From Deltaproteobacteria bacterium (GTDB lineage Bacteria; Desulfobacterota; Desulfobulbia; Desulfobulbales; SURF-16): a stretch of 64,000 nucleotides of DNA. The position numbers were made by a program, and so were the translations under genes. Under the pieces are notes generated by a model. The model saw only the letters and a program-made list of their open reading frames with translations. It made no database searches and was not told the origin of the DNA. Positions 1 to 64,000 of the stretch are shown one piece after another. Position 1 is the stretch's first letter, and every line of letters begins with the position of its first letter. The stretch spans positions 1,963-65,962 of the forward strand of contig JACRCD010000032.1 of NCBI GenBank assembly GCA_016219175.1. The letters run 5' to 3'.

Positions 1-46
1 AATGTGCTTCCGTCAGCTTATCTTCATCAATTATTTTCTCGGCCAT
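1..46 (-). CDS. 5' end of an unidentified CDS leaving the window (MAEKIIDEDKLTEAH...)
   Basis: Minus-strand ATG at 46-44 preceded by AGGAGG (complement of 51-56) with a 4-nt spacer. Only 15 codons are visible, so no family call is possible. Confidence 0.3.
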   Translation of the reverse strand, partial: MAEKIIDEDKLTEAH

Positions 47-365
47 ATCTCCTCCTTTTTTGACCATGCACGCCGTGACCGGGGGGAGCGGGAAACGGCT
101 CTCCCTCTCCCCTGGCACGGATGCCCTGCTGTTATCCAACACGCACGCCTGATGACCTGCATAGCAAGGAAGGTGCCGAGTGGCATGGATGAGGTAATAG
201 AAAATAAAAAAATCATGAAAACAATAAGTTAAATGATGCGTTGCGTTTTGAGTTCAGCGAAGAAGGGGAGAATAAGTCGGTAAACTGTATTTTTTGGTAT
301 CCAGTGCCGCCTTTAGTTGACACTCGGCATGGTTACATGATTACATGAAATCATGCCGACAACTG

Positions 366-498
366 GAGGCTTTTGCAAAATGGTCCTGAGTGTCATTCCG
401 AACGCAGTGAGGAATCTTTAATTACCATGAATTTATTAGATTTCTCCCTTCGGTCGAAATGACAGGAACCACTCTTTTGTTTATTTTGCACGAGACTC
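366..498 (-). repeat. Nested-palindrome repeat element, copy A (reverse orientation relative to copies at 39.7-43.0 kb)
   Basis: Contains gtcattccgaacgcagtgaggaatc ... gatttctcccttcggtcgaaatgac, flanked by ttttgcaaaat / ttattttgca outer arms. This is the same architecture as copies C, D and E. Confidence 0.8.
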
Positions 499-538
499 AA
501 CTGGTTGTGGAAAAAATGGTTTTTACAGGGGATAAAAA

Positions 539-3091
539 ATGGTGCTTGGCAAGAAGGCAAAGGAACTGCTGAGTCACATCAAACCACCAGGGGTGCAGGG
601 GAAATTCTTGATCGGCCTTGCTTTCATTCTTTTTCTCTTTTGCCTTTTCTGGTCCGTTATTATTTTTACGCAGCAGAAAAAACGTCTGCAGGAGGAGGCT
701 CTGAACAAGGCCGAGCTGGTTATGGCGGCGGTAGACGCCAATCGCGCCTATGTTCAGAAAATTTTGCGGCCCCGGATGTATGCCTTGCTGGGCCAGGACA
801 GCTTTGTCATCGAGGCCATGTCCACCTCCTACGTAACCCGCGTTGTCATGGATAACTTCAAGGAAGACCTGCCGGATATTTCCTACCGCCGGGTTGCCAT
901 CAATGCCAAGAACCCGAAATTCGAGGCGGACCAGCGGGAAAAGGAGATGATCCGCTATTTTAATGATCACCCCCAGGCCCTGTCATGGCAAGGCATCCGC
1001 ACGGTTGCCGGCGAACAGTATTTCATGAAATTCAGCCCGGTCCGCTATGACCAATCTTGTCTTCATTGCCACGGCAGACCCGAGGACGCGCCGCGGAGCA
1101 TTGTCGCAACATATGGCGGGACCCGGGGGTTTTTCATGAAGACAGACCGGGTCAGCAGCGTGGTCAGTGTCGCCATCCCCGTGGGCGAAGGCTTGCGCCG
1201 CATCGGTAAATTCGCCTTTTCCGTGTTCAGCACCGTGTTCCTCTCCTTTTTTTGCATGTACGCCCTCATCGCTTTTTTCTTCAACCGGCTCATCATCCAG
1301 AACATCCGTGCGTTGCTGGATATCTTCCGTCTGAATCTCACCGACCAGAAAGGCGAACAGCTCTTTCGCCAGGCACGGAGCCTGGATGAAATCGGGGAGC
1401 TGAATGCGACCGCAACCCTCATTGCCCGGCACTTGCAGGAAAACCGGCTGCAACTCACCGATTACGCGGAAAACCTGGAGGGAAAGGTCGAGGAACGAAC
1501 CAGGGCGCTCCAGGAGTCCCAGGACCAGCTGCGCAGGCAGATGCAGGAACGGAATCGTGAGCTCCGGACCTTGAATATCATCGCCGAACTCATCACCCAG
1601 TCCGTGGATCTTCGCGCCATTCTCCCCAAGGTTTTGCGGCAAACCCTGGAGGTGATCCCGGCAAGAGGGGCGGGGATATACCTGTTTCACCCGGATCGCC
1701 AGGGGCTTTCCCTGCAGTGCCATGATAACGCCCCCGAACTTGCCGCCTCCCTTTCCTGCGATGTGATTTCCCATCGGATTCTTACCGAGGTGGAGGGCAA
1801 TGCTTCCGCCTCCTCGACGATCTGTGAGGCTGCCTGTGGGGAGCTGAACTTCTTCACCTCCGATTCAGTCGGGGGGAAATGCCTCAACATCCCGCTCTGC
1901 TGCCGGAAGAGGATTCTCGGCATCATGACCTTCACGGGGTATGATGTAGGCGAAATTGACCCCAGGCACCGGGAGCTTCTTCTCTCCATCGGCCGTCAGG
2001 TCGGCGTTACCATGGAAAGCCTGCAGAACATGGCCAGCCTCATGCAGAGCAAGGAGCTTCTCCAGTCGGTTTTTGATGCGATCGCGGACCTCGTCATGCT
2101 GGTTTCGCCGGACGGATTTCTCCGCATGGTGAACAAGGCCTTTCTGGCCAGATATGGTTTTAGTCCGGACACCGTCCTCAACCGGCACATAGAAGAGCTG
2201 GCCAGGATGCAACCGGTCCCCTTCGAGCTGTTCAGCCATATTTTCCAGATTAAGCTGCTGGAGCCTGTTTCCGATTTCAGCAAACTCCCCAACGGCCAGA
2301 TTTTCGAGACCCACTTTTACCCGGCCCTTGATGATCAGGGCGAGCTGAAAAATGTAGTCTGTTACGCCAAGGACGTGACCCAGCAAAAACAGGTGGAGCA
2401 CCGCATGCAGCAGGCGGAAAAGCTGGTCGCCCTTGGGCAGCTGGCTGCCGGAGTCGCCCACGAAATCAACAATCCCCTCGGGATTATCCTCTGCTATACC
2501 GACTTGTTGAAAGAAGATTTTGCCGGCTTGCCGGATAAAATCGAAGACTTGGGCGTTATTGAAAAGCATGCGAAAAACTGCCAGCGTATTGTCCACGACC
2601 TGTTGAGCTTCGCCAGGAACCAGCAGACCACGAGGGCGCCCGGCTCACTGAATGCTATCATCGAACAGGTGATTTCCATGGTTGCCGGTCAACTTGCCAA
2701 GCAGGGAATAACCGTGGCGCGGAAATTGGACCCCGATATTCCCTTCCTTGACATGGATGGTGAAAAAATGAAGCAGGTTTTCATGAACCTGTTCATCAAC
2801 GCCGCCCAGGCCATCGGCGAAAAGGGAGAAATCAGCATTGAGTCGAACTGTCTGCGGACCAAGGGACAGGTGAGGATCGTTGTTCGTGATACGGGTCCCG
2901 GCATTGCCCCGGAGATCCAGCACAAGATCTTTGAGCCGTTTTTTACCACCAAGGGACCGAGGGACGGTACCGGTCTCGGTCTTTCCTTGAGCTATGGGAT
3001 CGTCCGTGACCATGGCGGGGAGATTTATGTCCGGAGCAAACCGGGGAAAGGCGCGGCCTTTATCATTATTCTGCCGCTCCCTGGAGCATGA
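539..3091 (+). CDS. Multidomain sensor histidine kinase: N-terminal TM, periplasmic CxxCH heme-c (Tll0287/DUF3365-like) domain, TM, HAMP/coiled coil, GAF, PAS, HisKA, HATPase
   Basis: 850-aa ORF with the CLHCH motif at 1058-1072, a hydrophobic segment [24 protein letters not shown] and a coiled coil ([34 protein letters not shown]). H-box [13 protein letters not shown]-box [11 protein letters not shown] and G-boxes DTGPGI and GTGLGLS are present. Confidence 0.85.
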
Positions 3092-3120
3092 AAAGAACTG
3101 CGCGACAGGAGGGAGGGACT

Positions 3121-4569
<1,449 letters not shown>

Positions 4570-4597
4570 ACCGGCCGCATAAGGGAAACGGCGTAAC

Positions 4598-5053
4598 ATG
4601 AAAATATGGGTCGACGCGGATGCATGCCCGGTGGTGATCAAGGATATTTTGTTCAGGGCGGCCATGCGAACCGGCATAGAGCTGACGCTTGTGGCAAATA
4701 AGCCTTTGCGTATCCCGCCCTCGCCGTGTATTAAAATGTTGCGCGTCACATCGGGTTTTGATGTCGCGGACAAGGAGATAGTAAAAAGACTTGACGCTGG
4801 TGATCTGGTCATCACCGCTGATATCCCTTTTGCCGCGGAGGTGATTGACAAGGGAGGTCATGCCCTCAATCCTCGAGGCGAACTGTATTCCGTTGACAAC
4901 ATTCGTGATCGTCTGGATGTGCGGGATTTCATGGATAGTCTGCGCAGTTGCGGAATCGAGACAGGCGGTCCGGCAGTCTTAAGTCAAAGTGACCGGCAAT
5001 CCTTTGCCAATAATCTGGACAAAATATTAACCAGGTATGCAAGAAATACATAG
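4598..5053 (+). CDS. YaiI/YqxD-family protein (UPF0178/DUF188)
   Basis: 151 aa beginning [22 protein letters not shown], the typical family N-terminus. Ends in TAG. Confidence 0.7.
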
Positions 5054-5091
5054 GACAAACCCCGCCGCTGGGTCAGTATGAGGATGGCATC

Positions 5092-5835
5092 ATGAAACCG
5101 AGAGTTAAAATAGCCGCGGCCCGGACCCCGGACGGCGGCGAGATGGGGCTTTATCAGCATGACCGTGATTTCTTTATCACGGTCAACGGTCTGGATCTGA
5201 TGAACAGCCGCCACCACGAGTCGGAACTGGAGCTGGCGCGGCTGGGCTGCGTCCATCTGGCCGGCCGCAAGGGGGCCTGCATCCTAATCGGCGGTTTGGG
5301 CATGGGCTATACCCTGCGCCAGGCCCTCGATATGCTCAGCCCCGATGCCCAGGTGGTGGTGGGCGAACTGCTCGCTGCCGTGGCCGGATGGAATCGTGAT
5401 TTTCTCGGGGTGCTTAACGGCCAGCCGCTGGGGGATAAACGGGTTGACCTCAGGATAGGGGATGTGGTCAAGCTCATCTCCAGCTCCAAGGGCGGATTCG
5501 ATGCGATCCTGCTGGATATCGATAATGGCCCAGGCGCGATAACCGATGCCGGGAACCGCAGATTGTACGGCCGCGATGGAATTCAGGCCTGCCGCCGGGC
5601 GTTGCGGGAACAGGGGTGTCTGGCGGTGTGGTCGGCCGGGCCGAGTAAGCAGTTTGAGCAGCTTTTGCTGAGTTGCGGCTTCCATGTGCGCCGTTACCAG
5701 GTCCCTGCTTACAAGGGCAGTAAATCGCAGTCGCGGTTTGTCTGGGTCGCCTCGGAGAACAAGCTTAACCTGCCCCCCGGCGGCGGCGAACCGCGCCGGC
5801 CGCGCAAGAATCCGCCCAAGGGCAACCGCGGCTAG
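5092..5835 (+). CDS. Spermidine-synthase-like / class I methyltransferase-fold protein
   Basis: 247 aa with LYQHDRDFFITVNG..LMNSRHHESELELARLG, a SAM-type glycine loop ILIGGLGMGYT and DAILLDIDNGP. Basic C-terminal tail. Confidence 0.5.
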   Translation: MKPRVKIAAARTPDGGEMGLYQHDRDFFITVNGLDLMNSRHHESELELARLGCVHLAGRKGACILIGGLGMGYTLRQALDMLSPDAQVVVGELLAAVAGWNRDFLGVLNGQPLGDKRVDLRIGDVVKLISSSKGGFDAILLDIDNGPGAITDAGNRRLYGRDGIQACRRALREQGCLAVWSAGPSKQFEQLLLSCGFHVRRYQVPAYKGSKSQSRFVWVASENKLNLPPGGGEPRRPRKNPPKGNRG

Positions 5836-5989
5836 CGCGTCGTGTTTTTCGCATCTTGAATCGGCTGTCTTCAGGCGCGGGAGGGGAGTCCATTCCTGGG
5901 AACCATCCGCGGAAATTGCCAGAAGAGAGGGGCAGGCTTGCGTTGCGCAGCATCGGCAATAACGCAAGCCAGCCCCTAGCAGCGCATGG

Positions 5990-6670
5990 TTAAGCCTTGC
6001 GGCGCATGACCACGAGGCCGGACAGGCAGGAGCCGAGCAGCCACGCGGCGCCCGGCAAGGGCACGGCGGCAGCCTGGGCCGCGGCCCCCATGGAGAAGTC
6101 ATAGGTCTGGTTGGCCAGCAGGTTGGCGGTGACACTTGCTGTGCCGAAGATGTCGCCCGAGTCGTAGCCGCCAAGCGACTTGAGGGTCAGCAGGTCGTTA
6201 AAGGCCGCCTCTCCCAGCAGGAGGAAGACGTAGCTGTCGCTGGAAGCGTGATTCCCGCCCACCTCGCCGAATAATTCATAGTCAAAGCTGATGGTTAGAT
6301 TCATGTCGTGGTCCGGGGTAAAGGCGCCGTAGAGTTCGGCGTAGGCGTAACCATAGCCATGGTCACCCACGTTGGCGAAGGCGCCGTCCATGCTGCCCAT
6401 GGTGTTGGCCAGCACCTCGGAGTTGGCGTTATAATCAGCCTGGAACAGGGGCGCGAAACCGTCGGCCTGCTGGCTGGTGTAGCCGCCGGCCAGGCCGGTT
6501 TCCACGAAGCTTTCCCGCAGATCCCAGGTGATGGGGCTGGAGAAGGTAAGGCTGTCCCAGTGGATGACGGCGTCGGCGGTGCCGAAGTCCGCCATGGCCG
6601 GAGTGACGTTCAGGGTCAGGATGGCAGCCGGGACCAGGGCGGTTAGAAAGCGTTTTATGTGCATGGTCAT
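5990..6670 (-). CDS. Secreted protein with a PEP-CTERM-like (VPLP-variant) C-terminal sorting signal
   Basis: Signal peptide (LVPAAILTLNVTPAMA). The C-terminus AAAVPLPGAAWLLGSCLSGLVVMRRKA reads as motif, TM helix and basic cluster. Confidence 0.6.
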   Translation of the reverse strand: MTMHIKRFLTALVPAAILTLNVTPAMADFGTADAVIHWDSLTFSSPITWDLRESFVETGLAGGYTSQQADGFAPLFQADYNANSEVLANTMGSMDGAFANVGDHGYGYAYAELYGAFTPDHDMNLTISFDYELFGEVGGNHASSDSYVFLLLGEAAFNDLLTLKSLGGYDSGDIFGTASVTANLLANQTYDFSMGAAAQAAAVPLPGAAWLLGSCLSGLVVMRRKA

Positions 6671-6789
6671 ATCCTCTTTTTATTTTTTTGCTGGACCTGG
6701 AGGCGGGAATTAAGCGCGCCTCCATAAGCGGACCGTTCCGGCAATCCAGGCCGGAACGATTTTTGTTTACATATTGATTCCGGGCGGGA

Positions 6790-8373
6790 CTATTTTACGT
6801 CCACAAAGATGGGGTTGGAGTAGAACCACAGGTCGGCCCAGGCTTCCACCTCGCCGTCGATGCCCAGCCCGGCGTGAACCAGGTTGTCGAACAGCGGATT
6901 ACCCATGTCGTCGGTCTCAAACGGGGTATTGGGGTTCAGGTTGTTGCCGCGCACGCGGAAGTACATGTCCTTGTTCACCCTCCGCAGCTGATAGGTACAC
7001 TCTGTGTAGCCGTCCTCGGTCACGGTCCAGGTGGTGGGGTCGTAGGTGGCTACGACCCGGGCGGTGGGATTTGTGCCCTGGCTGGTGTACTCCACCGTGC
7101 CCGGGGCGAGTTTGCCGGTCACCTCGCCGGCGATGAGCTGCACGTGCCGCACACTGGGTATGTCGCCGTGGTTGTTCACGTCCGGGCTCTTGAAGCGGAT
7201 GGTGACCTCGATCATGCCGTTGCGGCGCAGGTTCAGGGTCTCGCCCATGGTGGCGGAGGCGCCGCGGATACGATCCTTGACGGTGAATTGCAGTTCGTTG
7301 ATCAGGTCGCCGTAGACGATGAAGGAGTTGCCGGAGCGCAGGGAGGCCACAACGTCCTCGCCGTCGTACTCGCCGTTGTCATTCACATCAGTCACGTAGG
7401 AGTAGGTTCTCTGATATTCCCCGGGCCAGAAGTCGCCGCTGGTGGAATGGAAGTCGGAGCTGGCGAACAGCCAGAATTCGCGGCCTTCACCCAGCAGCGC
7501 GTCCCAAATGCTGCCCACGGTGGCGGCGAAGTAGCCCACCCCGCCGTAAGTGCCGCCGCCGTATGCGCCGGAACCATAGCCGCCGCGGCCGCTCTCCTTT
7601 TGGTGGCCGGGGGCGGATTCAAAGCCGAAGACCACATCCGGGCCGGCGTCGTTTAAGGTGCGGAAGAAATTGGGGCCGTAGCCCGAGGGGTTGCCGTCGG
7701 ACCAGTCCTTGTCAGCGGCGCGCTCGACGTGGGCCGGCACCATCCAGCCCTGGCCCGCGTAATTGGCCTGCATCCAGGCGGCGGCCTGGGCGGCCTTGGC
7801 CAGGTTGTTCGTGAAGTTCTTGGCCACGCCGTTATTGGCGGGGTCCTCGAAGCCGTAACCGCCGCCGGCGTCGGAGTCGCCTCTGTCCCACAGGTACTCG
7901 AACTGGGCGATGGCGAAACCGGTTGGGTCAACGATGGCGGTGGAGCAGTGCTCGGCGCCTGGCATGTTCAACTCCATACCGTTAATGAGGATTTTATCCG
8001 GAAAGGCGTCACGGTTGCGCTGCAGATAGGCGGGCGCCTTGTCGTCATCGGCCAGGGTCTGCCAGCGCCACAGGTTGTTGTCGCCGCTGGGCAGCGGGCT
8101 GCCCAGGCGAATGACCGCGGGCGTCACGTTCTTCCAGAGAGTGCCCACGTCGTTCTGGTCGGAGGTGCCGCCGTGCTCGGAGTTGGCCAGCCAATCCAGA
8201 CCGAAGCTGAAGCCATTTTCGTAAACCGTGTCGAAGTTGTTGCCGCCGTCGGTGAGCCAGGTGTGATTGTGGAAATCGCCGGCAATCCACTTGCCCTCCA
8301 GGGCCAGGGCAGGGGTGGCGGTCATGGCCGTCAAGGCTGCGGTGGCTAGAATTTTTTTAATGCATTTTTTCAT
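6790..8373 (-). CDS. Secreted PHP/CehA-like metallohydrolase-fold protein
   Basis: Signal peptide MKKCIKKILATAALTAMTATPALA. N-terminal GDFHNHTWLTDGG and NSEHGG resemble PHP-domain His motifs. Contains a Gly/Tyr-rich stretch (GGYGSGAYGGGTYGGVGYF). Confidence 0.45.
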   Translation of the reverse strand: MKKCIKKILATAALTAMTATPALALEGKWIAGDFHNHTWLTDGGNNFDTVYENGFSFGLDWLANSEHGGTSDQNDVGTLWKNVTPAVIRLGSPLPSGDNNLWRWQTLADDDKAPAYLQRNRDAFPDKILINGMELNMPGAEHCSTAIVDPTGFAIAQFEYLWDRGDSDAGGGYGFEDPANNGVAKNFTNNLAKAAQAAAWMQANYAGQGWMVPAHVERAADKDWSDGNPSGYGPNFFRTLNDAGPDVVFGFESAPGHQKESGRGGYGSGAYGGGTYGGVGYFAATVGSIWDALLGEGREFWLFASSDFHSTSGDFWPGEYQRTYSYVTDVNDNGEYDGEDVVASLRSGNSFIVYGDLINELQFTVKDRIRGASATMGETLNLRRNGMIEVTIRFKSPDVNNHGDIPSVRHVQLIAGEVTGKLAPGTVEYTSQGTNPTARVVATYDPTTWTVTEDGYTECTYQLRRVNKDMYFRVRGNNLNPNTPFETDDMGNPLFDNLVHAGLGIDGEVEAWADLWFYSNPIFVDVK

Positions 8374-8782
8374 GTTGTTCTCCTCTTTTTCATTTTCTGA
8401 TTTAGGTTTTCCACCGGCCAGGCCGGGGCGTTAGGATTCAAGATCATGAACGTTGCCAAAGTTCCATTTAGGAGCCGTTACGAAATAACTTGAACATTTA
8501 TATCTATTCCCTTACGGCTCCTTATGCCGCTCATGGGAATTTAATGACGATGATATTTTGTGACAGCGGCTTGGAGCCACTTTGAATAAAGTCAGCGACA
8601 TCCCCCGTCTGATTTCTATGGCTTATGAAAACATGAGGTTGTTAGTTTTGGATCATCTTCCCATTAAAAATCCGTTAAATCAGTCCCCTTCCAGCTGAGA
8701 TAATGCGAAACTCTAAACTCCAGTAAGGGGCTGCGGCGGATCGCAAAAAAACATTGATTTCCCCTCCGATGTTTATTATTTC

Positions 8783-9124
8783 TTGGCCATGGGAAGAGAC
8801 AGCGGTTATCTGCGATTACAGCGAAGGGTTATGCGGGGTCGTCCGCATCTGTTTTCGCTGTGCCTGGCAATGCTGCTTTTTGTTTCCCTCCTTGCCGGGA
8901 ATTTGCACCACCACCACGACATTGCGGAACATGGTGATTGCGTCATCTGTGTGTTCCTCCACCACTCCCCGGCCGAACCGGGGGCACCGTTTCTTCCGCC
9001 CCTACCCCCCCTCCCATCGCAACAACTCGTAACCATCCTGATTCTGGCGGCCATCATCACCCGGTCGGCCAGCACCATCCGTGAGCGTGCTCCTCCTTTT
9101 CATTCTCCTTGCCGTATCATTTAA
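8783..9124 (+). CDS. Small His/Cys-rich membrane-anchored protein (DUF2946-like); start possibly at 8831 (MRGRPHLF...)
   Basis: Hydrophobic N-terminus, then NLHHHHDIAEHGDCVICVFLHH. It lies immediately upstream of the barrel protein and metal ABC genes. Confidence 0.4.
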   Translation: MAMGRDSGYLRLQRRVMRGRPHLFSLCLAMLLFVSLLAGNLHHHHDIAEHGDCVICVFLHHSPAEPGAPFLPPLPPLPSQQLVTILILAAIITRSASTIRERAPPFHSPCRII

Positions 9125-9178
9125 CATCATTTTTTTTCGATACCGATTTTCGCGATTCACGCGACAAAGGAGAAGCGC

Positions 9179-10531
9179 ATGCGTATACGTATACTTTCCG
9201 CGGCCGTTTGTCTGGCCGCTCTTATGCCCTCTTCCGTCAGCCGGGCGGGGGACGATCTGCATTCACGTCTGGACAGGCTTGATGCCGAGCTCAGGCAGCA
9301 AGGGGAGATCATCAGGGAGCAGCAAAAGATTATCCAGGCCCTGAAGGAAGAGCTCAACAGGCAGCAAACCCGGGAGCTCACGCAGCCGAAGCAGGAAACT
9401 CAAGCCCCGGCTGCCACGGCAAAGGCAACCGGTTTTTTTGGCGGCAACGTTCTCACCAACCCGAATGTGGGGCTGGTGTTGGATACCTTTGCCTACACCT
9501 CCAATCTGGAAGACGATGAGCTGGAAAACCGGGGTATTGCCGGTTTCACCACCAGCGGGCTGGAACCGCGCCAAGGCTTTAACCTGCGGGCCGCCGAGCT
9601 TTTCATCTTTGCGCCGGTCGACCCCTATTTCAATCTCTACGCCAACCTGCCCATCACCGAGGATGGGGTGGAACTGGAAGAGGTCTATGCCGTGACCACC
9701 GCTCTCCCGGCGGGACTGCAAGTGAAGGGCGGCAAGTTCAAGAGTAATTTCAGCAGGTTGGATGCGCAGCATCCCCATGTCTGGGATTTTTACGATATAG
9801 CCTTGCCCTACCGCGCCTTTCTGGGGGATGAGGGGCTGGGAGGAGAAAAGGGAGTGCAGCTCACCTGTCTGCCCGCCTGGCCCGTCTATACCCAGTTCGG
9901 CGTTGAGGTTCTCCAGGGTGAAAATGATCTGCTCTTCGGCGCGGATGGTGCTTCCGGCCCCCACGCCTATTCTCTTTTCGTGAAAAACTCCATGGATATC
10001 ACGGACAACTCAACCCTCTATTTCGGGCCGTCCGTCCTGTTTGGCAAGACCCGAACCACGGGCATTGTTGACGGGGAGGAGTTTGCCGGCGACAGCGCCC
10101 TCTACGGACTGGAAGGGGTGTGGAAATGGAAACCGGACAGCCGGCAGGGGTTCACCCTGCAAAGTGAATACCTTTATCTCGACCAGCACGGCGATTTGAC
10201 CGACGAAACCACCGCCCTTAGCGACTCATTGCGCCGGGGTCAGGATGGTTTTTATGTGCAGGGCATGTATCAACTGGGGCGCTGGCGCTTTGGCGCCCGC
10301 TACGACATGCTGGAACTGTTTGCCGATCGTTTCGAGCTGGCCGGTGAAGAACAGGAGCTGGGAGAAACTCCCTGGCGGGCCAGCACCGCTCTTGAGTTCA
10401 ATCTCAGCGAATTCACCCGCCTGCGCTTCCAGTTCACCCATGATCGCTCCGGCCGGGATGACAGGAGCAACAACGAAGGTGTCCTGCAGCTTCTCTTCGG
10501 CATCGGCGCCCACGCCGCTCATTCATTTTAG
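9179..10531 (+). CDS. Outer-membrane beta-barrel (porin-like) protein with an N-terminal coiled coil
   Basis: Signal peptide, then a coiled coil (LDRLDAELRQQGEIIREQQKIIQALKEELNRQQ). The remainder has an alternating beta-strand pattern, and the C-terminus ends in aromatic F (AHAAHSF). Confidence 0.55.
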   Translation: MRIRILSAAVCLAALMPSSVSRAGDDLHSRLDRLDAELRQQGEIIREQQKIIQALKEELNRQQTRELTQPKQETQAPAATAKATGFFGGNVLTNPNVGLVLDTFAYTSNLEDDELENRGIAGFTTSGLEPRQGFNLRAAELFIFAPVDPYFNLYANLPITEDGVELEEVYAVTTALPAGLQVKGGKFKSNFSRLDAQHPHVWDFYDIALPYRAFLGDEGLGGEKGVQLTCLPAWPVYTQFGVEVLQGENDLLFGADGASGPHAYSLFVKNSMDITDNSTLYFGPSVLFGKTRTTGIVDGEEFAGDSALYGLEGVWKWKPDSRQGFTLQSEYLYLDQHGDLTDETTALSDSLRRGQDGFYVQGMYQLGRWRFGARYDMLELFADRFELAGEEQELGETPWRASTALEFNLSEFTRLRFQFTHDRSGRDDRSNNEGVLQLLFGIGAHAAHSF

Positions 10532-10543
10532 GAGATAATCACC

Positions 10544-11425
10544 ATGTGGAAAATAGTTCTCGTTGTATTGCTGACATTCACCGGCGCGAGCCCTGCCTGG
10601 GCCGAACTCAACGTGGTTGCCACTCTGCCCTGGATCGGCAGCCTGGCCAAGGAGATCGGCCAAGACAAAATCACGGTGACCACCCTGGTCAAGCCAAGCC
10701 AGGATCCGCACCTGGTCGAGGCAAAACCAAGCATGATCCTTGCCGGCCGTAAGGCCGATATCCTGATGTATAACGGCCTTGATCTGGAAATCGGTTATCT
10801 TCCCCTCATTCTGGAATCGTCCAGAAACCCGCGCATCGTACCGGGCCAACCCGGCAACCTCGACTGCTCCCGGTACGCGCAGGTCATCGAAAAATCGACC
10901 TCGGTCGACCGGAGCATGGGGGACGTGCATCCGCTGGGAAATCCCCACTATCATTTTTCCCCACCCAATATGCTGCGCGTGGCTTCGGGGATGACCGATG
11001 TTCTGGCTGGTTTGGACAGGAACAATGGGGATTTTTACCGGGAGAATTTCAAGATTTTTTCGCGCAAACTCGAGCAGCGGCTGAAAGATTGGCAAGCGCT
11101 TAACCCGCGGGGCAAGAAGTTCGTGGCCTACCATAAGCTGTTTGAGTATCTGGCGGCGGAATTCGGGTTGCGGATCATGGCCTACGTCGAGCCCAAACCC
11201 GGCATCCCGCCGTCAGCCGCGCATGTCGAGGGGTTAATTGACATCATGAAGAGCTCCAATCCAGCGGGCATTCTGACCACCGGTTATTACGGCAGAAAGG
11301 AGGCGGAATCGCTCGGCGGCAAGACCGGGGTCAAGGTCATCATCCTGCCCGCGGATGTCGGCGCCATGGAGGGGACGGAAGACTGGTTCGCCTTCATGGA
11401 CAAAACCCTCACTTCCCTGCCATGA
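10544..11425 (+). CDS. Metal (Zn/Mn/Fe-type) ABC transporter substrate-binding protein, ZnuA/TroA family
   Basis: Signal peptide, with SQDPHLVEAKPS, HPLGNPHYH and PKPGIPPSAAH motifs typical of cluster A-I binding proteins. Confidence 0.75.
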   Translation: MWKIVLVVLLTFTGASPAWAELNVVATLPWIGSLAKEIGQDKITVTTLVKPSQDPHLVEAKPSMILAGRKADILMYNGLDLEIGYLPLILESSRNPRIVPGQPGNLDCSRYAQVIEKSTSVDRSMGDVHPLGNPHYHFSPPNMLRVASGMTDVLAGLDRNNGDFYRENFKIFSRKLEQRLKDWQALNPRGKKFVAYHKLFEYLAAEFGLRIMAYVEPKPGIPPSAAHVEGLIDIMKSSNPAGILTTGYYGRKEAESLGGKTGVKVIILPADVGAMEGTEDWFAFMDKTLTSLP

Positions 11426-11435
11426 GAATGACGCA

Positions 11436-12233
11436 GTGGAGACCCTCATTTTTCTACTCTATCCGTTCCTGGCCTGTCTGCTCCTGATCCTTATCCATGC
11501 CTATTTCGGCATCCATATCCTGGAGAGGGGCATCATCTTCGTCGATCTCGCCCTGGCCCAGTTTATCGGCATTGGCATCGCGCTTTCGTTTTTGTTCGGC
11601 GAGGAGAAAAGTATTCTCCTCTCCCTGTTCTTCGCCTTCCTGGGGGCCTTCATTCTTTCGCTCTCAAAAAAAGTGGCCCGTCATGTGAACATCGAGGCCT
11701 TTATCGGCATCCTTTACATTTTCGCCGTGGCAACGTGCATTCTGATCCTCGATAAGAGCCCCCATGGTCCGGAAGAGTTCAAGGCCATCATGAACGGCAA
11801 TATCATCTGGGTCACGCCGCGAGAGGTGTCTTCCACCTTTCTCGTCTACGGGGGAGTCGGCCTTTTGCATTTTTTCCTGCGGAAGCAATTTTTCGCCCTT
11901 TCCTTTGAAGGGAAGGGCGGACTCTGGCTGGAATTTCTTTTTTTTGCCAGCTTTGCCGTTGTCCTGGTGAAATCGGTGGCCATGGCGGGAATTCTGCAGG
12001 TTTTTTCGTTTCTCATCATCCCCGCCCTGATCGGCCGGCTGTTTTTCCGGGAGCCGGTTAAGACGCTCCTGGCCGGCTGGCTGATCGGGGTCGTGGCCAG
12101 CATGGGGGGGATTTTTTTATCGTTTACCCTGGACATTCCCGCTTCGCCGGCTATCGTGGCGGGACTGGCGCTGATGTTTTTCGGGCTCTTGGCCGGCAAA
12201 GCTTTTTTTTGTCGTGACTGCCCGGGGGGATAG
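11436..12233 (+). CDS. Metal ABC transporter permease (ABC-3 / ZnuB-like)
   Basis: Polytopic membrane ORF. The likely start is GTG 11436 (VETLIFLLYPFLACLLL...), just after the binding-protein stop. No ATPase gene follows. Confidence 0.7.
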   Translation: METLIFLLYPFLACLLLILIHAYFGIHILERGIIFVDLALAQFIGIGIALSFLFGEEKSILLSLFFAFLGAFILSLSKKVARHVNIEAFIGILYIFAVATCILILDKSPHGPEEFKAIMNGNIIWVTPREVSSTFLVYGGVGLLHFFLRKQFFALSFEGKGGLWLEFLFFASFAVVLVKSVAMAGILQVFSFLIIPALIGRLFFREPVKTLLAGWLIGVVASMGGIFLSFTLDIPASPAIVAGLALMFFGLLAGKAFFCRDCPGG

Positions 12234-12335
12234 ACCATTTATTTCCCATCAGCAATGTTTTATGATAGGATATTGACTGGCCAGGAAGGTTGTCAGGTTG
12301 GAATCCGAACCCGTAACTTGCGGAGGGGAACCGTT

Positions 12336-13238
12336 ATGAAGATAGGCATGGTCGGCTTGGGCCGCATGGGCATGAACATGGCGCGCCGGCTGCTGCGGGG
12401 CGGCCACCAGGTGGTGGCTTATAACCGCAGTCCGGACAAGACGGAAGAGATCATGCAGGAAGGGGCCGAGGGAAGTTTTTCCCTGCAGGAACTGGCGGAC
12501 AAGCTCGACAGTCCCAGGGTGGTCTGGCTCATGCTGCCCGCCGGCAAAGCGGTGGACGAGCATCTGGAAAAATTGCGAAACATCCTGGCCCCGGGCGACA
12601 TCATCGTTGATGGCGGCAACAGCCGCTACCGTGATGATCTCCGCAGGGGCGCCTATCTGAAAGGGGCCGGCATTCATTACCTTGATGCCGGGGTGAGCGG
12701 CGGTATCTGGGGGCTTACGGTCGGCTACTGCACCATGGTGGGGGGCGAGGAGAAAATATTTCGCTCTCTCGAACCCGTGTTCAAAACGCTGGCCCCGCCG
12801 GAAGGCTATCTTTACTGCGGATCGACCGGGGCCGGCCATTTTGTCAAGATGATCCATAACGGCATCGAATACGGCATGATGCAGGCCTATGGCGAAGGGT
12901 TCGCCCTGCTTGAGGCCTCGCCCTATGGCCAGGGCCTTGATTTCGGCAAGATTTCCCGCCTGTGGAATCAGGGCAGCGTCATCCGCTCCTGGCTGCTTGA
13001 ATTGCTGGAACAGGCCTTTGCTGATGATCCCCGGCTTGAGGGGTTGCGCGGCTACGTGGATGACTCGGGCGAAGGACGCTGGACCGTGGAAGAGGCTGTT
13101 GCCAGCGGGGTTGCGGCGCCGGTCATCACCATGGCCCTTTTCCAGCGTTTTCAGTCCCGTAAGGAAAATGCTTTTGAAAACAGGGTGCTGGCGGCCCTGC
13201 GGCAGCAATTCGGCGGCCATGCCGTGAAGAAGGGATGA
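12336..13238 (+). CDS. gnd: 6-phosphogluconate dehydrogenase, decarboxylating (short, about 300-aa type)
   Basis: MKIGMVGLGRMGMNMARRLL Rossmann N-terminus, with YLDAGVSGGIWG and HFVKMIHNGIEYGMMQAYGEG. Confidence 0.85.
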   Translation: MKIGMVGLGRMGMNMARRLLRGGHQVVAYNRSPDKTEEIMQEGAEGSFSLQELADKLDSPRVVWLMLPAGKAVDEHLEKLRNILAPGDIIVDGGNSRYRDDLRRGAYLKGAGIHYLDAGVSGGIWGLTVGYCTMVGGEEKIFRSLEPVFKTLAPPEGYLYCGSTGAGHFVKMIHNGIEYGMMQAYGEGFALLEASPYGQGLDFGKISRLWNQGSVIRSWLLELLEQAFADDPRLEGLRGYVDDSGEGRWTVEEAVASGVAAPVITMALFQRFQSRKENAFENRVLAALRQQFGGHAVKKG

Positions 13239-13250
13239 GTATTGTTTTTT

Positions 13251-13376
13251 CGTAACTATCCAGGTAGATAGGCTGAAGGCTGTAGACTGAAGGAAAAAGC
13301 GCCTAAAAAATGTAATACGACAGTACCGACAGCCCTATAGCCTTCAGTCTACAGTCTAAACAGCTGGATAGTTACG
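13251..13376. repeat. 126-bp imperfect palindrome in the gnd-zwf spacer
   Basis: cgtaactatccag (13251-13263) pairs perfectly with ctggatagttacg (13364-13376). ctgtagactgaagg pairs with ccttcagtctacag (13341-13354). One arm recurs at 40088-40120. Confidence 0.8.
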
Positions 13377-13405
13377 TTTTTTCATTGTGTTGAGAGTGAA
13401 AGACT

Positions 13406-14962
13406 ATGGAATCATCTGTAAGCAGAGAATCGAATTGTCATCGGGAAGGGGGCTGTGATTGCCTGCCTGCCACCGATCTTGATCCCTGCGCCATCGTTAT
13501 CTTCGGCGCTTCCGGAGATCTGGCGGCCCGCAAACTGATCCCCGCCCTGTATCATATGTATCTAACCTCCTCTCTCCCGGATCCCGTGTCCATCGTGGGC
13601 TGCGCCCGCACGGAGTTCAGCGCTGACGCCTTTCGTCTCCGCATGAAGGAGGCCTGCCAAGACCATGGCCAGGCGGATATGTCCAGATGGCCTGAATTTG
13701 CCGCCCTGCTTTTTTACCAACAGCTGACCTACGATTCACGGGAATCGTTTCAAGGGCTGGCCTCCTGTCTGCGGGATCTTGACCTTCAGAGAGGGTTGCT
13801 GGGCAATCTGGTTTTTTACCTGGCCCTGCCGCCCTCCCTCTACCCGGTTGTGGCGACCATGATCGGCGGGGCAGGGCTTGCCGCCGGGAGCCGGGATGGC
13901 CGGGGCTGGTCCCGCATCGTGGTGGAAAAGCCCTTCGGCAGTGACCTGGAGAGTTCAGGCGAACTTGACCGGACCCTGCGCACTCATTTCCAGGAGGAGC
14001 AGATTTTCCGTATTGACCATTACCTGGCCAAGGAAACCGTGCAGAACATCCTCATGTTCCGCTTTGCCAATACCATTTTTGAACCGCTCTGGAAGCGTGA
14101 ATATGTCGACTATGTGGGCATCATGGCCGCTGAAAAACTCGGGGTGGAGAACCGGGCCGGCTATTATGAGCAGGCCGGGGTGATCCGGGACATGTTCCAG
14201 AATCATATGCTGCAGCTTCTCTCTCTTGTCGCCATGGAACCGCCTTCCGTTTTTGAATCGGAACGGGTGCGGGACGAGAAGGTCAAGGTGTTCCGGGCCA
14301 TCCGCCCCTTTCATCGCCAGGAGGCCGAGGTTGTTCTCGGCCAGTACGGGCCGGGCGTCATTGACGGCCGGGAGGTGCCGGGCTACCTGCAGGAACCGGG
14401 GGTTGCCGCTGGTTCATTGATCCCCACCTTTGCGCTGATGCGTTTTGCCGTTGAAAACTGGCGCTGGCAGGGCGTGCCTTTTTATCTTGTTTCCGGCAAG
14501 CGCCTGTCGGCAAAGGAAACCCGGGTCGTCATCCAGTTCAAGGATGTGCCCCACTCCTTGTTCAGGGATGTGCTGGGAGAGAGGATCGTCGCCAACCGTC
14601 TCATTCTGGGTATTTATCCGGAGGAGGGGATCAGCCTCACCTTTCAGACAAAAAATCCCGGGGCGCGGATCTGCCTGCGTTCCATGACCATGGATTTCCG
14701 GTATGACACAACCTCCGTACTGGACGCCTATGAAAAGGTGCTGCTTGACTGCATTCTGGGAGACCACATGTTGTTCTGGCGGCAGGACGCCGTTGAAGAG
14801 GCCTGGCGCGTCCTGACCCCTGTTCTCAATGAATGCGAGATGTGCCGGGGGCGGGAGCAGAAACTTATTATTTATCCGGCCGGCAGCTGGGGGCCTGAAA
14901 CGGCCAGGCCGTGGATTGATAAAATCAGGATTAAAACCCATGTCCCTCCTGCTGGCCGCTGA
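13406..14962 (+). CDS. zwf: Glucose-6-phosphate 1-dehydrogenase
   Basis: IVIFGASGDLAARKL NADP loop and the RIDHYLAKE signature (FRIDHYLAKETVQN). 518 aa. Confidence 0.9.
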   Translation: MESSVSRESNCHREGGCDCLPATDLDPCAIVIFGASGDLAARKLIPALYHMYLTSSLPDPVSIVGCARTEFSADAFRLRMKEACQDHGQADMSRWPEFAALLFYQQLTYDSRESFQGLASCLRDLDLQRGLLGNLVFYLALPPSLYPVVATMIGGAGLAAGSRDGRGWSRIVVEKPFGSDLESSGELDRTLRTHFQEEQIFRIDHYLAKETVQNILMFRFANTIFEPLWKREYVDYVGIMAAEKLGVENRAGYYEQAGVIRDMFQNHMLQLLSLVAMEPPSVFESERVRDEKVKVFRAIRPFHRQEAEVVLGQYGPGVIDGREVPGYLQEPGVAAGSLIPTFALMRFAVENWRWQGVPFYLVSGKRLSAKETRVVIQFKDVPHSLFRDVLGERIVANRLILGIYPEEGISLTFQTKNPGARICLRSMTMDFRYDTTSVLDAYEKVLLDCILGDHMLFWRQDAVEEAWRVLTPVLNECEMCRGREQKLIIYPAGSWGPETARPWIDKIRIKTHVPPAGR

Positions 14963-15941
14963 CGTCGGCGGCACCAAAACCGATCTGGCCGTCTATGATC
15001 CCGGCCAGGGGCTCAGCCGTCCCGTGACGGAGGCGACCCTGGCCAGCCGGGACTACCGTTCCTTTTCGCTGCTGTTGCGCGCCTTTCTCGACAAAAACAG
15101 GCTGGGGATCGAGCGCGCCTGTTTCGGCGTCGCCGGACCGGTCTTAAACAACAGGGTCAAGCTGACCAATCTTCCCTGGGAAATAGACGGCAGTGATATC
15201 GGGCGGGAATTTGCCATCAACAGGGTTGATATTATTAACGACCTGGTGGCCGTGGCCAGCTCCATTCCCCATCTGGCGGCTGATGATCTGCTCCCTCTCG
15301 GCGAAGGCAAGCCCCGGCAAGAAGGGGCGATCGGGGTGGTGGCGCCCGGCACGGGACTGGGTATTGCCTTCTGTGTCCGGGATGACGGGGCTTATCATGT
15401 CTGCCCCTCCGAAGGGGGGCATGCCGGATTTTCACCGGGCAATGCTCAGGAAATGGCCTTGCTGGGCTTCCTGCTCGACCAGGGCATCAGCCCGAGTTTT
15501 GAAGCGCTCTGTTCCGGCTCGGGACTGCCGAATATTTACCGCTTTCTCATTGCCGGCGGCGGATTTACCGAACCAGAGCGGCTGGCGATTGAGCTCGCCC
15601 GGTCTGCTGATCCCACCCCGGTTATCGTGCAGTGGGCCTTGCATCCGGGAAAAGCCTGTGATGTCTGCCGGGAGACCCTGCGGATTTTTGTCCGGATTCT
15701 GGCCGAGGTCTGCGGGAATCTGGCCGTCACGGTGCTGGCCACCGGCGGTATCTATCTGGGCGGCGGCATGCCGGCCAAAATTCTGCCCTTTCTGCGGGAG
15801 GCGGATTTTCTCGCGCGCTTCAGACAGAAGGGGAAGATGTCCACCCTGCTTGGTGATATCCCTGTCTATGTCATTAAAAATCCCAAGGCTGCCTTGATCG
15901 GCGCCGCTGCTTACGGGTTGAAAGCGCATGCGCATAACTAA
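14940..15941 (+). CDS. glk: Glucokinase
   Basis: MSLLLAADVGGTKTDLAVYD ATP-binding N-terminus, with GVAGPV and GGGMP motifs. The start overlaps the zwf 3' end. Confidence 0.8.
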   Translation: MSLLLAADVGGTKTDLAVYDPGQGLSRPVTEATLASRDYRSFSLLLRAFLDKNRLGIERACFGVAGPVLNNRVKLTNLPWEIDGSDIGREFAINRVDIINDLVAVASSIPHLAADDLLPLGEGKPRQEGAIGVVAPGTGLGIAFCVRDDGAYHVCPSEGGHAGFSPGNAQEMALLGFLLDQGISPSFEALCSGSGLPNIYRFLIAGGGFTEPERLAIELARSADPTPVIVQWALHPGKACDVCRETLRIFVRILAEVCGNLAVTVLATGGIYLGGGMPAKILPFLREADFLARFRQKGKMSTLLGDIPVYVIKNPKAALIGAAAYGLKAHAHN

Positions 15942-16641
15942 AAAAACAGTTGAAAAGACGGTCATCGTCCTGCTGGTCATCTTTTGTATCGCAACCTTCA
16001 AATATCTCGGCCTGGGGCAGTACCTCACCCTGGAATACCTGAAGCAGTCCCAGGCCCATTTCGCCGAACTGTATGCGGCCAGGCCCCTGCCGGTCATTGC
16101 CGTCTATATGCTGATCTACATTGTGGCCACGGCCCTGTCCCTGCCGGGCGCGGTGATCATGACCCTGGCCGGCGGCGCCCTGTTCGGGCTGGTCATGGGC
16201 ACCGTCATCATCTCCTTTGCCAGCACCATCGGGGCCACGCTGGCCTGCGCCGTTGCCCGTTTTCTGCTCAGGGACTGGGTGCAGAAAAAATTCGGCGAGC
16301 GGCTCGGTCCCATCAACAGCGGCATTGAACGGGAGGGCGGCCTCTATCTCTTTACCATGCGGCTGGTGCCCGTCTTCCCCTTTTTTCTCATCAACCTGGC
16401 CATGGGGGTCACCAGGATCCCTCTTTTGCAGTATTACTGGATCTCCCAGGTCGGCATGCTGCCGGCCACCATCGTCTATGTCAATGCCGGCAAGGAGCTG
16501 GGCCGAATTGATTCCCTGTCCTCCATCCTCTCTCCCAGCCTGCTTGTTTCCTTTGCCCTGCTGGGGCTGTTCCCGCTGACGGTCAAGAAAATCATGGGCT
16601 GGGTGAAAGGCCGGAAGGATAAAAAAGATGAGCAAGTTTGA
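15928..16641 (+). CDS. TVP38/TMEM64 (DedA-related, SNARE-associated) family membrane protein
   Basis: 237-aa polytopic ORF containing LPGAVIMTLAGGALFG and RLVPVFPFFLINLAMGVT. Confidence 0.7.
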   Translation: MRITKKTVEKTVIVLLVIFCIATFKYLGLGQYLTLEYLKQSQAHFAELYAARPLPVIAVYMLIYIVATALSLPGAVIMTLAGGALFGLVMGTVIISFASTIGATLACAVARFLLRDWVQKKFGERLGPINSGIEREGGLYLFTMRLVPVFPFFLINLAMGVTRIPLLQYYWISQVGMLPATIVYVNAGKELGRIDSLSSILSPSLLVSFALLGLFPLTVKKIMGWVKGRKDKKDEQV

Positions 16642-16913
16642 TTTTGCTCTCGGCGTGACCGGTGGCGGGGCTGACGGTCGCAACCGGCGCGGCAAGGCTC
16701 GGGGCTTGCCACCCTGGCCGGGGCAGTGCATCCCTTCCGACCCTGGCCGGGATCAATAAAAAGGTGGCCGCTGGCTATCTCTCCCTCAAGATTTTTTCCA
16801 GTACGGTGCAAAAGGGTTTGAAGCTCTTTTTTCAGCTCAAAAGGTCCGGTCTGTGAGCCGTGTTCCGATCTGGCGGCAAGGAAAAATATTGTAAATGAGC
16901 TCTATTGTTGTAG

Positions 16914-17066
16914 AATGGGCCGGATAATTGGGGCTGTCCCAAGGAAATCGCCTTCAGGAAGGGATTCATTGCTAGTCAGCAATTGCAAGAGATCGCGGAA
17001 CCCCTGGGGAAAAACGGCTATGGCCAGTATTTACTGCAATTGCTGCAGGAGCAGAGCATCCCGTGA
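16914..17066 (+). pseudogene. rfbA: 3'-terminal remnant (last 50 codons) of glucose-1-phosphate thymidylyltransferase
   Basis: The frame reads NGPDNWGCPKEIAFRKGFIASQQLQEIAEPLGKNGYGQYLLQLLQEQSIP-stop, the conserved RmlA C-terminus. A TAG sits directly upstream at 16911-16913, and the stop overlaps the rfbC GTG start (GTGA). Confidence 0.75.
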
Positions 17067-17611
17067 AATTTCTTCAAACAACAATACCTGAGGTCATGGT
17101 CATAGAACCTGATGTTTTCGGTGATGAGCGCGGGTTTTTCATGGAAACCTGGCAGGCCCGGAAATTTAAGGAAAACGGCATTGACGCCCATTTTGTCCAG
17201 GATAACCACAGCAGGTCCGGGCAAAACATTCTGCGGGGTCTGCATTACCAGATCAAACAACCCCAGGGCAAGCTGGTGCGGGTGATAAGCGGCGCGGTCT
17301 ATGACGTGGCGGTGGATTTACGGAAATCCTCCCCCTTTTTCGGCAGATGGGTGGGGGAGATCCTCTCCGGTGACAACAAAAAGATGCTCTGGGTCCCCGC
17401 TGGTTTTGCCCATGGCTTTTATGTCATGAGCGACATGGCCGAATTTGTCTACAAGTGCACGGAATACTATGCCCCTGAGCATGAACGCGCCATCCGCTGG
17501 GATGACCCTTTGCTTGCCATCGATTGGCCCCTGCGGGACGGACGGCAGCCGCTTCTTTCCGCCAAGGACAGGCAGGGCGCCTTGCTGGCGGACGCCGAGT
17601 GTTATCCATGA
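17063..17611 (+). CDS. rfbC: dTDP-4-dehydrorhamnose 3,5-epimerase
   Basis: 182 aa with FGDERGFFMETW, LRGLHYQ and WVPAGFAHGF motifs. Confidence 0.9.
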   Translation: MKFLQTTIPEVMVIEPDVFGDERGFFMETWQARKFKENGIDAHFVQDNHSRSGQNILRGLHYQIKQPQGKLVRVISGAVYDVAVDLRKSSPFFGRWVGEILSGDNKKMLWVPAGFAHGFYVMSDMAEFVYKCTEYYAPEHERAIRWDDPLLAIDWPLRDGRQPLLSAKDRQGALLADAECYP

Positions 17612-18480
17612 AGGTGATGATCTGTGGCGCCGGCGGACAGCTTGGCTGGGAACTCCAGCGTACCGCCCCGCCGGATATCGATCTTTTTCCTTTTACCTCG
17701 CGGCAGCTGGATATTAGCCGCCAGGAGCAGGTGGCGGACACGGTGGCCGGAATCCGGCCTGCGCTGATCATCAATGCTGCGGCCTATACCGCGGTGGACA
17801 GAGCGGAGCAGGAAAGGGACACGGCCTTTGCCGTTAACGGCCGCGGGGTCGCCAATCTTGCCGAGGCGGCCCTTCAATGTGGCGCCAGGCTCATTCATAT
17901 CTCCACCGATTTCGTCTTTGACGGACGCAAATCCCGCCCCTATCTGCCCACGGATGAAACCAATCCCTTAAGTGTCTATGGGACCAGTAAAAGAGAGGGT
18001 GAGGAACTGGCCCTGGCCATCCTGCCGGATGTGCTCATTGTCCGCACGGCCTGGGTTTACTCCTCCCATGGCGCTAATTTCGTCAAAACCATGCTGCGCC
18101 TCATGAACGATCGTGAAACAATCGGGGTGGTGGCGGATCAGACAGGCAGCCCGACCTGGGCCAATGGCCTGGCCCGCACCCTCTGGCAACTGAGCGCGAC
18201 CGGCCTGCACGGCATCCATCATTGGACGGATAGCGGGGTGGCCAGCTGGTATGACTTTGCCGTGGCCATTCATGAGGAGGCCAGCCAGCTTGGGCTGGTC
18301 AATAAGGAGGTTGCGGTTTTCCCCATCGGGGCCAAGGATTACCCAGCCCCGGCCAGCCGCCCTTTTTACAGTGTGCTGGACCGGAGCAGCACCATTGCCG
18401 CCCTGAACCAGAGTCCGCCGCATTGGCGCAAACAGCTGCGGCTGATGTTACGAGAAATACGGGATGAAAAAGATGCGTAA
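17608..18480 (+). CDS. rfbD: dTDP-4-dehydrorhamnose reductase
   Basis: MKVMICGAGGQLG, INAAAYTAVDRAE and STDFVFDG. ATGA overlap with rfbC. Confidence 0.9.
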   Translation: MKVMICGAGGQLGWELQRTAPPDIDLFPFTSRQLDISRQEQVADTVAGIRPALIINAAAYTAVDRAEQERDTAFAVNGRGVANLAEAALQCGARLIHISTDFVFDGRKSRPYLPTDETNPLSVYGTSKREGEELALAILPDVLIVRTAWVYSSHGANFVKTMLRLMNDRETIGVVADQTGSPTWANGLARTLWQLSATGLHGIHHWTDSGVASWYDFAVAIHEEASQLGLVNKEVAVFPIGAKDYPAPASRPFYSVLDRSSTIAALNQSPPHWRKQLRLMLREIRDEKDA

Positions 18481-19579
18481 TATTCTTGTTACCGGAGGCG
18501 CCGGTTTTATCGGGGCCAATTTTGTGCATTACTGGTTGGGCAGCTACCCAGGGGACAGGGTCGTGGTGCTTGATGCCCTGACCTATGCCGGCAACCTCGC
18601 CAACCTGGCCGCCGCCAAGGAGAACAAGCATTTTCACTTTGTCCATGGCGATATCCGTGACCGGCAGCTGACGGAACAGCTGCTTGTTAGCCATGGGATT
18701 GACACCATCGTCCATTTTGCCGCCGAATCCCATGTCGATCGGTCCATACTCGGTCCTGACGCCTTTATTGAGACCAATATCGTCGGCACCCATAACCTGC
18801 TGCAGGCGGCAAAGAAGGTGTGGCTGGATAACCGGGCCACGCCCTTGGCCCATCGTTTCCATCATGTCTCCACCGACGAGGTCTATGGTTCGCTGCAAGC
18901 CGCTGATCCTCCCTTTACGGAAACCACGCCCTATGCCCCCAATTCACCTTATTCAGCCAGCAAGGCCGGTTCGGACCATCTGGTGCGCGCCTACCTGCAT
19001 ACCTATGGCCTGCAGGTGACGACCAGCAACTGCTCCAATAACTACGGGCCCTATCAGTTTCCGGAAAAGCTGATACCCATGGTGATTATCAATATCCTGG
19101 AGGGGAGGGCGTTGCCGATTTACGGCGCCGGTCTCAATATCCGCGATTGGCTGCATGTGGACGATCATTGCCGGGGCATTGATCTGATTCTGCACAGGGG
19201 CAGGGTGGGCGGTGTTTATAACATCGGCGGCAATAACGAGTGGACCAATATTGATATTGTCCGTCATATCTGCGGACTGCTGGATGAGTTGTTTGCCGAT
19301 TCCCGGGAATTGCGCGAGCATTTCGCCGCTTCCCCTTGCGCCCGGGGAGAAAAGGCTGAAAGCCTGATCACCTTTGTCAAGGACCGTCCCGGCCATGATC
19401 TTCGTTATGCCATCGATGCTACCAAGTGCCGCAACGAACTGGGTTATGAACCCCAAGAGACTTTTGCCAGCGGAATCCGCAAAACCGTGGCCTGGTATCT
19501 GCAACAGGAGGAGTGGTGGCGGCAGGTGATCAGCGGCGAGTATAAGAAGTGGATCGATACCCAGTATACCTGCCGCTGA
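18464..19579 (+). CDS. rfbB: dTDP-glucose 4,6-dehydratase (alternative start 18473)
   Basis: ILVTGGAGFIGANF, HVSTDEVYG, YSASKAGSDHLVRAY and RPGHDLRYAID. Confidence 0.9.
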   Translation: MKKMRNILVTGGAGFIGANFVHYWLGSYPGDRVVVLDALTYAGNLANLAAAKENKHFHFVHGDIRDRQLTEQLLVSHGIDTIVHFAAESHVDRSILGPDAFIETNIVGTHNLLQAAKKVWLDNRATPLAHRFHHVSTDEVYGSLQAADPPFTETTPYAPNSPYSASKAGSDHLVRAYLHTYGLQVTTSNCSNNYGPYQFPEKLIPMVIINILEGRALPIYGAGLNIRDWLHVDDHCRGIDLILHRGRVGGVYNIGGNNEWTNIDIVRHICGLLDELFADSRELREHFAASPCARGEKAESLITFVKDRPGHDLRYAIDATKCRNELGYEPQETFASGIRKTVAWYLQQEEWWRQVISGEYKKWIDTQYTCR

Positions 19580-19738
19580 CCGGCGCATGCCTCTTTATCG
19601 ACGCGACCGGCCGGATTGTTTATCCGAAAATTTCTGGCGGCGTGGCGGTCTGTCCATGCCGAAGCTCCGAACTTTTATGTTGGGTTGTGGCTGGCAAGTC
19701 TGGTTCAGCCATGCTGGTCCGGCGCCAATTGCAGGTTC

Positions 19739-20650
19739 ATGAAAATTAACGTCCTGATGTCGACATTCAATGGGGAGCGCTATCTGTCTGAGCAACTCGA
19801 TAGTATCGCCGGACAGACAGGGGTGGAAATTCGCCTGCATGTCCGGGATGACGGCTCCGTGGACAGCACCTGCGATATCATCGGCGGATACCGCAACAAG
19901 GATATTGTCCATGAGGTGGAGCGGGGTGACAACATCGGCTTTGCCCCCAGTTTTTTCCGGCTGCTTGCCTCTTCGGATGATGCGTGCCGCTATTTTGCCT
20001 TTGCCGACCAGGATGACTGGTGGCATCCCGGCAAGCTACAGGCTGCCGTGGCTGCCCTGCGGCAGGTGAGCGATTCCGTGCCGGCCCTCTATTGTGGCCG
20101 TCTGGCCTGCGTGGACCGGAGCCTGCAACCCGTTTCTCTTTCCCCTCTGCCCACCCGTCCTTTGGCCTTGGCCAACGCCCTGGTGGAAAATGTAGCCAGC
20201 GGCTGTACCATCGTCATCAACCGGGCGGCCCGCCGCCTTCTCGTGCAGACGCTGCCCGGTTGGTGTCTTTTCCATGACTGGTGGTGTTATCTGTTGATTT
20301 CGGCCGTGGGGCGCATCATTTACGACGAGAGGCCGTTTATCAAGTACAGGCTGCATGGCGCTAATGATACCGGGGCGCCGGTCTCTTTTCTTGACGGCAT
20401 GCAACGGCGCATCCGCCGTTTTGCGGGCGAAGACCGGCAGACCTTTAAGGTGCACCGGCAGGCAACCGAGTTTGTCAGGCAGTGCGGGGCGATGCTGGAC
20501 GAAGCGGACCTGCGGCTGGTCAACACCTTTCTGGACTCGAAACGGAGTGTTGGCGCGCGCCTCCGATACGGCCTGAACAAAGAGGTCTATCGTCAGCGCT
20601 TTGTTGATGATATGCTTCTGCGTCTTCTTATCTGCTGGGGCAGATATTGA
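19739..20650 (+). CDS. Family-2 glycosyltransferase (rhamnosyltransferase-like)
   Basis: MKINVLMSTFNGERYL...RDDGSVDST...FADQDDWW, i.e. the GT-A fold DxD pattern. Confidence 0.75.
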   Translation: MKINVLMSTFNGERYLSEQLDSIAGQTGVEIRLHVRDDGSVDSTCDIIGGYRNKDIVHEVERGDNIGFAPSFFRLLASSDDACRYFAFADQDDWWHPGKLQAAVAALRQVSDSVPALYCGRLACVDRSLQPVSLSPLPTRPLALANALVENVASGCTIVINRAARRLLVQTLPGWCLFHDWWCYLLISAVGRIIYDERPFIKYRLHGANDTGAPVSFLDGMQRRIRRFAGEDRQTFKVHRQATEFVRQCGAMLDEADLRLVNTFLDSKRSVGARLRYGLNKEVYRQRFVDDMLLRLLICWGRY

Positions 20651-20661
20651 GGTCGCCCACC

Positions 20662-21798
20662 ATGCCACCCTCCCGGAAAAAAATCGCCTATATCATCAAC
20701 GTTGACTGGTATTTTGTGCTGCACTGGCTCGACCGGGCCAGGGCTGCCCGCGATGCTGGCTATGCGGTCCACGTCTTCGCCGATTTCACCGATCCCACCC
20801 ACCAGCAAACCATGGAGGATGAGGGTTTTATCTGCCGGCGGATTTCCGTGGACCGTAAGAGTATGAATCCGCTCAAAGATGTGTGGAGTTTCCTGCAGAT
20901 CCATGCGGCCCTAAGGAGCGTGCGGCCTGACATCGTGCACTGCATCACCGTCAAACCCAATCTCTACGGGGGGCTTGCCGGCCGACTGCTGGGCCTGAAG
21001 ACCATACTGAATGTCACCGGGCTTGGCCTGGCCTTTTCCGGCAGGACGTTCAGAACATTCATCTCTCGCCAGATCATCAAGCAACTCTACCGTGCCGCCG
21101 CCAACCACCCCTCATGCAAGATCGTCTTTGAGAATGGCGATGACCGGGCGGTGTTTACCCGTCTTGGTATCGGCTTCCCGGAAAATTACATCCTCATCCC
21201 CGGCAGCGGGGTGGATGTCGATCTTTTTGCCTATACCCCCGAAATGGTAAGTGAAGAACCCGTCATCCTCTTTGCCGGACGCCTGCTGTGGGACAAAGGG
21301 CTTGGTGATGTGGTGGCTGCCGCCGGTTTGTTGCGCAAGCAGGGGCAGCGGTTTCGGCTCAACGTGGCGGGGATTGTCGACAGCCGGTCGCAAAATGCTA
21401 TCCCCCTTGCGCAGGTGCGGGGTTGGCATGAGCAAGGGCTGATCAATTGGCTGGGGGAGCGGCATGACATGCCCCGTGTGCTGGCCGAGGCCAATATCGT
21501 TGTTCTGCCGAGCTGCTATGGCGAGGGGGTGCCGCGGGTGCTGATCGAAGCGGCGGCAGTGGGGCGGGCGATCGTGACAACCGGCGTCAGCGGCTGCAGG
21601 GATATCGTCCTTCATGAAGAAAACGGGCTGCTGGTGGAGCCAGGCAAGCCTGAGCAGGTGGCCCTGGCCCTGGAAAGACTCCTGGGTGACCCGGGGCTGC
21701 GCAGAGAATTCGGCCTGCGGGGAAGACGGTTGGTGGAAGAGGTCTTTGACCAGCACCGGGTCATCACGCAGAAACTGGCCCTGTATCATTCCCTGTGA
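20662..21798 (+). CDS. Family-4 (GT-B) glycosyltransferase
   Basis: C-terminal EGVPRVLIEAAAVGRAIVTT...ENGLLVEP, an E-x7-E-type GT4 signature. Confidence 0.75.
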   Translation: MPPSRKKIAYIINVDWYFVLHWLDRARAARDAGYAVHVFADFTDPTHQQTMEDEGFICRRISVDRKSMNPLKDVWSFLQIHAALRSVRPDIVHCITVKPNLYGGLAGRLLGLKTILNVTGLGLAFSGRTFRTFISRQIIKQLYRAAANHPSCKIVFENGDDRAVFTRLGIGFPENYILIPGSGVDVDLFAYTPEMVSEEPVILFAGRLLWDKGLGDVVAAAGLLRKQGQRFRLNVAGIVDSRSQNAIPLAQVRGWHEQGLINWLGERHDMPRVLAEANIVVLPSCYGEGVPRVLIEAAAVGRAIVTTGVSGCRDIVLHEENGLLVEPGKPEQVALALERLLGDPGLRREFGLRGRRLVEEVFDQHRVITQKLALYHSL

Positions 21799-21869
21799 AA
21801 GACAAAAAAGGGGGACGGATTTTTTTCTTAGATGGTTAAAACCGATGAGCTTGATCCCGCCTTGTATGA

Positions 21870-21907
21870 GACATTAGTGAGACATTAGGACATTAGTAGG
21901 ACATTAG
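21870..21907 (+). repeat. Four copies of the octamer GACATTAG in 38 bp
   Basis: Copies at 21870-21877, 21881-21888, 21889-21896 and 21900-21907, about 60 bp upstream of the Y1 transposase-like ORF. Confidence 0.85.
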
Positions 21908-21967
21908 GGACGGAGATTACTTAATAACTTAATTGACACCGCCTTGATGAGCGTGCATCATGATACC

Positions 21968-22972
21968 ATGCCTCGTCATAAACGAATAGACATAGCCGGA
22001 GCGGTTCACCATGTGATTACCCGGGGTGTGGGCCGGCAGGAAATTTTTCTGGATGACGCAGACCGGCAGGCTTTTTTGAGCCGTCTGGAGCGGAATTTGT
22101 CCCTCGCTGGGGCCAGGTGTTATGCCTGGGCGTTGATTCCGAACCATTTTCACCTGTTAATCCGCACCGGAGAAAAGTCATTAAGCGAACTGATGCGGAA
22201 ACTCCTCACCGGCTATGCACTTTACTTTAACCGCCGGCACAAGCGAAGCGGCTATCTCTTCCAAAACCGTTATAAGTCCATTTTGTGCCAAGAGGATGAA
22301 TATCTTCTGGAACTGCTGCGCTACATCCATCTTAACCCACTCAGAGCGAAGCTGGCTGGCAACTTTGATGAACTGGACCGCTATCCATGGTCCGGACATG
22401 CCGTTTTATTGAACAGAAAACGAAGACCCTGGCAGGAACGAAACGAAATTCTCTCCCTGTTTGCCGCCACGAAGCGCGAAGCGGTCCGGCGTTATAGAAA
22501 TTTTGTGGCGGATGGGGTTGCAATGGGCAAACAGCCGCGTTTGACCGGCGGCGGGCTACGAAGGAGCGCCGGTGGCTGGGAAGCCGTATTGGAACACAAG
22601 GAAGCGGGTGAAGTCCTGCGCGGGGACGAACGGATTCTGGGGGACAGCGCCTTTGTTGACCGGATTCTGCGGCTGGCCGAGGAAAATCTGACACGCAAGG
22701 AAAATTTAGTGAAGCAGGGCTGGAATCTGTCACGGCTGGTTGAGGAAACATGCCGTATGTTGCCGGTGGAGCGGGCTGATTTGCAGAAAAAAGGACGCGC
22801 CAACGCGATTTCAACGGCAAAGAGTCTGATTTGCTATTGGGGGAGAGAGATGCTTGGCATAAGTGGCGCGGAATTAGCGCAATATTTCGGCATTTCCCGG
22901 CCAGCGGTTAGCAAGGCCGTGCGGAAAGGAGAGCAGATCGCCAAAGTGGGCAATCTGAAGTTGTTAAATTAA
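21968..22972 (+). CDS. IS200/RAYT-like Y1 (HUH) transposase-family protein fused to a DnaA-C-like HTH
   Basis: MPRHKRIDIAGAVHHVITRG, the HUH motif IPNHFHLLI and the catalytic-Tyr region LLRYIHLNPLRA. The C-terminus is LICYWGREMLGISGAELAQYFGISRPAVSKAV. Confidence 0.7.
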   Translation: MPRHKRIDIAGAVHHVITRGVGRQEIFLDDADRQAFLSRLERNLSLAGARCYAWALIPNHFHLLIRTGEKSLSELMRKLLTGYALYFNRRHKRSGYLFQNRYKSILCQEDEYLLELLRYIHLNPLRAKLAGNFDELDRYPWSGHAVLLNRKRRPWQERNEILSLFAATKREAVRRYRNFVADGVAMGKQPRLTGGGLRRSAGGWEAVLEHKEAGEVLRGDERILGDSAFVDRILRLAEENLTRKENLVKQGWNLSRLVEETCRMLPVERADLQKKGRANAISTAKSLICYWGREMLGISGAELAQYFGISRPAVSKAVRKGEQIAKVGNLKLLN

Positions 22973-23069
22973 GGAATTCGGGGGATACCTTACTGAATTC
23001 CAAACGTTCATGGAGGGCTCACCGGCGTGAGTCCGATATAACGGCCGATTGGCGTCTGCCTTTTCCCTC

Positions 23070-25115
23070 TCACCATCTTTTCTGCAGCAGAATCTCCATT
23101 GTGAACGGTTGGCCGTCCATCATCTCATAGATGGACGGGGTTTCATAGTCGGCGTCAAAGATGTTTTTCGCTATCAAGGTCAGGTCAATCCCCGGGGCCA
23201 TGATATCCTTATAACGCAGGGTGGCATCAAGCTGCCAAACCGATTCGGCGGTATCGATGACCCCGGTGCGGGCATTGATGAGGTCCCTTTCGGAAAAATA
23301 CCGGAGATCCGCCACCAATGAAAGCTTATCGGCGGGTTTCCAGGTCCCGCTCAGGTTGAACATCTTTTTCGGGCCGGGGTCATAAGGGGAGATGACATCT
23401 TCATAGATGTATTCAACCGAGCCGTCCGGCCTGATAAAGATGGCGGTGAGCAGGTGGTAGGTTTCGTCGGGGCCCTTGTTGTCCAGCAGGGTCAGGTTGG
23501 CGCCGAGGGTGAACTGATCCAAGATGGTGTAATTGCCCTCCAGCTCAAGGCCATGGATGTCCTGGCTGTTCGGCAGGGACAGCTGGGCATAGGGATCTTC
23601 CTTGATATGGTCGGCAATGCCGCTGGTAAAAGCCACCACGGAAAAGTTTACCTTTTTTGTCGGGTTATAGGCCAGCTGCGCCTCGACGGTCTCGATTTTC
23701 TCCTGATCCGGTTTTTCGGCGGTAAGAAGCTGGCGGGAAGAGGGGGTGCGGTAGGCCGTGCCATACAGCAGTTTCATGATGAGATCTGTCGTGGGCGAAT
23801 AGCCGACGCCGCTGCTGAAGCTGGCATTATCCTGGTATTCGTCATGGTCGTCAAAGCGGGTGCCGAGCCAGGCCTTCAGATTGCCAGCCTGATGGGTGTA
23901 CTGGCCAAAACCAGAGCGCAGAGTGTCGCTGTAATCTTCCTGCAGCAGGATGGGCAGGAGGTCTTCGTTGCCCGGCCCGATGAAATCAGGCAGATAACTT
24001 TCCCACACCGGCGCGTCGGTAACATGCTTGCTCCTGAAGGAAAGCCCGCCGGTTAACAGTCCCCGCCCGGTAAAAAAGGAATGGTCATAAATGAGCTCCC
24101 CGTATGAGGTCCTTTCCTTGACCTCCAATTCCCGGTCAATAATCTGGTACTCAGGACTGAGTGCGTTATAGAAGCCGGTAAAACGCAGGGATGAGGTGGT
24201 GGTGAGCGGTTTGTTGGCCTCAAGCTTCAGAAAGGAGGAAGAGGTGTTTCGCTCCTCCAGCCAGGTGCCGTTAATCTCATCGGAAACGGCATAGGGATGG
24301 TGGCTGTCGCTTATCCTGCCGCTCAGTTTCAGCAGGTCGCGGTAACTGAGCAGGCCGGTGGCATCAAGATAGCCGCTTCTGCCGGGCTCATCATCGCCGT
24401 AGCGTTCAAGCGGTGCAACCGGCACTTGCGGATCATCTCCCCAGAATCGCGTCAGGTTGGCGCTTGTCTCATCCTCTCTGCCGTTTCTGCCGCTGACTGA
24501 CAGAAAACCGTCCCAGAGCGCATCTCCCTGCCCCATATTCAGATAAAAATCTTGTCCCTGGTCCTGATAATGGGAGGAAACGCCCGTTTCGATCCCGTCC
24601 AGGTCCCGGCCGGTCATGGGCACGACATTGACAATACCCGCGAAGGCATCGGGCCCCCAAAGGACCGACCCCGGGCCCCGGACAATTTCAATGCGCTTGA
24701 TCGGCGCGGTTGACAGGTTGTAGTCAAGCTGGTGCAGGGATTTGTCACTGTCCGCATCCAGGGGCACGGTATCATAGAGAAAGAGGGTGGAGTTGGAGAT
24801 GCCCCGCAGATAGGGGCTGGTTCCCCATGGTTTTTCCGCCATATGAAAACCGGGCAGGGTGGCCAGCGCTTCGCTTAAGGTGGTGGAGCCATGTTCGAGA
24901 AGCTGTTCCCTGGAGATAACCTGCGCCACGGCCGGGGCCTGCCAGGCGCTCTCTTCCCGGCGAGAGGCGATGGTCAGCGCTTCAATATTTTCGCCGACAA
25001 ACATCAGCATGGTCTCTTCGCTGCCGTTGCTTGCGGCGCTGTCGGCCCCATAGCCCGCGCGCGCGGGCAGAAGGGAAAAGAGCAGAAAAAATATTGATAA
25101 TAAAGGTCTGAACAT
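23070..25115 (-). CDS. TonB-dependent outer-membrane receptor
   Basis: Signal peptide and a plug region (TLSEALATLPGF...SPYLRGISNSTLFLYDTVPL, RIEIVRGPGSVLWGPDAFAGIVNV). Long beta-barrel with an aromatic C-terminus (ILLQKRW). Confidence 0.85.
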   Translation of the reverse strand: MFRPLLSIFFLLFSLLPARAGYGADSAASNGSEETMLMFVGENIEALTIASRREESAWQAPAVAQVISREQLLEHGSTTLSEALATLPGFHMAEKPWGTSPYLRGISNSTLFLYDTVPLDADSDKSLHQLDYNLSTAPIKRIEIVRGPGSVLWGPDAFAGIVNVVPMTGRDLDGIETGVSSHYQDQGQDFYLNMGQGDALWDGFLSVSGRNGREDETSANLTRFWGDDPQVPVAPLERYGDDEPGRSGYLDATGLLSYRDLLKLSGRISDSHHPYAVSDEINGTWLEERNTSSSFLKLEANKPLTTTSSLRFTGFYNALSPEYQIIDRELEVKERTSYGELIYDHSFFTGRGLLTGGLSFRSKHVTDAPVWESYLPDFIGPGNEDLLPILLQEDYSDTLRSGFGQYTHQAGNLKAWLGTRFDDHDEYQDNASFSSGVGYSPTTDLIMKLLYGTAYRTPSSRQLLTAEKPDQEKIETVEAQLAYNPTKKVNFSVVAFTSGIADHIKEDPYAQLSLPNSQDIHGLELEGNYTILDQFTLGANLTLLDNKGPDETYHLLTAIFIRPDGSVEYIYEDVISPYDPGPKKMFNLSGTWKPADKLSLVADLRYFSERDLINARTGVIDTAESVWQLDATLRYKDIMAPGIDLTLIAKNIFDADYETPSIYEMMDGQPFTMEILLQKRW

Positions 25116-25139
25116 TTCTTGCAGTCTCAGCTTGATAAG

Positions 25140-26525
25140 CTATCTCCTGATGGCGCCACTGTCTTCGTCGTCAATCTGTTCTTCTTTTAAGCGGCTTAAG
25201 AGCACCCTGAATTTCGCCCGGCTCAAACCGAGCAGCCCGGCCGCTGCCGTTTGATTATTGCCGGAGAGCAGCAGGGCCTGTTGTACGAAATTTTTTTCCA
25301 CCTCATCGAGTTGAATTCCTTCCGGAGGAAGTTTGAAATTGGAACATTCCTCGGGGGCCGATCTTTCAGGGCGCAGAAAGGAAAGGGTGGACGCGGTGAT
25401 GCATCCCTGCTCCCGGTCAAGGATAAACGCCCTTTCCATGGCATTGGCCAGTTCACGCACGTTGCCCGGCCAACTGTGCCCCAGCAGAATGCGTTTGGCG
25501 CCGTCCGTCAGTTCAAATTTTTCTCCCCCGGCTAAACGGGCGATAAAATGGCTGGCCAGGGGAATGATATCATCTTTCCGTTCCCGTAAGGGTGGAGGGA
25601 GAATGGGAAAGACATTGATGCGGAAAAACAGATCCTGCCGGAATTGGCCTTTCTGGACAAAAAGATCAAGATTGCGGTTCGTTGCGCAAATGATTCGCAC
25701 GTTCACCTGAATTTCTTCATGGCCGCCGACCCGCTGGATCTTTTTTTCCTGGAGCACCCGCAGGAGTTTGGCCTGGGCCTCGGTCGGCAGATCGCCGATT
25801 TCGTCAAGAAACAGGGTGCCGCCGTCGGCATATTCAAATTTGCCGATAGCCATGCGATCAGCACCGGTGAAGGCCCCCTTCTCATGGCCAAACAGCTCCG
25901 ACTCGACCAGACTTGCCGAGATGGCGGCGCAGTTGACCGGCACGAACCTGCCGTCTCGGTACTGGCTCTTCTTGTGAATGAACTTGGCCAGCAGCTCCGT
26001 GCCCGTCCCGGATTCTCCATGGATCATGACAGCGGAGTCGCTGACGGCCACCTTGGCCGCCAGGTTCATGACAGCGTCCATCTCCTTGGAGGCGTATATA
26101 ATTTCTCCCGAACCCTGGCTCTTTTCAAGTTTCTGTTTGAGCTCCCTGTTTTCGGCCATGATCCGGGAAAGATGCAAGCCTCTCTCGATGGTCAGATGGA
26201 TTCTTTTATCGTCAAAGGGCTTGGTGATGTAATCAATGGCCCCCTTTTTCATGGCATTGACCGCTGAATCTATGGTGGCGAAGGCGGTAATAAAGACCAC
26301 GGGACAGAGAATGTTTTCTTCCCCTATTTTTTCAAGCAGGGTGATGCCGTCCATTTCCGGCATCTTGATATCGGAAATGACCATGTCGTAAGGAAATGTC
26401 CGGACCTTTTCCAGGGCCTCAAGCCCATTTCCGGCCTGATCCACGGTATAGCCCGATCTGGTGAGCATGATCGCCAGCAGCTGACGCATCTTTTCTTCAT
26501 CATCAACAACTAAAATATGTGCCAT
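25140..26525 (-). CDS. Sigma54-dependent response regulator (NtrC/AtoC family), intact
   Basis: REC (ILVVDDEE, DMVISDIKMPEMDG, AMKKGAIDYITKPF), AAA+ (GESGTGTE, GAFTGA) and a C-terminal HTH. Confidence 0.9.
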   Translation of the reverse strand: MAHILVVDDEEKMRQLLAIMLTRSGYTVDQAGNGLEALEKVRTFPYDMVISDIKMPEMDGITLLEKIGEENILCPVVFITAFATIDSAVNAMKKGAIDYITKPFDDKRIHLTIERGLHLSRIMAENRELKQKLEKSQGSGEIIYASKEMDAVMNLAAKVAVSDSAVMIHGESGTGTELLAKFIHKKSQYRDGRFVPVNCAAISASLVESELFGHEKGAFTGADRMAIGKFEYADGGTLFLDEIGDLPTEAQAKLLRVLQEKKIQRVGGHEEIQVNVRIICATNRNLDLFVQKGQFRQDLFFRINVFPILPPPLRERKDDIIPLASHFIARLAGGEKFELTDGAKRILLGHSWPGNVRELANAMERAFILDREQGCITASTLSFLRPERSAPEECSNFKLPPEGIQLDEVEKNFVQQALLLSGNNQTAAAGLLGLSRAKFRVLLSRLKEEQIDDEDSGAIRR

Positions 26526-26581
26526 TGTTTACATTTCATAAAATTATCGGTTAATAAAGGCATCGCTGTACAACGTGATGC

Positions 26582-27985
26582 TCATTGCCAGGTTGTCGGG
26601 AGTGTGATGGTGAAACAGGCGCCTCCGCTGTTAAGGTTACCCGCGGTAATCAAGCCGTTGTGGCCACCGACAACCTGGGAGGCAAACGCCAGTCCCAGCC
26701 CTGTGCCCTTGGCCCGCGTGGTATGGAACGGTTCAAAAATTTTATCCAGATCAGCAGGTGATATGCCCGGACCCTGATCGGAAATCCGGCATCGCCATGC
26801 GTTGTCGCAGGTCTCGGCGACAATGTTGATTGTACCTTTCCCCCGGGTAATTTCCAGTGCATTTTTAATAATGTTGCTCAAAACCCGGGTCATGAGATCA
26901 GGGTCAATGTTTAAGTAACAGGAGTCGTCGGGAAGAGTGAGCTGGAAAGACGCCGGTACTCCCTTGAGCTGCAATTCAAAACGCGTGACGCATTCCCTGA
27001 TGAGCATATTCATGTCGGTTTCCCGGCAGTTGGGAGATGCCGGCCGGGCAAATTCAAGAAAATCCTCGATAAGCCTGTTCAGCCGCTGTATTTCATCCTC
27101 CATGTAGCTCACCATGATGTTTTCCGAGGAGAGGTCCATGTCCTGTTTTAACAGATCCAGCGAACTTTTTATAATCCCCAGGGGATTTTTGACCTCATGG
27201 GCAATCATCAGCGAAAATTTGCCCATCTCGGCCAGGGTTTTCTGGCGGACCATCTCCTGGCTGGCTTTTTCCAGGGCACTGTTGCTTTTCTGCAGGGAAT
27301 CAAGCATGGCATTGAAGGCCTCCGCCAGTTCCCTTGTTTCGGGCAGGTTGCCTGGCCTAACCCGCAGGTCCAGATTGCCGCGGGCCACCTCCCTGGCCGC
27401 GCTGACAAGCTGTCTGACGGGGTTGACCAGAAAGCGGGAGAGCAGAAGAAACAAAAACAGGGAAATCGTCACCAGTCCCGCGGAAAGAAGATAAAATCTT
27501 TCCTTGATTACCGCCAGCAGATTGTTAATGCCGTCAACGGTATAATAGATTTTTACCTCCCCGATGGTGTCCTCCTCCGGGGTGCTCTTGCGCAGGAAAA
27601 AGGGGTGGCTCTCATCCTTGTTGCCCTTGATCATGACAGGGGCCGCAACCTGCCGCAACCTGTCCGCCCTGCCTTTTTCGTTATGCGTGTCCAGGGTGAC
27701 ATTGGCCAGTTCTTCCCCTGCCTTGCTGGTAATGACGACCTTGATCACATCTTCCTGGGTCAGCAGGTTTTCCGCCAGACCTTTGAGCATCAACCGGTCG
27801 CCTATGAGAATGCCCAGTTCGGAATTCAAGGCAAGGTATTTAGCCAGAAAGGCGGTCCGTTCCTCAAACCGTTTGTGGACAAAGGTCGAGAGGAGATTGG
27901 TGCCGGCGAAAAAAGCAACCGTACTGGCGCTCATCAGGATCACCGCGGCCAGGATCAGCCAGACATGGATGCCGATGTGTTTCAT
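26582..27985 (-). CDS. Sensor histidine kinase (periplasmic domain, HAMP, HisKA, HATPase)
   Basis: The start MKHIGIHVWLILAAV forms an ATGA overlap with the upstream binding-protein gene. H-box MIAHEVKNPLG, DQGPGI, GTGLGLA. Confidence 0.85.
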   Translation of the reverse strand: MKHIGIHVWLILAAVILMSASTVAFFAGTNLLSTFVHKRFEERTAFLAKYLALNSELGILIGDRLMLKGLAENLLTQEDVIKVVITSKAGEELANVTLDTHNEKGRADRLRQVAAPVMIKGNKDESHPFFLRKSTPEEDTIGEVKIYYTVDGINNLLAVIKERFYLLSAGLVTISLFLFLLLSRFLVNPVRQLVSAAREVARGNLDLRVRPGNLPETRELAEAFNAMLDSLQKSNSALEKASQEMVRQKTLAEMGKFSLMIAHEVKNPLGIIKSSLDLLKQDMDLSSENIMVSYMEDEIQRLNRLIEDFLEFARPASPNCRETDMNMLIRECVTRFELQLKGVPASFQLTLPDDSCYLNIDPDLMTRVLSNIIKNALEITRGKGTINIVAETCDNAWRCRISDQGPGISPADLDKIFEPFHTTRAKGTGLGLAFASQVVGGHNGLITAGNLNSGGACFTITLPTTWQ

Positions 27986-28938
27986 GGGAGATCCCCCTTG
28001 GCCTGCGGAGGTGCGGAAACCGGCACGGATAATTTGCGCATTACTTCGGGATTCAGATGGAGCCGGAAACGGGGGGGCTCGTCGGGACATGCCTCTCCCT
28101 TCATGAGCTGCAAGGACAGGGAGGCGGCCTGGGCTCCCAGTTGTTCATAATCAAAGACAAAGGAGAGCAGCGCTCCGGATTCGGAAAAAAAGCTGTTATA
28201 GCCGATGGTCGGGATGTTATGGATAAAGGCCTCCTTGATGATATAGCTGACGATGCTCTCGGAAATAACCGTCTGATCGGGGATAAACCAGATGGCGTCC
28301 ATCTCGGACCAGTGTCTGTCAAGCACCCGCGGCAGCTCCTGTTTGGAGGAAATTTCAAGCGGCACGATCTCAAGCCCAATGCCGGCCGCTGCCGCCGCTG
28401 CCGTTTTGACGTATCCTCCATTGAAAGCCGGATCATACAGGATGGCAATTTTTTTAACACAGGGAAGAACCTGCCCGATTTTTTCAATCTGCATGGCGAT
28501 GGGGATATTTAAAAAAATGCCGCAGCCGTTGCTGCCGATGATTTTTTCCGGATTTAACAGCATGGTAAAGACGATCGGCGGCAACCCGAGACCCTGATCT
28601 GTTTCGGTGAGAAACAGGGCGGCCTCGGGGCCGATGGCAATGATGGCTTTATAGTTATGGGCGGCAATATCCTGCAGCAGAGAGGGGTATTTTGACTGAG
28701 GGTAATCAGAGAGGGTGAAAAAATCGGTTTTTACATTGCCCGCGGTTTGCAGATGCTTAGTGGCGCCGTCCAGGGCGGCCAGATAAGGCCGTATCTTCTG
28801 GGAGACCACGATAGCCGTATCGCTTCGTTGCAGCCAGCTTTCCGGGCCTGCCCCGGCATGGCGCGGCGCGGCAAGCGGCAGCAAAAAGAAGATGATGGCG
28901 GTCAGCGCTATGCTCAGGAATTTATCAAGATGGCGCAT
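27982..28938 (-). CDS. Periplasmic ABC-type substrate-binding-fold protein (ABC_sub_bind / BMP-like), likely sensor partner of the kinase
   Basis: Signal peptide, 318 aa with an alternating alpha/beta pattern (KKIAILYDP..., IPTIGYNSFFSESGALLSF). Translationally coupled to the kinase, and no ABC permease or ATPase is nearby. Confidence 0.6.
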   Translation of the reverse strand: MRHLDKFLSIALTAIIFFLLPLAAPRHAGAGPESWLQRSDTAIVVSQKIRPYLAALDGATKHLQTAGNVKTDFFTLSDYPQSKYPSLLQDIAAHNYKAIIAIGPEAALFLTETDQGLGLPPIVFTMLLNPEKIIGSNGCGIFLNIPIAMQIEKIGQVLPCVKKIAILYDPAFNGGYVKTAAAAAAGIGLEIVPLEISSKQELPRVLDRHWSEMDAIWFIPDQTVISESIVSYIIKEAFIHNIPTIGYNSFFSESGALLSFVFDYEQLGAQAASLSLQLMKGEACPDEPPRFRLHLNPEVMRKLSVPVSAPPQAKGDLP

Positions 28939-28986
28939 CGTAAATCGCAGGGTCTACCTCTTGTCTTCTGAACTGACGGACAATAA

Positions 28987-31269
28987 CTATTTTTTCGGAT
29001 CATACCCAACTTTTTTAGAAAATTCACTGGTGACCGCATCGACATCCTCCAGGCTGGCCACGACCCGCGGGGTGATGAGGATGATCAACTCGGATTTTGT
29101 GTCGTGGTCTCCTTTGTTGCTGAAGAGCCAGCCGAGTCCGGGGATATCCGACAGGAACGGCACGCCGGAGGAGGTATTAGAGATATTTTCCCGGATAAGC
29201 CCGCCGATGACGATGGTCTGTCCGTCGTCAACCGTCAGGCTGGTGTTGACCGAGCGTTTGAAAAAAGAGGGGAATTTTTTGCCCCCCACGTCAACAGCAT
29301 CGGCCACCTCGCTGACCTCCTGGTTGATATCCATGCTGACCAGGCCGTATTCATTGATATGCGGGGTCACGCCGAGCAGCACGCCGGTGTTGCGGTACTG
29401 AATATCGGTCTGGGTCTTATCCGATACGGTATTGTCATATTGAATCTGGGAGCTGGCCACTGGTATTTCCGTGGCGATGGCGATCTGGGCCTTTTTGTTG
29501 TCCGAGGCGAGTACCGAGGGTGAGGAAAGAATATTGATCTTTTTCTTTGACGCCAGGGCGTTGAGCGTAGCCTTCCACTTATCAGCCTGGCCGATAATGT
29601 AAGACAAACCGGTGGAGCCCGTGGCCGCTTCCCAGGACGAGGGGTTATCTTCCTGGGCGTTGTTGACCTTTTGCCATTCCCATTCTACCCCGAGATCGAG
29701 GTCGTCACCAAGCTGCACCTCCACAATGCTCAGCGAGATGAGAACCTGCCGGGGCAGGATATCGAGGCGCTCCAGCACCTTCTCGATGATCCGGTAATCG
29801 CTGGGCGTCGCCTCGATGATCAGGGCGTTGCGGATCTCATCCTGATTGATTTTGATTTCGCCCCGCAGGGTTCCCGTGCCGAAATCAGGGGTCACTATTT
29901 TGGTAGCGGCAACCGGGGCCGGCGGCTCGGTTTTCTGGGCAAAGGGGTTGGGCCCCGCTTTCACAGTGCTGTCTTTGTCCTTGCCCCCCCCTTCTCTCTG
30001 TTCATTCAATGTTGACAGTTCTTCCTGTTTTGCCGTGGTGAAAATGGAAGTCAGCAGGCCGTACATGTCTTTGGCCTGGCTGTTTTTCAGGAAGTAGATG
30101 TAGATGTGCGGTTCCGCTTCCTGGCTTGGTTTGTCAAGATCGGCGATCACCTCCTCGGTTTTGGCGAAAAGGCGCTCGCTGGGGGTGATGACCAGCAGGC
30201 TGTTGATTTTATCCAGGCTGAATACCTGAAATTCTTCCAGGGCATTCTTGTTGTAAAGTTCGATCAGTTTGGAGAGCGGGCCGATTATGTCCTTGCTTTC
30301 CATGTATTGCAGCTGGAAAAAATGGTGCTTGATGTTGGCGAAGAGGTCGACGTCAAAGGTTTCGATAAGGCGCAAGGCTTTTTGCAGGTTGGCGCGCTGG
30401 TCCACGATGAGCAGGGTGCGCGAGGCGTCATGGGAGATGATGCTGCCTTCCGCGGAAATAAACGGGGTGATCAGCTTGATCATTTCCGTGGTGCTGATAT
30501 ATTTCAAGGGGACAATCTGGATCTGCACGCCGCGCTCGGCCACCGGGATTGACTGGATTGAATCCTTGCGGATATTGGACAGGGCGCGGGGGGCGTCCTT
30601 GAGTGCCACGATTTTGTAGAGATTACCTTCCTGCACCGCGGTCAGGCCGTTTGCCTCAAGGATCTGGTAAAAGAGGGGAAAGAGGTCGGCTTTATTTAAG
30701 GCGCCGCTTGTCTGGATCGTCACATGGCCTTTCAGGTCCGCGACCACCATGTAGTTTAAATTGAGCAGCCCGGCGAAGGCCATGATGACCTCGGAGAGCT
30801 CGGCATGTTCAAAATTCAGCACAAGCCCGCCGTCGTTTTGCTGGATGCCCTTGGGGGCAGCTGCCGGATCAAGCGAGGGGTTGGGATTGATTTCCTTGGG
30901 CTCTGGAGCCTTTGCCTCCTTCTTGGCCGGCTCGGGAGAAATTTTTGGCTGTTCCGGGGCAGGTTGGGCCTTGACCGGCGGGGCGGGTTTTGCCTCCGTC
31001 CCCGCGGGGGCCTGATCCGCGGCCGGAGGCTGTGGTTCAGGGGTAGAGGGCGATGGCTGTCTGTCAATTTCCTGTGCCGTTATGTCCGCCTTTGTTTTGT
31101 CCTGCGGCAGCTTTTTTGTCTGCTCGGCCTTGGTCGGCGTCGGGTCCGTTGCCTCGAAAGGATTCCCCTGTTGGGGAGATGAATGGGTGGCGGTGCAGCC
31201 GGTAAAAAAGAAAAAAACAAGGGCCGCCAGCAGGGGGGGGAAACGGTGCAGCAGAGGTTTTGTATTCAT
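28987..31269 (-). CDS. gspD: Type II secretion secretin with lipoprotein-type signal and a Pro/Ala/Lys-rich linker
   Basis: Secretin C-domain (VLLGVTPHINEYGLVSMDINQEVSEV...SGVPFLSDIPGLGWLFS) with N0/N1-type repeats. The N-terminus is LVFFFFTGC followed by about 110 aa of PEPQPPAADQAPAG... low complexity. Confidence 0.85.
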   Translation of the reverse strand: MNTKPLLHRFPPLLAALVFFFFTGCTATHSSPQQGNPFEATDPTPTKAEQTKKLPQDKTKADITAQEIDRQPSPSTPEPQPPAADQAPAGTEAKPAPPVKAQPAPEQPKISPEPAKKEAKAPEPKEINPNPSLDPAAAPKGIQQNDGGLVLNFEHAELSEVIMAFAGLLNLNYMVVADLKGHVTIQTSGALNKADLFPLFYQILEANGLTAVQEGNLYKIVALKDAPRALSNIRKDSIQSIPVAERGVQIQIVPLKYISTTEMIKLITPFISAEGSIISHDASRTLLIVDQRANLQKALRLIETFDVDLFANIKHHFFQLQYMESKDIIGPLSKLIELYNKNALEEFQVFSLDKINSLLVITPSERLFAKTEEVIADLDKPSQEAEPHIYIYFLKNSQAKDMYGLLTSIFTTAKQEELSTLNEQREGGGKDKDSTVKAGPNPFAQKTEPPAPVAATKIVTPDFGTGTLRGEIKINQDEIRNALIIEATPSDYRIIEKVLERLDILPRQVLISLSIVEVQLGDDLDLGVEWEWQKVNNAQEDNPSSWEAATGSTGLSYIIGQADKWKATLNALASKKKINILSSPSVLASDNKKAQIAIATEIPVASSQIQYDNTVSDKTQTDIQYRNTGVLLGVTPHINEYGLVSMDINQEVSEVADAVDVGGKKFPSFFKRSVNTSLTVDDGQTIVIGGLIRENISNTSSGVPFLSDIPGLGWLFSNKGDHDTKSELIILITPRVVASLEDVDAVTSEFSKKVGYDPKK

Positions 31270-31280
31270 GATATCGTGTT

Positions 31281-32021
31281 TTATTTCGTTGTTTTAAGTT
31301 GTTTCACAGGGCCGAAGGGGGTCTCGACGATGGTGTAATCGCCCTCTTCGGCTTTTTTCTCTTGTTTACCCGCGGCCTTGGAACTTGGAGAGGTCGAGTA
31401 GACCGTGGGTTTGGTTTCCTTTTTATCCGCGGGGACGGTATGGCCTTTAGGCCCTTCCTCTTCCTTTTCCTGTGCCGCTTTTTTCGCCTTGGCTTCGTCG
31501 CGCAGTAAAATGACAAATTTTTGATTCTTGTCCTTGTCGTGCAGAATCACTTTGTCTTTCTGGATGTCGTCCACTTCCATATTGGCCAGTTTATCGCCGA
31601 TCTTCACCCATCTGTTCTGCCGTTTGTCTTCCTCGCTTTTGAGCGGGTTGTTGATCAGGGCGGATTTGAAATCGTCAAGATAGAGAATGCCGTAAAGGGT
31701 GATCTCCTGGTCACCAATCTTGACATTCTGCACCTCCGGTTCGGGCTCGTGAGCTTTCATTTCAGGCTCTGCTTCCTTGGCCTGGGGAATGAATTCCTTC
31801 CGTTCCTCGGAGAGTATGTTCTGCTTGACCACCAGTTCATAGGTTGCCTTGGGTCCCGGCGTTTTACGGCTGAATTGCTTGACCTGCTGCTGCGGGGAAC
31901 CCTTTGCCGCGGGTGGCGGGGAGATATCCTCCGAATCGCTTACCGTCCACACACTATAAGTCTTGACGATGAGGAACAGGGCAGTGATAACCAGAACAAT
32001 CTGCATGGTGAATCTGCTCAT
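31281..32021 (-). CDS. GspC/PilP-like inner-membrane secretin-coupling protein with a Lys/Glu-rich tail
   Basis: N-terminal TM (IVLVITALFLIV). Core segment KIGDKLANMEVDDIQKDKVILHDKDKNQKFVILL resembles the HR/PilP beta-domain. Position is between the M-like gene and the secretin. Confidence 0.45.
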   Translation of the reverse strand: MSRFTMQIVLVITALFLIVKTYSVWTVSDSEDISPPPAAKGSPQQQVKQFSRKTPGPKATYELVVKQNILSEERKEFIPQAKEAEPEMKAHEPEPEVQNVKIGDQEITLYGILYLDDFKSALINNPLKSEEDKRQNRWVKIGDKLANMEVDDIQKDKVILHDKDKNQKFVILLRDEAKAKKAAQEKEEEGPKGHTVPADKKETKPTVYSTSPSSKAAGKQEKKAEEGDYTIVETPFGPVKQLKTTK

Positions 32022-32605
32022 TTATTCCCCTCCTGCCGCGCCCCGGTATTGTGCATCATGCCCGCCACCGTGAGATCGGCCTGCAGGGCGCCTTCCGTCT
32101 TGTTTTTGATTTTCACGGTGGCATCGGTAACCTGCAGAAAAACAGGAGCGGCGGCTATGTTGTAAAGCATCTCTTGCAGTTGCCGCATCGAGAGCGTCAT
32201 GGAGATCTGCACCGGAATTTCCAGGTAGGGCAAATCTTCATTCTCTTTCGGGGTGGCAGGGGTGAGCACACGCTGCGAAGAGATTACCGCGCCTGCTTTG
32301 ACGGCAATGTCAGTCAGTCTGTTCTGCAGGTCAACCGCGGCAAGGGGAGGAGTTTTTCCGTTCAACAGGCCGTTTTCCGCCTGGGCGACCTCCTTGCTGA
32401 GTCGGATAAGCTGTTTCTGCAGATTTTCTTTGTTTTCAACCCTTTCCTGCAGTTTGGCTATTTTTTTCTCTTTGAGGGAAATATCCCCACTACCGTCCGA
32501 TAAACCGGGAAGCGCGGTAAAATAGCGGATTATTACACCGATGAAAAGAATAACCGCCACGGCTATCAGAATATACTGCCGCTTTTTTTTGCTGTCTATT
32601 GTCAT
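32018..32605 (-). CDS. GspM/PilO-like bitopic assembly-platform protein
   Basis: 195 aa with a single TM (ILIAVAVILFIGVII), a coiled coil and an alpha/beta C-domain. Overlaps both neighbours. Confidence 0.5.
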   Translation of the reverse strand: MTIDSKKKRQYILIAVAVILFIGVIIRYFTALPGLSDGSGDISLKEKKIAKLQERVENKENLQKQLIRLSKEVAQAENGLLNGKTPPLAAVDLQNRLTDIAVKAGAVISSQRVLTPATPKENEDLPYLEIPVQISMTLSMRQLQEMLYNIAAAPVFLQVTDATVKIKNKTEGALQADLTVAGMMHNTGARQEGNK

Positions 32606-33990
32606 TGTCCAACCGTTTTAATGGAGAACTGTATCTTAAAATTTTCCTTGCCGGTGTTGCTTTTGGAAATTGTCGATAAAAATGCCACGTCGTGGAATAT
32701 CTCCGAACCCTCAAGCAAGGGGATGAGCTCCGAGGCTGAATCGGCAAATCCGCCTATTTCCACCGAGGTGTTTGCTAAATGAAAATTCTCCACCCAGGCT
32801 GTTTCCGGTATTGTCCTGGCCAGTTCCAGGAGAATATCAAGGGTGTATGGCCGGACATGCTGGAAATTGTTTACGGAGTCAATTTTCTTTTCCGATTCAG
32901 TAACATTTTTTTCGATCTCATCCAGATCGGCAACCATGGCGGACATCCTGGCGATTTCTCCGTCGAGCCGCTCCCCGGTCATTCTTCTGTGCATCATCAG
33001 ACTGCCGGTCCAGGTGATCAGCAGCAATATGTTGAGGATGATCAGGGCGGAAAGGATATAGGCGCTTTTTCTGTCCGGGCGTTTTCGCAAAGAGGGGGGC
33101 ATGAGGTTGATCTGTCCGGGTAGCCGGCGCAGACCTCTTACCGCCAGACCGTATGCCGCAAGAAAGGTGACGGACGGCACGGAACCATCAAGTTTCAAAT
33201 GCTGGATATCGCCTACCTGGTCATTTTCTTTTTTTGGCGGCAGGGTAACTGTATCGGAGCCGGCCAGAACCTGCAGACGCCTGCCAACGAGCAGGTTGTA
33301 ATTCTGGCACAATTTTATTTCGGGAGAGAGAAGCTCGGAGAGGGGAGCGTCAATCCGCCCCGGGATTGTCCGAGTCGATAAAAGTTTGTTGCGGTTGATC
33401 AGGCAGAGCATGCTGTTTTCGCCCCGCGGGTGAAAATAGGCGCAGGGCGTGTCCGCGGCAAGGTGCGCCAGACAGGAAAGGGCATTGGTCAGGGCTGTCG
33501 GGGTAATTTCAATGCCCGAAACCCCGGATTTCAGTTCCTTGCCCATCTGCAGATAGGGATCAAGGTCCTCCTTTTTTATGACAATGAGCAGGATGGTGAG
33601 CAGCTTACTGTTTTTATCTTCATCAACGATCTGACAATCGTAATAGAGCTGGTTTTCAGGGAAAGGCACATATTTTTCCATCTCAAAACGGATGGTTTCC
33701 CGGAAATTTTCCTTTACCGTCAAGGGGAAGGAAATGGTGCGGACAATGGTGCGTCCAGCCGGGATGGAGATATATATCTCAGGCGAGGCAATATTGTTTT
33801 CGTCTATAAAGGCATTGACGAAGTCTGCGATTTGCTTAAGTTTTTCCTGGGACGGTTTTTCTTCTCCCTCTGCCAGGGCAAGCTCGCCGTGCCGGATGAG
33901 CTTGCAGCTCCTGATTCTTGTCTGGGTCCAGACAAGCGCCAGCCTGCTGTCGCTGATATCGATGCCGATGCTGTTTCTGTCTAATAACAT
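32602..33990 (-). CDS. GspL-equivalent: PilM-like actin-fold domain fused to a PilN-like domain
   Basis: N-terminal IGIDISDSRLALV (PilM/FtsA-like), an internal INLMPP motif (the PilN INLLP type), a TM (AYILSALIILNILLLITW) and a periplasmic PilN/GspL-like domain. Confidence 0.6.
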   Translation of the reverse strand: MLLDRNSIGIDISDSRLALVWTQTRIRSCKLIRHGELALAEGEEKPSQEKLKQIADFVNAFIDENNIASPEIYISIPAGRTIVRTISFPLTVKENFRETIRFEMEKYVPFPENQLYYDCQIVDEDKNSKLLTILLIVIKKEDLDPYLQMGKELKSGVSGIEITPTALTNALSCLAHLAADTPCAYFHPRGENSMLCLINRNKLLSTRTIPGRIDAPLSELLSPEIKLCQNYNLLVGRRLQVLAGSDTVTLPPKKENDQVGDIQHLKLDGSVPSVTFLAAYGLAVRGLRRLPGQINLMPPSLRKRPDRKSAYILSALIILNILLLITWTGSLMMHRRMTGERLDGEIARMSAMVADLDEIEKNVTESEKKIDSVNNFQHVRPYTLDILLELARTIPETAWVENFHLANTSVEIGGFADSASELIPLLEGSEIFHDVAFLSTISKSNTGKENFKIQFSIKTVGQ

Positions 33991-34100
33991 TGGGAAATAC
34001 TCGTTTCTCTAATACTGCTCAGGTGTATGGCTGATTAAAAATTCCGCAAAACACACCCCGCGGCCGGGGAAAAATTTCCAGCGGGTTTGTCAGCACACAT

Positions 34101-35156
34101 TTACTGGGTTTGCGTGACATAATCAAGCCATTGAATGAAATGGTACCCTTCTTTTTTTTTGTCAAACCGCACTAAGGCCTCAATTGCCGGCCGGACTTCA
34201 AAACCGTCAGCCGCTCCTGCCGCCTGGATTTTATAGTAGGAGGAATAATCGTAGGTGATATAGGGAAAGATACCATTGAATATTTCCGGGCCGGTAATTT
34301 TTACCAGTTCAGCGTGGGAGCGGATATCTTTTTTTTCGCGGAAGGTCATGATGGCCTGCAGGCATTCGCCGGTCATCTTCGGCAGGGAGAACAATACCTG
34401 GGGCGGCGCCGCATTGACATTGATTTTCTGTTTTTCCTTTTCTGCTTTCTGATTGGATTCCCAGGTTGAAAGATTTTTTCCCCCGCTTTTGTCCTTTTCC
34501 TCGGGATCGCTGTAAATGGAAACCATGTTTTTGAGTCCCCTGTCAAAAAGTTCCCTGGTCACTCCCCGGACCAGGAGCAGTTCGTTGACGGTGCGAAAAG
34601 GGCTGTTGCTGCATTGGTATGGCTCGGGAAGCGACATGTAGTAGTCGTTTTCCGCGCCGTTCGCCCGGTGCAGACTGTCCTTGTCCCGCCAGTCGGCAAT
34701 GGAATCGACAATGATGCCGCGCTGTTCAACGGGCAGTTCGAATTTGTCGAGCATCATATAGAGAAGGGCGGTATCCGCCGTGTTGATGTTGAATTTCCCG
34801 CTTTCATTGTCAATGCGCACCTTGAACCAGCCGCCGGGGAGCGGGACAGCGGGGATGTCGGCGTTTACCCGCCAGGGCCGGTTGAGCTCCTTTCCCGAGG
34901 AGGTTAGGTTGTCATCGGTTGCTGTCTCTTTTTCAGGTTCCACAGGCCTGGGATTGTTAATCTGCTCGATAATTTTCAGAATTGCCTGGTTCATGCCGCC
35001 CCTTGCCAGGTAATAGCCTGTTGTTTCGTCCCGGAAATTTCTGGTGATATTTGTTTCCGTGCGCGTCGTGTAACAGAATTGGCCAACGATAACAGTGAGC
35101 AGGGTTAAAACCCAGAGCACCAGGATCAGCGCTATGCCTTTTTCGTTTCGTATCAT
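34101..35156 (-). CDS. gspK: Type II secretion minor pseudopilin GspK
   Basis: Start MIRNEKGIALILVLWVLTLLTVIV (a GspK-type N-terminus lacking Glu5) and helix-hairpin-helix-like INVNAAPPQVL. ATGA overlap with the J-like gene. Confidence 0.75.
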   Translation of the reverse strand: MIRNEKGIALILVLWVLTLLTVIVGQFCYTTRTETNITRNFRDETTGYYLARGGMNQAILKIIEQINNPRPVEPEKETATDDNLTSSGKELNRPWRVNADIPAVPLPGGWFKVRIDNESGKFNINTADTALLYMMLDKFELPVEQRGIIVDSIADWRDKDSLHRANGAENDYYMSLPEPYQCSNSPFRTVNELLLVRGVTRELFDRGLKNMVSIYSDPEEKDKSGGKNLSTWESNQKAEKEKQKINVNAAPPQVLFSLPKMTGECLQAIMTFREKKDIRSHAELVKITGPEIFNGIFPYITYDYSSYYKIQAAGAADGFEVRPAIEALVRFDKKKEGYHFIQWLDYVTQTQ

Positions 35157-35830
35157 TTGCTTTTGGCCAGCTCCTGTAGTTGCCTTGCTAACAAAGGGAT
35201 AATGACCACAAGAGGCGGATCGGTTTCTTTTGTAATAAGGGTAATCCTGACGGCCCTGGGTAACGCATCCGGTAAATTTTTCGGCTGCCCGCCGTCCGGC
35301 TCCTCCTTGTTCCAGGAGGTCAGCCATTGCCGGCTTTGAGTTTCCACGGGAGGATCAGAAAGATAGGCGAAGCTGATTGACCGCTGTCCGGACAAAATTT
35401 TTTCGAAGGCCTCTTTCGGCAATTCAACCAGCTCCTCGGCCTTGAGGTTGAGAATGTTTTTTTCAAAAAAGGCCATTTCCTCCTGCCCTGGCCGGTCCGA
35501 CTCCTGCACGATATATTTAAGGTAAACAATTGCCGCACCATTTTCCGGCAATAAGGGAATGCGTGAAAAGAATTCAAGGGACTTCTCGTCCCCCTGGAAA
35601 TAGAAATCCCTGCCGTTTCTTTTCAGGACCTGCGGCAGGCAGATAGAGGCGATCTGTCTTCTGAGCAATTCCGGCACGATCCGCAATCGCTGGTTGATGG
35701 CAACCTTTCCCTCGACTTTTTCCCAGGCCCGGACCCCCGTTTGAAACACACCGAAACTCAAAGCAACGATAATCGCCAGGATAGTGAGTGCCAGGAGAAG
35801 CTCGAGCAGGGTGAATCCTTTATTCGACAT
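35153..35830 (-). CDS. gspJ: Minor pseudopilin, GspJ-like
   Basis: Prepilin N-terminus MSNKGFTLLELLLALTILAIIV. 225 aa, located between the I-like and K genes. Confidence 0.65.
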   Translation of the reverse strand: MSNKGFTLLELLLALTILAIIVALSFGVFQTGVRAWEKVEGKVAINQRLRIVPELLRRQIASICLPQVLKRNGRDFYFQGDEKSLEFFSRIPLLPENGAAIVYLKYIVQESDRPGQEEMAFFEKNILNLKAEELVELPKEAFEKILSGQRSISFAYLSDPPVETQSRQWLTSWNKEEPDGGQPKNLPDALPRAVRITLITKETDPPLVVIIPLLARQLQELAKSK

Positions 35831-36296
35831 GGTCTTCTTCTATCCTTCCGGCCAGATGGAGGGTTGACAGGGTATAATGTTTTTTCTCGCGCCCCTGCGG
35901 CCAGCTGATGTCCATGTCGATACGGAATAAAACAAGGTCTTTCTTCTCGGCTGGAGTAAAAAACCGGTTTTCATCTGTTTTCACCTCGGGTTCAGCAAGG
36001 GAGATTTCGGTCTTCCATTCATAGCCATTCGGCAGTTTGCCCTGGGCAACCCCTGCCCTCATGCGTTTTTCAAGGAGAATTTCCTCCATTTTTTCCCGGG
36101 CCAGATAAATGGCCTGCAGATAATCTCCGGACATCCTCTCGGCCCGCAACCCCCCGGAAAAGAGCTGCATGATGACCGTAAGGGAAAGGGCCAGGACCAT
36201 CATGGCCACCAGAACTTCCATCAGGGTAAATCCTTTGCGGTCTAGGGGGGTCACTGACAAGTAAAGGGATCTGTTTGTTTTTTCCGCGGAAACCAT
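35820..36296 (-). CDS. gspI: Minor pseudopilin, GspI-like
   Basis: Prepilin motif RKGFTLMEVLVAMMVLALSL. About 130 aa in mature form. Confidence 0.65.
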   Translation of the reverse strand: MVSAEKTNRSLYLSVTPLDRKGFTLMEVLVAMMVLALSLTVIMQLFSGGLRAERMSGDYLQAIYLAREKMEEILLEKRMRAGVAQGKLPNGYEWKTEISLAEPEVKTDENRFFTPAEKKDLVLFRIDMDISWPQGREKKHYTLSTLHLAGRIEEDHVE

Positions 36297-36299
36297 GAA

Positions 36300-36857
36300 T
36301 TACTGTATCTCGACTATGGCGGTGATAAAATCGACACTGACCCGATAAAAGCGGCCCTGTTTGCCGGTAAAAATGATTTTGCCGCCGGTGCAGTTGCCCG
36401 AGGGGAAGAAAACCATCTTCATCATGGCGCTGGTGTCGTTTTTTTCCTGGGCCTCATCAGGCTGGATCCGGACGTTTTCAGGCAATTGGTAGGAGCGCAC
36501 ATCCTTGCCTGCATCCGCCAGCCATGCATCCACACTCTTGATTCCCGCTTGCGGAAATGCTTCGGGCGGGCATGAGATGACCCTGCTGCCGGAAAAATCA
36601 AACAGGACCAGCTGGGCAGTCTGGGAGGAGACGGCCTGGTTGCGGGCATGACGCAGCATGGCGGCAACTTTATTGACCGCGCTTTTGGCCTGGATGGAGG
36701 TCAGAGAACCGCTGAAACGGGGCAGGGTCAGGCCGCTCATCAGGCCGACGAGCACCAGGACAATAAGCAGTTCGAGAAGGGTAAACCCTTGCCGGAACAA
36801 TGTCCTGTCCGGGCAAGCAGATTTCCGATGAAGCGGGTGCGAAGCCTTTTTTTTCAC
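36300..36857 (-). CDS. gspH: Minor pseudopilin, GspH-like
   Basis: Prepilin motif RQGFTLLELLIVLVLVGLMSG. 185 aa. Confidence 0.6.
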   Translation of the reverse strand: MKKKASHPLHRKSACPDRTLFRQGFTLLELLIVLVLVGLMSGLTLPRFSGSLTSIQAKSAVNKVAAMLRHARNQAVSSQTAQLVLFDFSGSRVISCPPEAFPQAGIKSVDAWLADAGKDVRSYQLPENVRIQPDEAQEKNDTSAMMKMVFFPSGNCTGGKIIFTGKQGRFYRVSVDFITAIVEIQ

Positions 36858-36875
36858 GGTTTGCCGGGGTGCTCG

Positions 36876-38117
36876 CTAAAAAGGCAGATCATTCATGCTG
36901 AAAATCGCCATGAGCATGCTGATAACGATAAAGCCGATCACCACACCCATGACCAGAATCATGACGGGTTCAAGCATGCCGATGTATCTTTTGATCAGGT
37001 CCCGCACGATTTTTTCATAATTCTCGGCAACCCGGAGCAGCATCTCGTCCAGGCGTCCCGTCTCCTCCCCCACGGTTATCATCTGGATGGCCAGCGATGG
37101 GAAGATGCCGATTGCCGCCAAGGGTCCGGCCAGCTTTTCACCTTCCTTGATGCGGCTGTGCACTTGGTCAAGGGAGGAGGCGATAACCCGGTTGGAGATG
37201 ATCTCCTTGACCAGTTCCAACGATTTCAGGATGGGCACCCCGCTGTGGATCAAGGTGCCGAGCGTTCTGCTGAAACGGGCGATTTCTATTTTTTTTATCA
37301 GGTCATGCATGATCGGGATTTTGAGCTTCAGGGTGTCCAGCCGCAAGCGGCCCGTCTCCGTGCGGGCATAATGGTGAAAGCCCATGAAGCAGCCGGCAAG
37401 GACGATGCCGATCAGCCACCACCAGGTTTTCAAGATTTCGCTGAAGGAGAGCAGAAGTTGGGTGGCCAGGGGGATTGAACGGCCCATGGTGTCAAAGATC
37501 ATGGAAAATCTCGGAATAACAAAAGTCAGCAGCAGAAAGATGGAAATGCCCCCGACCCCGACCAGAAAGGCGGGATAGAGCATGGCCGACTTGATATATT
37601 CTTTGAGTTCCTGGACTGTTTCGAGAAAGGTGGCCAGCCTGCTCAGGACGTCTTCGAGTATGCCGCCTGCTTCCCCGGCCCGGACCATATTAATGTAAAA
37701 TACGGAAAATATCCGCGGGTGCTGGATCAGGGCATCGGAGAGATAATGGCCCTTCTGCACCGAATGGAGGATATCGCGGATAATCCGGCGGAATGGTGCG
37801 CTGCCGCTTGTTTCAATGAGAATTTCCAGGGCCCTGTCCAGCGGCAGACCGGCGGCCAGCAGTGACGACAGGTCCTGGGTGAAAACCATGGTTTCCTTGC
37901 CGCTCTGGAAGGTCAAGCGCTCAGGCAGTTTAAAAGAGAATGCGGACGCGCTTTTATTTTCTTTCAGGACCTGTTTTTTCTCCGTGCGCTGGATCCTGAT
38001 GGGGATGTAGCCGAGCTTGTCAAGTTCGGCCACCACACCATGGTCATCGGCGGCTTCCAGCCCGCCCTTGATGATTCGTCCGCCGGCATCGGTGGCTTTA
38101 TAAGCAAAATAAGGCAT
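36876..38117 (-). CDS. gspF: Type II secretion inner-membrane platform protein GspF
   Basis: 413 aa with duplicated T2SS_F domains and three TM segments. The C-terminus is VMGVVIGFIVISMLMAIFSMNDL. Confidence 0.9.
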   Translation of the reverse strand: MPYFAYKATDAGGRIIKGGLEAADDHGVVAELDKLGYIPIRIQRTEKKQVLKENKSASAFSFKLPERLTFQSGKETMVFTQDLSSLLAAGLPLDRALEILIETSGSAPFRRIIRDILHSVQKGHYLSDALIQHPRIFSVFYINMVRAGEAGGILEDVLSRLATFLETVQELKEYIKSAMLYPAFLVGVGGISIFLLLTFVIPRFSMIFDTMGRSIPLATQLLLSFSEILKTWWWLIGIVLAGCFMGFHHYARTETGRLRLDTLKLKIPIMHDLIKKIEIARFSRTLGTLIHSGVPILKSLELVKEIISNRVIASSLDQVHSRIKEGEKLAGPLAAIGIFPSLAIQMITVGEETGRLDEMLLRVAENYEKIVRDLIKRYIGMLEPVMILVMGVVIGFIVISMLMAIFSMNDLPF

Positions 38118-38120
38118 ATA

Positions 38121-39638
38121 TCAACCCGCCAGGGTAACCCGCAGCACTTCGGAAATGGTGGTAATGCCGTCTTTTACCTTACGCCAGCCATCCTGGCGCA
38201 AATTCAGCATGCCTTTTTCCAGGGCGGTCTGTCTGATTTTTTCCGTGCTTGATCTCAGGTGGATTTCCTGCCGGATTTTATCACTTACCGGCAGGTATTC
38301 AAAAATGGCTGTTCTGCCCTTAAAGCCGGTGTGCCTGCATTCATCGCAGCCGGCCCCGGCATAAAAGACGGTTGTCGCGGCCTCCTGCGGCGGAAGCTGC
38401 ATGGAGCGCACCAGTTTTTCCTCAGGAACTCTTTCCTCCTTGCAGTAGGGGCATATCTTGCGGACAAGGCGCTGGGCCAGCACGCCAAGCAGGGTGGAGC
38501 TGAGCAGGAAATTTTCAACGCCCATGTCCAGCAGCCTGGTAATGGCCCCGGGCGCGTCGTTAGTATGCAGGGTGCTGAAGAGCAGGTGCCCGGTAAGAGC
38601 CGACTGGATGGCGATATCGGCGGTCTCCCGGTCCCGGATTTCGCCCACCAGGATAATATCGGGGTCCTGGCGGACGATGGAGCGGAGGCCGTTGGCAAAG
38701 GTGAAACCGATCTTGGGGTTGACCTGGATCTGGTTGATGCCCTCCAGCTGATATTCGATGGGGTCTTCCAGGGTCATGATTTTGTATTCGGGCGAATTGA
38801 TCTTGTCCAGCGTGGTATAGAGGGTGGATGTCTTGCCGCTGCCCGTGGGGCCGGTGACCAGGATCATGCCGTAGGGCTGGGAGATAAGGGCGTAGTACTC
38901 ATCCAGCAGATCCTCGGGAAAACCGAGCTGGCGCAGGTCAAGTATCAGCGACTCACGGTCGAGAATACGCATGACCAGGCTTTCCCCATGGTGGGTCGGG
39001 ATGGTGGACACGCGGAAATCAATCTCCCGTTCACCGATTTTAAGCTTGATGCGCCCGTCCTGGGGACGGCGGCGTTCGGAGATGTCAAGCTTGGCCATGA
39101 TCTTGATACGGGAGATGATGGCGGCCTGGAGGCGCGGGGGCGGGGATTCCACCTCGCGCAGCAGCCCGTCCAGACGATAGCGGACCCGGAAACGGTGCTC
39201 AAAGGGCTCGAAGTGGATATCGCTCGCTTTTTCTTCAACCGCCTGCAGGATGAGCCTGTTTACCAACCGGATAATCGGGGCCTCCTGGGCCATGTCCCGC
39301 AGATGATTGACATCATCATCCACCTCGGCAACGATCTCAGAGATGTCCTTGCCCGCCTCCTCAATGATCGTATCAATGGACTGGCTGTTGATGCCGTAAA
39401 GCCGGTCAACGGCCTCCATGATATCATCAATACGACCGGGCTGGGCCACCACGCGATAGCCGTAAGCGAATTCAATGGTCTTTATGGTCGCGTAATCTTC
39501 AGGATCGGCAATAGCGATCTGTAATGTGTTATCCATGAGGTGCAGGGGCACGAATTTGCCCTGTTTCATGAATTTAACAGTGAGATTTTCCAGGGTCACC
39601 GCTTCGCGGGGATAATCATTAAATGATAATAGGGTCAT
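38121..39638 (-). CDS. gspE: Type II secretion ATPase GspE
   Basis: Walker A GPTGSGKTST, Asp/His boxes (DPDIILVGEIRD, TGHLLFSTLHTND) and tetracysteine CPYC...CDEC. N-terminal GspE_N/MshEN-type domain. Confidence 0.9.
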   Translation of the reverse strand: MTLLSFNDYPREAVTLENLTVKFMKQGKFVPLHLMDNTLQIAIADPEDYATIKTIEFAYGYRVVAQPGRIDDIMEAVDRLYGINSQSIDTIIEEAGKDISEIVAEVDDDVNHLRDMAQEAPIIRLVNRLILQAVEEKASDIHFEPFEHRFRVRYRLDGLLREVESPPPRLQAAIISRIKIMAKLDISERRRPQDGRIKLKIGEREIDFRVSTIPTHHGESLVMRILDRESLILDLRQLGFPEDLLDEYYALISQPYGMILVTGPTGSGKTSTLYTTLDKINSPEYKIMTLEDPIEYQLEGINQIQVNPKIGFTFANGLRSIVRQDPDIILVGEIRDRETADIAIQSALTGHLLFSTLHTNDAPGAITRLLDMGVENFLLSSTLLGVLAQRLVRKICPYCKEERVPEEKLVRSMQLPPQEAATTVFYAGAGCDECRHTGFKGRTAIFEYLPVSDKIRQEIHLRSSTEKIRQTALEKGMLNLRQDGWRKVKDGITTISEVLRVTLAG

Positions 39639-39691
39639 AGTTGAATCGTTATTTGGTGAAGTGCCTAAGGCTCTTAAAAAGTGTCCAAGGT

Positions 39692-39817
39692 GAGCCTATT
39701 GCAGAATAAGCATAAGAGTGCATCCTGTCATTTCGACCGAAGGGAGAAATCTAATAAAATCAAGGCAATTAAAGATTCCTCACTACGTTCGGAATGACAC
39801 TCAAGTTTATTCCGCCA
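39692..39817 (+). repeat. Nested-palindrome repeat, copy B (outer right arm degenerate)
   Basis: Inner hairpin gtcatttcgaccgaagggagaaatc (39727-) ... gattcctcactacgttcggaatgac (-39798). The outer left arm is gagcctattgcagaataagcataagag. Confidence 0.75.
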
Positions 39818-39830
39818 TAGCCACAAATCT

Positions 39831-39930
39831 GTCATTTCGAGATCACCACACACCTGTCATTTCGACCGGAGGGAGAAATCGTAAAGAAATTAACAGGGGG
39901 GAATGATTCCTCACATTCGTTCGGAATGAC
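39831..39930 (+). repeat. Inner-hairpin-only repeat copy B'
   Basis: gtcatttcgag...gtcatttcgaccggagggagaaatc ... gattcctcacattcgttcggaatgac. Confidence 0.7.
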
Positions 39931-40087
39931 GAATTTGATTTTTTTTTCCGGGCCATCAAACTTGAACGCAAATTTTGGTGTCAAGGTAAAATATGCCGAA
40001 TTCAGTCGGCCTGAATTTACAGCATTTATGTCGTTATGAGCTAGATTTTTTTTAAAAAAAGAATATAACTCATCAGGTATTAAGGTT

Positions 40088-40120
40088 GAAGCCTTCAGCC
40101 TATCCGTCTTGAATAGTTAC
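40088..40120 (-). repeat. Single arm of the 13251-13376 palindrome family
   Basis: gaagccttcagcctatc...gaatagttac is the reverse complement of gtaactatccag..gataggctgaaggct at 13252-13280, with a few differences. Confidence 0.55.
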
Positions 40121-40205
40121 TTTTGACTTTGGTTCCGTCGTTTCGGTCGTTGTGGCTTTATCGTTTCGACCGCAATCATGTTATTTAAACAATAATTATG
40201 ATATT

Positions 40206-40358
40206 GAGGTTCTTGCAAAATAAGCAAAAGAGTGCCTCCAGTCATTTCGACCGAAATCCTGTCATTTCGACCACAGGGAGAAATCTAATAAAATCAAGGC
40301 GATTAAAGATTCCTCACTACGTTCGGAATGACACACAAGTTCATTTTGCAAGAGGCTC
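40206..40358 (+). repeat. Nested-palindrome repeat, copy C (full length)
   Basis: gaggttcttgcaaaataagcaaaagag ... two gtcatttcgacc units ... agggagaaatct-loop-gattcctcactacgttcggaatgac ... ttcattttgcaagaggctc. Confidence 0.85.
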
Positions 40359-40370
40359 TATTGTAACCAG

Positions 40371-40430
40371 AATCCTGTCATTTCAACCATAATCATGTCA
40401 TTTCGACCAGAATCCTGTCATTTCGACCGC
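40371..40430 (+). repeat. Three exact-phase 20-bp direct repeats (aatcNtgtcatttcRaccNN)
   Basis: Units at 40371-40390, 40391-40410 and 40411-40430. The last unit runs into the left inverted repeat of the GIY-YIG unit. Confidence 0.85.
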
Positions 40431-40780
40431 AGGGAGAAATCTGATGCCTTTAACAAAACAATACTTTGTTTACCTGATCACCAACTGGAATCACAAAGTC
40501 ATGTATGTCGGCGTTACAAGCAACCTTATACGTCGCATTTACGAGCATAAAAATAAATTGTTTGATGGGTTCACAAAAAAGTACAAGGTCGATAAATTAG
40601 TATATTTTGAAGAAACCAGCGATGTTGCGGCCGCCATAGCCAGGGAAAAGGAGATCAAGAGGTGGCGGCGTGAAAAAAAGAACAATCTGGTGGTAAAGAT
40701 GAATCCCGACTGGCAAGATTTAAGCGCAACGTGGTCTGGTGGTTCCGCGGGGAAGATTTCTCCCTGCGGTCGAAATGACA
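40416..40780 (+). mobile_element. GIY-YIG ORF bracketed by perfect 27-bp terminal inverted repeats (candidate autonomous member of the repeat family)
   Basis: tgtcatttcgaccgcagggagaaatct at 40416-40442 is the exact reverse complement of 40754-40780. The left repeat supplies AGGGAG 8 nt before the ATG, and the right repeat encodes the ORF tail KISPCGRND. Confidence 0.6.
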
Positions 40781-40788
40781 AAAACTAG
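40444..40788 (+). CDS. Small GIY-YIG (URI-domain, COG2827-type) nuclease-superfamily protein
   Basis: 114 aa: YFVYLITNWNHKVMYVGVTSNLIRRIYEHK...KLVYFEETSDVAAAIAREKEIKRWRREKK. This gives GIY (YLIT) / YVG motifs, then R, E and the helical tail. Confidence 0.8.
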   Translation: MPLTKQYFVYLITNWNHKVMYVGVTSNLIRRIYEHKNKLFDGFTKKYKVDKLVYFEETSDVAAAIAREKEIKRWRREKKNNLVVKMNPDWQDLSATWSGGSAGKISPCGRNDKN

Positions 40789-40990
40789 TAGTTCGTTTCA
40801 TATAAATATTTACATTTTCCTATTCGGTTGAGTCTGCCAAAAGCGACTAGTGGAGCGGTTTTCACGGTTCGGCAAGCTCAGCATGGACGGTAAAGCTTTT
40901 AGCAAAACGGACCACTAGAACTTGGGCATTCATTTCGGCCATTACACGATTATTCTAACCATCTACGCCGTAATTACAACCATCAGCGCC

Positions 40991-41157
40991 GTCATTTCGA
41001 CCGCCTGCTCTGCCATTTCGACCATCGCCCACTTTGTCATTTCCGCCATCCGCGCCTCTGTCATTTCGACCGCCTACTCTGTCATTTCGACCGCAGGGAG
41101 AAATCTTTATAAAATATCGGCATAGTGATAGATTCCTCACCTGCGTTAGGAATGACA
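40991..41157 (+). repeat. Array of five gtcatttcgacc-type units (21-26 bp spacing) ending in an inner-hairpin copy
   Basis: Units start at about 40991, 41012, 41036, 41060 and 41081. The last continues as gtcatttcgaccgcagggagaaatc ... gattcctcacctgcgttaggaatgaca (to 41157). Confidence 0.75.
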
Positions 41158-41195
41158 ATTGCAGACTTTTGCTCAACAACCAATCTTGAACATTT

Positions 41196-41348
41196 GAGGC
41201 TCTTGCAAAATAAGCAAAAGAGCGCCTCCTGTCATTTCGACCAAAATCCTGTCATTTCGACCGAAGGGAGAAATCTAATAAAATCATGGCAATTAAAGAT
41301 TTCTCACTGCGTTCGGAATGACACGCAAGTTCATTTCGCAAGAGCCTC
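41196..41348 (+). repeat. Nested-palindrome repeat, copy D (full length)
   Basis: gaggctcttgcaaaataagcaaaagag ... gtcatttcgaccgaagggagaaatc ... gatttctcactgcgttcggaatgac ... ttcatttcgcaagagcctc. Confidence 0.85.
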
Positions 41349-41618
41349 ATTTTCAAAAGAATAAGCCGGGGGGGGTTGGTCGTATTTGAACTGCCCTGGT
41401 TTGTTTCAGCCAGCATAGTCTGAATTCCCTGTCCGGAACGCATGGGAAATTCCATGTGTGAAATTTCTCCCTGCTGTCCAGTGAAAGGTCTTCTTGTATT
41501 CTAACATTCTGATATTGTGTGTTATTGTTGCTGTTTGCTAAATGGAGAAGCGAGAGAAAAAACAAAGTTGATTGTCGTTGAGTGAGTGTGGCCCATTATT
41601 TGCTAAGTATTTTGAAAC

Positions 41619-42782
41619 ATGAAAAACATTGGCAGAGTCATCCTCATCATTTCCTTGTTTGTTGTTGTCGGGCTGAGTGCGGGAATTGCCCGGGCGGAAG
41701 AAGAAGCGTGTAATCCGCAAGCCCTGCTGCTGCAGATGATCAACGACGCCAGGGAAAATCCGGAGGCGACGCTGAAGCTTTACGGGCTTGATCCGAAGCA
41801 GATGGTCAAAAGAATTCCGGCAATGGCGGATAACATAAAAAACGGCATGGCTCCCCTGTATCTGGTGGAAAAGCTTAACATGGCAGCCGAAGCGCATCTG
41901 GCGGATATGAAGGCCAACAATTATTACGCAAGCGAGTCCCTTGACGGCAGGCTGCCCTATGACCGGCTGGCGGCTCAGGGGTATCTGCCGGTGGCGGTTG
42001 AGGAGTCTTTGGCCATGCTGGGTTTTCGCAATTTTGTTGAGCCCTGTCAAGCCGCGCGCATCATATTTTCCAACATGCTCCGCGACGAATGGGCCCAAAC
42101 CGACATGGCCGAGTTAAAGATATTGCAACCCGGTTTGTCCGACATAGGTATTTCCTTTGGCACGGGCACAATCCGCAACGGCCAATTTGTCTATAATTAT
42201 TATGCCGCTGTCTGTGATATTGCCGCAAATCTTCTCAGTGTTGTGGAAACAGAAGTGGTTCGGCAGGTGAGCGTTGCCCGCCGGGAGCCGGTAGCCTTTG
42301 CACAAGAAGCGGAAATTGATGTTGAGGAGCTGCTGGCGGAAAACCCTCAGTATGGAGAGCTGCTGAATACTTCTTATCCCGCCGTCTTGGAGGATGAAGT
42401 TCTTGTTGAAACGGCCCAGGTAGTGGGTGAGGAGATTCTTTCCGGCTCGGCGGCCCCGGATGTCGGGTTAGCTAAGGAACGTATCGAGGCAATGCTAGCC
42501 GCCAGCGGCAAAAAATATGACAGTGTTGTCGGGACATACCGCATGATGGTGACTGTTGAGGCAGTGGATGTCATGGCCGCGGCCCAAGCGCACCTCGGCA
42601 GGATTTTCGCCCGGGAACTGGGGGTGGCTGCATCGGAAAGAACCATGCTGAATCCCGGGGTGAACAGGATTGGGCTGCGGGTCATCAGCAGTAGCCCTGG
42701 TGAATGGTACAGCGATAGTAATAATCCCAGCGGTCATTATAATGTCATGCTGGTTCTGCTGTTTGCCCATGTTGCTGACTGA
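41619..42782 (+). CDS. Secreted protein with two CAP/SCP (YkwD-like) domains
   Basis: Signal peptide. LLLQMINDARENP...LNMAAEAHLADMKANNYYASESLDGRLPYDRL matches the bacterial SCP pattern, and a second, more divergent copy lies in the C-terminal half. Confidence 0.5.
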   Translation: MKNIGRVILIISLFVVVGLSAGIARAEEEACNPQALLLQMINDARENPEATLKLYGLDPKQMVKRIPAMADNIKNGMAPLYLVEKLNMAAEAHLADMKANNYYASESLDGRLPYDRLAAQGYLPVAVEESLAMLGFRNFVEPCQAARIIFSNMLRDEWAQTDMAELKILQPGLSDIGISFGTGTIRNGQFVYNYYAAVCDIAANLLSVVETEVVRQVSVARREPVAFAQEAEIDVEELLAENPQYGELLNTSYPAVLEDEVLVETAQVVGEEILSGSAAPDVGLAKERIEAMLAASGKKYDSVVGTYRMMVTVEAVDVMAAAQAHLGRIFARELGVAASERTMLNPGVNRIGLRVISSSPGEWYSDSNNPSGHYNVMLVLLFAHVAD

Positions 42783-42823
42783 AACCCTCTGATTTTGCAT
42801 GAGAAAATATTTATTTAAAAAAA

Positions 42824-42852
42824 TTGACCTTGCGTGCGGAACTTGCTAGAAT
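42824..42852 (+). promoter_or_regulatory. Near-consensus sigma70-type promoter
   Basis: TTGACC (42824-42829), 17-nt spacer, TAGAAT (42847-42852). It points into repeat copy E and the 43210 gene. Confidence 0.5.
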
Positions 42853-42882
42853 CGATTAATTAAAATTAAGAAAATTACAGGT

Positions 42883-43039
42883 GAGGCCCTTGCAAAATAA
42901 GCAAAAGAGAACCTCCGGTCATTTCGAAAAAAGTATCTCCTGTCATTTCGACCGAAGGGAGAAATCTTATAAAAGCAAGGCAATTAAAGATTCCTCACTA
43001 CGTTCGGAATGACACGCAAGTTCATTTTTCAAGAGGCTC
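42883..43039 (+). repeat. Nested-palindrome repeat, copy E (full length)
   Basis: gaggcccttgcaaaataagcaaaagag ... gtcatttcgaccgaagggagaaatc ... gattcctcactacgttcggaatgac ... ttcatttttcaagaggctc. Confidence 0.85.
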
Positions 43040-43126
43040 GGGTAAAACCTGTTTTTGTTCGGTGTCTCATCATTTATTAATAAAAGGAGGTGTAAAGGGG
43101 GGAAGATAAATAGTAGTAAAAAGCAG

Positions 43127-43150
43127 TTATAAAATTGCGCAATTTTATAA
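43127..43150. promoter_or_regulatory. Perfect 24-bp palindrome TTATAAAATTGCGCAATTTTATAA (candidate operator) 60 bp upstream of the S-layer-like gene
   Basis: The two 12-nt halves are exact reverse complements. The site lies between the putative promoter and the strong RBS AAGAAAGGAG. Confidence 0.5.
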
Positions 43151-43209
43151 GCTTAACAAGCAGTCAATGTAACCAAAAAACTAAATCAATAAGAAGAAAG
43201 GAGTAAGGA

Positions 43210-45018
43210 ATGTTTAAGAAAAGAATACTCGCAGCAGCAGCCTCTACCGCAATGCTCTCTCTCGTACTGTCCGGCGCCGCCCTGGCCGTAAACCGTGTTG
43301 AGGTCAAGGTAACATCAGAGCCCATCGCTTCAGGCGCCTCCTGCGACAAAGCCGGTGGTTTCTCTCTCGAGTTTGATACGTCTACAGCTCTGCTGGACGG
43401 TGACCAGATCACCATTGATACCGACTTCGTCAATGCCACCAATTTCACCGCCCTGTGCCGCGACATCGACCTGGTAATCGCCCCGGGCTCCGGCGCCAAC
43501 ATCACCAGCCAAGCAGACGGTGGTAACTCCACCAACGCTGGTTGGACCAACGGCTCAACCCCTGATGAGCTGGTTGACTCACCGGTTGTCTATTCCGGAA
43601 CCGCTCCGACCGACGTGGAAGAAGGTATTATCTTCCATGTGGTCGGCAACTCCGGCTCACAGCGTATCACCGTTGATGTTGTCGGTATTGATACAACAAC
43701 TGGCGCTGATGGCCGTGCTGTGAATGCAGTTGCTGGTAGCTTGATCGTCGGCCCTGGCGTGAATGACAAGATCATCGTCCGCTTCCTGGATCAGGATGTG
43801 AATTTCACCACCGGCGGCATCTTTGTTGACAACAATACAACTACGGACGACACCTATGACCAGCCTGCCGATCTGGAAGACAACACCCTGTGTATCAACG
43901 TCTCTTCCTGGAGCGAGTCAACCGTCAAGGGCAACATGGACTCCCGCAATGACAAGTACACCTTCATTCCGTCCAACCCGCAGATCGCCCATGTGGTCTC
44001 AGCTGCTGAATACGCCCTGTATGAATGCGCCAAGGCCAATTGCGGCAATCTGGCACTCGGTGCGACCTCACAGGCCGGTTCAAGCTGTGGCGCCTTTGAC
44101 AACGAGGATCCGGGCGCTGCCGGCACCGCTTACATGAACTCCTGCGCAACGGTTGACGATCACGCCAACAACCAGTTTATCATCCAGAAGACCAACGGTA
44201 CCTTTGATCTGGTTGACTACATCGTCACCGCCACCATCCTGGTTAACGGCGTGGAAGGCGACAACGGTGTGTACTTCACCAGTGACGCCATCTTAACCGA
44301 CGGCGCTTCCACCTCAACCGCCGCCTGTGCATTCACCAACGCCTCCGGTTCAGCAATCGGCGCAGCAAGCTACTTCCAGGCTGACGGCACCACGGCAACC
44401 CCGGTTGCCGCTGATACCGACTGCGACATCGCCGGTTCCGCCCGCGCCGTTGAGCTGACCACCCTGGGTCACAACCTGAACCTTGCAGCTAACGATGATT
44501 TCCTCTTCATCAATATTCCGGAGATGCATTATGATCTGGGCGAGGTTGAGGACGGCGATCAGGTATCCGTTCGCATTACCCTGACCAAGGCTCCATGCGG
44601 CGAGGTAACCACCCAGACCCTGTGTGTCGGTACCTTCCTTGAGGAATGTCCCACTTCAGCTGGTTCTGAGACCATGATCTTCCCGTACTTCACCAGCCCC
44701 GCCGCAACTGATGCATGGTGGGATGGCGTGGCTATCACCAACGAAAGCGCCACTGCAGGTACTGCTACCGTTACCCTGTATGAGCAGGATGGCGACTCGG
44801 CTACCGCTTCCATCGCTGTTGCAGCCCGCAGCATGTACGTCAACACCCTGACAGCCATGATTTCAGGCGGTGTGTTTACAGCTTCTTCAGGCAACGCAGG
44901 CACCATCGGCGATTCAAGATGCTTCCTCAGTGTATCCACTGATTTCGCAGCTTCGGGTTTTGCCATGATTGCCAACACGGCAACCGGTGAGTCCATGGGT
45001 TATACCTCAGGTAACTAA
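43210..45018 (+). CDS. Secreted Thr/Asn/Gly/Asp/Ala-rich surface (S-layer-like) protein
   Basis: Signal peptide MFKKRILAAAASTAMLSLVLSGAALA. The 602-aa product has no hydrophobic anchor and about a dozen N-x-S/T sequons. Strong RBS, and the gene is monocistronic with a textbook terminator. Confidence 0.55.
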   Translation: MFKKRILAAAASTAMLSLVLSGAALAVNRVEVKVTSEPIASGASCDKAGGFSLEFDTSTALLDGDQITIDTDFVNATNFTALCRDIDLVIAPGSGANITSQADGGNSTNAGWTNGSTPDELVDSPVVYSGTAPTDVEEGIIFHVVGNSGSQRITVDVVGIDTTTGADGRAVNAVAGSLIVGPGVNDKIIVRFLDQDVNFTTGGIFVDNNTTTDDTYDQPADLEDNTLCINVSSWSESTVKGNMDSRNDKYTFIPSNPQIAHVVSAAEYALYECAKANCGNLALGATSQAGSSCGAFDNEDPGAAGTAYMNSCATVDDHANNQFIIQKTNGTFDLVDYIVTATILVNGVEGDNGVYFTSDAILTDGASTSTAACAFTNASGSAIGAASYFQADGTTATPVAADTDCDIAGSARAVELTTLGHNLNLAANDDFLFINIPEMHYDLGEVEDGDQVSVRITLTKAPCGEVTTQTLCVGTFLEECPTSAGSETMIFPYFTSPAATDAWWDGVAITNESATAGTATVTLYEQDGDSATASIAVAARSMYVNTLTAMISGGVFTASSGNAGTIGDSRCFLSVSTDFAASGFAMIANTATGESMGYTSGN

Positions 45019-45067
45019 TTTTTAGTAACCTGTTTTTATTACCCGAGATTTACTGATGAAGTGCTAA

Positions 45068-45097
45068 GGGGGAGGCTCAGGCCTCCCCCTTTTTTTT
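45068..45097 (+). terminator. Rho-independent terminator
   Basis: GGGGGAGGC-tcag-GCCTCCCCC followed by T8, 50 nt after the 43210..45018 stop. Confidence 0.9.
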
Positions 45098-45127
45098 CCT
45101 GGTTTTCTTAACTTTTTGTCTTTCCCT

Positions 45128-45781
45128 ATGCGTTACACACATCTCATATCATTTCTGATTTTCACTGTTTTTCTGGCAGGGGGTGTTTACCCCTCTCTGG
45201 CCGGGCCGTATGTTCCCAGCCGCAATCTTGAAATAGAGACAGAGTTTTTGCAGGATTTACCGACCCGCAAAGGTGAGGCCGCGCCTACGAAAATCAGCTG
45301 GCTTGTCTCCCCCGCGGCTGCTGATGAACAGAGCGTCTCTCTGCAATTTTTTTTAAACCGTCAGCTTTCCGTCCCAGTGACAGCTGTGACGATTTTATTC
45401 GCGGGAGGTGTTACCAGGAAGGAACAAAGCGGTCAGACCACTGACGCCCCTGTTCATCTTCTTTTGAACTCCGGTTCCCCGGTGCCGGCCGATATACTGC
45501 CAATTATGCAGACGGAACGGGAAAAGACCTACCAGGTAGAGGAGAAGGCCGGCGGACGTAATTTTCTGCATACCTATCGCGTGGTGGAGACAGAGGTTTC
45601 CGCTCCAGAGGCCGTAAAAAAAGGGTGGCTGCGCAAGATTCCCCCGGCGGACGAGCGTTTGCAGTCTGTTACGGTTTACGATGACCGTAATCAACTGGTG
45701 GCTTTGCAGGTCTGGCCTGTCGGCGGCGAGTGGTGGCTTTATGAGGAAACACCCTACCGCCGTTCCTGGCTTGTCCAATAA
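45128..45781 (+). CDS. Secreted hypothetical protein
   Basis: ATG 45128, signal-like MRYTHLISFLIFTVFLAGGVYPSLAG. No recognisable motifs. Confidence 0.5.
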   Translation: MRYTHLISFLIFTVFLAGGVYPSLAGPYVPSRNLEIETEFLQDLPTRKGEAAPTKISWLVSPAAADEQSVSLQFFLNRQLSVPVTAVTILFAGGVTRKEQSGQTTDAPVHLLLNSGSPVPADILPIMQTEREKTYQVEEKAGGRNFLHTYRVVETEVSAPEAVKKGWLRKIPPADERLQSVTVYDDRNQLVALQVWPVGGEWWLYEETPYRRSWLVQ

Positions 45782-45807
45782 CTTTTTATCAGCAATCGAT
45801 TTTAATC

Positions 45808-48252
45808 ATGAATTTGAAGACTTTTTTTTGCCTTAGCGCAGCCTTTATAGCCTTGCCGTGTTTTTCCGCCAGCCCCGTAACGGCTGAAACCTACACTGCT
45901 CACCATATTCCGTGGTCCGGGTACTGGTGGCCGTACAGCTCGGGCGGCCTTGTCACGGGTGCAGGCTACTATGGTTCACCGGCCCCCATTGAGAAATACG
46001 AATTGCTGGAGGAGAGTTCTTATCCGGGTGAGCTGTCCCGATATTACCGGGACTACTATTATGATCCCGCGGCGCCGGACTGGTATGGCCACTGCAATTC
46101 CTGGGCGCTGGCCGCGATCTCCGAACATCTGGATATTATGCCCTCCTCGGAAGAAAATATCGTCTTCAGGGTGGGAGACAAGAAGGGGCTTCTGACCCTG
46201 GCCCATGAAAAGGATCTTGTCGAGCTCGGCGACGGAGCGAGCGCGGCTGTGTTCCACTACTGGCTTCTTTATTACCTGAAGGACCGGCAGCAGGGCTTTG
46301 TCGCTGATCTCGACCCCGGAGAGGAGCGCTGGAATTATCCCATCTATCAGGTTGCTATCCAGAGCAATCGCGTTGGCGGCACCGAGGAAATCAGCGCCAC
46401 CATCTATTATGCCACCGACAATGTTCATCCCGATTTTATCGGGGCGAAAAAAATTCAGAAGACCTACACCTATACCCTGCAGCTTGACTCCCAGGACAAT
46501 ATTATCAGTGGGGCGTGGACCAATGACAGTATAATCGATCATCCGGACCGACTGATGTTTCCCAAGGCCTTCCTGTCGGTTTCCCCTCTGCTTGATTATC
46601 AGGAGGTGCTGCGTATCGCCCAGTCGCGGGATGATCATCTTGAAAACGGAGATCAGCTTGTTTCTCTTCCACCGGGAAAATACAATCTGACATTGCTGGA
46701 TGTTGACCGGTATCAGCTTGTCTGCAATGCAGGTGATACTGTAGAGTTGGCAGTTGAGAAGGTTGTAGGTAGCCCGCTTGCCATGACTGCCGTTTTGATT
46801 GACGGTTCCGGCGCTGTGGTTGACAATGTTGAATTTGCCGGGGAAGGATCAGTTGTCTGGCAGTTTGCAGCGGCCAATCCCCCCTACGAACTGGAGCTGA
46901 GCCAGGCTGATTATTCGGCGCCCAATATTTACTCCCTGGCAGTGGATCTGGATAAGACGGCTAATTATCATTTCCCTTTTCTGCCCAAAAACGGCATGTG
47001 GTCAGGCTTTGCCCTGACCAACCCCTCTGATTCTCCGGTGGAACAGGTGATGCTGACCACCAATGACGAAAGCGGCAGGCCGCTGCACACGCTTTTAGGC
47101 CCGGAAACGCTGAATGGCGGGGAGAAAAAGGTCTTTCTTTTTTCCGCTCTGCCCTGGCGGCAGCATGAACTGGCGCAAACCTCCAGTCTGACCCTCCGGG
47201 CCGACGGCGAGGTGGAGGTTCTCAATCTTTTCGGGTCAACCACCCAGCTGGCCAGCCAGGTCCAGAAAATTAACGGGAGCAGTCAACTGATCTTTCCGGA
47301 AACAATACCGGAGCTTGACCCCAGGAGAAGTCTGGCCGCTACCATTATCAATGAGTCCTTTACCGGAGCCCAGGTCGACATCGCTGTTTTCAGCGCCAGC
47401 GGCATTTTGCTGAGTCAGCGTTCCGTCAACCTGGAAGGCAGGGAGCAGCTCAACATTAAACCAGGCGTCGCCCCTTTCTACTCACTGCCGGACGGAGGAT
47501 GGCTCAAGGCCACCACCCCTTCAGGCAATATTCTGTGCGGTTTTTATTATCTGAACGGGCCTGATCAGGCGGAAGGAATGTTTACCCTGCCGGCGGACAG
47601 TGAGACCAAGGTCATTCCGCACATCCCGCCGCCGGGAAACTGGTTTACCACGGTCACGCTGATCAACCCCAATGGCAGTGCAAACAGGATCGTCCTGCAT
47701 CCGGTTAAGGGCGGAGGGGATCAGACGCACGATCTGGTTGTCAACTTGAAACCCTTTGAGAAAAAAAATATTGAGTTGCAGGATCTCTTCGGCTTTGCGC
47801 CGGGTAATCCCCTTTATCACTCCATCGTGGAAATCTATGCGGAAAAGGACTTTGCCGGGTTTTACACCTATCAGAGCGCCTCAAAGACAGACAAGGCCAA
47901 ATATCCCCTGATTTCCACGGCAATGCTTGACTCTGAGCTGGTCATGCCCCATAATCCAGGGGCAAACGGCTACTGGTGGACCGGGGTGGGGGTTTTTAAT
48001 CCCATGGGGTCAATCCGGAACATAGAGGTGCTGCCCTATGGCAAACAGGGACAACTGCTGGCCGCTCAGAAAAAAAACTTCCAGCTTGCCGGCGGAGAGT
48101 ACAAGGTCTTTACTCTCAACGGGCTTTTCGGGGACATTGCCGCTGACATTTCCTTTATCAAATGCCGTCCTCTGGGAGATAATGACACCATCGGCGGATT
48201 TTATCTGTATGGCGGGAATGGCGAAAAGATGCTGGGCGGGGCTGTCATGTAA
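45808..48252 (+). CDS. Secreted protein: N-terminal transglutaminase-elicitor-like Cys/His fold plus four tandem roughly 100-aa modules
   Basis: Signal peptide. IPWSGYWWPY...SPAPIEKYELL...WYGHCNSWALAAI (Cys96, codon 46093-46095) ... ERWNYPIYQ ... DHPDRLMFP. Repeats then begin with FPFLPKNGMWSGFALTN, VIPHIPPPGNWFTTVTLIN and VMPHNPGANGYWWTGVGVFN. Confidence 0.6.
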   Translation: MNLKTFFCLSAAFIALPCFSASPVTAETYTAHHIPWSGYWWPYSSGGLVTGAGYYGSPAPIEKYELLEESSYPGELSRYYRDYYYDPAAPDWYGHCNSWALAAISEHLDIMPSSEENIVFRVGDKKGLLTLAHEKDLVELGDGASAAVFHYWLLYYLKDRQQGFVADLDPGEERWNYPIYQVAIQSNRVGGTEEISATIYYATDNVHPDFIGAKKIQKTYTYTLQLDSQDNIISGAWTNDSIIDHPDRLMFPKAFLSVSPLLDYQEVLRIAQSRDDHLENGDQLVSLPPGKYNLTLLDVDRYQLVCNAGDTVELAVEKVVGSPLAMTAVLIDGSGAVVDNVEFAGEGSVVWQFAAANPPYELELSQADYSAPNIYSLAVDLDKTANYHFPFLPKNGMWSGFALTNPSDSPVEQVMLTTNDESGRPLHTLLGPETLNGGEKKVFLFSALPWRQHELAQTSSLTLRADGEVEVLNLFGSTTQLASQVQKINGSSQLIFPETIPELDPRRSLAATIINESFTGAQVDIAVFSASGILLSQRSVNLEGREQLNIKPGVAPFYSLPDGGWLKATTPSGNILCGFYYLNGPDQAEGMFTLPADSETKVIPHIPPPGNWFTTVTLINPNGSANRIVLHPVKGGGDQTHDLVVNLKPFEKKNIELQDLFGFAPGNPLYHSIVEIYAEKDFAGFYTYQSASKTDKAKYPLISTAMLDSELVMPHNPGANGYWWTGVGVFNPMGSIRNIEVLPYGKQGQLLAAQKKNFQLAGGEYKVFTLNGLFGDIAADISFIKCRPLGDNDTIGGFYLYGGNGEKMLGGAVM

Positions 48253-48681
48253 TGCGTTTTCCCGGATTGTTGTTTGTCGTCGCGTGTTTCTCGAAACGCG
48301 AATATTCCGCAAGAGGAACAAGGAAGGAGGCGTATGTATGGGCGCCATTACCTTGGAGATACTGAAAAAGGCACCGAAAAGAAATCATAGATTGCGCGCG
48401 TCGGCACGGAGCCGACAATGTCCGAATCTTTGGTTCCGTAGCGAGCGGAGAGGTTAGCAGCCCAGAGTGATGCTGATTTTCTGGTAACATTCGCACCTGA
48501 ACGGAGCCTTCTCGATCATGGCGGATGATCATGGATTTGCGCGATCTGCTCCGCTGCCGGTTAGACGTTGTGAGCGAGGCAGGGATGCGTCCACGTCTGA
48601 TGGAACGGATCCTGAAGGAGGTTGTTTTCTTATATGAGGGTCGCCGCGGAACCATCCGTTAGAGCGGGATGGTTCCTGCGG

Positions 48682-49107
48682 TTATTTGGCCGGGGCAAAG
48701 GGATGTTCTCCCTCCTTCATTTGAATATACCACTTGCCTTTTTCCTTGACCCAGTATTGCATGGTCGGCGAGTCCTTGAAGACAAAGCCCATCATCAGCA
48801 CATCATATTTCACCATCACCTCCGCTTCCGTGCCGGAAGGCAGAATTTTGACCTGATCAATTGTCGAAGTGATAAAACTTATGGAATGTTTTCTGCGAAT
48901 GAAGTCATCCCTGCTTATCTGGGCTCGATACTTGGCATCATAGAGATCGTACACCTTGCCCCAGTCATCCTCGGTTTTGGCTTGGCTGAGTTCCGTCACC
49001 CTTGCCCTGAGCGCCTCTTCGGGATTCCCGGCAGCAAGCTGCAGGGTTGCGCAACCTGGTAATAAGGTAATGATGAGTATGGCGAAATACCTGGCACAGA
49101 AATTCAC
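48682..49107 (-). CDS. Small lipoprotein, unknown function
   Basis: Lipobox ITLLPGC, 141 aa. Overlaps the stop of the upstream gene (49104). Confidence 0.55.
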   Translation of the reverse strand: MNFCARYFAILIITLLPGCATLQLAAGNPEEALRARVTELSQAKTEDDWGKVYDLYDAKYRAQISRDDFIRRKHSISFITSTIDQVKILPSGTEAEVMVKYDVLMMGFVFKDSPTMQYWVKEKGKWYIQMKEGEHPFAPAK

Positions 49108-50333
49108 TTGAGATCCCCTTCCGTTGCCGGGGCATCAGCCGGTTTTTCGCTGCCATCGGCCGGTTGCTCACTTGCTGATGTGTCGTCCGTCTTCGTCGTC
49201 TGGTCCTTTTTATGGATAACGGTGATTTTTGCCGGGATCTCCTGGCCATTGTATTTCAATTTGGCTTTGATTTCTTCCCCTTCCGGTTCCCCGCTCTGTT
49301 TTATGAGATCCTGGCGTTGCTCCTTGATCTTCTGGTTGAACTCCTCAACAGAGTTGTAGACCGGCACCGTGGCTTTGACCGCGCTCGCTTCCTGCTTTTT
49401 TTGGGCCCGGATCGCCTGCATGTTTTCACGGTTTGAATCGGCGATCATCTGATCGACCATGACGTTATGCTGGTCAGCCTTGTCAAGGGCCACGGGATCA
49501 TTCTGCCTGATGACCAGCTTGCCGTCCTCTTTTGTAACGTTGACGGACAGGAAAAATTGTCCCTTGACTCCGGTGGGAACAATAACCTTATCCTGCTCCA
49601 GAGGGGCTTCGTTGATACTCTGATCGCTTGTTGTCACGGCAAGGTTGATGCCCGGCACCCCGTTAACCAGGGCCGCGGTTTCTTCCATGTCGAATTGCGA
49701 CAGGAGAACAATAATATCGGATTTTTCCTTCAGCTGGGGAACAAGCTCCTTGAGGGCGTCCTGGGCGGAAATGATGGTAAATCCTTTTACCTTTTCCGGG
49801 TCCACATAGAAATCAAATGAATTCTCCGGGAGCACGCCGACTATAGCGGCCCTGAAGCCGCCTATTTCCTTGATCACATAGGGTTTGAGCCATGTCTGCG
49901 GTGTTTCGCTTTTAATATTAGATGAAATAAAAGAAAAAGAGACCTTCTGGCTGGCATCGGCGAGATACTGGGCGCCGAAGTAGAATTCGCGTTGCCCGAG
50001 GTTCAGGGCGTCGAGCCCGAGAAAGTCGTAGATCTCAAAAGCCTGCCGGGCTCGAAGTTCCTGGTCCTGGCGGGCCGGGACGGCAAAAAGCCCGCCGCTG
50101 TCAACCATGAGAACGTTCTTGTTCGTTTCCTTTATATCCTCAAGCATTTTCGCCCGGCGCGAAAAACCGCCGGCATGGACGCCTCCGCACATCTGGGTGG
50201 GCATGAGCTTGCCGTTGATATTGCCTGTGTATATGATGGTGAGAGCCTTGTTTTCATCAGCCGGAGCGCTCGCAGCAAACAGGGCGACAAAAAAAAGAAC
50301 GAAAACGGTTACTTTGCGGATCATAAGCGTCAT
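49104..50333 (-). CDS. Secreted 5'-nucleotidase/UshA-like metallophosphoesterase-fold protein with degenerate metal motifs and a Lys/Glu-rich tail
   Basis: Signal peptide. LTIIYTGNINGKL, VLMVDSGGLF and LGQREFYFG occupy the positions of the D-x-H, GD-x-x and GNHE motifs. C-terminal low-complexity region. Confidence 0.4.
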   Translation of the reverse strand: MTLMIRKVTVFVLFFVALFAASAPADENKALTIIYTGNINGKLMPTQMCGGVHAGGFSRRAKMLEDIKETNKNVLMVDSGGLFAVPARQDQELRARQAFEIYDFLGLDALNLGQREFYFGAQYLADASQKVSFSFISSNIKSETPQTWLKPYVIKEIGGFRAAIVGVLPENSFDFYVDPEKVKGFTIISAQDALKELVPQLKEKSDIIVLLSQFDMEETAALVNGVPGINLAVTTSDQSINEAPLEQDKVIVPTGVKGQFFLSVNVTKEDGKLVIRQNDPVALDKADQHNVMVDQMIADSNRENMQAIRAQKKQEASAVKATVPVYNSVEEFNQKIKEQRQDLIKQSGEPEGEEIKAKLKYNGQEIPAKITVIHKKDQTTKTDDTSASEQPADGSEKPADAPATEGDLK

Positions 50334-50431
50334 GTTTCCTCCTTAAGAAAAAAATCAGAAATGTCCAACCCGGAATTATTAAACGAAATAAGAAAATAGA
50401 ACAACAAAAAACAAGCATGACGTATTTAATC

Positions 50432-50458
50432 TTGCATGTTGCCTGTATTGAGTATAGT
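50432..50458 (+). promoter_or_regulatory. Possible sigma70-type promoter for the oligosaccharyltransferase operon
   Basis: TTGCAT (50432-50437), 15-nt spacer, TATAGT (50453-50458). The spacer is shorter than optimal. Confidence 0.3.
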
Positions 50459-50523
50459 CTCTATTATTTTGTTCTGGTTTTTGCAAAAAAGAATGGCTGA
50501 AGATTGTTGGAAAGGAGGTATCC

Positions 50524-52671
50524 ATGCCTGATGCAGCATGGTTTCGTGAAAATAGAAAATCACTGGAAATAGCAGGGCTCCTGCTTGTTATGGCGCTGGG
50601 GTTATTTTTGCGTCTTGAAGATCTCGCCGCCTGGAAGTCCGAACCGGAAAGGGCTTTTTATCAAGGGGAACCGCTGGTAACGACCCACGATGGTTTTTTC
50701 TATCTCTCCCTGGCCCGGGATCTGGTTGATGGAACCTATGATCCGGTTGATAAAAAACGGGCGGTGCCCGATACCGCTGTGCGTCCCCCCATCCCGCCTT
50801 TGCTTTCGGTCATGACCGCGGGTTTGCACAAAGTATTTAATTTTTCCTATAACTGGATCGGGGTTCTTCTTCCTCCTGTCCTGGGCATCCTGCTGGCACT
50901 GCCGATGTATCTGCTGGGGCGATTTTACGGCGGACCTGTCATGGGGATGACTGCCGCCGCTACCGCGCTTCTTTCCGAATATTACATGGGAAGAAGCACC
51001 CTCGGCTGGTATGATACGGATAGCCTCAATGTCACCTTTCCCATGGCCTGCGCCTATTGTTTTCTCTCTTTCGGAGTTGTGGAAGGCATGAAGCGCTATT
51101 GGTATCTGCTGGCCGGGCTGGTCAATTTTGTTTTTTTCATCTGGTGGTGGGACTCGGCTCCGGAAATTGTCGCCGGCATCTGTCTTGGCCCCCTGTTTCT
51201 GGCCCTGGTTTTTTTCTACCGGCCATCCCGTCGTGAGGGGCTGTATTTTTTCGCCGTTCTTTCGGTTTGTATTCTTGCGGTCCTGTATCGGCTGGGCTTT
51301 GATTATCCCATCAGGATTTTTAATCAGGTTATGGGGCAGTTCGGCTATATCAGCTTTCAGGAGGCCGGGGCTTTTCCTAATATGAGCATTACGGTCTCAG
51401 AGCAGGAACGGACCGGGCTGATGGAGATTGTCAGAGGCACCACGACGAATCTGGTCTCGTTTATTTTGGCCTGGGTTGGGTTTTTCTGGTTGGCTATCCG
51501 CAAACCCAAGCACAGTATTTTCCTCCTCATCCCCTTCGTGTTAAGCCTGCTTTCCATTTTTTACGCCAGGCGCTTTCTTATTTTCATGGCCCCGGTCAAT
51601 GCCCTTGGACTCGGTTTCGTCGTGGCTCAAGTCTGGGGCACGCGCCAGAAGTGGAAGATCTGCGGATACATCGCCCCGGCCCTTTTTCTTTTTTTCACGG
51701 TGCCGCCTTTTGTCACGGCCATGTCCAAGGTGAACTGGCCGAAATTTCATCCCCTGACGGTTACCGGCATGGATCTGGCCGGGAAGCAAACCCCTGATGA
51801 CGCCGTGGTCTGGGCCTGGTGGGATATGGGCTATCCGCTGCGCTACTGGTCCCAGCGGGGCACGATTTCCGACGGCACCTACCATGGCGGGGAGTTGGCT
51901 GTTTACAACGCCATCCCGTTCGCCACTAATGATTTCCGGCTAGCCGCCAACTTCATGCAGTTTTACGTGGCCCGCGGCAGTAACGGTATAAGCCAGTTGA
52001 TCACGGCTTTAGGGGGCAATAAACCGAGAAGCCTGACTTTTATCAAGGAGGTTCTGGCCGCGGGCCCGGAAAAAGGCCGAGAAATAATTACAGCCGAGTC
52101 CTTGCTTGCCCAAGGCGAATGGCGGAATACCGATGACTGGCTCAGGTTTTTCTTCCCTCCCGACCCCAAGCCGCTCTATCTTTTTCTTGAGTCCCGTCTC
52201 ATCGTTACGGATTATTGGTGGTACTGGCTCGGCACCTGGGATATCGCCAAACAGGAGGGCTTGCATCGTTTCTATAAGCCCTACACCAATGTCGAGATTA
52301 CTGACAAATACGCCCGCAACGCTAAAGGGTTGGATGTTGATCTGGTTGAGGGATTCGCCACCATTGAGGGCAAGAAATTTCAGCTCAAGGACGTCATATT
52401 GCGGGGCCAGGGCGATCAGTTTAAAAGACATAATTTTCATGACAAGGGGATCAATTTTGAAGTTTTTCTCCCGGTAAATTATGCGGTCCTGTCTGATCTT
52501 GATATTGCCGAATCGGTGTTTAATAAACTTTATCTGCGCCATATCGGGCCCAAGGAAGAGTATTTCCGTCCGGTTAACCTGTTGACCCCCGCTTATCAGC
52601 TCTGGGTGGTCAAGGGCGATCAGTTGCCCAAAAATAATGATCAGCAAAGGAAAGGTAAGGATGTTTCATGA
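50524..52671 (+). CDS. STT3-family oligosaccharyltransferase (PglB/AglB-like)
   Basis: 715 aa with many N-terminal TM helices. THDGFFYLSLARDL lies in the first loop, the WWDMGY motif (WWDYG type) is followed by TISDGTYHGG, and a soluble C-terminal domain follows. Confidence 0.8.
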   Translation: MPDAAWFRENRKSLEIAGLLLVMALGLFLRLEDLAAWKSEPERAFYQGEPLVTTHDGFFYLSLARDLVDGTYDPVDKKRAVPDTAVRPPIPPLLSVMTAGLHKVFNFSYNWIGVLLPPVLGILLALPMYLLGRFYGGPVMGMTAAATALLSEYYMGRSTLGWYDTDSLNVTFPMACAYCFLSFGVVEGMKRYWYLLAGLVNFVFFIWWWDSAPEIVAGICLGPLFLALVFFYRPSRREGLYFFAVLSVCILAVLYRLGFDYPIRIFNQVMGQFGYISFQEAGAFPNMSITVSEQERTGLMEIVRGTTTNLVSFILAWVGFFWLAIRKPKHSIFLLIPFVLSLLSIFYARRFLIFMAPVNALGLGFVVAQVWGTRQKWKICGYIAPALFLFFTVPPFVTAMSKVNWPKFHPLTVTGMDLAGKQTPDDAVVWAWWDMGYPLRYWSQRGTISDGTYHGGELAVYNAIPFATNDFRLAANFMQFYVARGSNGISQLITALGGNKPRSLTFIKEVLAAGPEKGREIITAESLLAQGEWRNTDDWLRFFFPPDPKPLYLFLESRLIVTDYWWYWLGTWDIAKQEGLHRFYKPYTNVEITDKYARNAKGLDVDLVEGFATIEGKKFQLKDVILRGQGDQFKRHNFHDKGINFEVFLPVNYAVLSDLDIAESVFNKLYLRHIGPKEEYFRPVNLLTPAYQLWVVKGDQLPKNNDQQRKGKDVS

Positions 52672-53608
52672 TAATCAGCTGGCCGTGGTTGTTCCGGCCT
52701 ACAACGAAGAGCATCTTATCGGCACGGTGATTGAAACGCTTCCCGGTTATGTCGACCATATCGTTATCGTTGACGATTGCAGCAAGGATAACACCGTTGC
52801 AGTGGTAAAAAAATATTGCGAGAAAGATGAAAGGGTTGTCTTGCTCGAACATGAAAAAAATCAGGGGGTTGGCGGCGCCATTGTCACCGGCTATAAATGG
52901 GCGATGAACAGGGATATCGAAGTCACGGTGGTCATGGCCGGGGATGCCCAGATGGATCCGGCCGATCTGCCGAATATCGTCCGACCCGTGTCCGAGGGCA
53001 AGGCTGACTACACGAAGGGAAACCGACTTTTCCATGGCGAGGCCTGGAAGGTGATGCCCAAATACCGCTATCTCGGCAATTCCTTTCTGTCGCTGTTTAC
53101 CAAGATTGCCTCGGGCTACTGGCATATTGCCGACTCCCAGACCGGCTACACGGCGATTTCGCTTGAGGCTCTCTATCTGCTTGACCTGGACAGTATCTAT
53201 AAACGGTACGGCATGCCCAATGATATCCTCATCCGCCTCAATACCCTGAATATGCGGGTAAAGGATGTGCCGATCCGGCCGGTCTATAATGTCGGGGAGA
53301 AATCCGGCATCCGGTTGCGCAGGGTGCTGTTTACCATATCCTGGCTGCTGATAAAGGGTTTCTTCCGGCGTATGTGGTTTAAATACGTCATTGAAGATTT
53401 TCATCCCCTGGTCTTTTTTTACATGATGGGGATTCTCCTGGCCCCTTTCGGCTTTTTTTTCGGGCTTTACCTTGTCTTTTACCGTCTGCTCCTGGGCGGT
53501 GTCGAGACGACCAGTGCGCTGTTTGCCGCTTTTCTCTATATCTCCGGTTTGCAGTCTCTCTTTTTCGCCATGTGGTTTGACATGGACTACAATAAAAATT
53601 TACGGTGA
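52661..53608 (+). CDS. Family-2 glycosyltransferase with C-terminal TM helices (polyprenyl-phosphate hexose synthase-like)
   Basis: LAVVVPAYNEEHLI, VIVDDCSKDNT and DAQMDP, plus two C-terminal TM helices. The start overlaps the oligosaccharyltransferase 3' end. Confidence 0.75.
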   Translation: MFHDNQLAVVVPAYNEEHLIGTVIETLPGYVDHIVIVDDCSKDNTVAVVKKYCEKDERVVLLEHEKNQGVGGAIVTGYKWAMNRDIEVTVVMAGDAQMDPADLPNIVRPVSEGKADYTKGNRLFHGEAWKVMPKYRYLGNSFLSLFTKIASGYWHIADSQTGYTAISLEALYLLDLDSIYKRYGMPNDILIRLNTLNMRVKDVPIRPVYNVGEKSGIRLRRVLFTISWLLIKGFFRRMWFKYVIEDFHPLVFFYMMGILLAPFGFFFGLYLVFYRLLLGGVETTSALFAAFLYISGLQSLFFAMWFDMDYNKNLR

Positions 53609-54789
53609 CGGATGTGCGGGTTCTGCATCTCGCCACTTCATTCCCTTTTGATGCCGGAAGTTTTGCCGGCTCCTTTATTCATCATCTGGTCAGAAATGAG
53701 GTTGCGCAGGGGATATCCTGCACGGTACTGACTCCGGCCGCCCTAAGGCCAACCGAATGGCCTGCTGAATATCCGGTCCGCCGTTTCCGCTACGCCCCGT
53801 GGTCCATGCAGAAAATTGCCCAGCAGCCTGGAGGGATCCCCGCGGCTTTGGCTGATAACCCTTTTTTTTATGGTTTGCTTTTGCCCTTTCTGGCGTCCAT
53901 GGCAACAAATATTATCCGTCAATCCAGCCAATATGATGTTATCCATGCCCACTGGGCAGTCTGCGGGGCCATGGCCGTTCTGACCCAGCCGTTTCATAAA
54001 CTGCCGGTCATCACCACCCTGCGCGGCTCTGATTTTCATTTTTCGCAAGAAAAAGCACCGCACCGTCTGCTTCTGGCTCAGGCTGTCAATGGATCCGCGG
54101 TCACGACGGCGGTGAGTGAAAATATGGCCGACACTCTGCGCGGCGCGTTTAACCGGCAGGAGATCCGTTTTGTCCCCAACGGGGTTGATGATGTTTTCTT
54201 CCGTCTTCCCGTGGCTGAGCCGCCGAGCCCGGATTGTCCCTGGAAGCTCTTGTATGTGGGCAGCCTTATTCCCATGAAGGGCGTGGATATTCTCCTGCGC
54301 GCCCTTGGCCGGTTATCCCATCATACCTGGCAGTTAACCGTTGCCGGCGAGGGGAAGGAAGGGGATTCCCTTCGCGCTCTTGCTAAAGGTCTGGGTGTTG
54401 CTGAAAGAGTCAGTTTCCTTGGCGGAGTTGCCCCCAAGGAGATCGTCAATCTTATGGCTGAGCATCATCTTTTTGTTTTGCCAAGTCTGTGGGAAGGACG
54501 GCCGAATGTTGTCCTTGAGGCCATGGCCGCGGGACGGGGGATTGTCGTCGCTGCCAATGCCGGCTGCCGTGAACTCATTGAAGACGGCAGGAACGGCTGG
54601 CTTTTTGAGCCCGGGAAGGAGGAACCCTTGGCTGTTATACTGAACTCGGTATTTGCCGGTGAAAGGGACATTGCCGCGGCCGGGCGGGCCGCGCGCAGGT
54701 GGGTGACTGATCAAGGTCTGACCTGGGAAAAGGCGGCGGCAAGGTATGCGGAACTGTATGATTATGCAAGACGTGAAGGTCACCGGTAG
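53605..54789 (+). CDS. Family-4 glycosyltransferase
   Basis: GTG start overlapping the previous stop. EGRPNVVLEAMAAGRGIVV...RNGWLFEP. Confidence 0.75.
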   Translation: MTDVRVLHLATSFPFDAGSFAGSFIHHLVRNEVAQGISCTVLTPAALRPTEWPAEYPVRRFRYAPWSMQKIAQQPGGIPAALADNPFFYGLLLPFLASMATNIIRQSSQYDVIHAHWAVCGAMAVLTQPFHKLPVITTLRGSDFHFSQEKAPHRLLLAQAVNGSAVTTAVSENMADTLRGAFNRQEIRFVPNGVDDVFFRLPVAEPPSPDCPWKLLYVGSLIPMKGVDILLRALGRLSHHTWQLTVAGEGKEGDSLRALAKGLGVAERVSFLGGVAPKEIVNLMAEHHLFVLPSLWEGRPNVVLEAMAAGRGIVVAANAGCRELIEDGRNGWLFEPGKEEPLAVILNSVFAGERDIAAAGRAARRWVTDQGLTWEKAAARYAELYDYARREGHR

Positions 54790-54794
54790 CTGAG

Positions 54795-56669
54795 ATGTGC
54801 GGTATCTGCGGAGTGATCGATTTTGACGGCAGGCAAGGCAAGGAGCTGTCAGCCGTCATCCGGGACATGATAGGCCGGCTGAAACACCGGGGCCCGGATG
54901 CCGACGGCTACTGGCTTGACCGGGGCATTGCCCTGGGGCATGCCCGGCTGTCCATCATTGACCTGGCCGGCAGCGTGCAGCCCATGCTGGACGGGCTGGA
55001 GCGATATGTCATCACATTCAACGGCGAGATTTACAACTATGTTGAATTGCGCCGGGATCTTGAGGATCAGGGGGTTACCTTTAAAACCAACGGGGATACG
55101 GAGGTGCTTCTTGCCGCCTATATCGCCCATGGTCCTGAATGTCTGCAGCGCTTGAACGGCATGTTCGCCTTTGCGGTCTGGGATCGCAAGGAGCAGGTTC
55201 TCTTTGCCGCCCGGGACCGGATGGGGGTGAAGCCTTTTTATTACGGCCAGGGGGAGGGCGGGTTATTTGCCTTTGCCTCGGAGCTGCAGGCCTTGAAAGG
55301 CCTGCCTCTTGATTTCTCGATTAATACCCTGTCGTTGCGGCAATACCTCCGCCACGGATTTATCTGGTCGCCCGAAACAATTTTCCAGGGCGTTAAAGAA
55401 CTGCGGCCCGCCCATTATCTCCTGTGGAACCGGCAAGGTTTTGCCCTTCATCAATACTGGACTCTGCCGGCGACCCGGCCCGACTGGCTGAAAAAGCCGG
55501 AGCAGGAGGTGGCGGCGGAACTGCGGGATCTTATCGGTTCATCCGTCAATCTCCGGTTGCGCAGCGATGTCCCTGTCGGGGCATTTCTGTCGGGAGGGCT
55601 TGACTCCAGTATTGTCGTCTCGGCCATGAGTGCGCGGAGCAAAACAGACATTCATACTTTTTCCATTGGTTTTGCCCAAGGGACATTTGATGAAAGCCCC
55701 TTTGCCCGGGAGGTTGCCGAATATCTCCGGACCGAGCACCATGAAGGACATGAGGATCTGCGACCGGAAGAACTCATTTTTGATCTGGTAAAACATTACG
55801 GCCAACCCTATGGGGACTCATCCGCTATTCCCACCTGGTATCTGTGCCGTGAAACACGAAAACATGTCGTCGTTGCCCTGTCGGGAGACGGGGCGGATGA
55901 ACTTTTTTGCGGCTACCGCAGGTATTACGCCCGGAGGCTGCTTGCCTACTATCAGAGGATCCCGTTGCTGCTACGCGACAAGGTCTGGACATTGCTGGAA
56001 AAGCTGCCTGAGGGAACAGGCTATTACGACAGCAGCATCATCAAGAAGCTGCGGCTTTTTGCGGCACTTGAGCAAAGGGTGCGCAAGGATCCAGCGGATA
56101 TCTACCCCGCTTATTTTACCGCGGATGACTTGCCCGGGATTCTGAATGAAAAAACAGGACAACAGCCAGGCGGAATCGGGCAACTGACGCTGCCCAACGA
56201 CGCGGAAGGCGTGGTGGAGATGATGATGCATTCCGACCTGCTGCATTATCTGCCGGACGATATCCTGGCCAAGGTGGACAGGGCCAGTATGGCCCATGGG
56301 CTTGAGGTGCGGTCGCCGTTTATGGATTATCGTCTTGTCGAGTTTGCCTGCCGCCTGCCCCTTGCTTTCAAATTGCAGGGGAGCACCTCAAAGTATATCC
56401 TGAGGAAAGCCTTTGCCGGTTCTTTGCCGCCGAGGTCTCTTTCCCGGGCAAAACATGGTTTTGCCGTGCCGGTGGGCGACTGGTTTCAGGGAACGTTGCG
56501 GGAGCTTTTCCGTGATCAGGTGCTATCCGGAAATACGGATCAATTCGTTAATAGAAACCTTGCCGAGCGTCTGCTGGCCGAGCATCAGTCAGGAAAAACA
56601 GACCACGGCCATCGTCTCTGGCTCCTGCTTTTTCTGCATGTCTGGCAACAGTGGTGGCGTGAGCAATAA
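54795..56669 (+). CDS. Asparagine synthase (glutamine-hydrolysing)-family amidotransferase
   Basis: N-terminal MCGICGV nucleophile and the SGGLDSS PP-loop. 624 aa, embedded in a glycan locus. Confidence 0.85.
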   Translation: MCGICGVIDFDGRQGKELSAVIRDMIGRLKHRGPDADGYWLDRGIALGHARLSIIDLAGSVQPMLDGLERYVITFNGEIYNYVELRRDLEDQGVTFKTNGDTEVLLAAYIAHGPECLQRLNGMFAFAVWDRKEQVLFAARDRMGVKPFYYGQGEGGLFAFASELQALKGLPLDFSINTLSLRQYLRHGFIWSPETIFQGVKELRPAHYLLWNRQGFALHQYWTLPATRPDWLKKPEQEVAAELRDLIGSSVNLRLRSDVPVGAFLSGGLDSSIVVSAMSARSKTDIHTFSIGFAQGTFDESPFAREVAEYLRTEHHEGHEDLRPEELIFDLVKHYGQPYGDSSAIPTWYLCRETRKHVVVALSGDGADELFCGYRRYYARRLLAYYQRIPLLLRDKVWTLLEKLPEGTGYYDSSIIKKLRLFAALEQRVRKDPADIYPAYFTADDLPGILNEKTGQQPGGIGQLTLPNDAEGVVEMMMHSDLLHYLPDDILAKVDRASMAHGLEVRSPFMDYRLVEFACRLPLAFKLQGSTSKYILRKAFAGSLPPRSLSRAKHGFAVPVGDWFQGTLRELFRDQVLSGNTDQFVNRNLAERLLAEHQSGKTDHGHRLWLLLFLHVWQQWWREQ

Positions 56670-56673
56670 TAGC

Positions 56674-57789
56674 ATGCAGACGGAACGCGCCCCTTTAATT
56701 TTTCTCCTGCCGTCCCTGGCCGGGGGCGGGGCAGAGCGTGTCGCCGCAACGCTTGCCCCTCGCCTTGATCTGCATTTTGACCTGACCCTGGCCTTGCTGC
56801 AGAACAGATGTGATTTTCCCCTGCCCGGCTCTGTCAGAAAGACTTTTTTTTCCGGGCCCCTTCTTTCAGCACCTGCAAATCTTGTCCGTTTTCCGTATCA
56901 TGTTTTTTCCCTGGTTAAGCTGGTGCGGCGGAGCAGGGCACTGACCGTGCTGAGTTTCATGGAGCAGGCCAATATCATCAATGTCCTTGCCGCGCAAATG
57001 ACTGGGCACAGGGCTATCCTTTCGCAACGGACCAACCCCAAGGAGCAATACTTGGGCAAGGGGGTGCTCGGAGCTGCCATTGTGCGGAGCTGCGCCTCTC
57101 TTTACCCTCGCTGTCACCGCCTGATTGCCGTGTCCCATAGGGTCGGCGAGGTCGTAGTGGAGGATTATGGTTTGCGGCCGGAACAGGTTGCGGTTATTGC
57201 CAACCCGGTAGACATCGAGAAGATGCGGGCCATGGCCGGGGAGGAGCCGCCCCTGCGGCTTCCCGCAAGATTTTTGCTGCATGTGGGCCGGCTGGACATC
57301 GCGACCAAAAGGCAGGACTATCTGCTCTCGGCTTTTAAGGAAATGCTGCACGAAATAGCTGATTTGAGCCTTGTTTTTGTCGGCGTCGGTCCTGACAGGG
57401 AGTTTTTGCAAGCCAGGTGTTGTGAACTTGGCATAGCCCCCAAGGTTATTTTTGCCGGGTGGCAGGAGAACGTTGCCGGTTTCATGAGCCGGGCGCTGGC
57501 CACGGTCCTCTGCTCCCGTTATGAAGGGTGGCCCAATGTCCTGGTTGAGGCCATGAGTGTGGGTTGTCCGGTTGTGGCCACCGATTGCCCAACCGGACCA
57601 CGGGAGATTATCGGCAACAGCCGCTACGGCCTTTTGGTCGGCCAGGATGACCCGGCCGAGCTCGTGGCCGCTTGCCTCAGCCTGTTTCGGGAACCCACCA
57701 GGATGCATCTGGCCAGTCAGGCAGCTCTGCGGGCCCGGGATTATGCCCTTGACACGATTGTTGACCGGTATAGGCGTGTGCTGCAATAA
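56674..57789 (+). CDS. Family-4 glycosyltransferase
   Basis: MQTERAPLIFLLPSLAGGGAERV and YEGWPNVLVEAMSVGCPVVATD. Confidence 0.75.
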   Translation: MQTERAPLIFLLPSLAGGGAERVAATLAPRLDLHFDLTLALLQNRCDFPLPGSVRKTFFSGPLLSAPANLVRFPYHVFSLVKLVRRSRALTVLSFMEQANIINVLAAQMTGHRAILSQRTNPKEQYLGKGVLGAAIVRSCASLYPRCHRLIAVSHRVGEVVVEDYGLRPEQVAVIANPVDIEKMRAMAGEEPPLRLPARFLLHVGRLDIATKRQDYLLSAFKEMLHEIADLSLVFVGVGPDREFLQARCCELGIAPKVIFAGWQENVAGFMSRALATVLCSRYEGWPNVLVEAMSVGCPVVATDCPTGPREIIGNSRYGLLVGQDDPAELVAACLSLFREPTRMHLASQAALRARDYALDTIVDRYRRVLQ

Positions 57790-57841
57790 GGAATGGCTGG
57801 TAAAAAAAGGGCCGGCAAGTTGAAAATGCCTCCATTTGTGC

Positions 57842-57870
57842 TTGATCAGCCCGAAAAAATTTTGTATTAT
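57842..57870 (+). promoter_or_regulatory. Sigma70-type promoter for the regulator / RfaH-like / sugar operon
   Basis: TTGATC (57842-57847), 17-nt spacer, TATTAT (57865-57870). Confidence 0.5.
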
Positions 57871-57941
57871 GTTCTGAAAATCAGTACAAAATACAAAAAA
57901 TGTGAATGCATATACTTCAGCGAACTGCGCCACCTATTTTC

Positions 57942-58487
57942 ATGACCTCCCTGTTTAATGGCCTCATAACGTCAAAGCTCAGGATACGTATCCTGATGCG
58001 GCTCTTTCTCAATCCCAGCCGCCAGGCCTATCTCCGTGAGCTGTCCAATGAGTTCGGCGTTTCTCCCAGTCAGGTCCGGGAAGAACTGCAGCAGTTGAAA
58101 GAGTCCGGGCTTCTCGCCGATCAGCGATATGGCCGGAAGATTCATTACCAGGCCAACACCCAGCATCCCCTTTTTCCGGAACTGCACTCCATGGTGAAAA
58201 AAGCCATGGGCATGGATCATATTTTTGATAGTATCATCAGCAGGCTGGGCAGCCTTGAAAAGGTCTATCTGCTTGACGAGTATGCGGAAGGAAAGGATGG
58301 CGGGCTGATTGATCTGCTTCTTGTCGGCGACATTGATCAGGCCAATCTGACCGATCTTGTCGCTAAGGCGGAACGGTATGTTGAGCGGAAAATAAGAACA
58401 ATCATTCTCGGCACGCATGAGTACGTAAAGATGTGGCCCACCTTTAAGAACCGGCCGCACCTTCTTATCTGGGAAAAGGGGCAATAA
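57942..58487 (+). CDS. Winged-helix (ArsR-like) transcriptional regulator with a nucleotidyltransferase-like C-domain (alternative start 57906)
   Basis: LRIRILMRLFLNPSRQAYLRELSNEFGVSPSQVREELQQLKESGLL. The C-terminus is GGLIDLLLVGDID. Confidence 0.55.
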   Translation: MTSLFNGLITSKLRIRILMRLFLNPSRQAYLRELSNEFGVSPSQVREELQQLKESGLLADQRYGRKIHYQANTQHPLFPELHSMVKKAMGMDHIFDSIISRLGSLEKVYLLDEYAEGKDGGLIDLLLVGDIDQANLTDLVAKAERYVERKIRTIILGTHEYVKMWPTFKNRPHLLIWEKGQ

Positions 58488-58488
58488 G

Positions 58489-58995
58489 ATGAAAAGGGAA
58501 TGGTTTGCCGTCAGGACAAAACCCCATAAAGAATTTGTCGCGCAGCAGAACTTTGTCCGGCAGAATTTTACTGTTTATCTGCCCCAGGTCATGAAAACCA
58601 GGAGTCATGCCCGGCGTGTTGAAAAGGTCTGCCGCCCTTTTTTCCCGGGCTATCTTTTTCTGCATCTCGCCCCGGCAGAGCGGGTGTGGCCGACCATCGC
58701 CTCGACCAGAGGCGTGCTTGCCCCTGTGCAGTTCGGCGGCTGTTTCCCTCCGGTGCCCGACGAAATTATCCTGTCATTGCAGGCGCAGGAGGATGAAAAA
58801 GGTTTCATGAACAGTACCTTGGCCAATGGTTGGATGACGCCGGGGCTTAAGGTCAGGGTCAAACATGGTAACCTTGACGATATTGAAGGCATTTTCCAGC
58901 AGGTCACCGGCGAGAACAGGGCCCTGGTGCTGGTGGAAATCCTGCGGCGGCAGGTGCCGATGGCTGTGCCGATTTCTTCTTTGATTGCTGCCTGA
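58489..58995 (+). CDS. RfaH/NusG-paralogue operon-specific transcription antiterminator
   Basis: 168 aa: WFAVRTKPHKEFVAQQNF...PFFPGYLFLHL...TRGV NGN domain, plus a KOW-like GLKVRVKHGNLDDIEGIF. Confidence 0.7.
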   Translation: MKREWFAVRTKPHKEFVAQQNFVRQNFTVYLPQVMKTRSHARRVEKVCRPFFPGYLFLHLAPAERVWPTIASTRGVLAPVQFGGCFPPVPDEIILSLQAQEDEKGFMNSTLANGWMTPGLKVRVKHGNLDDIEGIFQQVTGENRALVLVEILRRQVPMAVPISSLIAA

Positions 58996-59063
58996 TTTTT
59001 TTTTATCGACGGGGAATTTATAACTGTTTAAATGACGCCTTGACGGGTATTTTGCACCCGAAT

Positions 59064-59075
59064 GGCGGTAGCATG
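59064..59075 (+). promoter_or_regulatory. ops-like element GGCGGTAGCATG (RfaH recruitment site consensus GGCGGTAGnnTG)
   Basis: Exact match to the consensus on the coding-sense strand, 69 nt downstream of the RfaH-like stop and upstream of the sugar genes. Confidence 0.6.
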
Positions 59076-59142
59076 TCCGGATTGTTCCTGTTTGGATCTT
59101 TACAGGATTATTAACAAAAATAATAAATGTGGCCAAAATAAC

Positions 59143-60738
59143 TTGGAAAAAAATGATAAAGAAAAAAATATCGCGGTAATAGGGACCGGGTACTGGGGCA
59201 AAAATCTTGCCCGTAATTTTCATGGTTTGGGTGCGCTGCATACCATCTGCGAAAAAAACCTTGATACCCTGCGGTTGTTTGCCGCCCAGTATCCTGATGT
59301 GCGGACGGTCAGCGCCTATACGGAGGTGCTGAAGTCCCCGGAAATAAAGGGGGTGGCCATCGCCACTCCCGCCCCCACTCATGCCCTGCTGGCCAGGGAG
59401 GCGATTCTCGCCGGCAAGGATGTCTATGTTGAAAAGCCCCTGTGTCTTTCTGAAAAGGAGGGAGCGGAGCTTAATGAGCTGGCCCGGGATAAGGGACGGA
59501 TCCTCATGGTGGGACATCTGCTCTGGTATCATCCCGCCGTTCTGAAGTTAAAGGAATTGGTGGATGGGGGGGCGCTGGGGCGCATCCAGTATATTTATTC
59601 AAACAGGCTCAATCTCGGCAAGCTCAGGCGGGAGGAGAATGTCCTCTGGTCGTTTGCTCCCCATGACATCTCGGTCATCCTGGGCTTGGTCGATGAGATG
59701 CCCGAATCCATCCGCGCTCAGGGCGGTAATTTTCTGCACCAGAAGATTGCCGATACCACTCTGACCTTGCTTAATTTTGCCAGCGGCATCAGGGCTCATA
59801 TCTTTGTCTCCTGGCTGCATCCGTTCAAGGAACAAAAACTCGTGGTGGTGGGTGACCGGCAGATGGCGGTCTTTGATGACACCCTTCCCTGGCCGGAAAA
59901 GCTGCAGCTTTATCCCCATGTCATCGCCTGGAATGACAATATCCCGGTGGCAAACAAGGCGGCGGCGGAGCGGGTTGACGTTGGCCAGGATGAACCGCTC
60001 CGGGCTGAATGCGCTCACTTCCTTGACTGCATCGACTCACGCCGGTCGCCCCGCACGGATGGGGAAGAGGGGTTGCGGGTGTTGCGGGTCCTGAACTGCT
60101 GTCAGGAATCGCTGGAAAAAGAGAAAAAAATACGGGTCAGAGCGGCAAGAGTGGCCCAGGATGATTTTTTTGTCCACGAATCCGCGGTGGTTGAGGATGA
60201 TGTGGAGATAGGGGAGGGAACAAGCATCTGGCATTTTTCCCACCTGTTGCGCGGCACGAGTATCGGCAGAAAGTGCAATATCGGCCAGAATGTGGTGGCC
60301 GGTCCCCGGGTGATCATCGGCAATGGCTGCAAGATTCAGAATAATGTCTCGGTGTACGAGGGGGTAACCCTGGAGGATGAGGTGTTCTGCGGGCCAAGCA
60401 TGGTTTTTACCAATGTCATGAATCCCCGGGCCGCCATCTCCCGCAAAAACGAATTCTGTAAGACCCTGGTCCGCCGGGGCGCGACCCTGGGCGCCAACTG
60501 CACCATCGTTGGCGGTATCGTCATCGGCGAGTATGCCTTCATCGGCGCCGGCGCCGTTGTGATCAGGGATGTGCCTGACTACGCCCTTGTCGTCGGCAAC
60601 CCCGCCCGGCAGGTCGGCTGGATGAGCAGATTCGGCAAAAGGCTTGAACTGCCGCTTGCGGGAGAAGCCATGTGTGACTGCCCTTTCACGGAAGATAGAT
60701 ATGTGCTGAGGGACGGGAAGGTCTCGTTGGTCAAATAA
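59143..60738 (+). CDS. Fusion protein: Gfo/Idh/MocA sugar oxidoreductase (WbpB-like) plus left-handed beta-helix N-acetyltransferase (WbpD-like); start uncertain
   Basis: [12 protein letters not shown] Rossmann loop and EKPL motif. The C-terminal hexapeptide repeats are [35 protein letters not shown]. The ORF-track start 59062 lies inside the ops element. Candidates are TTG 59143, or ATG 59153 via the A7 tract. Confidence 0.7.
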
Positions 60739-60817
60739 TGTTTTTTTTGATATAGTTATCGGCTTGCTTGGATTATTGAAGCTTGTCTCAACCGACCTGC
60801 TGGAGAGTGAGAAAGGG

Positions 60818-61636
60818 ATGCAAAAATCGGATATGGAAATTATTGCGGATTGTTCGAGCAATCATATGGGCGATATGAATATTGCCGGACGTATGATAGA
60901 ACTTGCTGCCGAAGCAGGTATTGATACGATAAAATTTCAGTCATGGCAAGCCGACAGGTTGCGCGGGGATTTCCCTGATTACGATGCGACCTTTGCCCGG
61001 CATCGCAAGGCCCAACTTTCCGATAAAGACCATGTAATGCTTATCGAGAAATGTAATGAGTGCGGTATCAAATTTTTGACGACGTGCTTTGATATTAATC
61101 GGGTCGATTTTTTAGCTTCACTGGGCTTGTCGGCTATAAAGGTGGCAAGCCCTGACTGCGCTTCATTTTCCATGCTTGATACGTTGATGTCAAGGTTTCC
61201 CCGGCTGATTATTTCCACCGGCATGTCCACTGATGAGGAAATAAGCAAAATGGTGGAACATGTCAGAGGCCATGACGTGATCATTCTCCATTGCGTGTCA
61301 ATCTATCCCACCCCTTTGGAGAAAGTGAATTTGGAAAGAATGCAATGGCTGAAATCCTTAGGGGTGCGGGTTGGTTTTTCCGACCACAGTCTGGGCACGG
61401 AAGCGGGCAAGCTTGCTCTTGCCATGGGCGCGGAAATTCTTGAAAAACATTTTACCCTGTCCCGCTATCTGCCCGGAAAAGATCAGGCCATGTCCACCGA
61501 AATCAGTGAATTTAAGGAACTGGTGGATTGGAAAAATTTGATCGCCTTGATGCGGGGATCCACTCATCCGGGTTTAAGTGATGATGAGAAAAAGCTGCGG
61601 GAAATCTATATAGGGAAATGGGGAGATAACAGATGA
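60818..61636 (+). CDS. neuB: NeuB-family nonulosonic-acid (sialic/legionaminic/pseudaminic-type) synthase, short form without the SAF domain
   Basis: IIADCSSNHMGDMNIAGRMIELAAEAGIDTIKFQSW, KVASPD, VGFSDHS. About 272 aa. Confidence 0.6.
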   Translation: MQKSDMEIIADCSSNHMGDMNIAGRMIELAAEAGIDTIKFQSWQADRLRGDFPDYDATFARHRKAQLSDKDHVMLIEKCNECGIKFLTTCFDINRVDFLASLGLSAIKVASPDCASFSMLDTLMSRFPRLIISTGMSTDEEISKMVEHVRGHDVIILHCVSIYPTPLEKVNLERMQWLKSLGVRVGFSDHSLGTEAGKLALAMGAEILEKHFTLSRYLPGKDQAMSTEISEFKELVDWKNLIALMRGSTHPGLSDDEKKLREIYIGKWGDNR

Positions 61637-62793
61637 GTTCTCTGACACCTCGTAAAGTATGCATTGTAGTTTTTAGTAGGGCAAACTACGCCCGTATTAA
61701 AACGGTATTGCGATCTGTTCAAAAACATTCTGATCTTGAACTCCTTCTTGTCGTTGGGGCTTCAGCTCTCCTTTGGCGATATGGTAATATTCTGGAGACA
61801 GTGAAAAAAGATGGATTTGAGATAGCCCGTACCGTCCATTCCGTGGTTGATGGTGGCACACCTGCGACTATGGCTAAGTCCACCGGTTTGAGCATTATTG
61901 AGCTTGCAACAACTTTTGAAAATTTGAAACCCGATATAGTATTAACAGTCGCTGACCGTTATGAGACAATGGCGACAGCCATAACAGCTTCTTATATGAA
62001 TATAACACTTGCTCATACGCAGGGAGGTGAAATAACAGGTTCTATCGATGAGTCAGTTCGGCATTCAATAACCAAACTGTCACATATTCATTTCCCAGCT
62101 ACGGAATTGGCAAAAAATAGACTTGTAAAAATGGGTGAAGACCCGGACACTATTTTTCTTACAGGATGCCCATCAATGGACATTCTAGTTGAAGAAAATT
62201 TAAGATTAAAGGCTGATTTTTTAGATAAATATTCGGGTTCGCAGAAAAAAATTGATCTTGAAAAACCTTATCTTCTTGTCCTGCAGCATCCTGTAACAAC
62301 AGAATATGGTCAGGGGCTTAAGCAAATTAATCAGACTTTACAGGCTGTAAAAAATATCGATATGCAGACGATTTGGCTTTGGCCTAATGCTGACGCGGGC
62401 ACTGATGAAATTGCAAAGGGGTTACGGGTCTTTAAAGACGAAGACCGTGATGGAAAAATTTTATTTTTTCTTAATTTTACGCCTGAAGATTATGCAAAAA
62501 TACTTGCAAATGCAGCCTGTATTATCGGAAATTCCAGTTCGGGGATCCGAGAGGGTTCTTTTTTAGGTGTGCCCGCTGTTAATATCGGAACAAGACAAAA
62601 TAGCAGGGAAAGAGGGAAAAATACCATTGATGTTAAACATGATATTAAAGAAATTGAAGATGCCATTCGCAAACAACTAAAGCATGGCCCATATGATCCA
62701 GAATACCTCTATGGAAGCGGAAATGCTGGTGAGCGGATTGCCGAGGTGCTTGCATCTATAGATTGTAAAGCGCAGAAAGTACTCTATTATTAA
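61633..62793 (+). CDS. neuC: UDP-N-acetylglucosamine 2-epimerase (hydrolysing), NeuC-like
   Basis: KVCIVVFSRANYARIK, VADRYETMATAI, LAHTQGGEITGSIDESVRHSITKLSHIHF. Confidence 0.7.
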   Translation: MSSLTPRKVCIVVFSRANYARIKTVLRSVQKHSDLELLLVVGASALLWRYGNILETVKKDGFEIARTVHSVVDGGTPATMAKSTGLSIIELATTFENLKPDIVLTVADRYETMATAITASYMNITLAHTQGGEITGSIDESVRHSITKLSHIHFPATELAKNRLVKMGEDPDTIFLTGCPSMDILVEENLRLKADFLDKYSGSQKKIDLEKPYLLVLQHPVTTEYGQGLKQINQTLQAVKNIDMQTIWLWPNADAGTDEIAKGLRVFKDEDRDGKILFFLNFTPEDYAKILANAACIIGNSSSGIREGSFLGVPAVNIGTRQNSRERGKNTIDVKHDIKEIEDAIRKQLKHGPYDPEYLYGSGNAGERIAEVLASIDCKAQKVLYY

Positions 62794-62884
62794 GTAGACA
62801 ATTTTTTCATTGAACTTATTAGAAGTTAAAAAAACGTCAAATTAATATCATACGACATGATGGCATGATAATTGAGGATGCAGA

Positions 62885-63898
62885 ATGAGCTTTGAAAAAG
62901 ATACTTTGCGTGATGTTTATTTCGTGCAACAGGAGAAAGAGCTTTTAGAGTTGGTTGATCCAGATACAGGTATGTTGAGTAGTCGCTATTCCCAGTTGAT
63001 TCCATGCCCAATTTGTGAGTCAAACAGACATTCAGTTGTTTTTATAAAGCGTGGATATACCTTTGTTCGTTGCGAGGAATGCGAGCTTGTTTTTGTAAAT
63101 CCTCAGGTATTACCTGATATTGTTGAGGGTGCTTATAGCGGGCAGAAAGGGATACCAGCCTCAACCTCGACAGATTTGTGGATGGAAATTTTGTTAAATG
63201 AAAAAGAAGCGGCATGGAGAAGTGAATATTTTTCATCCATCCTGAGTTTCATTGAAAAGTTTCAGCCACAAAAAAGTCATCTACTGGATATAGGTTGTGG
63301 GGTGGGACATTTTTTGAGTATAGCCCGCCAAAATGGATGGCAGACAACAGGACTTGAATTGAGCGAAAAGGGCTCTGCGCATTGTAAAAAAAATGGTCTT
63401 ACTGTTTTTCAGAAAACAATTGAGGAGGTTGCCTTAAGTGCTGACACGTTTGATGTGGTGACGCTTCTTGGGGTTCTTGAGCATATGGTTGACCCCAAAA
63501 GAACTTTGGCTAATGCTGTTCGTGTGATGAAGCCGGGAGGGGTCATCAGTGTTGTTGTTCCCAATGTTTATAGTCTGTTGGCCATGATATTGCGAGAAAA
63601 AGCCGTAACTTTTGACGGAAGGGAGCACATGATTTTTTTTTCAGCGGATACGCTACAAAAGATTTTTCAAAAGGTTGGACTTGAGGTGCTCCATTGCGAC
63701 ACTGTGTTGACGGGTATTCATAACATTATGAAATATATGCAGTTCTTTGACCCGTACGGAGAGAATCAAGGGTGTCATTTTCTGCCTGAGGGTATCCGTC
63801 ATTTCTGCCAACCTCAGGGACAGCTATTGCTTGAAGATTGGATTTTGAAGAACAATCTAGGACTTCGATTGCGAATTTTTGGCAGACGGATGCGATAG
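62885..63898 (+). CDS. Class I SAM-dependent methyltransferase with an N-terminal zinc ribbon
   Basis: CPICES...CEECELVF Cys4 motif, LLDIGCGVGHFL motif I and LLGVLEHMVDP. Confidence 0.75.
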   Translation: MSFEKDTLRDVYFVQQEKELLELVDPDTGMLSSRYSQLIPCPICESNRHSVVFIKRGYTFVRCEECELVFVNPQVLPDIVEGAYSGQKGIPASTSTDLWMEILLNEKEAAWRSEYFSSILSFIEKFQPQKSHLLDIGCGVGHFLSIARQNGWQTTGLELSEKGSAHCKKNGLTVFQKTIEEVALSADTFDVVTLLGVLEHMVDPKRTLANAVRVMKPGGVISVVVPNVYSLLAMILREKAVTFDGREHMIFFSADTLQKIFQKVGLEVLHCDTVLTGIHNIMKYMQFFDPYGENQGCHFLPEGIRHFCQPQGQLLLEDWILKNNLGLRLRIFGRRMR

Positions 63899-63900
63899 AT

Positions 63901-64000
63901 ATGCCGAAACTGGCAATTTTAACCTACCATTATATTCGCACATTAGAGAATATCCTGCAAAGAAGGATTTTGGGGCCCCTTCGTGAATCTTTCGAGGATC
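63901..64000 (+). CDS. 5' end of a CDS leaving the window (possibly polysaccharide deacetylase-like)
   Basis: ATG 63901 sits 3 nt after the previous stop, and the frame stays open to the window end. MPKLAILTYHYIR resembles deacetylase N-termini, but only 33 codons are visible. Confidence 0.3.
   Translation, partial: MPKLAILTYHYIRTLENILQRRILGPLRESFED

Follow-up and report, generated by a model that had tools for sequence, protein, structure and literature searches.

The closest described system is that of SsnA from Neisseria meningitidis (NMV_0044), a 94-residue single-domain GIY-YIG protein of CDD family cd10448 (Chenal et al., Nat Commun 2025, PMC11893778). SsnA binds the hairpin repeat NTS (CGTCATTCCCGCGMAVGCGGGAATCYRG) as single-stranded DNA (ssDNA) only, and on that strand only, and nicks a few nucleotides upstream of the repeat; neither double-stranded DNA (dsDNA) nor RNA is acted on (PMC11893778). 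Cleavage is lost in the Y6A, Y17A, and E64A mutants. Within the NTS, cleavage requires the GTC located 5′ of the palindrome, and no base matters more for binding than the C immediately 3′ of it (PMC11893778). Three further Ssn homologs tested in the same study behave in the same way, and across phyla “Ssn-related motifs” (SRMs) flank ssn genes (PMC11893778). Deletion of ssnA results in ∼five-fold more transformation by NTS-bearing DNA, and the authors likened the NTS-ssnA-NTS arrangement to an insertion sequence, drawing comparisons with IS200/IS605 and REP/BIME (PMC11893778). Besides this paper, a literature search found nothing linking GIY-YIG proteins to repeats, and no follow-up paper.

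The window analyzed here is a 64,000-nucleotide stretch of a Deltaproteobacteria contig (JACRCD010000032.1). It contains a repeat-gene-repeat cassette of ∼365 bp, comprising:

40416-40442, plus strand: left Ssn-related hairpin motif (a-type SRM), T-GTC-ATTTC-GA-CC-GCA-GG-GA-GAAAT-C-T, with the AGGGAG of its 3′ half forming the Shine-Dalgarno sequence of the ssn gene
40444-40788, plus strand: ssn gene, single-domain GIY-YIG nuclease of 114 residues, assigned from Pfam, homologs, alignment with an SsnA orthologue, and an AF2 model
40754-40780, minus strand: right SRM (a-type), convergent with the left SRM and inside the 3′ end of the ORF

From sequence, we place at about 80% the probability that this ORF is a member of the Ssn single-domain GIY-YIG family and that the two arms, together with the neighboring short-repeat arms, are its cognate SRMs; binding and cleavage of ssDNA would then be expected from the literature on the family.

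The Pfam GIY-YIG model (PF01541) covers residues 6-80 of the window protein (E 9e-16, 58.4 bits against a cut-off of 22.6), with no second domain. A reference for comparison with SsnA was obtained by tblastn of the window protein over 7.3 Gb, which returned two N. gonorrhoeae chromosomes filed as plasmids in PLSDB (E 1e-8). The gonococcal locus encodes a 94-residue ORF (L081 1498-1779) that has Y6, Y17, and E64, with 16 copies of the NTS in 3.2 kb, and this ORF is the SsnA orthologue of N. gonorrhoeae. BLASTP aligns the window protein to it with 40% identity over 85/94 residues (E 9e-25). This is within the published definition of an Ssn homolog, namely BLASTP against Neisseria SsnA with E < 1e-10 and at least 75% coverage (PMC11893778), the reference here being the gonococcal orthologue and not CAX49033.1 itself. 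Tyr10, Tyr21, and Glu68 of the window protein align with Tyr6, Tyr17, and Glu64 of SsnA and are invariant among 28 homologs. The conserved core comprises residues 1-97, a single domain within the ∼94-100 residue size of Ssn proteins. A search of 5.8 billion proteins yielded more than 5500 relatives, the best 120 of which are 63-79% identical to the window protein, mostly 95-99 residues long, and drawn from many phyla.

The AF2 model is one compact domain with a β-β-α-α-β-α GIY-YIG core, followed by a tail (residues 99-114) that is predicted to be disordered, with pLDDT below 50. The nearest solved folds identified by Foldseek are UPF0213 BH0048, the UvrC N-terminal domain, and Slx1, all weak matches (E 2e-3 to 0.1, TM 0.4-0.5). 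The modeled domain shares its size and GIY-YIG fold with UPF0213/YhbQ (B. halodurans BH0048, PDB 1zg2) and with the nuclease domains of UvrC and Slx1. Unlike the window protein, however, UvrC and Slx1 have extra domains and act on damaged or branched duplex DNA. To our knowledge, no repeat family goes with UPF0213. A search of the PDB found no Ssn structure; the sequence matches there are to designed TIM barrels, arise from a lysine/arginine-rich helix, and are spurious. NCBIfam has no model for the Ssn family, its only match being a sub-threshold hit to a group I intron endonuclease, and a PADLOC search returned nothing. Two weak matches were obtained in a PHROGs search.

The window locus shares with Neisseria a single-domain GIY-YIG protein of ∼94-97 residues with the same catalytic residues, a gene flanked by a directional hairpin composed of GTC, palindrome, and C, and the combination of one gene with many repeats that cluster and form doublets and arrays. 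The NTS-type determinants, GTC 5′ of the palindrome and C 3′ of it, are present in both arms flanking the ssn gene. The two systems differ in that the proteins are only 40% identical (the nearest tested proteins are likewise ∼40% identical) and in that the window stem is interrupted by a conserved GA..GA internal loop, which is absent from the NTS. The arrangement also differs. In the window, convergent SRMs adjoin or overlap the ORF, the left one containing the ribosome-binding site and the right one receiving translational read-through, whereas in N. gonorrhoeae ∼106 nt separate the upstream NTS from the gene and the downstream NTS lies in the gene's orientation. The host here is an uncultured groundwater bacterium, in contrast to Neisseria, a competent pathogen. 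The locus is a new Ssn/SRM system whose hairpins form a variant class and whose gene and repeats overlap in an unusually compact layout. The link between a small GIY-YIG protein and a repeat is real, yet it was already published and biochemically tested in 2025 (PMC11893778), so the locus opens no new field. An initial annotation of the window, made from its letters and open reading frames, held that small COG2827-type GIY-YIG proteins have no established function, a view that is now out of date (PMC11893778). Its suggestion that the nuclease may recognize the hairpins has been shown experimentally for the Ssn family (PMC11893778) and, given the degree of homology, would extend to the window protein. 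What the locus adds to the published work are the cassette boundaries, the within-arm compensation, and the asymmetry of half-motifs described below.

The 27-bp perfect inverted repeat of that annotation is exact: 40416-40442 (TGTCATTTCGACCGCAGGGAGAAATCT) is the reverse complement of 40754-40780 at 27/27 positions, with 311 nt between the arms. The sole sizeable ORF in this interval is the 114-residue GIY-YIG ORF that had been described as filling it. As also described, its ATG follows the end of the left arm after 1 nt, and the right arm is translated as ...GKISPCGRNDKN at the ORF tail (KISPCGRND). The AGGGAG of the left arm ends 7 nt upstream of the ATG. The tail varies between homologs. A right SRM lies near 30 of the genes; translation continues across it in 16, ends within it in 3, and ends before reaching it in 11, in varying frames. 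Many longer homologs end in ISPxGRNDK, in DFSLRSK followed by a stop, or in RSLPSVEMT, each corresponding to one of the three frames in which the same right arm can be translated. Because homologs read the arm in all three frames, the right arm is kept as DNA and not as protein. Residues ∼99-114 of the window protein correspond to the translated right SRM. Since the frames vary, some ORFs stop before the arm, and the tail is predicted to be disordered, the sequence comparison and the model identify the tail as incidental read-through into the right SRM.

Each arm is in itself a 25-nt hairpin, GTC-ATTTC-GA-CC-GAA-GG-GA-GAAAT-C (with the loop GCA in the left window arm). In the SRM, GTC is followed by an outer stem of 5 bp, GA, an inner stem of 2 bp, and a loop of 3 nt; the returning strands of the two stems, again separated by GA, lead to the final C. 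With nearest-neighbor DNA parameters, the hairpin of one arm is no more stable than shuffles (−2.6 kcal/mol, z −0.1 to −0.6), and because single-arm stability is indistinguishable from shuffles, the structural evidence rests on covariation. The covariation set comprises 72 distinct 25-nt motifs picked on invariant letters only, a choice that is blind to pairing; the GA..GA letters are part of the selection pattern, so their invariance is by construction. When scored against the structure ...(((((..((...))..)))))., 95.2% of cells are paired compared with 79.2% in shuffles, and there are 85 double-change cells compared with 24 in shuffles; neither value is reached in any of 500 shuffles. Compensatory changes occur at six of the seven hairpin pairs, and slid controls collapse. 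G-T pairs are rare among the motif variants, with 10 cells against 85 full compensations. This is as expected for DNA rather than RNA, but is not decisive. Some variants contain GCGAAGC, which is an unusually stable DNA mini-hairpin.

The window arms are perfectly complementary and the Shine-Dalgarno sequence is within the left arm, an arrangement that would also suit a regulatory function in RNA, with a 27-bp stem joining the 5′ and 3′ ends of a read-through transcript and either hiding the Shine-Dalgarno sequence or making an RNase III site. Such a stem would certainly form in a transcript of this kind. However, perfect arm identity is rare, being found only in the window and in locus L054 among 14 cassettes of canonical layout; in the other 12 of 14 the arms differ, and they keep their own hairpins rather than arm-to-arm pairing. 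Differences between the left and right arms of the 14 cassettes are confined to positions 6/22, 7/21, 11/17, and 12/16 and to the loop. Because these are within-arm compensatory pairs, the unit under selection would be the single 25-nt hairpin and not the pairing of one arm with the other, which argues for the single hairpin as the functional unit and against the long 27-bp stem. The scarcity of G-T pairs also counts against an RNA stem, as does the location of most motif copies, which adjoin no gene. Rfam gives no match at gathering thresholds across the window, and none at E ≤ 1 over 39600-43100. SsnA itself does not bind RNA (PMC11893778). We therefore regard an RNA function of the arms as improbable and treat the SRM as a single DNA hairpin. 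No tRNA genes were found in the window. A promoter and terminator scan gave just weak 9-of-12 matches and is uninformative.

This hairpin accompanies ssn genes well beyond the window. Eighty loci were taken from species-representative genomes, among them those of Desulfobacterota, Chloroflexota, Nitrospirota, Planctomycetota, Armatimonadota, Actinomycetota, CPR, and Bacillota, and in most of these the same motif is next to the gene, often with 0-3 mismatches to the window arm. The initial annotation had proposed that other homologs be surveyed for the same flanking repeats, and an anchor of the form GTCA-N4-GA-N7-9-GA-N4-TC is indeed found within 500 nt of 74/83 homologous genes. The motif is on both sides within 400 nt in 48/83 genes, convergent in 25, and in about 20 of the 83 the start codon follows 1-4 nt after the end of the upstream motif. 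The same anchor has 0 matches in the gonococcal locus. In contrast, the published SRM pattern, HGTCWYN(0-2)YYVSBRHN(0-5)WNVSBRGN(0-2)RNCYNB (PMC11893778), has 9 matches in the gonococcal locus, 0 in the whole window, and occurs near only 1/83 genes of the clade. Because the arm motif is near 74/83 genes while the published pattern fails, we infer an Ssn clade with its own hairpin class, such that a large cross-phylum group would use a distinct GA..GA-interrupted hairpin missed by the published search pattern. The published frequency of Ssn genes with cognate repeats is probably too low, because the GA..GA class escapes that pattern. The protein and its hairpin also constitute a new candidate enzyme/site pair for ssDNA tools.

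Within the window, the arm is present in 10 copies with no more than 3 mismatches, compared with 0 in 100 dinucleotide-preserving shuffles, and a looser motif has 15-16 copies. The statement in the initial annotation that the arm is the left arm of the short repeats holds for every plus-strand unit (39726, 39855, 40260, 41080, 41250, 42941), and one further unit is inverted (392-463). All copies form convergent pairs, at 392/439, 39727/39774, 39856/39905, 40261/40308, 40417/40755 (around the gene), 41081/41131, 41251/41298, and 42942/42989. Short pairs have an a-type motif (GTCATTTCGACCGAAGGGAGAAATC) on the left and a b-type motif (GTCATTCCGAACGTAGTGAGGAATC) on the right, and five of the pairs are held in a ∼155-nt nested palindrome with an outer TTGCAAAAT.../...ATTTTGCAA repeat. 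The individual units are as follows:

366-499: nested unit in the opposite orientation, b-type (plus) 392-416 and a-type (minus) 439-463
39726-39799: SRM doublet, a-type (plus) 39727-39751 and b-type (minus) 39774-39798 (GTCATTCCGAACGTAGTGAGGAATC), inside the 155-nt nested unit 39670-39824
39855-39931: SRM doublet, a-type (plus) 39856-39880 and b-like (minus) 39905-39930
40204-40358: 155-nt nested palindromic unit with the outer inverted repeat TTGCAAAAT.../...ATTTTGCAA, a half-SRM at 40241, a-type (plus) 40261-40285, and b-type (minus) 40308-40332
40370-40415, plus strand: 5′ half-SRMs repeated in tandem every 20 nt (GTCATTTCAACC at 40377, GTCATTTCGACC at 40397), in the stretch just 5′ of the left SRM
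40981-41157: 5′ half-SRM array with halves at 40991, 41012, and 41060 (21-24-nt period), then a-type (plus) 41081-41105 and degenerate b-type (minus) 41131-41156
41194-41348: 155-nt nested unit, 92% identical to 40204-40358, a-type (plus) 41251-41275 and b/a hybrid (minus) 41298-41322
42876-43040: nested unit, a-type SRM (plus) 42942-42966 and b-type SRM (minus) 42989-43013

The DNA fold of the nested unit 40204-40358 has z values of −3.2 and −3.5.

The gene sits where the doublets have a ∼20-nt spacer, as it would if it encoded a classical homing endonuclease of the GIY-YIG type that cleaved “empty” hairpin repeats in dsDNA, with repair copying the gene into their loop; homing enzymes of this type do exist. 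However, the window doublets have a b-type right arm, which the cassette does not, and the window protein has no DNA-binding domain beyond its ∼97-residue catalytic core. With the NCBIfam model for group I intron endonucleases (TIGR01453), the protein reaches a score of 20.5, the cut-off being 56. Homing enzymes of the I-TevI type have a separate DNA-binding domain and an intron or phage setting, whereas the context here is chromosomal, beside T2SSE ATPase and CAP-domain genes. Characterized Ssn members, moreover, do not cut dsDNA (PMC11893778). We consider homing very improbable, and retain the assignment of the protein to the Ssn family.

The organization of the locus may also be compared, by analogy, with the REP/REPIN-RAYT and IS200/IS605 systems, in which a short imperfect palindrome is recognized as an ssDNA hairpin. 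Shared features are the inverted doublets, a gene that is present once with inverted copies of its own repeat on either side, and BIME-like arrays; the REPIN/RAYT hallmark of a gene flanked by inverted hairpin copies that are also dispersed as doublets is present in the window. In contrast to both, the protein is a GIY-YIG hydrolytic nuclease and not an HUH (Y1) transposase, with no other ORF between the arms, and neither a covalent intermediate nor strand transfer is known for it.

A possibility additional to the Ssn assignment is that SRM-ssn-SRM moves autonomously, as a GIY-YIG equivalent of IS200/IS605 or RAYT/REPIN, with the doublets as non-autonomous units that it mobilizes. An all-against-all blastn of the gene regions identifies ∼348-bp cassettes that are 86-94% identical in DNA among loci L006, L015, L010, L030, L009, L028, and L004. 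Homology spans −29 to about +322 from the ATG, the positions at which the two SRMs have their outer ends, with no alignment of the flanks. When whole loci are compared, L006/L028 and L010/L030 prove to be orthologous pairs, showing vertical inheritance within each, and L015, L009 (Chthonomonas), and L004 prove to be in unrelated contexts, so that near-identical cassettes occupy about five independent genomic contexts across phyla. Between cassettes the arms are on average 84-88% identical compared with 44% at third codon positions, although some pairs may be slightly misaligned. In L004 (Desulfobulbaceae), two doublets share the left (ATTTC) and right (ATCTC) arms of the cassette together with ∼20 nt of subterminal sequence, around an unrelated 115-nt inside. 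The features of an insertion sequence seen here are terminal inverted repeats and boundaries that are sharp across genomes, a layout also remarked upon by the Ssn authors (PMC11893778), and the predicted nick sites would be just beyond both ends. These sequence comparisons fit the horizontal spread of a discrete unit with non-coding partners. The cross-phylum boundaries and the within-arm compensation bear on whether Ssn cassettes are, or were, mobile, and the boundaries raise the mobile-element reading without proving it.

Other data stand against mobility. The window has one copy of the ssn gene, and the source groundwater metagenome likewise indicates a single copy, the depth of the gene being 9-11 compared with 8-10 for unique DNA; the repeat units, by contrast, have depths of 350-2100, which may include other organisms. 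Runs that hold the sequence are groundwater and subsurface metagenomes. Related strains (86-94% identity) carry the gene at the same locus, and the comparison of loci suggested in the initial annotation found no empty site among them. Contig joints that skip the gene (e.g., 40441 to 40755) were considered as excision events and rejected, as they share only the 27-nt arm with the window and represent other loci. An apparent absence of the gene in run X4 at 90% likeness was similarly discarded; at 80% likeness, X4 has the gene at the same place. Strand-transfer activity is not known for the nuclease, and SRMs acting as recombination breakpoints could also produce sharp boundaries. The proposal in the initial annotation of an autonomous element with non-autonomous hairpin derivatives is compatible with the architecture and favored by the sharp cassette boundaries in unrelated genomes, but not by the single-copy gene or the lack of an empty site in related strains. 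On balance, we consider mobility of the cassette possible but doubtful, and the Ssn/SRM assignment holds with or without it.

A further feature of the repeats is the iteration of half-motifs. Tandem copies of the 5′ half-motif, spaced by 20-26 nt, precede full SRMs on their 5′ side, and orphan halves within 60 nt of an SRM are upstream in 45 cases compared with 6 downstream (n = 273 SRMs). The arrays in the window are at 40377/40397/40417 and 40991-41081, and others are found in other loci, in the gonococcal locus, and translated in database proteins. The side occupied by half-motifs is the side on which SsnA nicks (PMC11893778). In the Ssn paper we found no description of half-motif arrays: “tandem” is absent, “partial” occurs once, and the consulted passages with “half” refer to split-NTS oligonucleotide assays (PMC11893778). 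Half-motifs on the cleavage side may be a trace of enzyme action in vivo.

Considered together, the data are consistent with a model, based on N. meningitidis SsnA and the three tested homologs, in which the window protein would bind the hairpin only in ssDNA and only on the strand reading GTCAT..., and would nick a few nucleotides 5′ of the SRM. The ssn gene and its two convergent SRMs form a compact ∼365-bp cassette, with the 3′ half of the left SRM doubling as the ribosome-binding site and translation continuing into the right one. Given this convergence, both predicted nick sites are just outside the cassette, on opposite strands, and those of the short doublets would likewise be just outside and on opposite strands. 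As candidate roles in a groundwater bacterium, the system may control ssDNA that comes in from outside or becomes exposed, as in Neisseria, or may spread the repeats. A more far-reaching version, which we offer as speculation and judge unlikely, is that the ∼350-bp cassette is a minimal mobile element that operates by means of a GIY-YIG ssDNA nickase, crosses phyla, and seeds REPIN-like doublets, with the half-motifs as footprints of nicking and repair. If true, this would be a third, independent enzyme solution to hairpin-guided single-strand mobility, after HUH transposases and RAYTs.

Both the ssn gene and a gene for a CAP-domain secreted protein (41619-42782) are enclosed by the SRM cluster at 39.7-43.0 kb, which adjoins a T2SSE/MshEN ATPase gene (38121-39638, minus strand) in a chromosomal context. 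The position of the cluster loosely recalls the NTS clusters found around surface-protein genes in Neisseria (PMC11893778).

One arrangement around the hairpin motifs is a largely one-sided array of partial copies. Some full motifs are preceded on their 5′ (nicked) side by tandem 5′ half-motifs at a spacing of 20–26 nt, with a count of 45 upstream versus 6 downstream (n = 273 motifs). The arrays delimited are:

Window 40370–40415, half-motif array
Window 40981–41079, half-motif array
L081 (N. gonorrhoeae locus) 1380–1470, half-motif array

Half-motif arrays are also present in the homologous loci L057, L015, L014, and L030. No description of tandem half-motifs was found in the Ssn paper's main text (Chenal et al., 2025; PMC11893778). 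The PLSDB records of L081, NZ_CP119140.1 and NZ_CP119142.1, are 2.17-Mb N. gonorrhoeae chromosomes filed as plasmids, and their PLSDB gene table carries no annotation of the SsnA orthologue.

Translated hairpin motifs and half-motif arrays form N- or C-terminal extensions of the called database proteins P0022, P0028, P0029, P0053, P0111, and P0114; examples are LSFRPTGEIL...ISPSGRND and GRDDKGVGRNDKETGRDDKG. Such extensions are gene-calling artefacts, and they inflate protein lengths in the GIY-YIG (Ssn) family.

In the window, a doublet of a- and b-type motifs also lies inside an outer repeat, GAGGCTCTTGCAAAAT.../...ATTTTGCAAGAGCCTC, forming a nested palindromic unit of ∼155 nt:

Window ∼366–499, minus strand, nested unit
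Window 39670–39824, nested unit
Window 40204–40358, nested unit
Window 41194–41348, nested unit
Window 42876–43040, nested unit

This unit, which has no Rfam match, reaches a word depth of 350–2100, versus 8–10 for unique DNA, in the source groundwater metagenome. The repeat cluster adjoins one gene and brackets another:

Window 38121–39638, minus strand, T2SSE/MshEN (PilB/MshE-like) ATPase gene, adjoining
Window 41619–42782, plus strand, CAP-domain secreted-protein gene, bracketed

This setting loosely resembles that of surface-protein genes in Neisseria, which have NTS clusters around them.

Elsewhere, doublets form tandem arrays resembling BIME/NIME arrays:

L017 4441–4860, period 84 nt
L040 2601–2910, period 77 nt
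L014 1–350 and 780–1000, period 116 nt

In L004, two doublets were compared with the gene cassette:

L004 2450–2618, doublet
L004 2912–3276, cassette
L004 3467–3634, doublet

The doublets match the cassette in both types of arm and over ∼20 nt of subterminal sequence, and they enclose 115 nt unrelated to it. The doublets look like non-coding partners of the cassette rather than internal deletions. In L015, a 124-nt truncated copy of the cassette 5′ end (1418–1541) lies just upstream of a complete cassette (1601–1962).

Follow-up and report, generated by a model that had tools for sequence, protein, structure and literature searches.

The Caulobacter S-layer protein RsaA is anchored to the O-antigen, and the PorU sortase of the Bacteroidota T9SS fixes CTD-bearing cargo to surface glycan. 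Sortases of LPXTG pilins and the Tgl enzyme of the Bacillus spore coat are Cys acyl-transferases whose activity yields a covalent surface polymer of an abundant structural protein. The Ca2+-dependent transglutaminase GP42 of Phytophthora sojae (PDB 3TW5) relies for catalysis on a “CH” motif, in which the histidine immediately follows the cysteine; papain-like folds count cell-wall amidases among their members (PMC10318531). UshA-like families are regarded as selenoproteins without assigned function (PMC13188914, PMC2398784), and the papers found on them do not mention the genomic context described here. No published description of the present gene cluster was found in the literature.

The cluster is located in a stretch of 64,000 nt (the window), in which the following features surround its four central genes, g1-g4:

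28987..39638, - strand: T2SS operon (GspE, F, H, pseudopilins, J, K, PilM/N-type L, M and D; Pfam)
39670-41500: repeat zone
41589..41603, + strand: sigma-54 (-24/-12) promoter TGGCCCATTATTTGC, beginning 30 nt 5' of the g1 ATG
41619-42782, + strand: g1, 387 aa, secreted CAP/SCP-like protein
42824..42852, + strand: sigma-70-like promoter of g2 with extended -10 (TTGACC-17-TGnTAGAAT)
43210-45018, + strand: g2, 602 aa, secreted all-beta multi-Ig protein
44668-45015, + strand: C-terminal tag module of g2 (aa 487-602), following the variable body and a linker
45066..45091, + strand: strong intrinsic terminator 3' of g2 (11-bp GC hairpin and T8)
45116-45781, + strand: g3, 221 aa, small secreted protein
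45808-48252, + strand: g4, 814 aa, with GP42-type Cys domain, PPC-like domain and modules R1-R4
45886-46632, + strand: GP42-type Cys domain of g4 (aa 27-275; Cys96 codon 46093-46095)
46633-46962, + strand: PPC-like domain of g4 (aa 276-385)
46963-47280, 47281-47604, 47605-47931 and 47932-48249, + strand: g4 modules R1, R2, R3 and R4

We tentatively regard g1-g4 as central to a cell-envelope locus that is conserved and regulated in the Thermodesulfobacteriota. The reading that we prefer, plausible though with reserve, is an inducible envelope system in which a Cys enzyme (g4) recognises an abundant, tagged secreted protein (g2) in order to process, cross-link or attach it.

An earlier note on this DNA had described four + strand ORFs with signal peptides and no membrane anchor, encoded divergently from the T2SS operon across the repeat zone, and coordinates, n-h-c signals and hydropathy all agree with this description. 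By inspection, an n-h-c signal peptide opens each of the four products (ARA/EEE, ALA/VNR, SLA/GPY and VTA/ETY). Beyond residue 30, no later hydrophobic segment follows and no 19-residue window exceeds a Kyte-Doolittle value of 1.45; therefore, no membrane anchor is predicted. For g3, the ATG at 45128 is a more likely start than position 45116. The assignment of g1 to the CAP family (PF00188) stands at 24.7 bits, barely over the cut-off of 21.1, and the same family was also found in the g1 homologues of loci L081 and L091.

The hallmarks of very high expression that had been ascribed to g2 are likewise present, namely a strong RBS (AAGGAG), the sigma-70-like promoter and the strong terminator. 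Transcription from this promoter would yield a leader of ~350 nt, in which the repeat element occurs once (42885-43039), and a similar hairpin with T-run is found 3' of g2 in ~20 of 55 loci. Because promoter space before g3 is lacking, g3 and g4 are probably expressed by read-through. g1-g4 are not a single operon. Among the g2 homologues, 49 of 102 clusters have a longest contig of ~1.8-2.6 kb that consists essentially of the g2 gene alone, and the four gene-sized contigs inspected end 26-72 nt past the stop codon; such contigs were found for only 3 of 120 g4 clusters. We infer that the gene-sized contigs are transcripts, i.e., that g2 is heavily transcribed. The codon bias of g2 is modest (Nc 41.1), that of GspE having a still lower Nc, which counts against the preferred reading.

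The shared module, reported to occur at the g2 C-terminus and four times in g4, is supported by profile homology and a common fold match. In HHalign profile-profile comparisons, the g2 C-terminus matched R4 at 93% (E 2e-7) and R1 at 83%, while within g4 the pairs R3-R4 and R1-R4 reached 97% and 96%, respectively, and unrelated domain pairs stayed below 13%. The AF2 models of g2 (pLDDT 83.9; all-beta, multi-Ig) and g4 (pLDDT 90.2) both match the small beta-sandwich TM1070 (1NC7; prob 1.0, TM 0.64-0.68). Domain homology of the g2 and g4 modules does not in itself prove binding. The module has a length of ~110 residues and is confined to g2 and g4 among the 174 ORFs of the window. Among the matches listed out of 283 cluster representatives, it is mostly situated at or near the C-terminus of proteins of ~100-670 aa, and in P0223 it occurs together with PKD and Big_5 surface domains. 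Across loci, the protein in the g2 slot ranges from 257 to 665 aa and never lost its C-terminal module. Since the body varies while the module stays, the proposal that g4 recognises g2 through the module is strengthened.

For g4, the combination of a transglutaminase-elicitor-type Cys domain with four module copies follows from a match to PF16683 (TGase_elicitor; 58 bits vs. a cut-off of 25) and from the profile and fold comparisons, and the PPC-like domain between Cys domain and repeats has to be added to the earlier description. The top PDB match of the g4 model is GP42 (E 1e-12, TM 0.61). Of the proposed Cys-His catalytic site, the cysteine stands, as all of the 78 sequences carry the putative nucleophile Cys96, while the adjacent histidine of GP42 is gone (N97 in g4). 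In the alignment with the 3TW5 chain, Cys96 falls on residue 128, which is a serine. We take the crystallised protein to be the C290S active-site mutant, and residue 128 would therefore be the catalytic cysteine. A histidine is found at position 97 or 150 in 77 of 78 sequences, both positions covary, and Cys96 is probably paired with His150 as judged from the aligned sequences.

The genomic context was surveyed in 80 genome loci of the Thermodesulfobacteriota, 52 of them full-length, and the cluster proved to be conserved among sulfate-reducer relatives. g1-g2-g3-g4 are colinear across loci at 24-68% identity, and the gene order is retained even in paralogous copies inside one genome. The four genes are very strongly co-conserved: of the 31 loci that extend 4.5 kb or more 5' of the g4 homologue, g1 was detected in 28, a module-bearing ORF in the g2 slot in 30 and g3 in 22 (tblastn). 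The g3 protein shows two conserved motifs, PGFPxPCDVLPV and WWLYEETPxRRSW, without a Pfam or PDB match, and g3-like ORFs exist also in distant paralogous loci. The conserved unit exceeds these four genes and includes, besides the sigma-54 promoter, a lipoprotein, a UshA-like (seleno)protein, a TonB receptor and a sigma-54 two-component system:

23070..25115, - strand: TonB-dependent receptor, Plug and beta-barrel (Pfam)
25140..26525, - strand: NtrC-type sigma-54-dependent response regulator (Sigma54_activat at 234 bits, Response_reg, HTH_8)
26582..28090, - strand: HAMP/HisKA/HATPase histidine kinase (Pfam)
27982..28938, - strand: periplasmic binding protein, PF04392 ABC_sub_bind (Pfam, 83.5 bits), opening the conserved sensor block
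48682..49107, - strand: d1, 141-aa lipoprotein (lipobox Cys19 invariant in the alignment)
49104..50333, - strand: d2, UshA/SoxB-like metallophosphoesterase-fold protein (Cys49 codon 50187-50189)

Both d1 and d2 adjoin g4, and d1, which has no PDB or Pfam match, is present in 34 of the 37 loci that extend 3 kb or more downstream. d2 scores 154 bits with NF041198 and 53 bits with NF049981, each below its cut-off, and its PDB matches are N-domains of 5'-nucleotidases. In ~30 d2 orthologues, an in-frame TGA (selenocysteine) aligns with Cys49 of the window protein, and the orthologues carry a CxxU redox-type motif. Upstream of g1, orthologues of the PF04392 protein (37-48% identity) were found in other loci. 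Counted over the 26 loci that reach 9.5 kb or more upstream, the kinase is present in 18, orthologues of the regulator (54-65% identity) in 19 and the TonB receptor in 20, where it is placed between regulator and g1 on the same strand. In the window, the sensor block is inverted, with the T2SS operon and the repeat zone between block and g1. The true start of the kinase is probably further downstream, because the listed ORF overlaps that of the binding protein by 109 nt, and the regulator stays under every equivalog cut-off. Within 350 nt 5' of g1, the sigma-54 motif yielded 30 matches in 34 loci vs. ~2.3 expected; the scan of nine other genes gave 0-8 matches each. Control by sigma-54 and a two-component system argues for inducible rather than constitutive production. 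The sigma-54 site leaves g1 a leader of merely ~4 nt to the ATG, which is unusual and counts against the preferred reading. A gene set with a TonB receptor, a binding protein and a selenoprotein of redox type suits uptake at least as naturally as a structural role.

It is possible, though rather unlikely, that the locus serves TonB-dependent acquisition. g2 would then be a secreted or surface protein that captures a ligand (hemophore- or metallophore-like, or handling sulfur or selenium) and delivers it to the receptor, while g4, g1, g3, d1 and the Sec/Cys protein d2 process or release the cargo in the envelope; binding protein, kinase and sigma-54 regulator would switch the genes on in response to the substrate. 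The position of the receptor directly upstream of g1, beside binding protein and two-component system, would be accounted for, as would the UshA/SoxB superfamily membership of d2, the redox-type motif of its orthologues and the ~10 conserved Cys of g2, and scavenging systems typically express the secreted binder very highly. However, no model reached a specific subfamily cut-off for the receptor, a conserved inner-membrane ABC permease or ATPase for uptake is absent from the locus, g2 matched no family that binds metals or ligands (Pfam; 33 g2 homologues), and the closest relatives and the Desulfuromonas locus hold g2 and g4 with no TonB receptor nearby. Nor would acquisition explain why a variable body ends in a constant C-terminal tag, why the enzyme bears four copies of this tag, or why glycan genes flank the locus.

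The glycan genes and the T2SS are central to the model of the earlier note, here taken as a constitutive S-layer unit in which g2 forms the lattice, the adjacent T2SS exports it, the downstream PglB-like OST N-glycosylates it, the module docks it and g4 cross-links it. The genes in question are:

50524-52671, + strand: STT3/PglB OST (Pfam)
50524..63898, + strand: glycan locus (PglB-like OST, GT2, GT4, AsnB-like, GT4, oxidoreductase-acetyltransferase, NeuB, UDP-GlcNAc 2-epimerase and methyltransferase)

Of the four genes, the T2SS and the OST, for which the earlier note had proposed a test of conserved synteny, only the four genes are conserved together. Synteny of the OST was seen in 0 of 80 loci; glycan genes other than the OST flank all six Pfam-annotated loci, including L081, L082, L088, L090 and L091, and lie downstream there. 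The T2SS adjoins g2-g4 only in the window, in L003/L082 and in Desulfuromonas L088; two of the 52 full-length loci, and L088 in addition, have it in synteny, and in L082 and L088 the operon immediately precedes g2. It is missing even in the closest relatives (63-68% identity); its adjacency recurs in three divergent lineages without being conserved. Most loci have no adjacent secretion system. The S-layer unit is consequently judged unlikely, despite the PglB and NeuB/NeuC glycan locus of the window and the properties of g2, which is acidic (pI 4.05), strongly equipped for expression and rich in Thr, Ser, Ala, Gly, Asp and Asn. Its 12 N-x-S/T sequons (7.3 expected, p about 0.05), two of them with an acidic residue at -2, are poorly conserved. 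Neither a known S-layer family nor an anchoring domain was matched by g2 (Pfam; 33 homologues searched), the best S-layer folds reached a prob of only 0.06-0.23, its 13 Cys are atypical among S-layer proteins, and the regulation points to inducible production. There is no direct support for an S-layer identity of g2.

A periplasmic module for envelope maintenance or redox functions, induced by envelope signals and without a surface product, appears improbable. In such a module, g2 would be abundant and stay in the periplasm, g4 would act there as a cysteine peptidase or amidase, for which the amidases among papain-like folds (PMC10318531) offer a precedent, and d2 would resemble a thiol/selenol oxidoreductase. 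The only signal peptides evident are of the Sec type, an adjacent outer-membrane translocon is absent from most loci, and lipoprotein and selenoprotein lie alongside; yet PKD and Big_5 surface domains accompany the module in P0223, T2SS operons are found directly upstream in L082 and L088, surface-glycan loci adjoin, and in a fold search of the AF2 model the tandem Ig-like architecture of g2 weakly resembles pilins and adhesins, including Gram-positive ones. That the genes are neighbours by descent alone, functionally uncoupled and with a module that is simply a widespread beta-sandwich, is very improbable: such domains are widespread and pairwise BLAST between module copies is weak (E 0.02-0.3), but the gene order is held down to 24% identity and in same-genome paralogous copies, and the module is specifically supported by profiles and fold and, in the window, confined to two ORFs.

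In the preferred inducible envelope system, a ligand entering via the TonB receptor would be sensed in the periplasm, and the regulator would turn on g1 and probably downstream genes too. g2 would be made in large excess, with the terminator 3' of it holding g3 and g4 low, and would be exported, through the T2SS wherever one adjoins. Subsequently, g4 would recognise the C-terminal module of g2 via its own homologous modules and, by acyl transfer with Cys96 and probably His150, would cut g2, cross-link it, or join it either to itself or to a surface glycan that bears an amine. A protein layer of the surface or matrix would result.

Sortase and Tgl systems appear alike to this scheme in outline only, as they belong to other enzyme families, and g2/g4 lack an LPXTG-type motif and reside in a Gram-negative envelope, the fold matches of g2 being generic (TM below 0.3). 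The T9SS appears similar in outline as well, with variable secreted proteins, a constant C-terminal beta-sandwich, a nearby Cys enzyme bearing such a domain and, at the g2/g4 locus, adjacent glycan genes. However, neither Por_Secre_tail nor another Pfam match was found in 33 g2 homologues, no T9SS genes were seen in the annotated stretches of the window, and PorU matches the g4 model at a prob of about 0.2 only, the g4 fold being GP42-type and not gingipain-type. With S-layer systems such as that of RsaA, g2 shares an acidic, abundant secreted product beside surface-glycan genes, a strong promoter, a long leader and a terminator, but it lacks S-layer family or anchor homology, is Cys-rich and stands under sigma-54 and two-component control. 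The selenoprotein families NF041198 (“CxU”) and NF049981 (“CxxU”) match d2 and its orthologues, ~30 of which have the TGA at the motif, whereas in the window protein Cys replaces Sec and both scores are under the cut-offs. NtrC-family two-component systems with accessory binding proteins likewise comprise a HAMP kinase, a sigma-54 activator, a -24/-12 promoter and a binding protein, here of the PF04392 family; unlike them, related loci place a TonB-dependent receptor directly 3' of the regulator on the same strand. GP42 shares its fold, PF16683 and motifs including DHPD with g4, but its His adjoins the Cys, whereas g4 has N97 and a His150 that is invariant in its clade. In contrast to GP42, g4 is a bacterial protein extended by a PPC-like domain and by the four beta-sandwich modules, and is part of an operon-like, conserved locus.

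The four secreted-protein genes and the two genes that follow them on the opposite strand are listed here in the order in which they occur.

41619-42782, + strand: gene 1, 387 aa (ORF listing)
43210-45018, + strand: gene 2, 602 aa (ORF listing)
45116-45781, + strand: gene 3, 221 aa, TTG start, with a more plausible ATG start at 45128
45808-48252, + strand: gene 4, 814 aa (ORF listing)
48682-49107, - strand: d1, lipoprotein gene
49104-50333, - strand: d2, UshA-like gene

By inspection, a classical signal peptide is found at the N-terminus of each product of genes 1 to 4, and beyond residue 30 the Kyte-Doolittle score is at most 1.45 in every 19-residue window. With the ORFs reproduced, the signal peptides present and no strongly hydrophobic window further along the chains, the proposal of four secreted products without a membrane anchor was borne out. 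Gene 1 shows a marginal Pfam match to the CAP/SCP superfamily (PF00188; 24.7 bits against a cut-off of 21.1), which is also found in the gene 1 homologues of two related loci, L081 and L091. Genes 2 and 3 have no Pfam or NCBIfam match, and PDB sequence searches with genes 1 and 3 and with d1 returned nothing significant, nor did a 13-sequence profile of d1. The 430-nt gap between gene 4 and d1 (48253-48681) lacks any convincing ORF, and a search of the whole window against Rfam gave no family; in L060, a close relative, a DUF4143 ORF occupies the equivalent gap.

The product of gene 4 carries an N-terminal TGase_elicitor domain (PF16683; 58 bits against a Pfam cut-off of 25), which was matched by all 33 homologues compared. 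A PDB profile search identified 3TW5 (E 1e-13), and 3tw5_A, the GP42 transglutaminase, was also the best Foldseek match (E 1e-12, prob 1.0, TM(target) 0.61) of an AlphaFold2 model with a pLDDT of 90.2 and a pTM of 0.81. In this model, the middle domain resembles pre-peptidase C-terminal (PPC) domains and the four repeats that follow, R1 to R4, resemble TM1070 (1NC7). The 33 homologues (38-63% identity, 803-852 aa) can be aligned from end to end, and the architecture is therefore fixed; weak Pfam matches to DUF5719 occur in 15 of them.

All of the 78 sequences compared, which span 24% to 63% identity, share Cys96. This residue is situated at the start of a helix (residues 96-105) and is aligned to residue 128 of the 3TW5 chain, a serine; the crystallized protein is presumably the C290S active-site mutant. 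The position that follows is variable within the clade and is occupied by N97 in the window protein. Here it differs from GP42, in which a His unusually follows the Cys immediately, forming a “CH” motif (PMC10318531). His97 was found in 21 of the 78 sequences, mainly stand-alone domains of Planctomycetota, and covaries with Trp150: twelve stand-alone domains, most of them from Planctomycetota, combine His97 with Trp150, whereas the Desulfobacterota proteins carry His150, and a His at one of the two positions is present in 77 of the 78 sequences. This covariation suggests that His150 serves as the catalytic His of gene 4. The catalytic triad that the earlier note had expected on alignment was thus neither cleanly found nor cleanly missing, as the nucleophile is kept while the GP42-type His is replaced. 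Gene 4 encodes a predicted Cys enzyme of the GP42 type, which may or may not share the Ca2+-dependent Gln-Lys transamidase activity of that type. The stand-alone GP42-like domains (loci L065-L080, mostly Planctomycetota) lack the repeats and all neighbors of the Desulfobacterota locus.

The four repeats of gene 4 are related to a beta-sandwich module of about 110 residues at the C-terminus of gene 2 (aa 487-602), where it follows a linker (aa 478-487). Pairwise BLAST gave matches among the copies that were too weak to settle this relationship, and profiles were needed. Profile-profile comparison yielded probabilities of 97% for R3 with R4 and 96% for R1 with R4; the C-terminus of gene 2 matched R4 at 93% (E 2e-7) and R1 at 83%, compared with less than 13% for unrelated domain pairs. 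The model of gene 2 matches the TM1070 fold as well, and these two lines of evidence support the earlier claim of a module common to both proteins. Among 174 ORFs of the window, module HMMs detected genes 2 and 4 only. When the module of gene 2 served as the only query against 1.84 billion representative proteins, 283 clusters were obtained. In most of the matches listed, the module is located at or near the C-terminus of proteins of about 100-670 aa; two to four tandem copies occur in a few proteins, one of which also has PKD and Big_5 domains. At the position of gene 2, proteins of 257-665 aa share the C-terminal module as their constant part, with gene 4 adjoining. Such a constant C-terminal domain on a variable body, encoded beside an enzyme with four copies of that domain, would most likely reflect a tag-and-enzyme sorting organization.

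A scan of relatives with one genome per species identified 118 relatives, from which 80 loci, each with at most 10 kb of flanking sequence per side, were retained and compared with all window ORFs by tblastn. The loci belong mostly to Thermodesulfobacteriota (Desulfobacterales, Syntrophales, Desulfatiglandales, Desulfobulbia); about 15 of the 80, mostly Planctomycetota, exhibit the Cys domain only. At 63-68% identity, the nearest relatives of the window are MAGs of Thermodesulfobacteriota and Desulfobulbia. Cultured genera are represented among the related loci as well, with Desulfosudis oleivorans, Desulfonema limicola or D. ishimotonii, and Desulfatitalea alkaliphila as examples. Among full-length loci with at least 4.5 kb of upstream sequence, gene 1 was present in 28 of 31, a module-bearing ORF in the gene 2 position in 30 of 31 and gene 3 in 22 of 31, and the co-conservation of the four genes, which the earlier note had proposed as a check, thus holds. 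Downstream (at least 3 kb available), the d1 lipoprotein (141 aa) was found in 34 of 37 loci and d2 in 26 of 37. The conserved context extends further upstream to a sensor block: among 26 loci with at least 9.5 kb, a TonB-dependent receptor occurs in 20 and a HAMP kinase with a sigma-54 regulator in 18-19, the regulator orthologues being 54-65% identical to that of the window, and the PF04392 binding protein is present wherever the upstream flank is long enough. In relatives, the sensor block is located directly upstream of gene 1 on the same strand; in the window, it lies at 23070-28938 on the opposite strand, separated from gene 1 by a type II secretion system (T2SS) operon and a repeat zone. 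The kinase ORF (26582-28090) overlaps the end of the binding-protein ORF (27982-28938; both - strand) by 109 nt, and a later kinase start codon is probable. Three window ORFs (539-3091, 3088-3411 and 3466-4569) were considered as further locus members and rejected as paralogue cross-hits, since their matches fall within the kinase and regulator genes of the relatives.

Distant paralogous copies, in which gene 4 is only 24-26% identical, keep the gene order and sometimes occur two or three times per genome; the bodies of their gene 2 proteins differ and the C-terminal module is still recognizable. Such repeated copies of the whole locus with different gene 2 bodies suggest that the system is a reusable cassette. 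Examples are one MAG that contributes L041, L052 and L054 and another that contributes L049 and L066, and in L013 two gene 2 paralogues are arranged in tandem (5190-9054).

The gene d2 scored below the NCBIfam cut-offs (NF041198, 154 bits against 275; NF049981, 53 against 140). Its product matches 5'-nucleotidase N-domains in the PDB; judged from its motifs, it seems to have other residues at several of the metal-ligand positions of the phosphoesterase fold. The column of window Cys49 (codon 50187-50189) is occupied by an in-frame TGA, often as CxxU, in about 30 orthologous loci (L004-L066), and these orthologues are therefore selenoproteins; Cys is found instead in the window, L060, L003 and L062, so that d2 of the window represents a Cys homologue of a selenoprotein. 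Gene callers split the TGA-containing orthologues, for example into 277 aa and 44 aa in L090. Reviews have listed these UshA-like families as selenoproteins with no function assigned (PMC13188914; PMC2398784). No earlier report of a fixed genomic context for the family seems to exist; known since 2008 from sequence only, it here gains conserved neighbors and therefore testable partners.

Two types of promoter elements and a terminator were identified around genes 1 and 2.

41589-41603, + strand: sigma-54 site of gene 1, TGGCCCATTATTTGC, at a conserved position, with a cognate activator in the sensor block
42824-42852, + strand: sigma-70-like promoter with an extended -10 element, 5' of gene 2
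45066-45091, + strand: terminator, 11-bp GC-rich hairpin followed by T8, 3' of gene 2

For the sigma-54 motif (TGGCAC-N5-TTGC, at most two mismatches, GG and GC fixed, up to 350 nt upstream of a gene), 30 matches were obtained upstream of gene 1 over 34 loci, compared with about 2.3 expected from the background density. Nine other genes scanned gave 0-8 matches each, with background levels before genes 2, 3 and 4. The enrichment is significant only in this position-specific comparison across loci, as a scan of the whole window gave 7 matches against 11.7 expected. The receptor gene lacks the motif; in relatives, it directly follows the regulator gene on the same strand. Receptor, binding protein, kinase and regulator would form a sensing chain with gene 1, and probably the genes after it, as output. 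Between the site and the ATG of gene 1 there is room for a leader of only about 4 nt, and no Shine-Dalgarno sequence is visible (41589-41621), meaning that either transcription and translation start elsewhere or the mRNA has almost no leader.

Gene 2 was described in the earlier note as bearing the hallmarks of very high expression, and the promoter, an AAGGAG Shine-Dalgarno sequence and the terminator are indeed present; codon bias does not single it out (Nc 41.1). In about 20 of 55 related loci, a similar hairpin with a T-run is found 3' of the gene 2 homologue. Gene 3 starts only 25-37 nt beyond the terminator, which hardly leaves space for a promoter of its own, and genes 3 and 4 are probably expressed by terminator read-through. 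In 49 of 102 clusters of gene 2 homologues, the longest contig measures only about 1.8-2.6 kb, compared with gene-sized longest contigs in only 3 of 120 gene 4 clusters. Four gene-sized contigs that were read consist essentially of the gene 2 homologue alone, preceded by a leader of 28-245 nt and by a strong RBS that is conserved; they end 26-72 nt past the stop codon, as would be expected for contigs assembled from abundant monocistronic transcripts. Genes of this type therefore seem to rank with the more strongly transcribed unknowns in sediment Desulfobacterales, Syntrophales and Desulfuromonas; all family members found are annotated as “hypothetical.”

With a pI of 4.05, the gene 2 protein is acidic; Thr, Ser, Ala, Gly, Asp and Asn are abundant in it, and it contains 13 Cys residues, about 10 of them conserved. 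Its AlphaFold2 model (pLDDT 83.9) shows an all-beta chain of Ig-like domains, for which a fold search returned only generic Ig-tandem PDB matches with TM below 0.3. Some features argue against its putative identity as an S-layer protein: no known S-layer or anchoring family was matched in Pfam or NCBIfam, and S-layer entries appeared in Foldseek at prob 0.06-0.23 only.

The repeat zone between the T2SS operon and gene 1 has inverted-repeat arms of 27-28 nt. Four copies of an element of about 155 nt occur at 39670-41500 and 42885-43039, several with the arms TGTCATTTCGACCGNAGGGAGAAATCT / AGATTTCTC...GAATGACA, together with many tandem sub-repeats of 20-24 nt; the copy at 42885-43039 lies in the putative leader of gene 2. 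An ORF for a GIY-YIG protein of 114 aa (40444-40788) is located between perfect inverted arms of 27-28 nt. Adjoining the TonB receptor gene, an ORF at 21944-22972 (+) combines an IS200-like Y1 transposase domain with a DnaA C-terminal HTH and, being at the edge of the displaced sensor block, may be linked to local rearrangement or to the repeat elements.

The earlier note further suggested roles for the neighboring T2SS, possibly in export, and for the oligosaccharyltransferase (OST), in glycosylation. The window T2SS operon is complete (- strand; GspE, F, H, pseudopilins, J, K, PilM/N-type L, M, D), and its divergence from genes 1 to 4 (+ strand) across the repeat zone holds. T2SS genes were found in only two full-length loci, and in the closest relatives xerC-hslV-hslU occupies the place upstream of gene 1. 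In L082 (47% identity), an orthologous operon ends with GspD directly before gene 2 on the same strand, and in L088 (35% identity), which comes from an uncultured Desulfuromonas, genes 2 to 4 are preceded by a T2SS operon and a cytochrome gene. The association consists of adjacency in the window, L082 and L088 and is absent from most loci; it is sporadic and yet not random. The cytochrome gene of L088 (8302-9468), coding for a multihaem protein, is located between the secretin gene and the gene 2 homologue; gene 1, gene 3, d1 and d2 were not detected in that locus. The downstream part of the window is occupied by glycan genes.

50524-52671, + strand: STT3/PglB OST (Pfam)
50524-63898: glycan locus with the PglB-like OST, GT2, GT4, AsnB-like amidotransferase, oxidoreductase-acetyltransferase fusion, NeuB, UDP-GlcNAc 2-epimerase and methyltransferase

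The locus is of the protein-glycosylation type, and its gene content suggests a glycan containing a nonulosonic acid. A counterpart of the OST was found in 0 of 80 loci, which removes it from the conserved unit. Surface-glycan genes as such follow the module in six of six loci with Pfam context; those of the relatives comprise sulfotransferases, methyltransferases, GT2, MBOAT, Wzm/Wzt, and DegT, FdtA and hexapeptide transferases. The gene 2 protein carries 12 N-x-S/T sequons compared with 7.3 expected (p about 0.05), two of the D/E-x-N-x-S/T type, and most are conserved in at most 12 of 33 homologues. T2SS export of gene 2 and its glycosylation by PglB can thus be considered as lineage-specific possibilities outside the conserved system.

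The flanking glycan genes and the sporadic T2SS adjacency favor a role in the envelope or at the surface. The explanation with the best support, put forward tentatively, is that the locus encodes an inducible envelope system and that its GP42-type Cys enzyme matures a tagged secreted protein of high abundance. A more specific version is doubtful when taken as a whole: in a sorting or cross-linking system of Gram-negative anaerobes not described before, the transglutaminase-like enzyme would use its four tandem TM1070-like domains to capture proteins with the same domain as a C-terminal tag and would covalently polymerize them or attach them to a modified surface glycan, under a sigma-54 two-component switch fed by the TonB receptor, and the orphan periplasmic UshA-like selenoprotein would be required. 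The main rival, a TonB-dependent acquisition system, is in keeping with the conserved receptor and binding protein and is unlikely beside a module-tagged protein and a surface-glycan context.

No description of the locus was found in the searchable literature on DUF5719, bacterial PF16683 or S-layers with Desulfobacterales/Desulfococcus. The locus provides the first bacterial context for the GP42 fold, a transglutaminase fold so far studied in oomycetes. Should the envelope system exist, it would provide a possible function for abundant unknown proteins. It would also link an outer-membrane receptor to surface remodeling in organisms with a central part in sulfur and carbon cycling and in syntrophic consortia. 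Its likeness to the T9SS type of CTD and PorU concerns organization only, namely a conserved C-terminal domain, variable cargo and a Cys enzyme encoded nearby: 33 gene 2 homologues gave no Por_Secre_tail Pfam match at E up to 1, and no T9SS genes were found among the window ORFs scanned, which begin after the first 21 kb. If the reading holds, the enzyme and its tag would form a new pair and a Gram-negative counterpart to both sortase/LPXTG and PorU/CTD.

Follow-up and report, generated by a model that had tools for sequence, protein, structure and literature searches.

Archaeal N-glycans are built on dolichyl monophosphate and bacterial ones on undecaprenyl pyrophosphate (Und-PP) (PMC4476749), and the bacterial oligosaccharyltransferases (OSTs) branch within euryarchaeal AglB (PMC4973528). 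PglB of Campylobacter lari and C. jejuni (3rce, 5ogl, 6gxc) is a single-subunit Und-PP-oligosaccharide:protein N-glycosyltransferase. PglBs from Desulfovibrio (D. gigas, D. alaskensis, D. vulgaris, D. marinus) work in E. coli and accept a relaxed sequon (PMC4894442, PMC12229607); their signatures are WWDWG, DGGR and 'NL' for the MI/DK motif, and they share 15-20% identity with C. jejuni PglB (PMC12229607). The euryarchaeal AglB pathways, which AglJ (Haloferax volcanii) or AglK (Methanococcus voltae) initiates, use dolichyl monophosphate and a DPMS-like GT2. A GT2 with a C-terminal transmembrane (TM) hairpin beside a GT-C enzyme is also found in the GtrA/GtrB/GtrC, ArnC/ArnT, GacI/GacL and Ppm1/Pmt systems.

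We analysed a 64-kb stretch of a Thermodesulfobacteriota (Desulfobulbia-like) genome, hereafter the window, in which an OST gene is the first of a five-gene translationally coupled operon (Table 1). Its order is OST, polyprenyl-phosphate (Pren-P) GT2, GT4, AsnB, GT4, with gene spacings of -11, +5, +5 and -32 nt.

Table 1. Positions of the operon genes and surrounding features in the window
Feature	Position	Strand	Basis or remark
Promoter-like site TTGCCT-17-TATTAT	50439..50467	+	Consensus scan only; 190-nt divergent intergenic region 5' of OST
Single-subunit N-oligosaccharyltransferase, PglB-like (GT-C, STT3 family), 715 aa	50524..52671	+	Pfam, PDB, AF2
Polyprenyl-phosphate glycosyltransferase (GT2), AglJ/DPMS/ArnC/GtrB class, 315 aa	52661..53608	+	PF00535
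GT4 glycosyltransferase a (GT4a), soluble GT-B, 391 aa	53614..54789	+	Pfam Glycos_transf_1, Glyco_transf_4
Glutamine-dependent AsnB-family amidotransferase, 624 aa	54795..56669	+	PF13537, PF00733
GT4 glycosyltransferase b (GT4b), 383 aa	56638..57789	+	Pfam; start per gene caller (locus L084)
HTH regulator (193 aa) and RfaH/UpxY-like NusG paralogue (168 aa)	57906..58995	+	Pfam HTH_5, NusG
GFO/IDH/MocA dehydrogenase fused to left-handed beta-helix acetyltransferase, 558 aa	59062..60738	+	Pfam
NeuB-family synthase, NeuC-like UDP-GlcNAc 2-epimerase, methyltransferase	60764..63898	+	PF03102, PF02350, PF13489
602-aa protein	43210-45018

The oligosaccharyltransferase and its relation to PglB

Judged by sequence and structural model, the first gene encodes a catalytically complete single-subunit N-OST of the bacterial PglB lineage, with predicted activity. 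The protein matches the Pfam STT3 family PF02516 (71.5 bits, cut-off 24.5) and the STT3/PglB/AglB core PF21436 (38.9 bits, cut-off 23), and C. lari PglB was its sole solved-structure match in a PDB sequence search (E 2e-25). The AF2 model (pLDDT 91.9) superimposes on PglB with a TM score of 0.74-0.77 over ~740 columns (0.76 to 6gxc), whereas the scores were 0.47-0.59 for STT3/AglB, 0.32 for ArnT and 0.19 for PMT. It is therefore much nearer to PglB than to euryarchaeal AglB (TM 0.76 vs ~0.55), as is the family profile, which scores 373 bits against PglB (residues 7-713) and 39 bits against AfAglB. The sequence-only reading of this DNA had proposed an STT3/PglB-type OST, and this identification was upheld by the above-threshold PF02516 match and by grouping with PglB, not with ArnT or PMT, in both sequence and fold.

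The three motifs on which that proposal was based were all found and align with C. lari PglB: TTHDGFFY...ARDL with TTNDGYAF...ARDM (D56 with D56), WWDMGY (432-437) with WWDYGY, and DGTYHGG (450-456) with DGGKHLG. Furthermore, D164-x-D166 aligns with D154/D156 of C. lari PglB, with R157 also present, E293 (in TVSEQ) with E319, and R350 with R375. No catalytic acidic residue is thus missing, and the set is complete (D56, R157, D164, D166, E293, R350, WWDMG 432-436, DGTYH 450-454), with its catalytic residues near-invariant in 205-208 of 209 homologues. The motif type at the MI/DK position had been left for checking; the site could be aligned but holds a variant, LxxTxxxW, instead of MI (MxxI in PglB, LxxT here). 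In ~28% of the extended OST family the WWD motif is degenerate.

Fold, length and single-subunit organization are shared with the Campylobacter enzymes, as are D56, the DxD pair, the EL5 Glu, the R375-equivalent Arg, WWDxG and D-G-x-x-H, yet identity is just 18-25% and the NCBIfam PglB equivalog NF050801, whose cut-off is 1300 bits, is matched at 125 bits. PF18527, which is found in the Campylobacterota PglBs of the match list, has no match in the OST. In the column of PglB R331, the residue that reads the acidic position -2, the OST has Gly, next to R304, and the clade shows no conservation there; a -2 reader environment that is not strictly conserved is a likeness to the Desulfovibrio PglBs, which are also single-subunit N-OSTs of, broadly, the same phylum (Desulfobacterota/Thermodesulfobacteriota). 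WWDMG, DGTYH and LxxT set the OST apart from the Desulfovibrio signatures as these are described in publications, and WWDWG and DGGR together occurred in 0 of 209 clade members.

The adjoining GT2 and the conservation of the pair

The GT2 gene begins inside the OST gene; the overlap is 11 nt if the start is at 52661 and 35 nt if it is at 52637. Its product has two C-terminal TM helices (263-281 and ~290-312, numbered from the 52637 start); the overlap and the presence of C-terminal TM helices had been read from the sequence. The suggested polyprenyl-phosphate sugar synthase architecture was borne out by the fold: the AF2 model has a pLDDT of 84, and its top 17 Foldseek PDB matches are ArnC, GtrB or DPMS over the full length, ArnC and GtrB of the three-component periplasmic systems being the best. 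In sequence the GT2 comes closest to DPMS (5mlz) among PDB entries, then to ArnC, and the best NCBIfam model is archaeal AglJ (TIGR04182), matched over its full length at 86.8 bits, under the cut-off of 325.

The window locus has many relatives: its OST is one of a large clade, mostly from Thermodesulfobacteriota MAGs, that counts 148 reference species and 341 clusters at E<=1e-30. Of the ~65 loci with enough flank, 41 have a two-TM GT2 gene immediately 5' or 3' of the OST gene and in the same orientation, and such a GT2 likewise adjoins the OST in Dissulfurirhabdus. This Pren-P GT2 is the sole conserved functional neighbour across the clade and often the sole glycosylation gene amid housekeeping genes, of which GlnE, ThrRS, PheRS and MnmE recur. 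LPS heptosyltransferase (GT9) genes recur in 13 loci. The GT2 is 72-87% identical between loci where the OST is merely 43-63% identical, and the slot beside closely related OSTs can be filled by differing GT2 types (315 aa in some, 282 aa in others). Six alternative GT2s from OST-adjacent positions were tested, and each matched AglJ best, over the full length. Some OST subclades are without an adjoining GT2. The conserved core is OST plus Pren-P GT2, and GT4-AsnB-GT4 is an accessory module of some lineages only. The 315-aa GT2 family itself spreads much beyond the OST clade, either solo or with an ArnT-like GT-C, and in Desulforhopalus the same GT2 is paired with a PMT_2/ArnT-like GT-C. Because the family is so much wider than the clade, the GT2 is to be seen as a general-purpose Pren-P-sugar synthase and not as an initiator peculiar to the OST.

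Accessory module and surrounding genes

Pfam confirmed all three genes that had been named after the GT2, a GT4, an AsnB-family amidotransferase and a second GT4. GT4a has no predicted TM helices, adjoins OST-GT2 in 19 loci and counts LPS 1,6-galactosyltransferase and PglA among its PDB matches. The AsnB homologue, found in seven related loci, retains the N-terminal MCGI nucleophile and the SGGLDS PP-loop; it scores 476 bits against TIGR01536, over the cut-off, and 550 bits against TIGR03108 (XrtA/PEP-CTERM amidotransferase), under the cut-off of 817. GT4b matches PglJ best among NCBIfam models (145 bits, under cut-off), then PglH, and among PDB entries it is nearest to C. jejuni PglH/WlaC (6eji, full length, E 3e-18); an alternative TTG start at 56413 is probably too long. 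A strong Shine-Dalgarno sequence, AAGGAGG, stands 6 nt 5' of the OST start. The promoter assignment is tentative, because promoter-like sites in the 190-nt region (24 found vs 14.5 +/- 3.6) were not significantly enriched.

The HTH protein and the NusG paralogue (123 bits against RfaH TIGR01955, under the cut-off of 144.5) probably regulate the sugar-nucleotide cluster that follows; both are kept 3' of the operon in locus L087, and the HTH gene also in L001. The best NCBIfam matches of the dehydrogenase/acetyltransferase fusion are archaeal UDP-GlcNAc 3-dehydrogenase (149 bits, under cut-off) and the NeuD/PglB-acetyltransferase family, so its product is likely to be a 3-keto/3-acetamido UDP-HexNAc derivative. 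The fusion lies directly 3' of OST-GT2 in locus L085, and split genes stand beside the same GT2 in L088. Two proposals about the surroundings fared less well. The nonulosonic-acid cluster does contain NeuB and a NeuC-like 2-epimerase, but no CMP-synthetase was found in the window; the partial module continues past its end, where the contig goes on with a polysaccharide deacetylase. The secreted protein described as sequon-rich has 12 N-X-S/T sites vs 7.2 +/- 2.4 expected from composition (P~0.04), a weak excess with D/E at -2 in just 2 of the 12, and lends the proposal no real support.

Lipid carrier and glycan assembly

Neither a domain search of the 42 window proteins nor a six-frame motif scan of the window found a flippase or an initiating phosphoglycosyltransferase, in agreement with the sequence-only reading. 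Bac_transf and WecA-type domains were likewise absent from the window and from six pre-annotated OST loci. Across 1.39 Mb the six-frame scan, whose WecA-type arm was run without a positive control, returned one true PglC/WbaP-type gene (locus L057), and just 1 of ~80 loci has a gene for an initiating enzyme within 10 kb of the OST. The absence is clade-wide and probably reflects pathway logic, not a window-edge effect. No GtrA-like flippase stands beside the OST; the small gene next to it codes for a lipoprotein. In one close relative a Wzx-type flippase gene lies a few genes 3' of the operon.

Unlike Campylobacter pgl, the window locus has no pglC, pglK or diNAcBac genes and has an adjoining Pren-P GT2. 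It resembles the euryarchaeal pathways in combining an OST with a DPMS-like GT2 that matches AglJ best, in its extra cytoplasmic glycosyltransferases, in the absence of a phosphoglycosyltransferase and in an archaeal-like UDP-GlcNAc 3-dehydrogenase gene; it differs in that the GT2 falls under the AglJ equivalog cut-off and that the expected lipid is undecaprenyl in place of dolichyl, presumably as a monophosphate. By this analogy we favour the reading, as yet unproven, that the GT2 loads a sugar onto undecaprenyl monophosphate and thereby makes or primes the OST donor. The GT2 would transfer a sugar, probably a HexNAc derivative that the nearby fusion enzyme would provide, from its nucleotide onto undecaprenyl monophosphate at the cytoplasmic face. 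Since soluble GT4s are encoded in the same operon, the lipid-linked sugar would in this lineage be elongated before transfer, both GT4s lengthening it into a short oligosaccharide; where OST and GT2 occur alone, a single sugar on Und-P may serve as the donor. The AsnB homologue would then amidate a carboxyl group of the glycan (a uronic acid), a flippase encoded outside the window would carry the glycolipid to the periplasmic face, and the OST would place the glycan on the Asn of N-X-S/T sequons in proteins that are secreted or sit in the envelope, with D56/D164/D166/E293 as the metal site and the WWD motif reading the +2 Ser/Thr. Taken as a whole, from PglB-type OST to amidation and Asn transfer, this reading is tentative, plausible but short of probable. 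None of the sequence features tested separates monophosphate from pyrophosphate donors.

Alternatively, the OST may use an Und-PP-oligosaccharide begun by a distant WecA or WbaP/PglC-type phosphoglycosyltransferase, perhaps common to LPS/EPS synthesis, and extended by the GT4s, with the Und-P-sugar made by the GT2 serving side-branch decoration or another glycoconjugate. All characterised bacterial N-OSTs use Und-PP-linked donors, including C. lari PglB, the closest solved relative in fold and sequence; GT4b and GT4a resemble PglH/PglJ and PglA, enzymes that act on Und-PP acceptors; and a Wzx-type flippase, as in the close relative, is typical of Und-PP pathways. The GT2 family is generic and widespread without the OST, the adjoining GT2 is missing in some subclades, and an initiating enzyme could sit elsewhere in a genome of which just 64 kb were in view. 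These points speak for the Und-PP route or against a monophosphate donor. Initiation from a distance leaves unexplained, however, the OST-GT2 linkage in at least 41 loci and the in-place exchange of GT2 types; a second GT-C able to use an Und-P-sugar was not found nearby, and the rarity of initiating enzymes near the OST also speaks against it. We consider this route possible but doubtful.

A GT2 with two TM helices paired with a GT-C is also the hallmark of the three-component systems, in which the GT2 would make an Und-P-monosaccharide and the STT3-fold GT-C would pass it on, in the periplasm, not to protein Asn but to a component of the envelope, be it lipid A/LPS core, a polysaccharide or some other molecule. 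The Desulforhopalus pair, the GT9 genes near the OST and the degenerate WWD motif in part of the extended family are consistent with such a system. The GT-C partner here, however, belongs to the STT3/PglB family and keeps the full peptide-reading set (WWDMG, the EL5 Glu, an MI-type helix), its fold is that of PglB and not of ArnT or PMT, and no GtrA-like flippase adjoins it. We know of no STT3-family member that acts on a non-protein acceptor, which also counts against this explanation, and we regard it as unlikely. That the OST is an inactive relic or a chance resemblance is highly improbable; nothing specific favours it beyond the organism being uncultured, and the intact reading frame, strong ribosome-binding site, translational coupling to the next gene and Pfam and PDB matches well past chance all oppose it. 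The conservation of the catalytic residues effectively refutes it.

The OST clade represents a large, unstudied group of sulfate reducers with an enzyme of bacterial N-linked glycosylation. Because the constant partner of this OST is an archaeal-style lipid-phosphate sugar synthase, its glycan assembly may differ from that of all known bacterial N-glycosylation systems.

The oligosaccharyltransferase and its operon

The 715-aa protein (OST) matched both Pfam families of its class, PF02516 (STT3 N-terminal, TM domain; 71.5 bits, cut-off 24.5) and PF21436 (core domain; 38.9 bits, cut-off 23). When all PDB sequences were searched, the sole matches were Campylobacter PglB chains (E 2e-25). The three motifs named in the sequence-only reading were recovered in the PDB-sequence alignment with PglB, where TTHDG fell on TTNDG, WWDMGY on WWDYGY and DGTYHGG on DGGKHLG. 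Its family assignment also held, with PF02516 above cut-off and the catalytic acidic residues present in the alignment. Relative to C. lari PglB (ClPglB), these are D56 in TTHDG (ClPglB D56; Asp in 205 of 209 homologues), D164 and D166 in YDTD (D154/D156; kept in 207 and 208 of the 209, respectively) and E293 in TVSEQ, which corresponds to the EL5 Glu E319 of the TIXE/SVSE motif (208 of 209). R157 and R350 (ClPglB R375) were likewise present and matched to ClPglB. WWDMG occupies residues 432-436 and aligned with WWDYG of ClPglB, and DGTYH shares D, G and H with DGGKH while the second G and the K differ; the clade consensus is DGxxH.

An AlphaFold2 model of the OST, built with 29 homologues as input (pLDDT 91.9, pTM 0.89), had a GT-C fold with multiple TM segments and a periplasmic mixed alpha/beta domain, and it superposed on solved OSTs. 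Foldseek searches of the PDB gave TM-scores of 0.74-0.77 for C. lari PglB (E 2e-28), 0.47-0.59 for eukaryotic STT3 and A. fulgidus AglB, ~0.4 for DPY19, 0.32 for ArnT and 0.19 for PMT. With PglB in the 0.76 range against the last two values, the grouping with ArnT/PMT that had been raised as the case against an OST was excluded. The OST-family profile scored 373 bits against ClPglB (residues 7-713), a value inflated by the two Campylobacterota sequences that the profile contains, whereas AglB reached 39 bits and STT3 30-34 bits. Because the Foldseek and family-profile results both favour PglB, we assign the OST to the PglB lineage of N-oligosaccharyltransferases. Judged by its residues it is a catalytically complete enzyme, and by its model one of PglB fold; transfer to Asn itself is predicted.

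The OST is nevertheless not an equivalog of Campylobacter PglB. It is 18-25% identical to the Campylobacter enzymes, scored 124.9 bits against the NCBIfam equivalog NF050801 (cut-off 1300), and departs from them at two sites. ClPglB M569 and I572 of the MI helix, which contacts the +2 residue, are L559 and T562 in the OST (RLIVTDYWW, an MI-like LxxTxxxW); across the clade the first column holds L 111 and M 44, and the second T 91, S 19 and I 17. At the column of ClPglB R331, the -2 acidic reader of D/E-X-N-X-S/T, the OST has Gly (G305), with R304 adjacent and a one-residue alignment shift possible. Clade members vary at this column (K 27, A 25, L 25, R 15, others). Since there is no conserved -2 reader, the clade may take plain N-X-S/T sequons.

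The junctions between the OST, GT2, GT4, AsnB and GT4 genes are -11, +5, +5 and -32 nt, and the five genes therefore form one tightly coupled operon. All of the downstream genes read earlier were present, in the order GT2 (its C-terminus a TM hairpin), GT4, AsnB-family amidotransferase and GT4. The best matches of the soluble GT4s were PglH/PglJ and PglA. The amidotransferase scored 476 bits against TIGR01536 (cut-off 267) and has both MCGICG at the N-terminus (Cys nucleophile) and the SGGLDS PP-loop at 266 intact; on these motifs it is predicted to be competent. A promoter scan upstream of the OST gave one plausible -35/-10 site and was otherwise uninformative, terminators included, and the window had no match to Rfam families or tRNA genes. 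Overall, the sequence-only reading of a genuine PglB-type N-OST operon was supported.

Features of the window and of related loci, with coordinates
Feature	Location	Coordinates	Strand	Details
OST	window	50524-52671	+	715 aa; strong Shine-Dalgarno AAGGAGG, 6 nt upstream
GT2	window	52661-53608	+	315 aa
First GT4 (GT4a)	window	53614-54789	+	
AsnB-type amidotransferase	window	54795-56669	+	
Second GT4 (GT4b)	window	56638-57789	+	
UshA-like protein and 141-aa lipoprotein	window	48682-50333	-	divergent from OST
Three secreted proteins	window	43210-48252		602, 221 and 814 aa
602-aa secreted protein	window	43210-45018		
Type II secretion/pseudopilus operon	window	28987-39638	-	
Repeat region	window	39670-41350		155-nt repeat x3, 53-nt unit x7
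GIY-YIG-like ORF	window	40444-40788		114 aa
DedA/VTT-domain protein	window	15928-16641		
DedA/VTT-domain protein	related locus L085	1877-2527		7 kb from OST
rml/GT2/GT4 sugar cluster	window	17063-21798		
Y1 transposase/DnaA-HTH protein	window	21944-22972		342 aa
Low-GC sugar-cluster end	window	62001-64000		GC down to 0.40
Low-GC sugar-cluster end	window's own contig (L084)	11017-12551		GC down to 0.40
OST-less GT2 cluster	Desulforhopalus sp. 52FAK (L088)	4717-16951		GT2 66% identical

The OST family and its GT2 partner

A word-indexed protein database search with the OST returned 82 relatives, and those that were named were almost all Thermodesulfobacteriota or 'Deltaproteobacteria' MAGs. The closest relative was 63% identical, and Campylobacterota PglBs were 24-25% identical. 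The single-sequence query and a profile search of this database returned one identical set of 84 proteins, none of them named as Desulfovibrio, Geobacter or archaeal. At E<=1e-30 the exhaustive HMMER search gave at least 341 clusters formed at 50% identity, the best 150 all at <=1e-84, and 148 species encoded an OST relative when one genome was scanned for each species. Two of 10 distant representatives carried the label 'Gammaproteobacteria/Parasphingorhabdus MAG'.

Among the 209 full-length members, D56, R157, D164, D166, E293 and R350 were each conserved in 205-208, the WWD triad was canonical in ~72%, and the full catalytic set was found in 140, the window OST included. The triad is degenerate in ~28% of the extended family (SWGHG, WWNxG, TFWHG, WWExG). 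These members (P0062, P0063, P0072, P0080, P0081, P0220 and others) retain D56/D164/D166/E293/R350 and may be OST-fold enzymes with changed acceptor recognition. The published signatures of Desulfovibrio PglB are WWDWG and DGGR (PMC12229607), and the two together occurred in none of the 209 members; judged by these published motif signatures, this absence suggests that the clade is distinct from the characterised Desulfovibrio OSTs. A tblastn search of a plasmid collection, aimed at Desulfovibrio PglB, gave no match.

Across ~80 loci, every ORF lying up to 6 kb from the OST was clustered all-vs-all. The sole recurrent functional neighbour was a GT2 (282-325 aa, two C-terminal TM helices), found in 41 loci on the OST strand, where it either follows the OST immediately or precedes it and ends ~200 nt before it. 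The Dissulfurirhabdus OST locus likewise carries a GT2. The remaining recurrent neighbours were housekeeping genes (GlnE, ThrRS, PheRS, HD-domain protein, MnmE), which indicates that in many genomes the system consists of OST and GT2 alone. Of the other operon genes, GT4a was found at 19 loci and AsnB at 7, and the complete gene order of the window was found again in 59-63% identical relatives. On the OST tree the GT2 association extended across most subclades, and close OSTs had differing GT2 types in the same slot. The GT2 slot is kept beside the OST while the enzyme itself is swapped, and GT2 and OST are coupled both translationally, in the window, and evolutionarily, in the clade.

The window GT2 matched PF00535, with D38/D39 and D95 invariant and the C-terminal TM helices present; its model (pLDDT 84) had long helices at residues 219-245, 250-277 and 283-311. 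By sequence, the best PDB match was P. furiosus dolichyl-phosphate mannose synthase (DPMS, 5mlz), followed by ArnC. By fold, the top 17 Foldseek matches were ArnC, GtrB and DPMS, aligned end to end over ~320 columns, TM hairpin included. The best curated family was archaeal AglJ (TIGR04182), the enzyme that starts the Haloferax N-glycan by loading its first sugar onto dolichyl phosphate. The GT2 is not an AglJ equivalog, its 86.8 bits falling short of the cut-off (325); six other OST-adjacent GT2s scored 121-148 bits over their full length, also below the equivalog cut-off.

GT2s of the 315-aa type shared 72-87% identity where the OSTs showed 43-63%, and their family is very large, reaching Nitrospirota and other Desulfobacterota. 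Its contexts vary: the GT2 stands by itself in a Nitrospirota MAG, lies near an ArnT-like GT-C in Desulforhopalus, and is inside an STT3-GT2-GT4 operon in the cultured Dissulfuribacter thermophilus. Because of this variety, the GT2 is a generic Pren-P-sugar synthase used by various GT-C enzymes rather than one tied to a single GT-C. Three times independently (the window and L001; L085; Desulforhopalus) it was accompanied by a GFO/MocA dehydrogenase and an acetyltransferase, and its sugar may accordingly be a 3-modified HexNAc. In contrast to the three-component GtrA-GtrB-GtrC systems, none of the small ORFs inspected around the operon encodes a GtrA-family flippase, and no small multi-TM protein was found among the annotated genes. 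The 141-aa gene beside the UshA-like gene was considered for this role and rejected; its product has just one signal/lipobox segment and is a lipoprotein.

In Desulforhopalus sp. 52FAK the 315-aa GT2 follows cdaA-ybbR-glmM, and its neighbours encode LPG_synthase_TM, hexapeptide, DegT, epimerase, GT4, hexapeptide, GFO/MocA and PMT_2 (ArnT-like GT-C) proteins. This OST-less cluster looks like a candidate Und-P-aminosugar envelope modification.

Other features of the window

The 'sequon-rich' secreted protein of the sequence-only reading held up poorly. This 602-aa protein, which is rich in Thr, Ser and Asn, has 12 N-X-S/T sequons where this composition predicts 7.2 (P ~0.04), with D/E at -2 in 2 of the 12, and 4 of 9 alignable sequons were retained in a 71%-identical orthologue. 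With a marginal sequon excess, few -2 D/E and poor retention, its role as a dedicated OST acceptor is unsupported.

It is one of three secreted proteins that could be assigned to essentially no family, although the 814-aa protein has a short TGase_elicitor match. The 602-aa and 814-aa proteins have common beta-rich modules (W-W/F-x-G-x-x-x-x-N), and the 63% identical relative (L087) has all three conserved ahead of its OST operon. These proteins could be exported by the neighbouring type II secretion operon upstream, which looks complete (GspD secretin, M, L/PilN-like, K, minor pseudopilins, F and E). The UshA-like protein has a signal peptide and a Cys in MCGG context, and scored 154 bits, below cut-off, against the NCBIfam 'UshA-like (seleno)protein'; it is possibly a periplasmic UDP-sugar hydrolase or nucleotidase. 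An UshA-like gene adjoins the OST in L006; in L087 a comparable pair of genes, with no Pfam match, sits beside the OST.

Of the 'nonulosonic-acid cluster' reported earlier, NeuB and a NeuC-like epimerase stood, and nothing further was found but a methyltransferase and, past the window, a deacetylase. The contig continues there for 1.5 kb with the polysaccharide deacetylase and a truncated gene. The drop in GC over the methyltransferase, from ~0.54 for the whole window, suggests that this module was recently acquired. The DedA/VTT family, implicated in undecaprenyl-phosphate recycling, is represented by membrane proteins in the window and in L085. The repeats surround the GIY-YIG-like ORF; their core is CTGTCATTTCGACCGnAGGGAGAAATC, for which a hairpin is possible, and the region is otherwise poor in ORFs, with GC down to 0.44. 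The 342-aa protein, which joins an IS200-like Y1 transposase domain to a DnaA C-terminal helix-turn-helix, ends the rml/GT2/GT4 sugar cluster.

The lipid donor and its implications

None of the 42 window proteins matched PF02397 or PF00953, and neither did any protein in six pre-annotated OST loci. We scanned 1.39 Mb from 91 loci in six frames for the DE[LF]PQ / VGPRP signature of PglC/WbaP enzymes. One genuine gene was found, in L057, so that 1 of ~80 related loci has such an enzyme no more than 10 kb from its OST; recovery of this gene validates the pattern. A WecA-type pattern, which is without a positive control, gave 0 matches in the same scan. In contrast to the Campylobacter pgl pathway, neither PglC nor PglK was found in the window locus, in agreement with the earlier statement that no flippase or initiating phosphoglycosyltransferase is present there. 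L001 does have a Wzx-type gene, a few genes further downstream.

Euryarchaeal N-glycans are built on dolichyl monophosphate and bacteria are described with Und-PP (PMC4476749), and bacterial OSTs are nested in euryarchaeal AglB (PMC4973528). By analogy, the GT2 would form an Und-P-sugar, the GT4s would lengthen it, AsnB may place an amide on a uronic acid, a flippase encoded outside the window would export the glycolipid, and the OST would move the glycan onto Asn. We favour this Und-P pathway, taken as a whole, at somewhat less than even odds. None of the sequence features tells monophosphate from pyrophosphate donors. A classical Und-PP route is doubtful though far from negligible: its initiating enzyme would be encoded far off, beyond the scanned loci, and the PglH/PglJ- and PglA-like GT4s would fit it; the gene that recurs beside the OST is the GT2. 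An ArnC/ArnT-like system with a non-protein acceptor appears improbable. The pairing of a two-TM GT2 with a GT-C enzyme and the ArnT-like company of the GT2 in Desulforhopalus point that way; the OST retains WWDMG and the EL5 Glu, and its model is far from ArnT.

For the clade, the Und-P pathway would mean N-glycosylation without a phosphoglycosyltransferase start: undecaprenyl monophosphate would receive its sugar from an AglJ-like GT2, and Asn would be furnished with that sugar, or a short glycan on it, by a PglB-fold OST. Such a system would be euryarchaeal in type, and minimal and single-sugar in the OST+GT2 lineages. We put this forward tentatively, with rather less than even confidence. 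The system is set apart from known ones by the clade-wide pairing with an AglJ-like GT2, by the missing initiating phosphoglycosyltransferase and by variant residues at the MI and -2-reader sites.

To our knowledge, work on bacterial N-linked glycosylation has dealt nearly exclusively with Campylobacterota and a few Desulfovibrio enzymes expressed in E. coli. The locus opens the way to a far larger PglB-fold family with its active site intact, nearly all of whose members are uncultured. Acceptance of plain N-X-S/T sequons is a property wanted in glyco-engineering. The gene partnership of the clade is unlike those of known systems, with an archaeal-style polyprenyl-phosphate sugar synthase in place of the initiating phosphoglycosyltransferase. 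Dissulfuribacter thermophilus and Dissulfurirhabdus thermomarina are cultured carriers, and the question is therefore testable. If the donor is monophosphate-linked, the textbook rule for N-glycosylation, Und-PP in bacteria versus Dol-P in euryarchaea, would be overturned.
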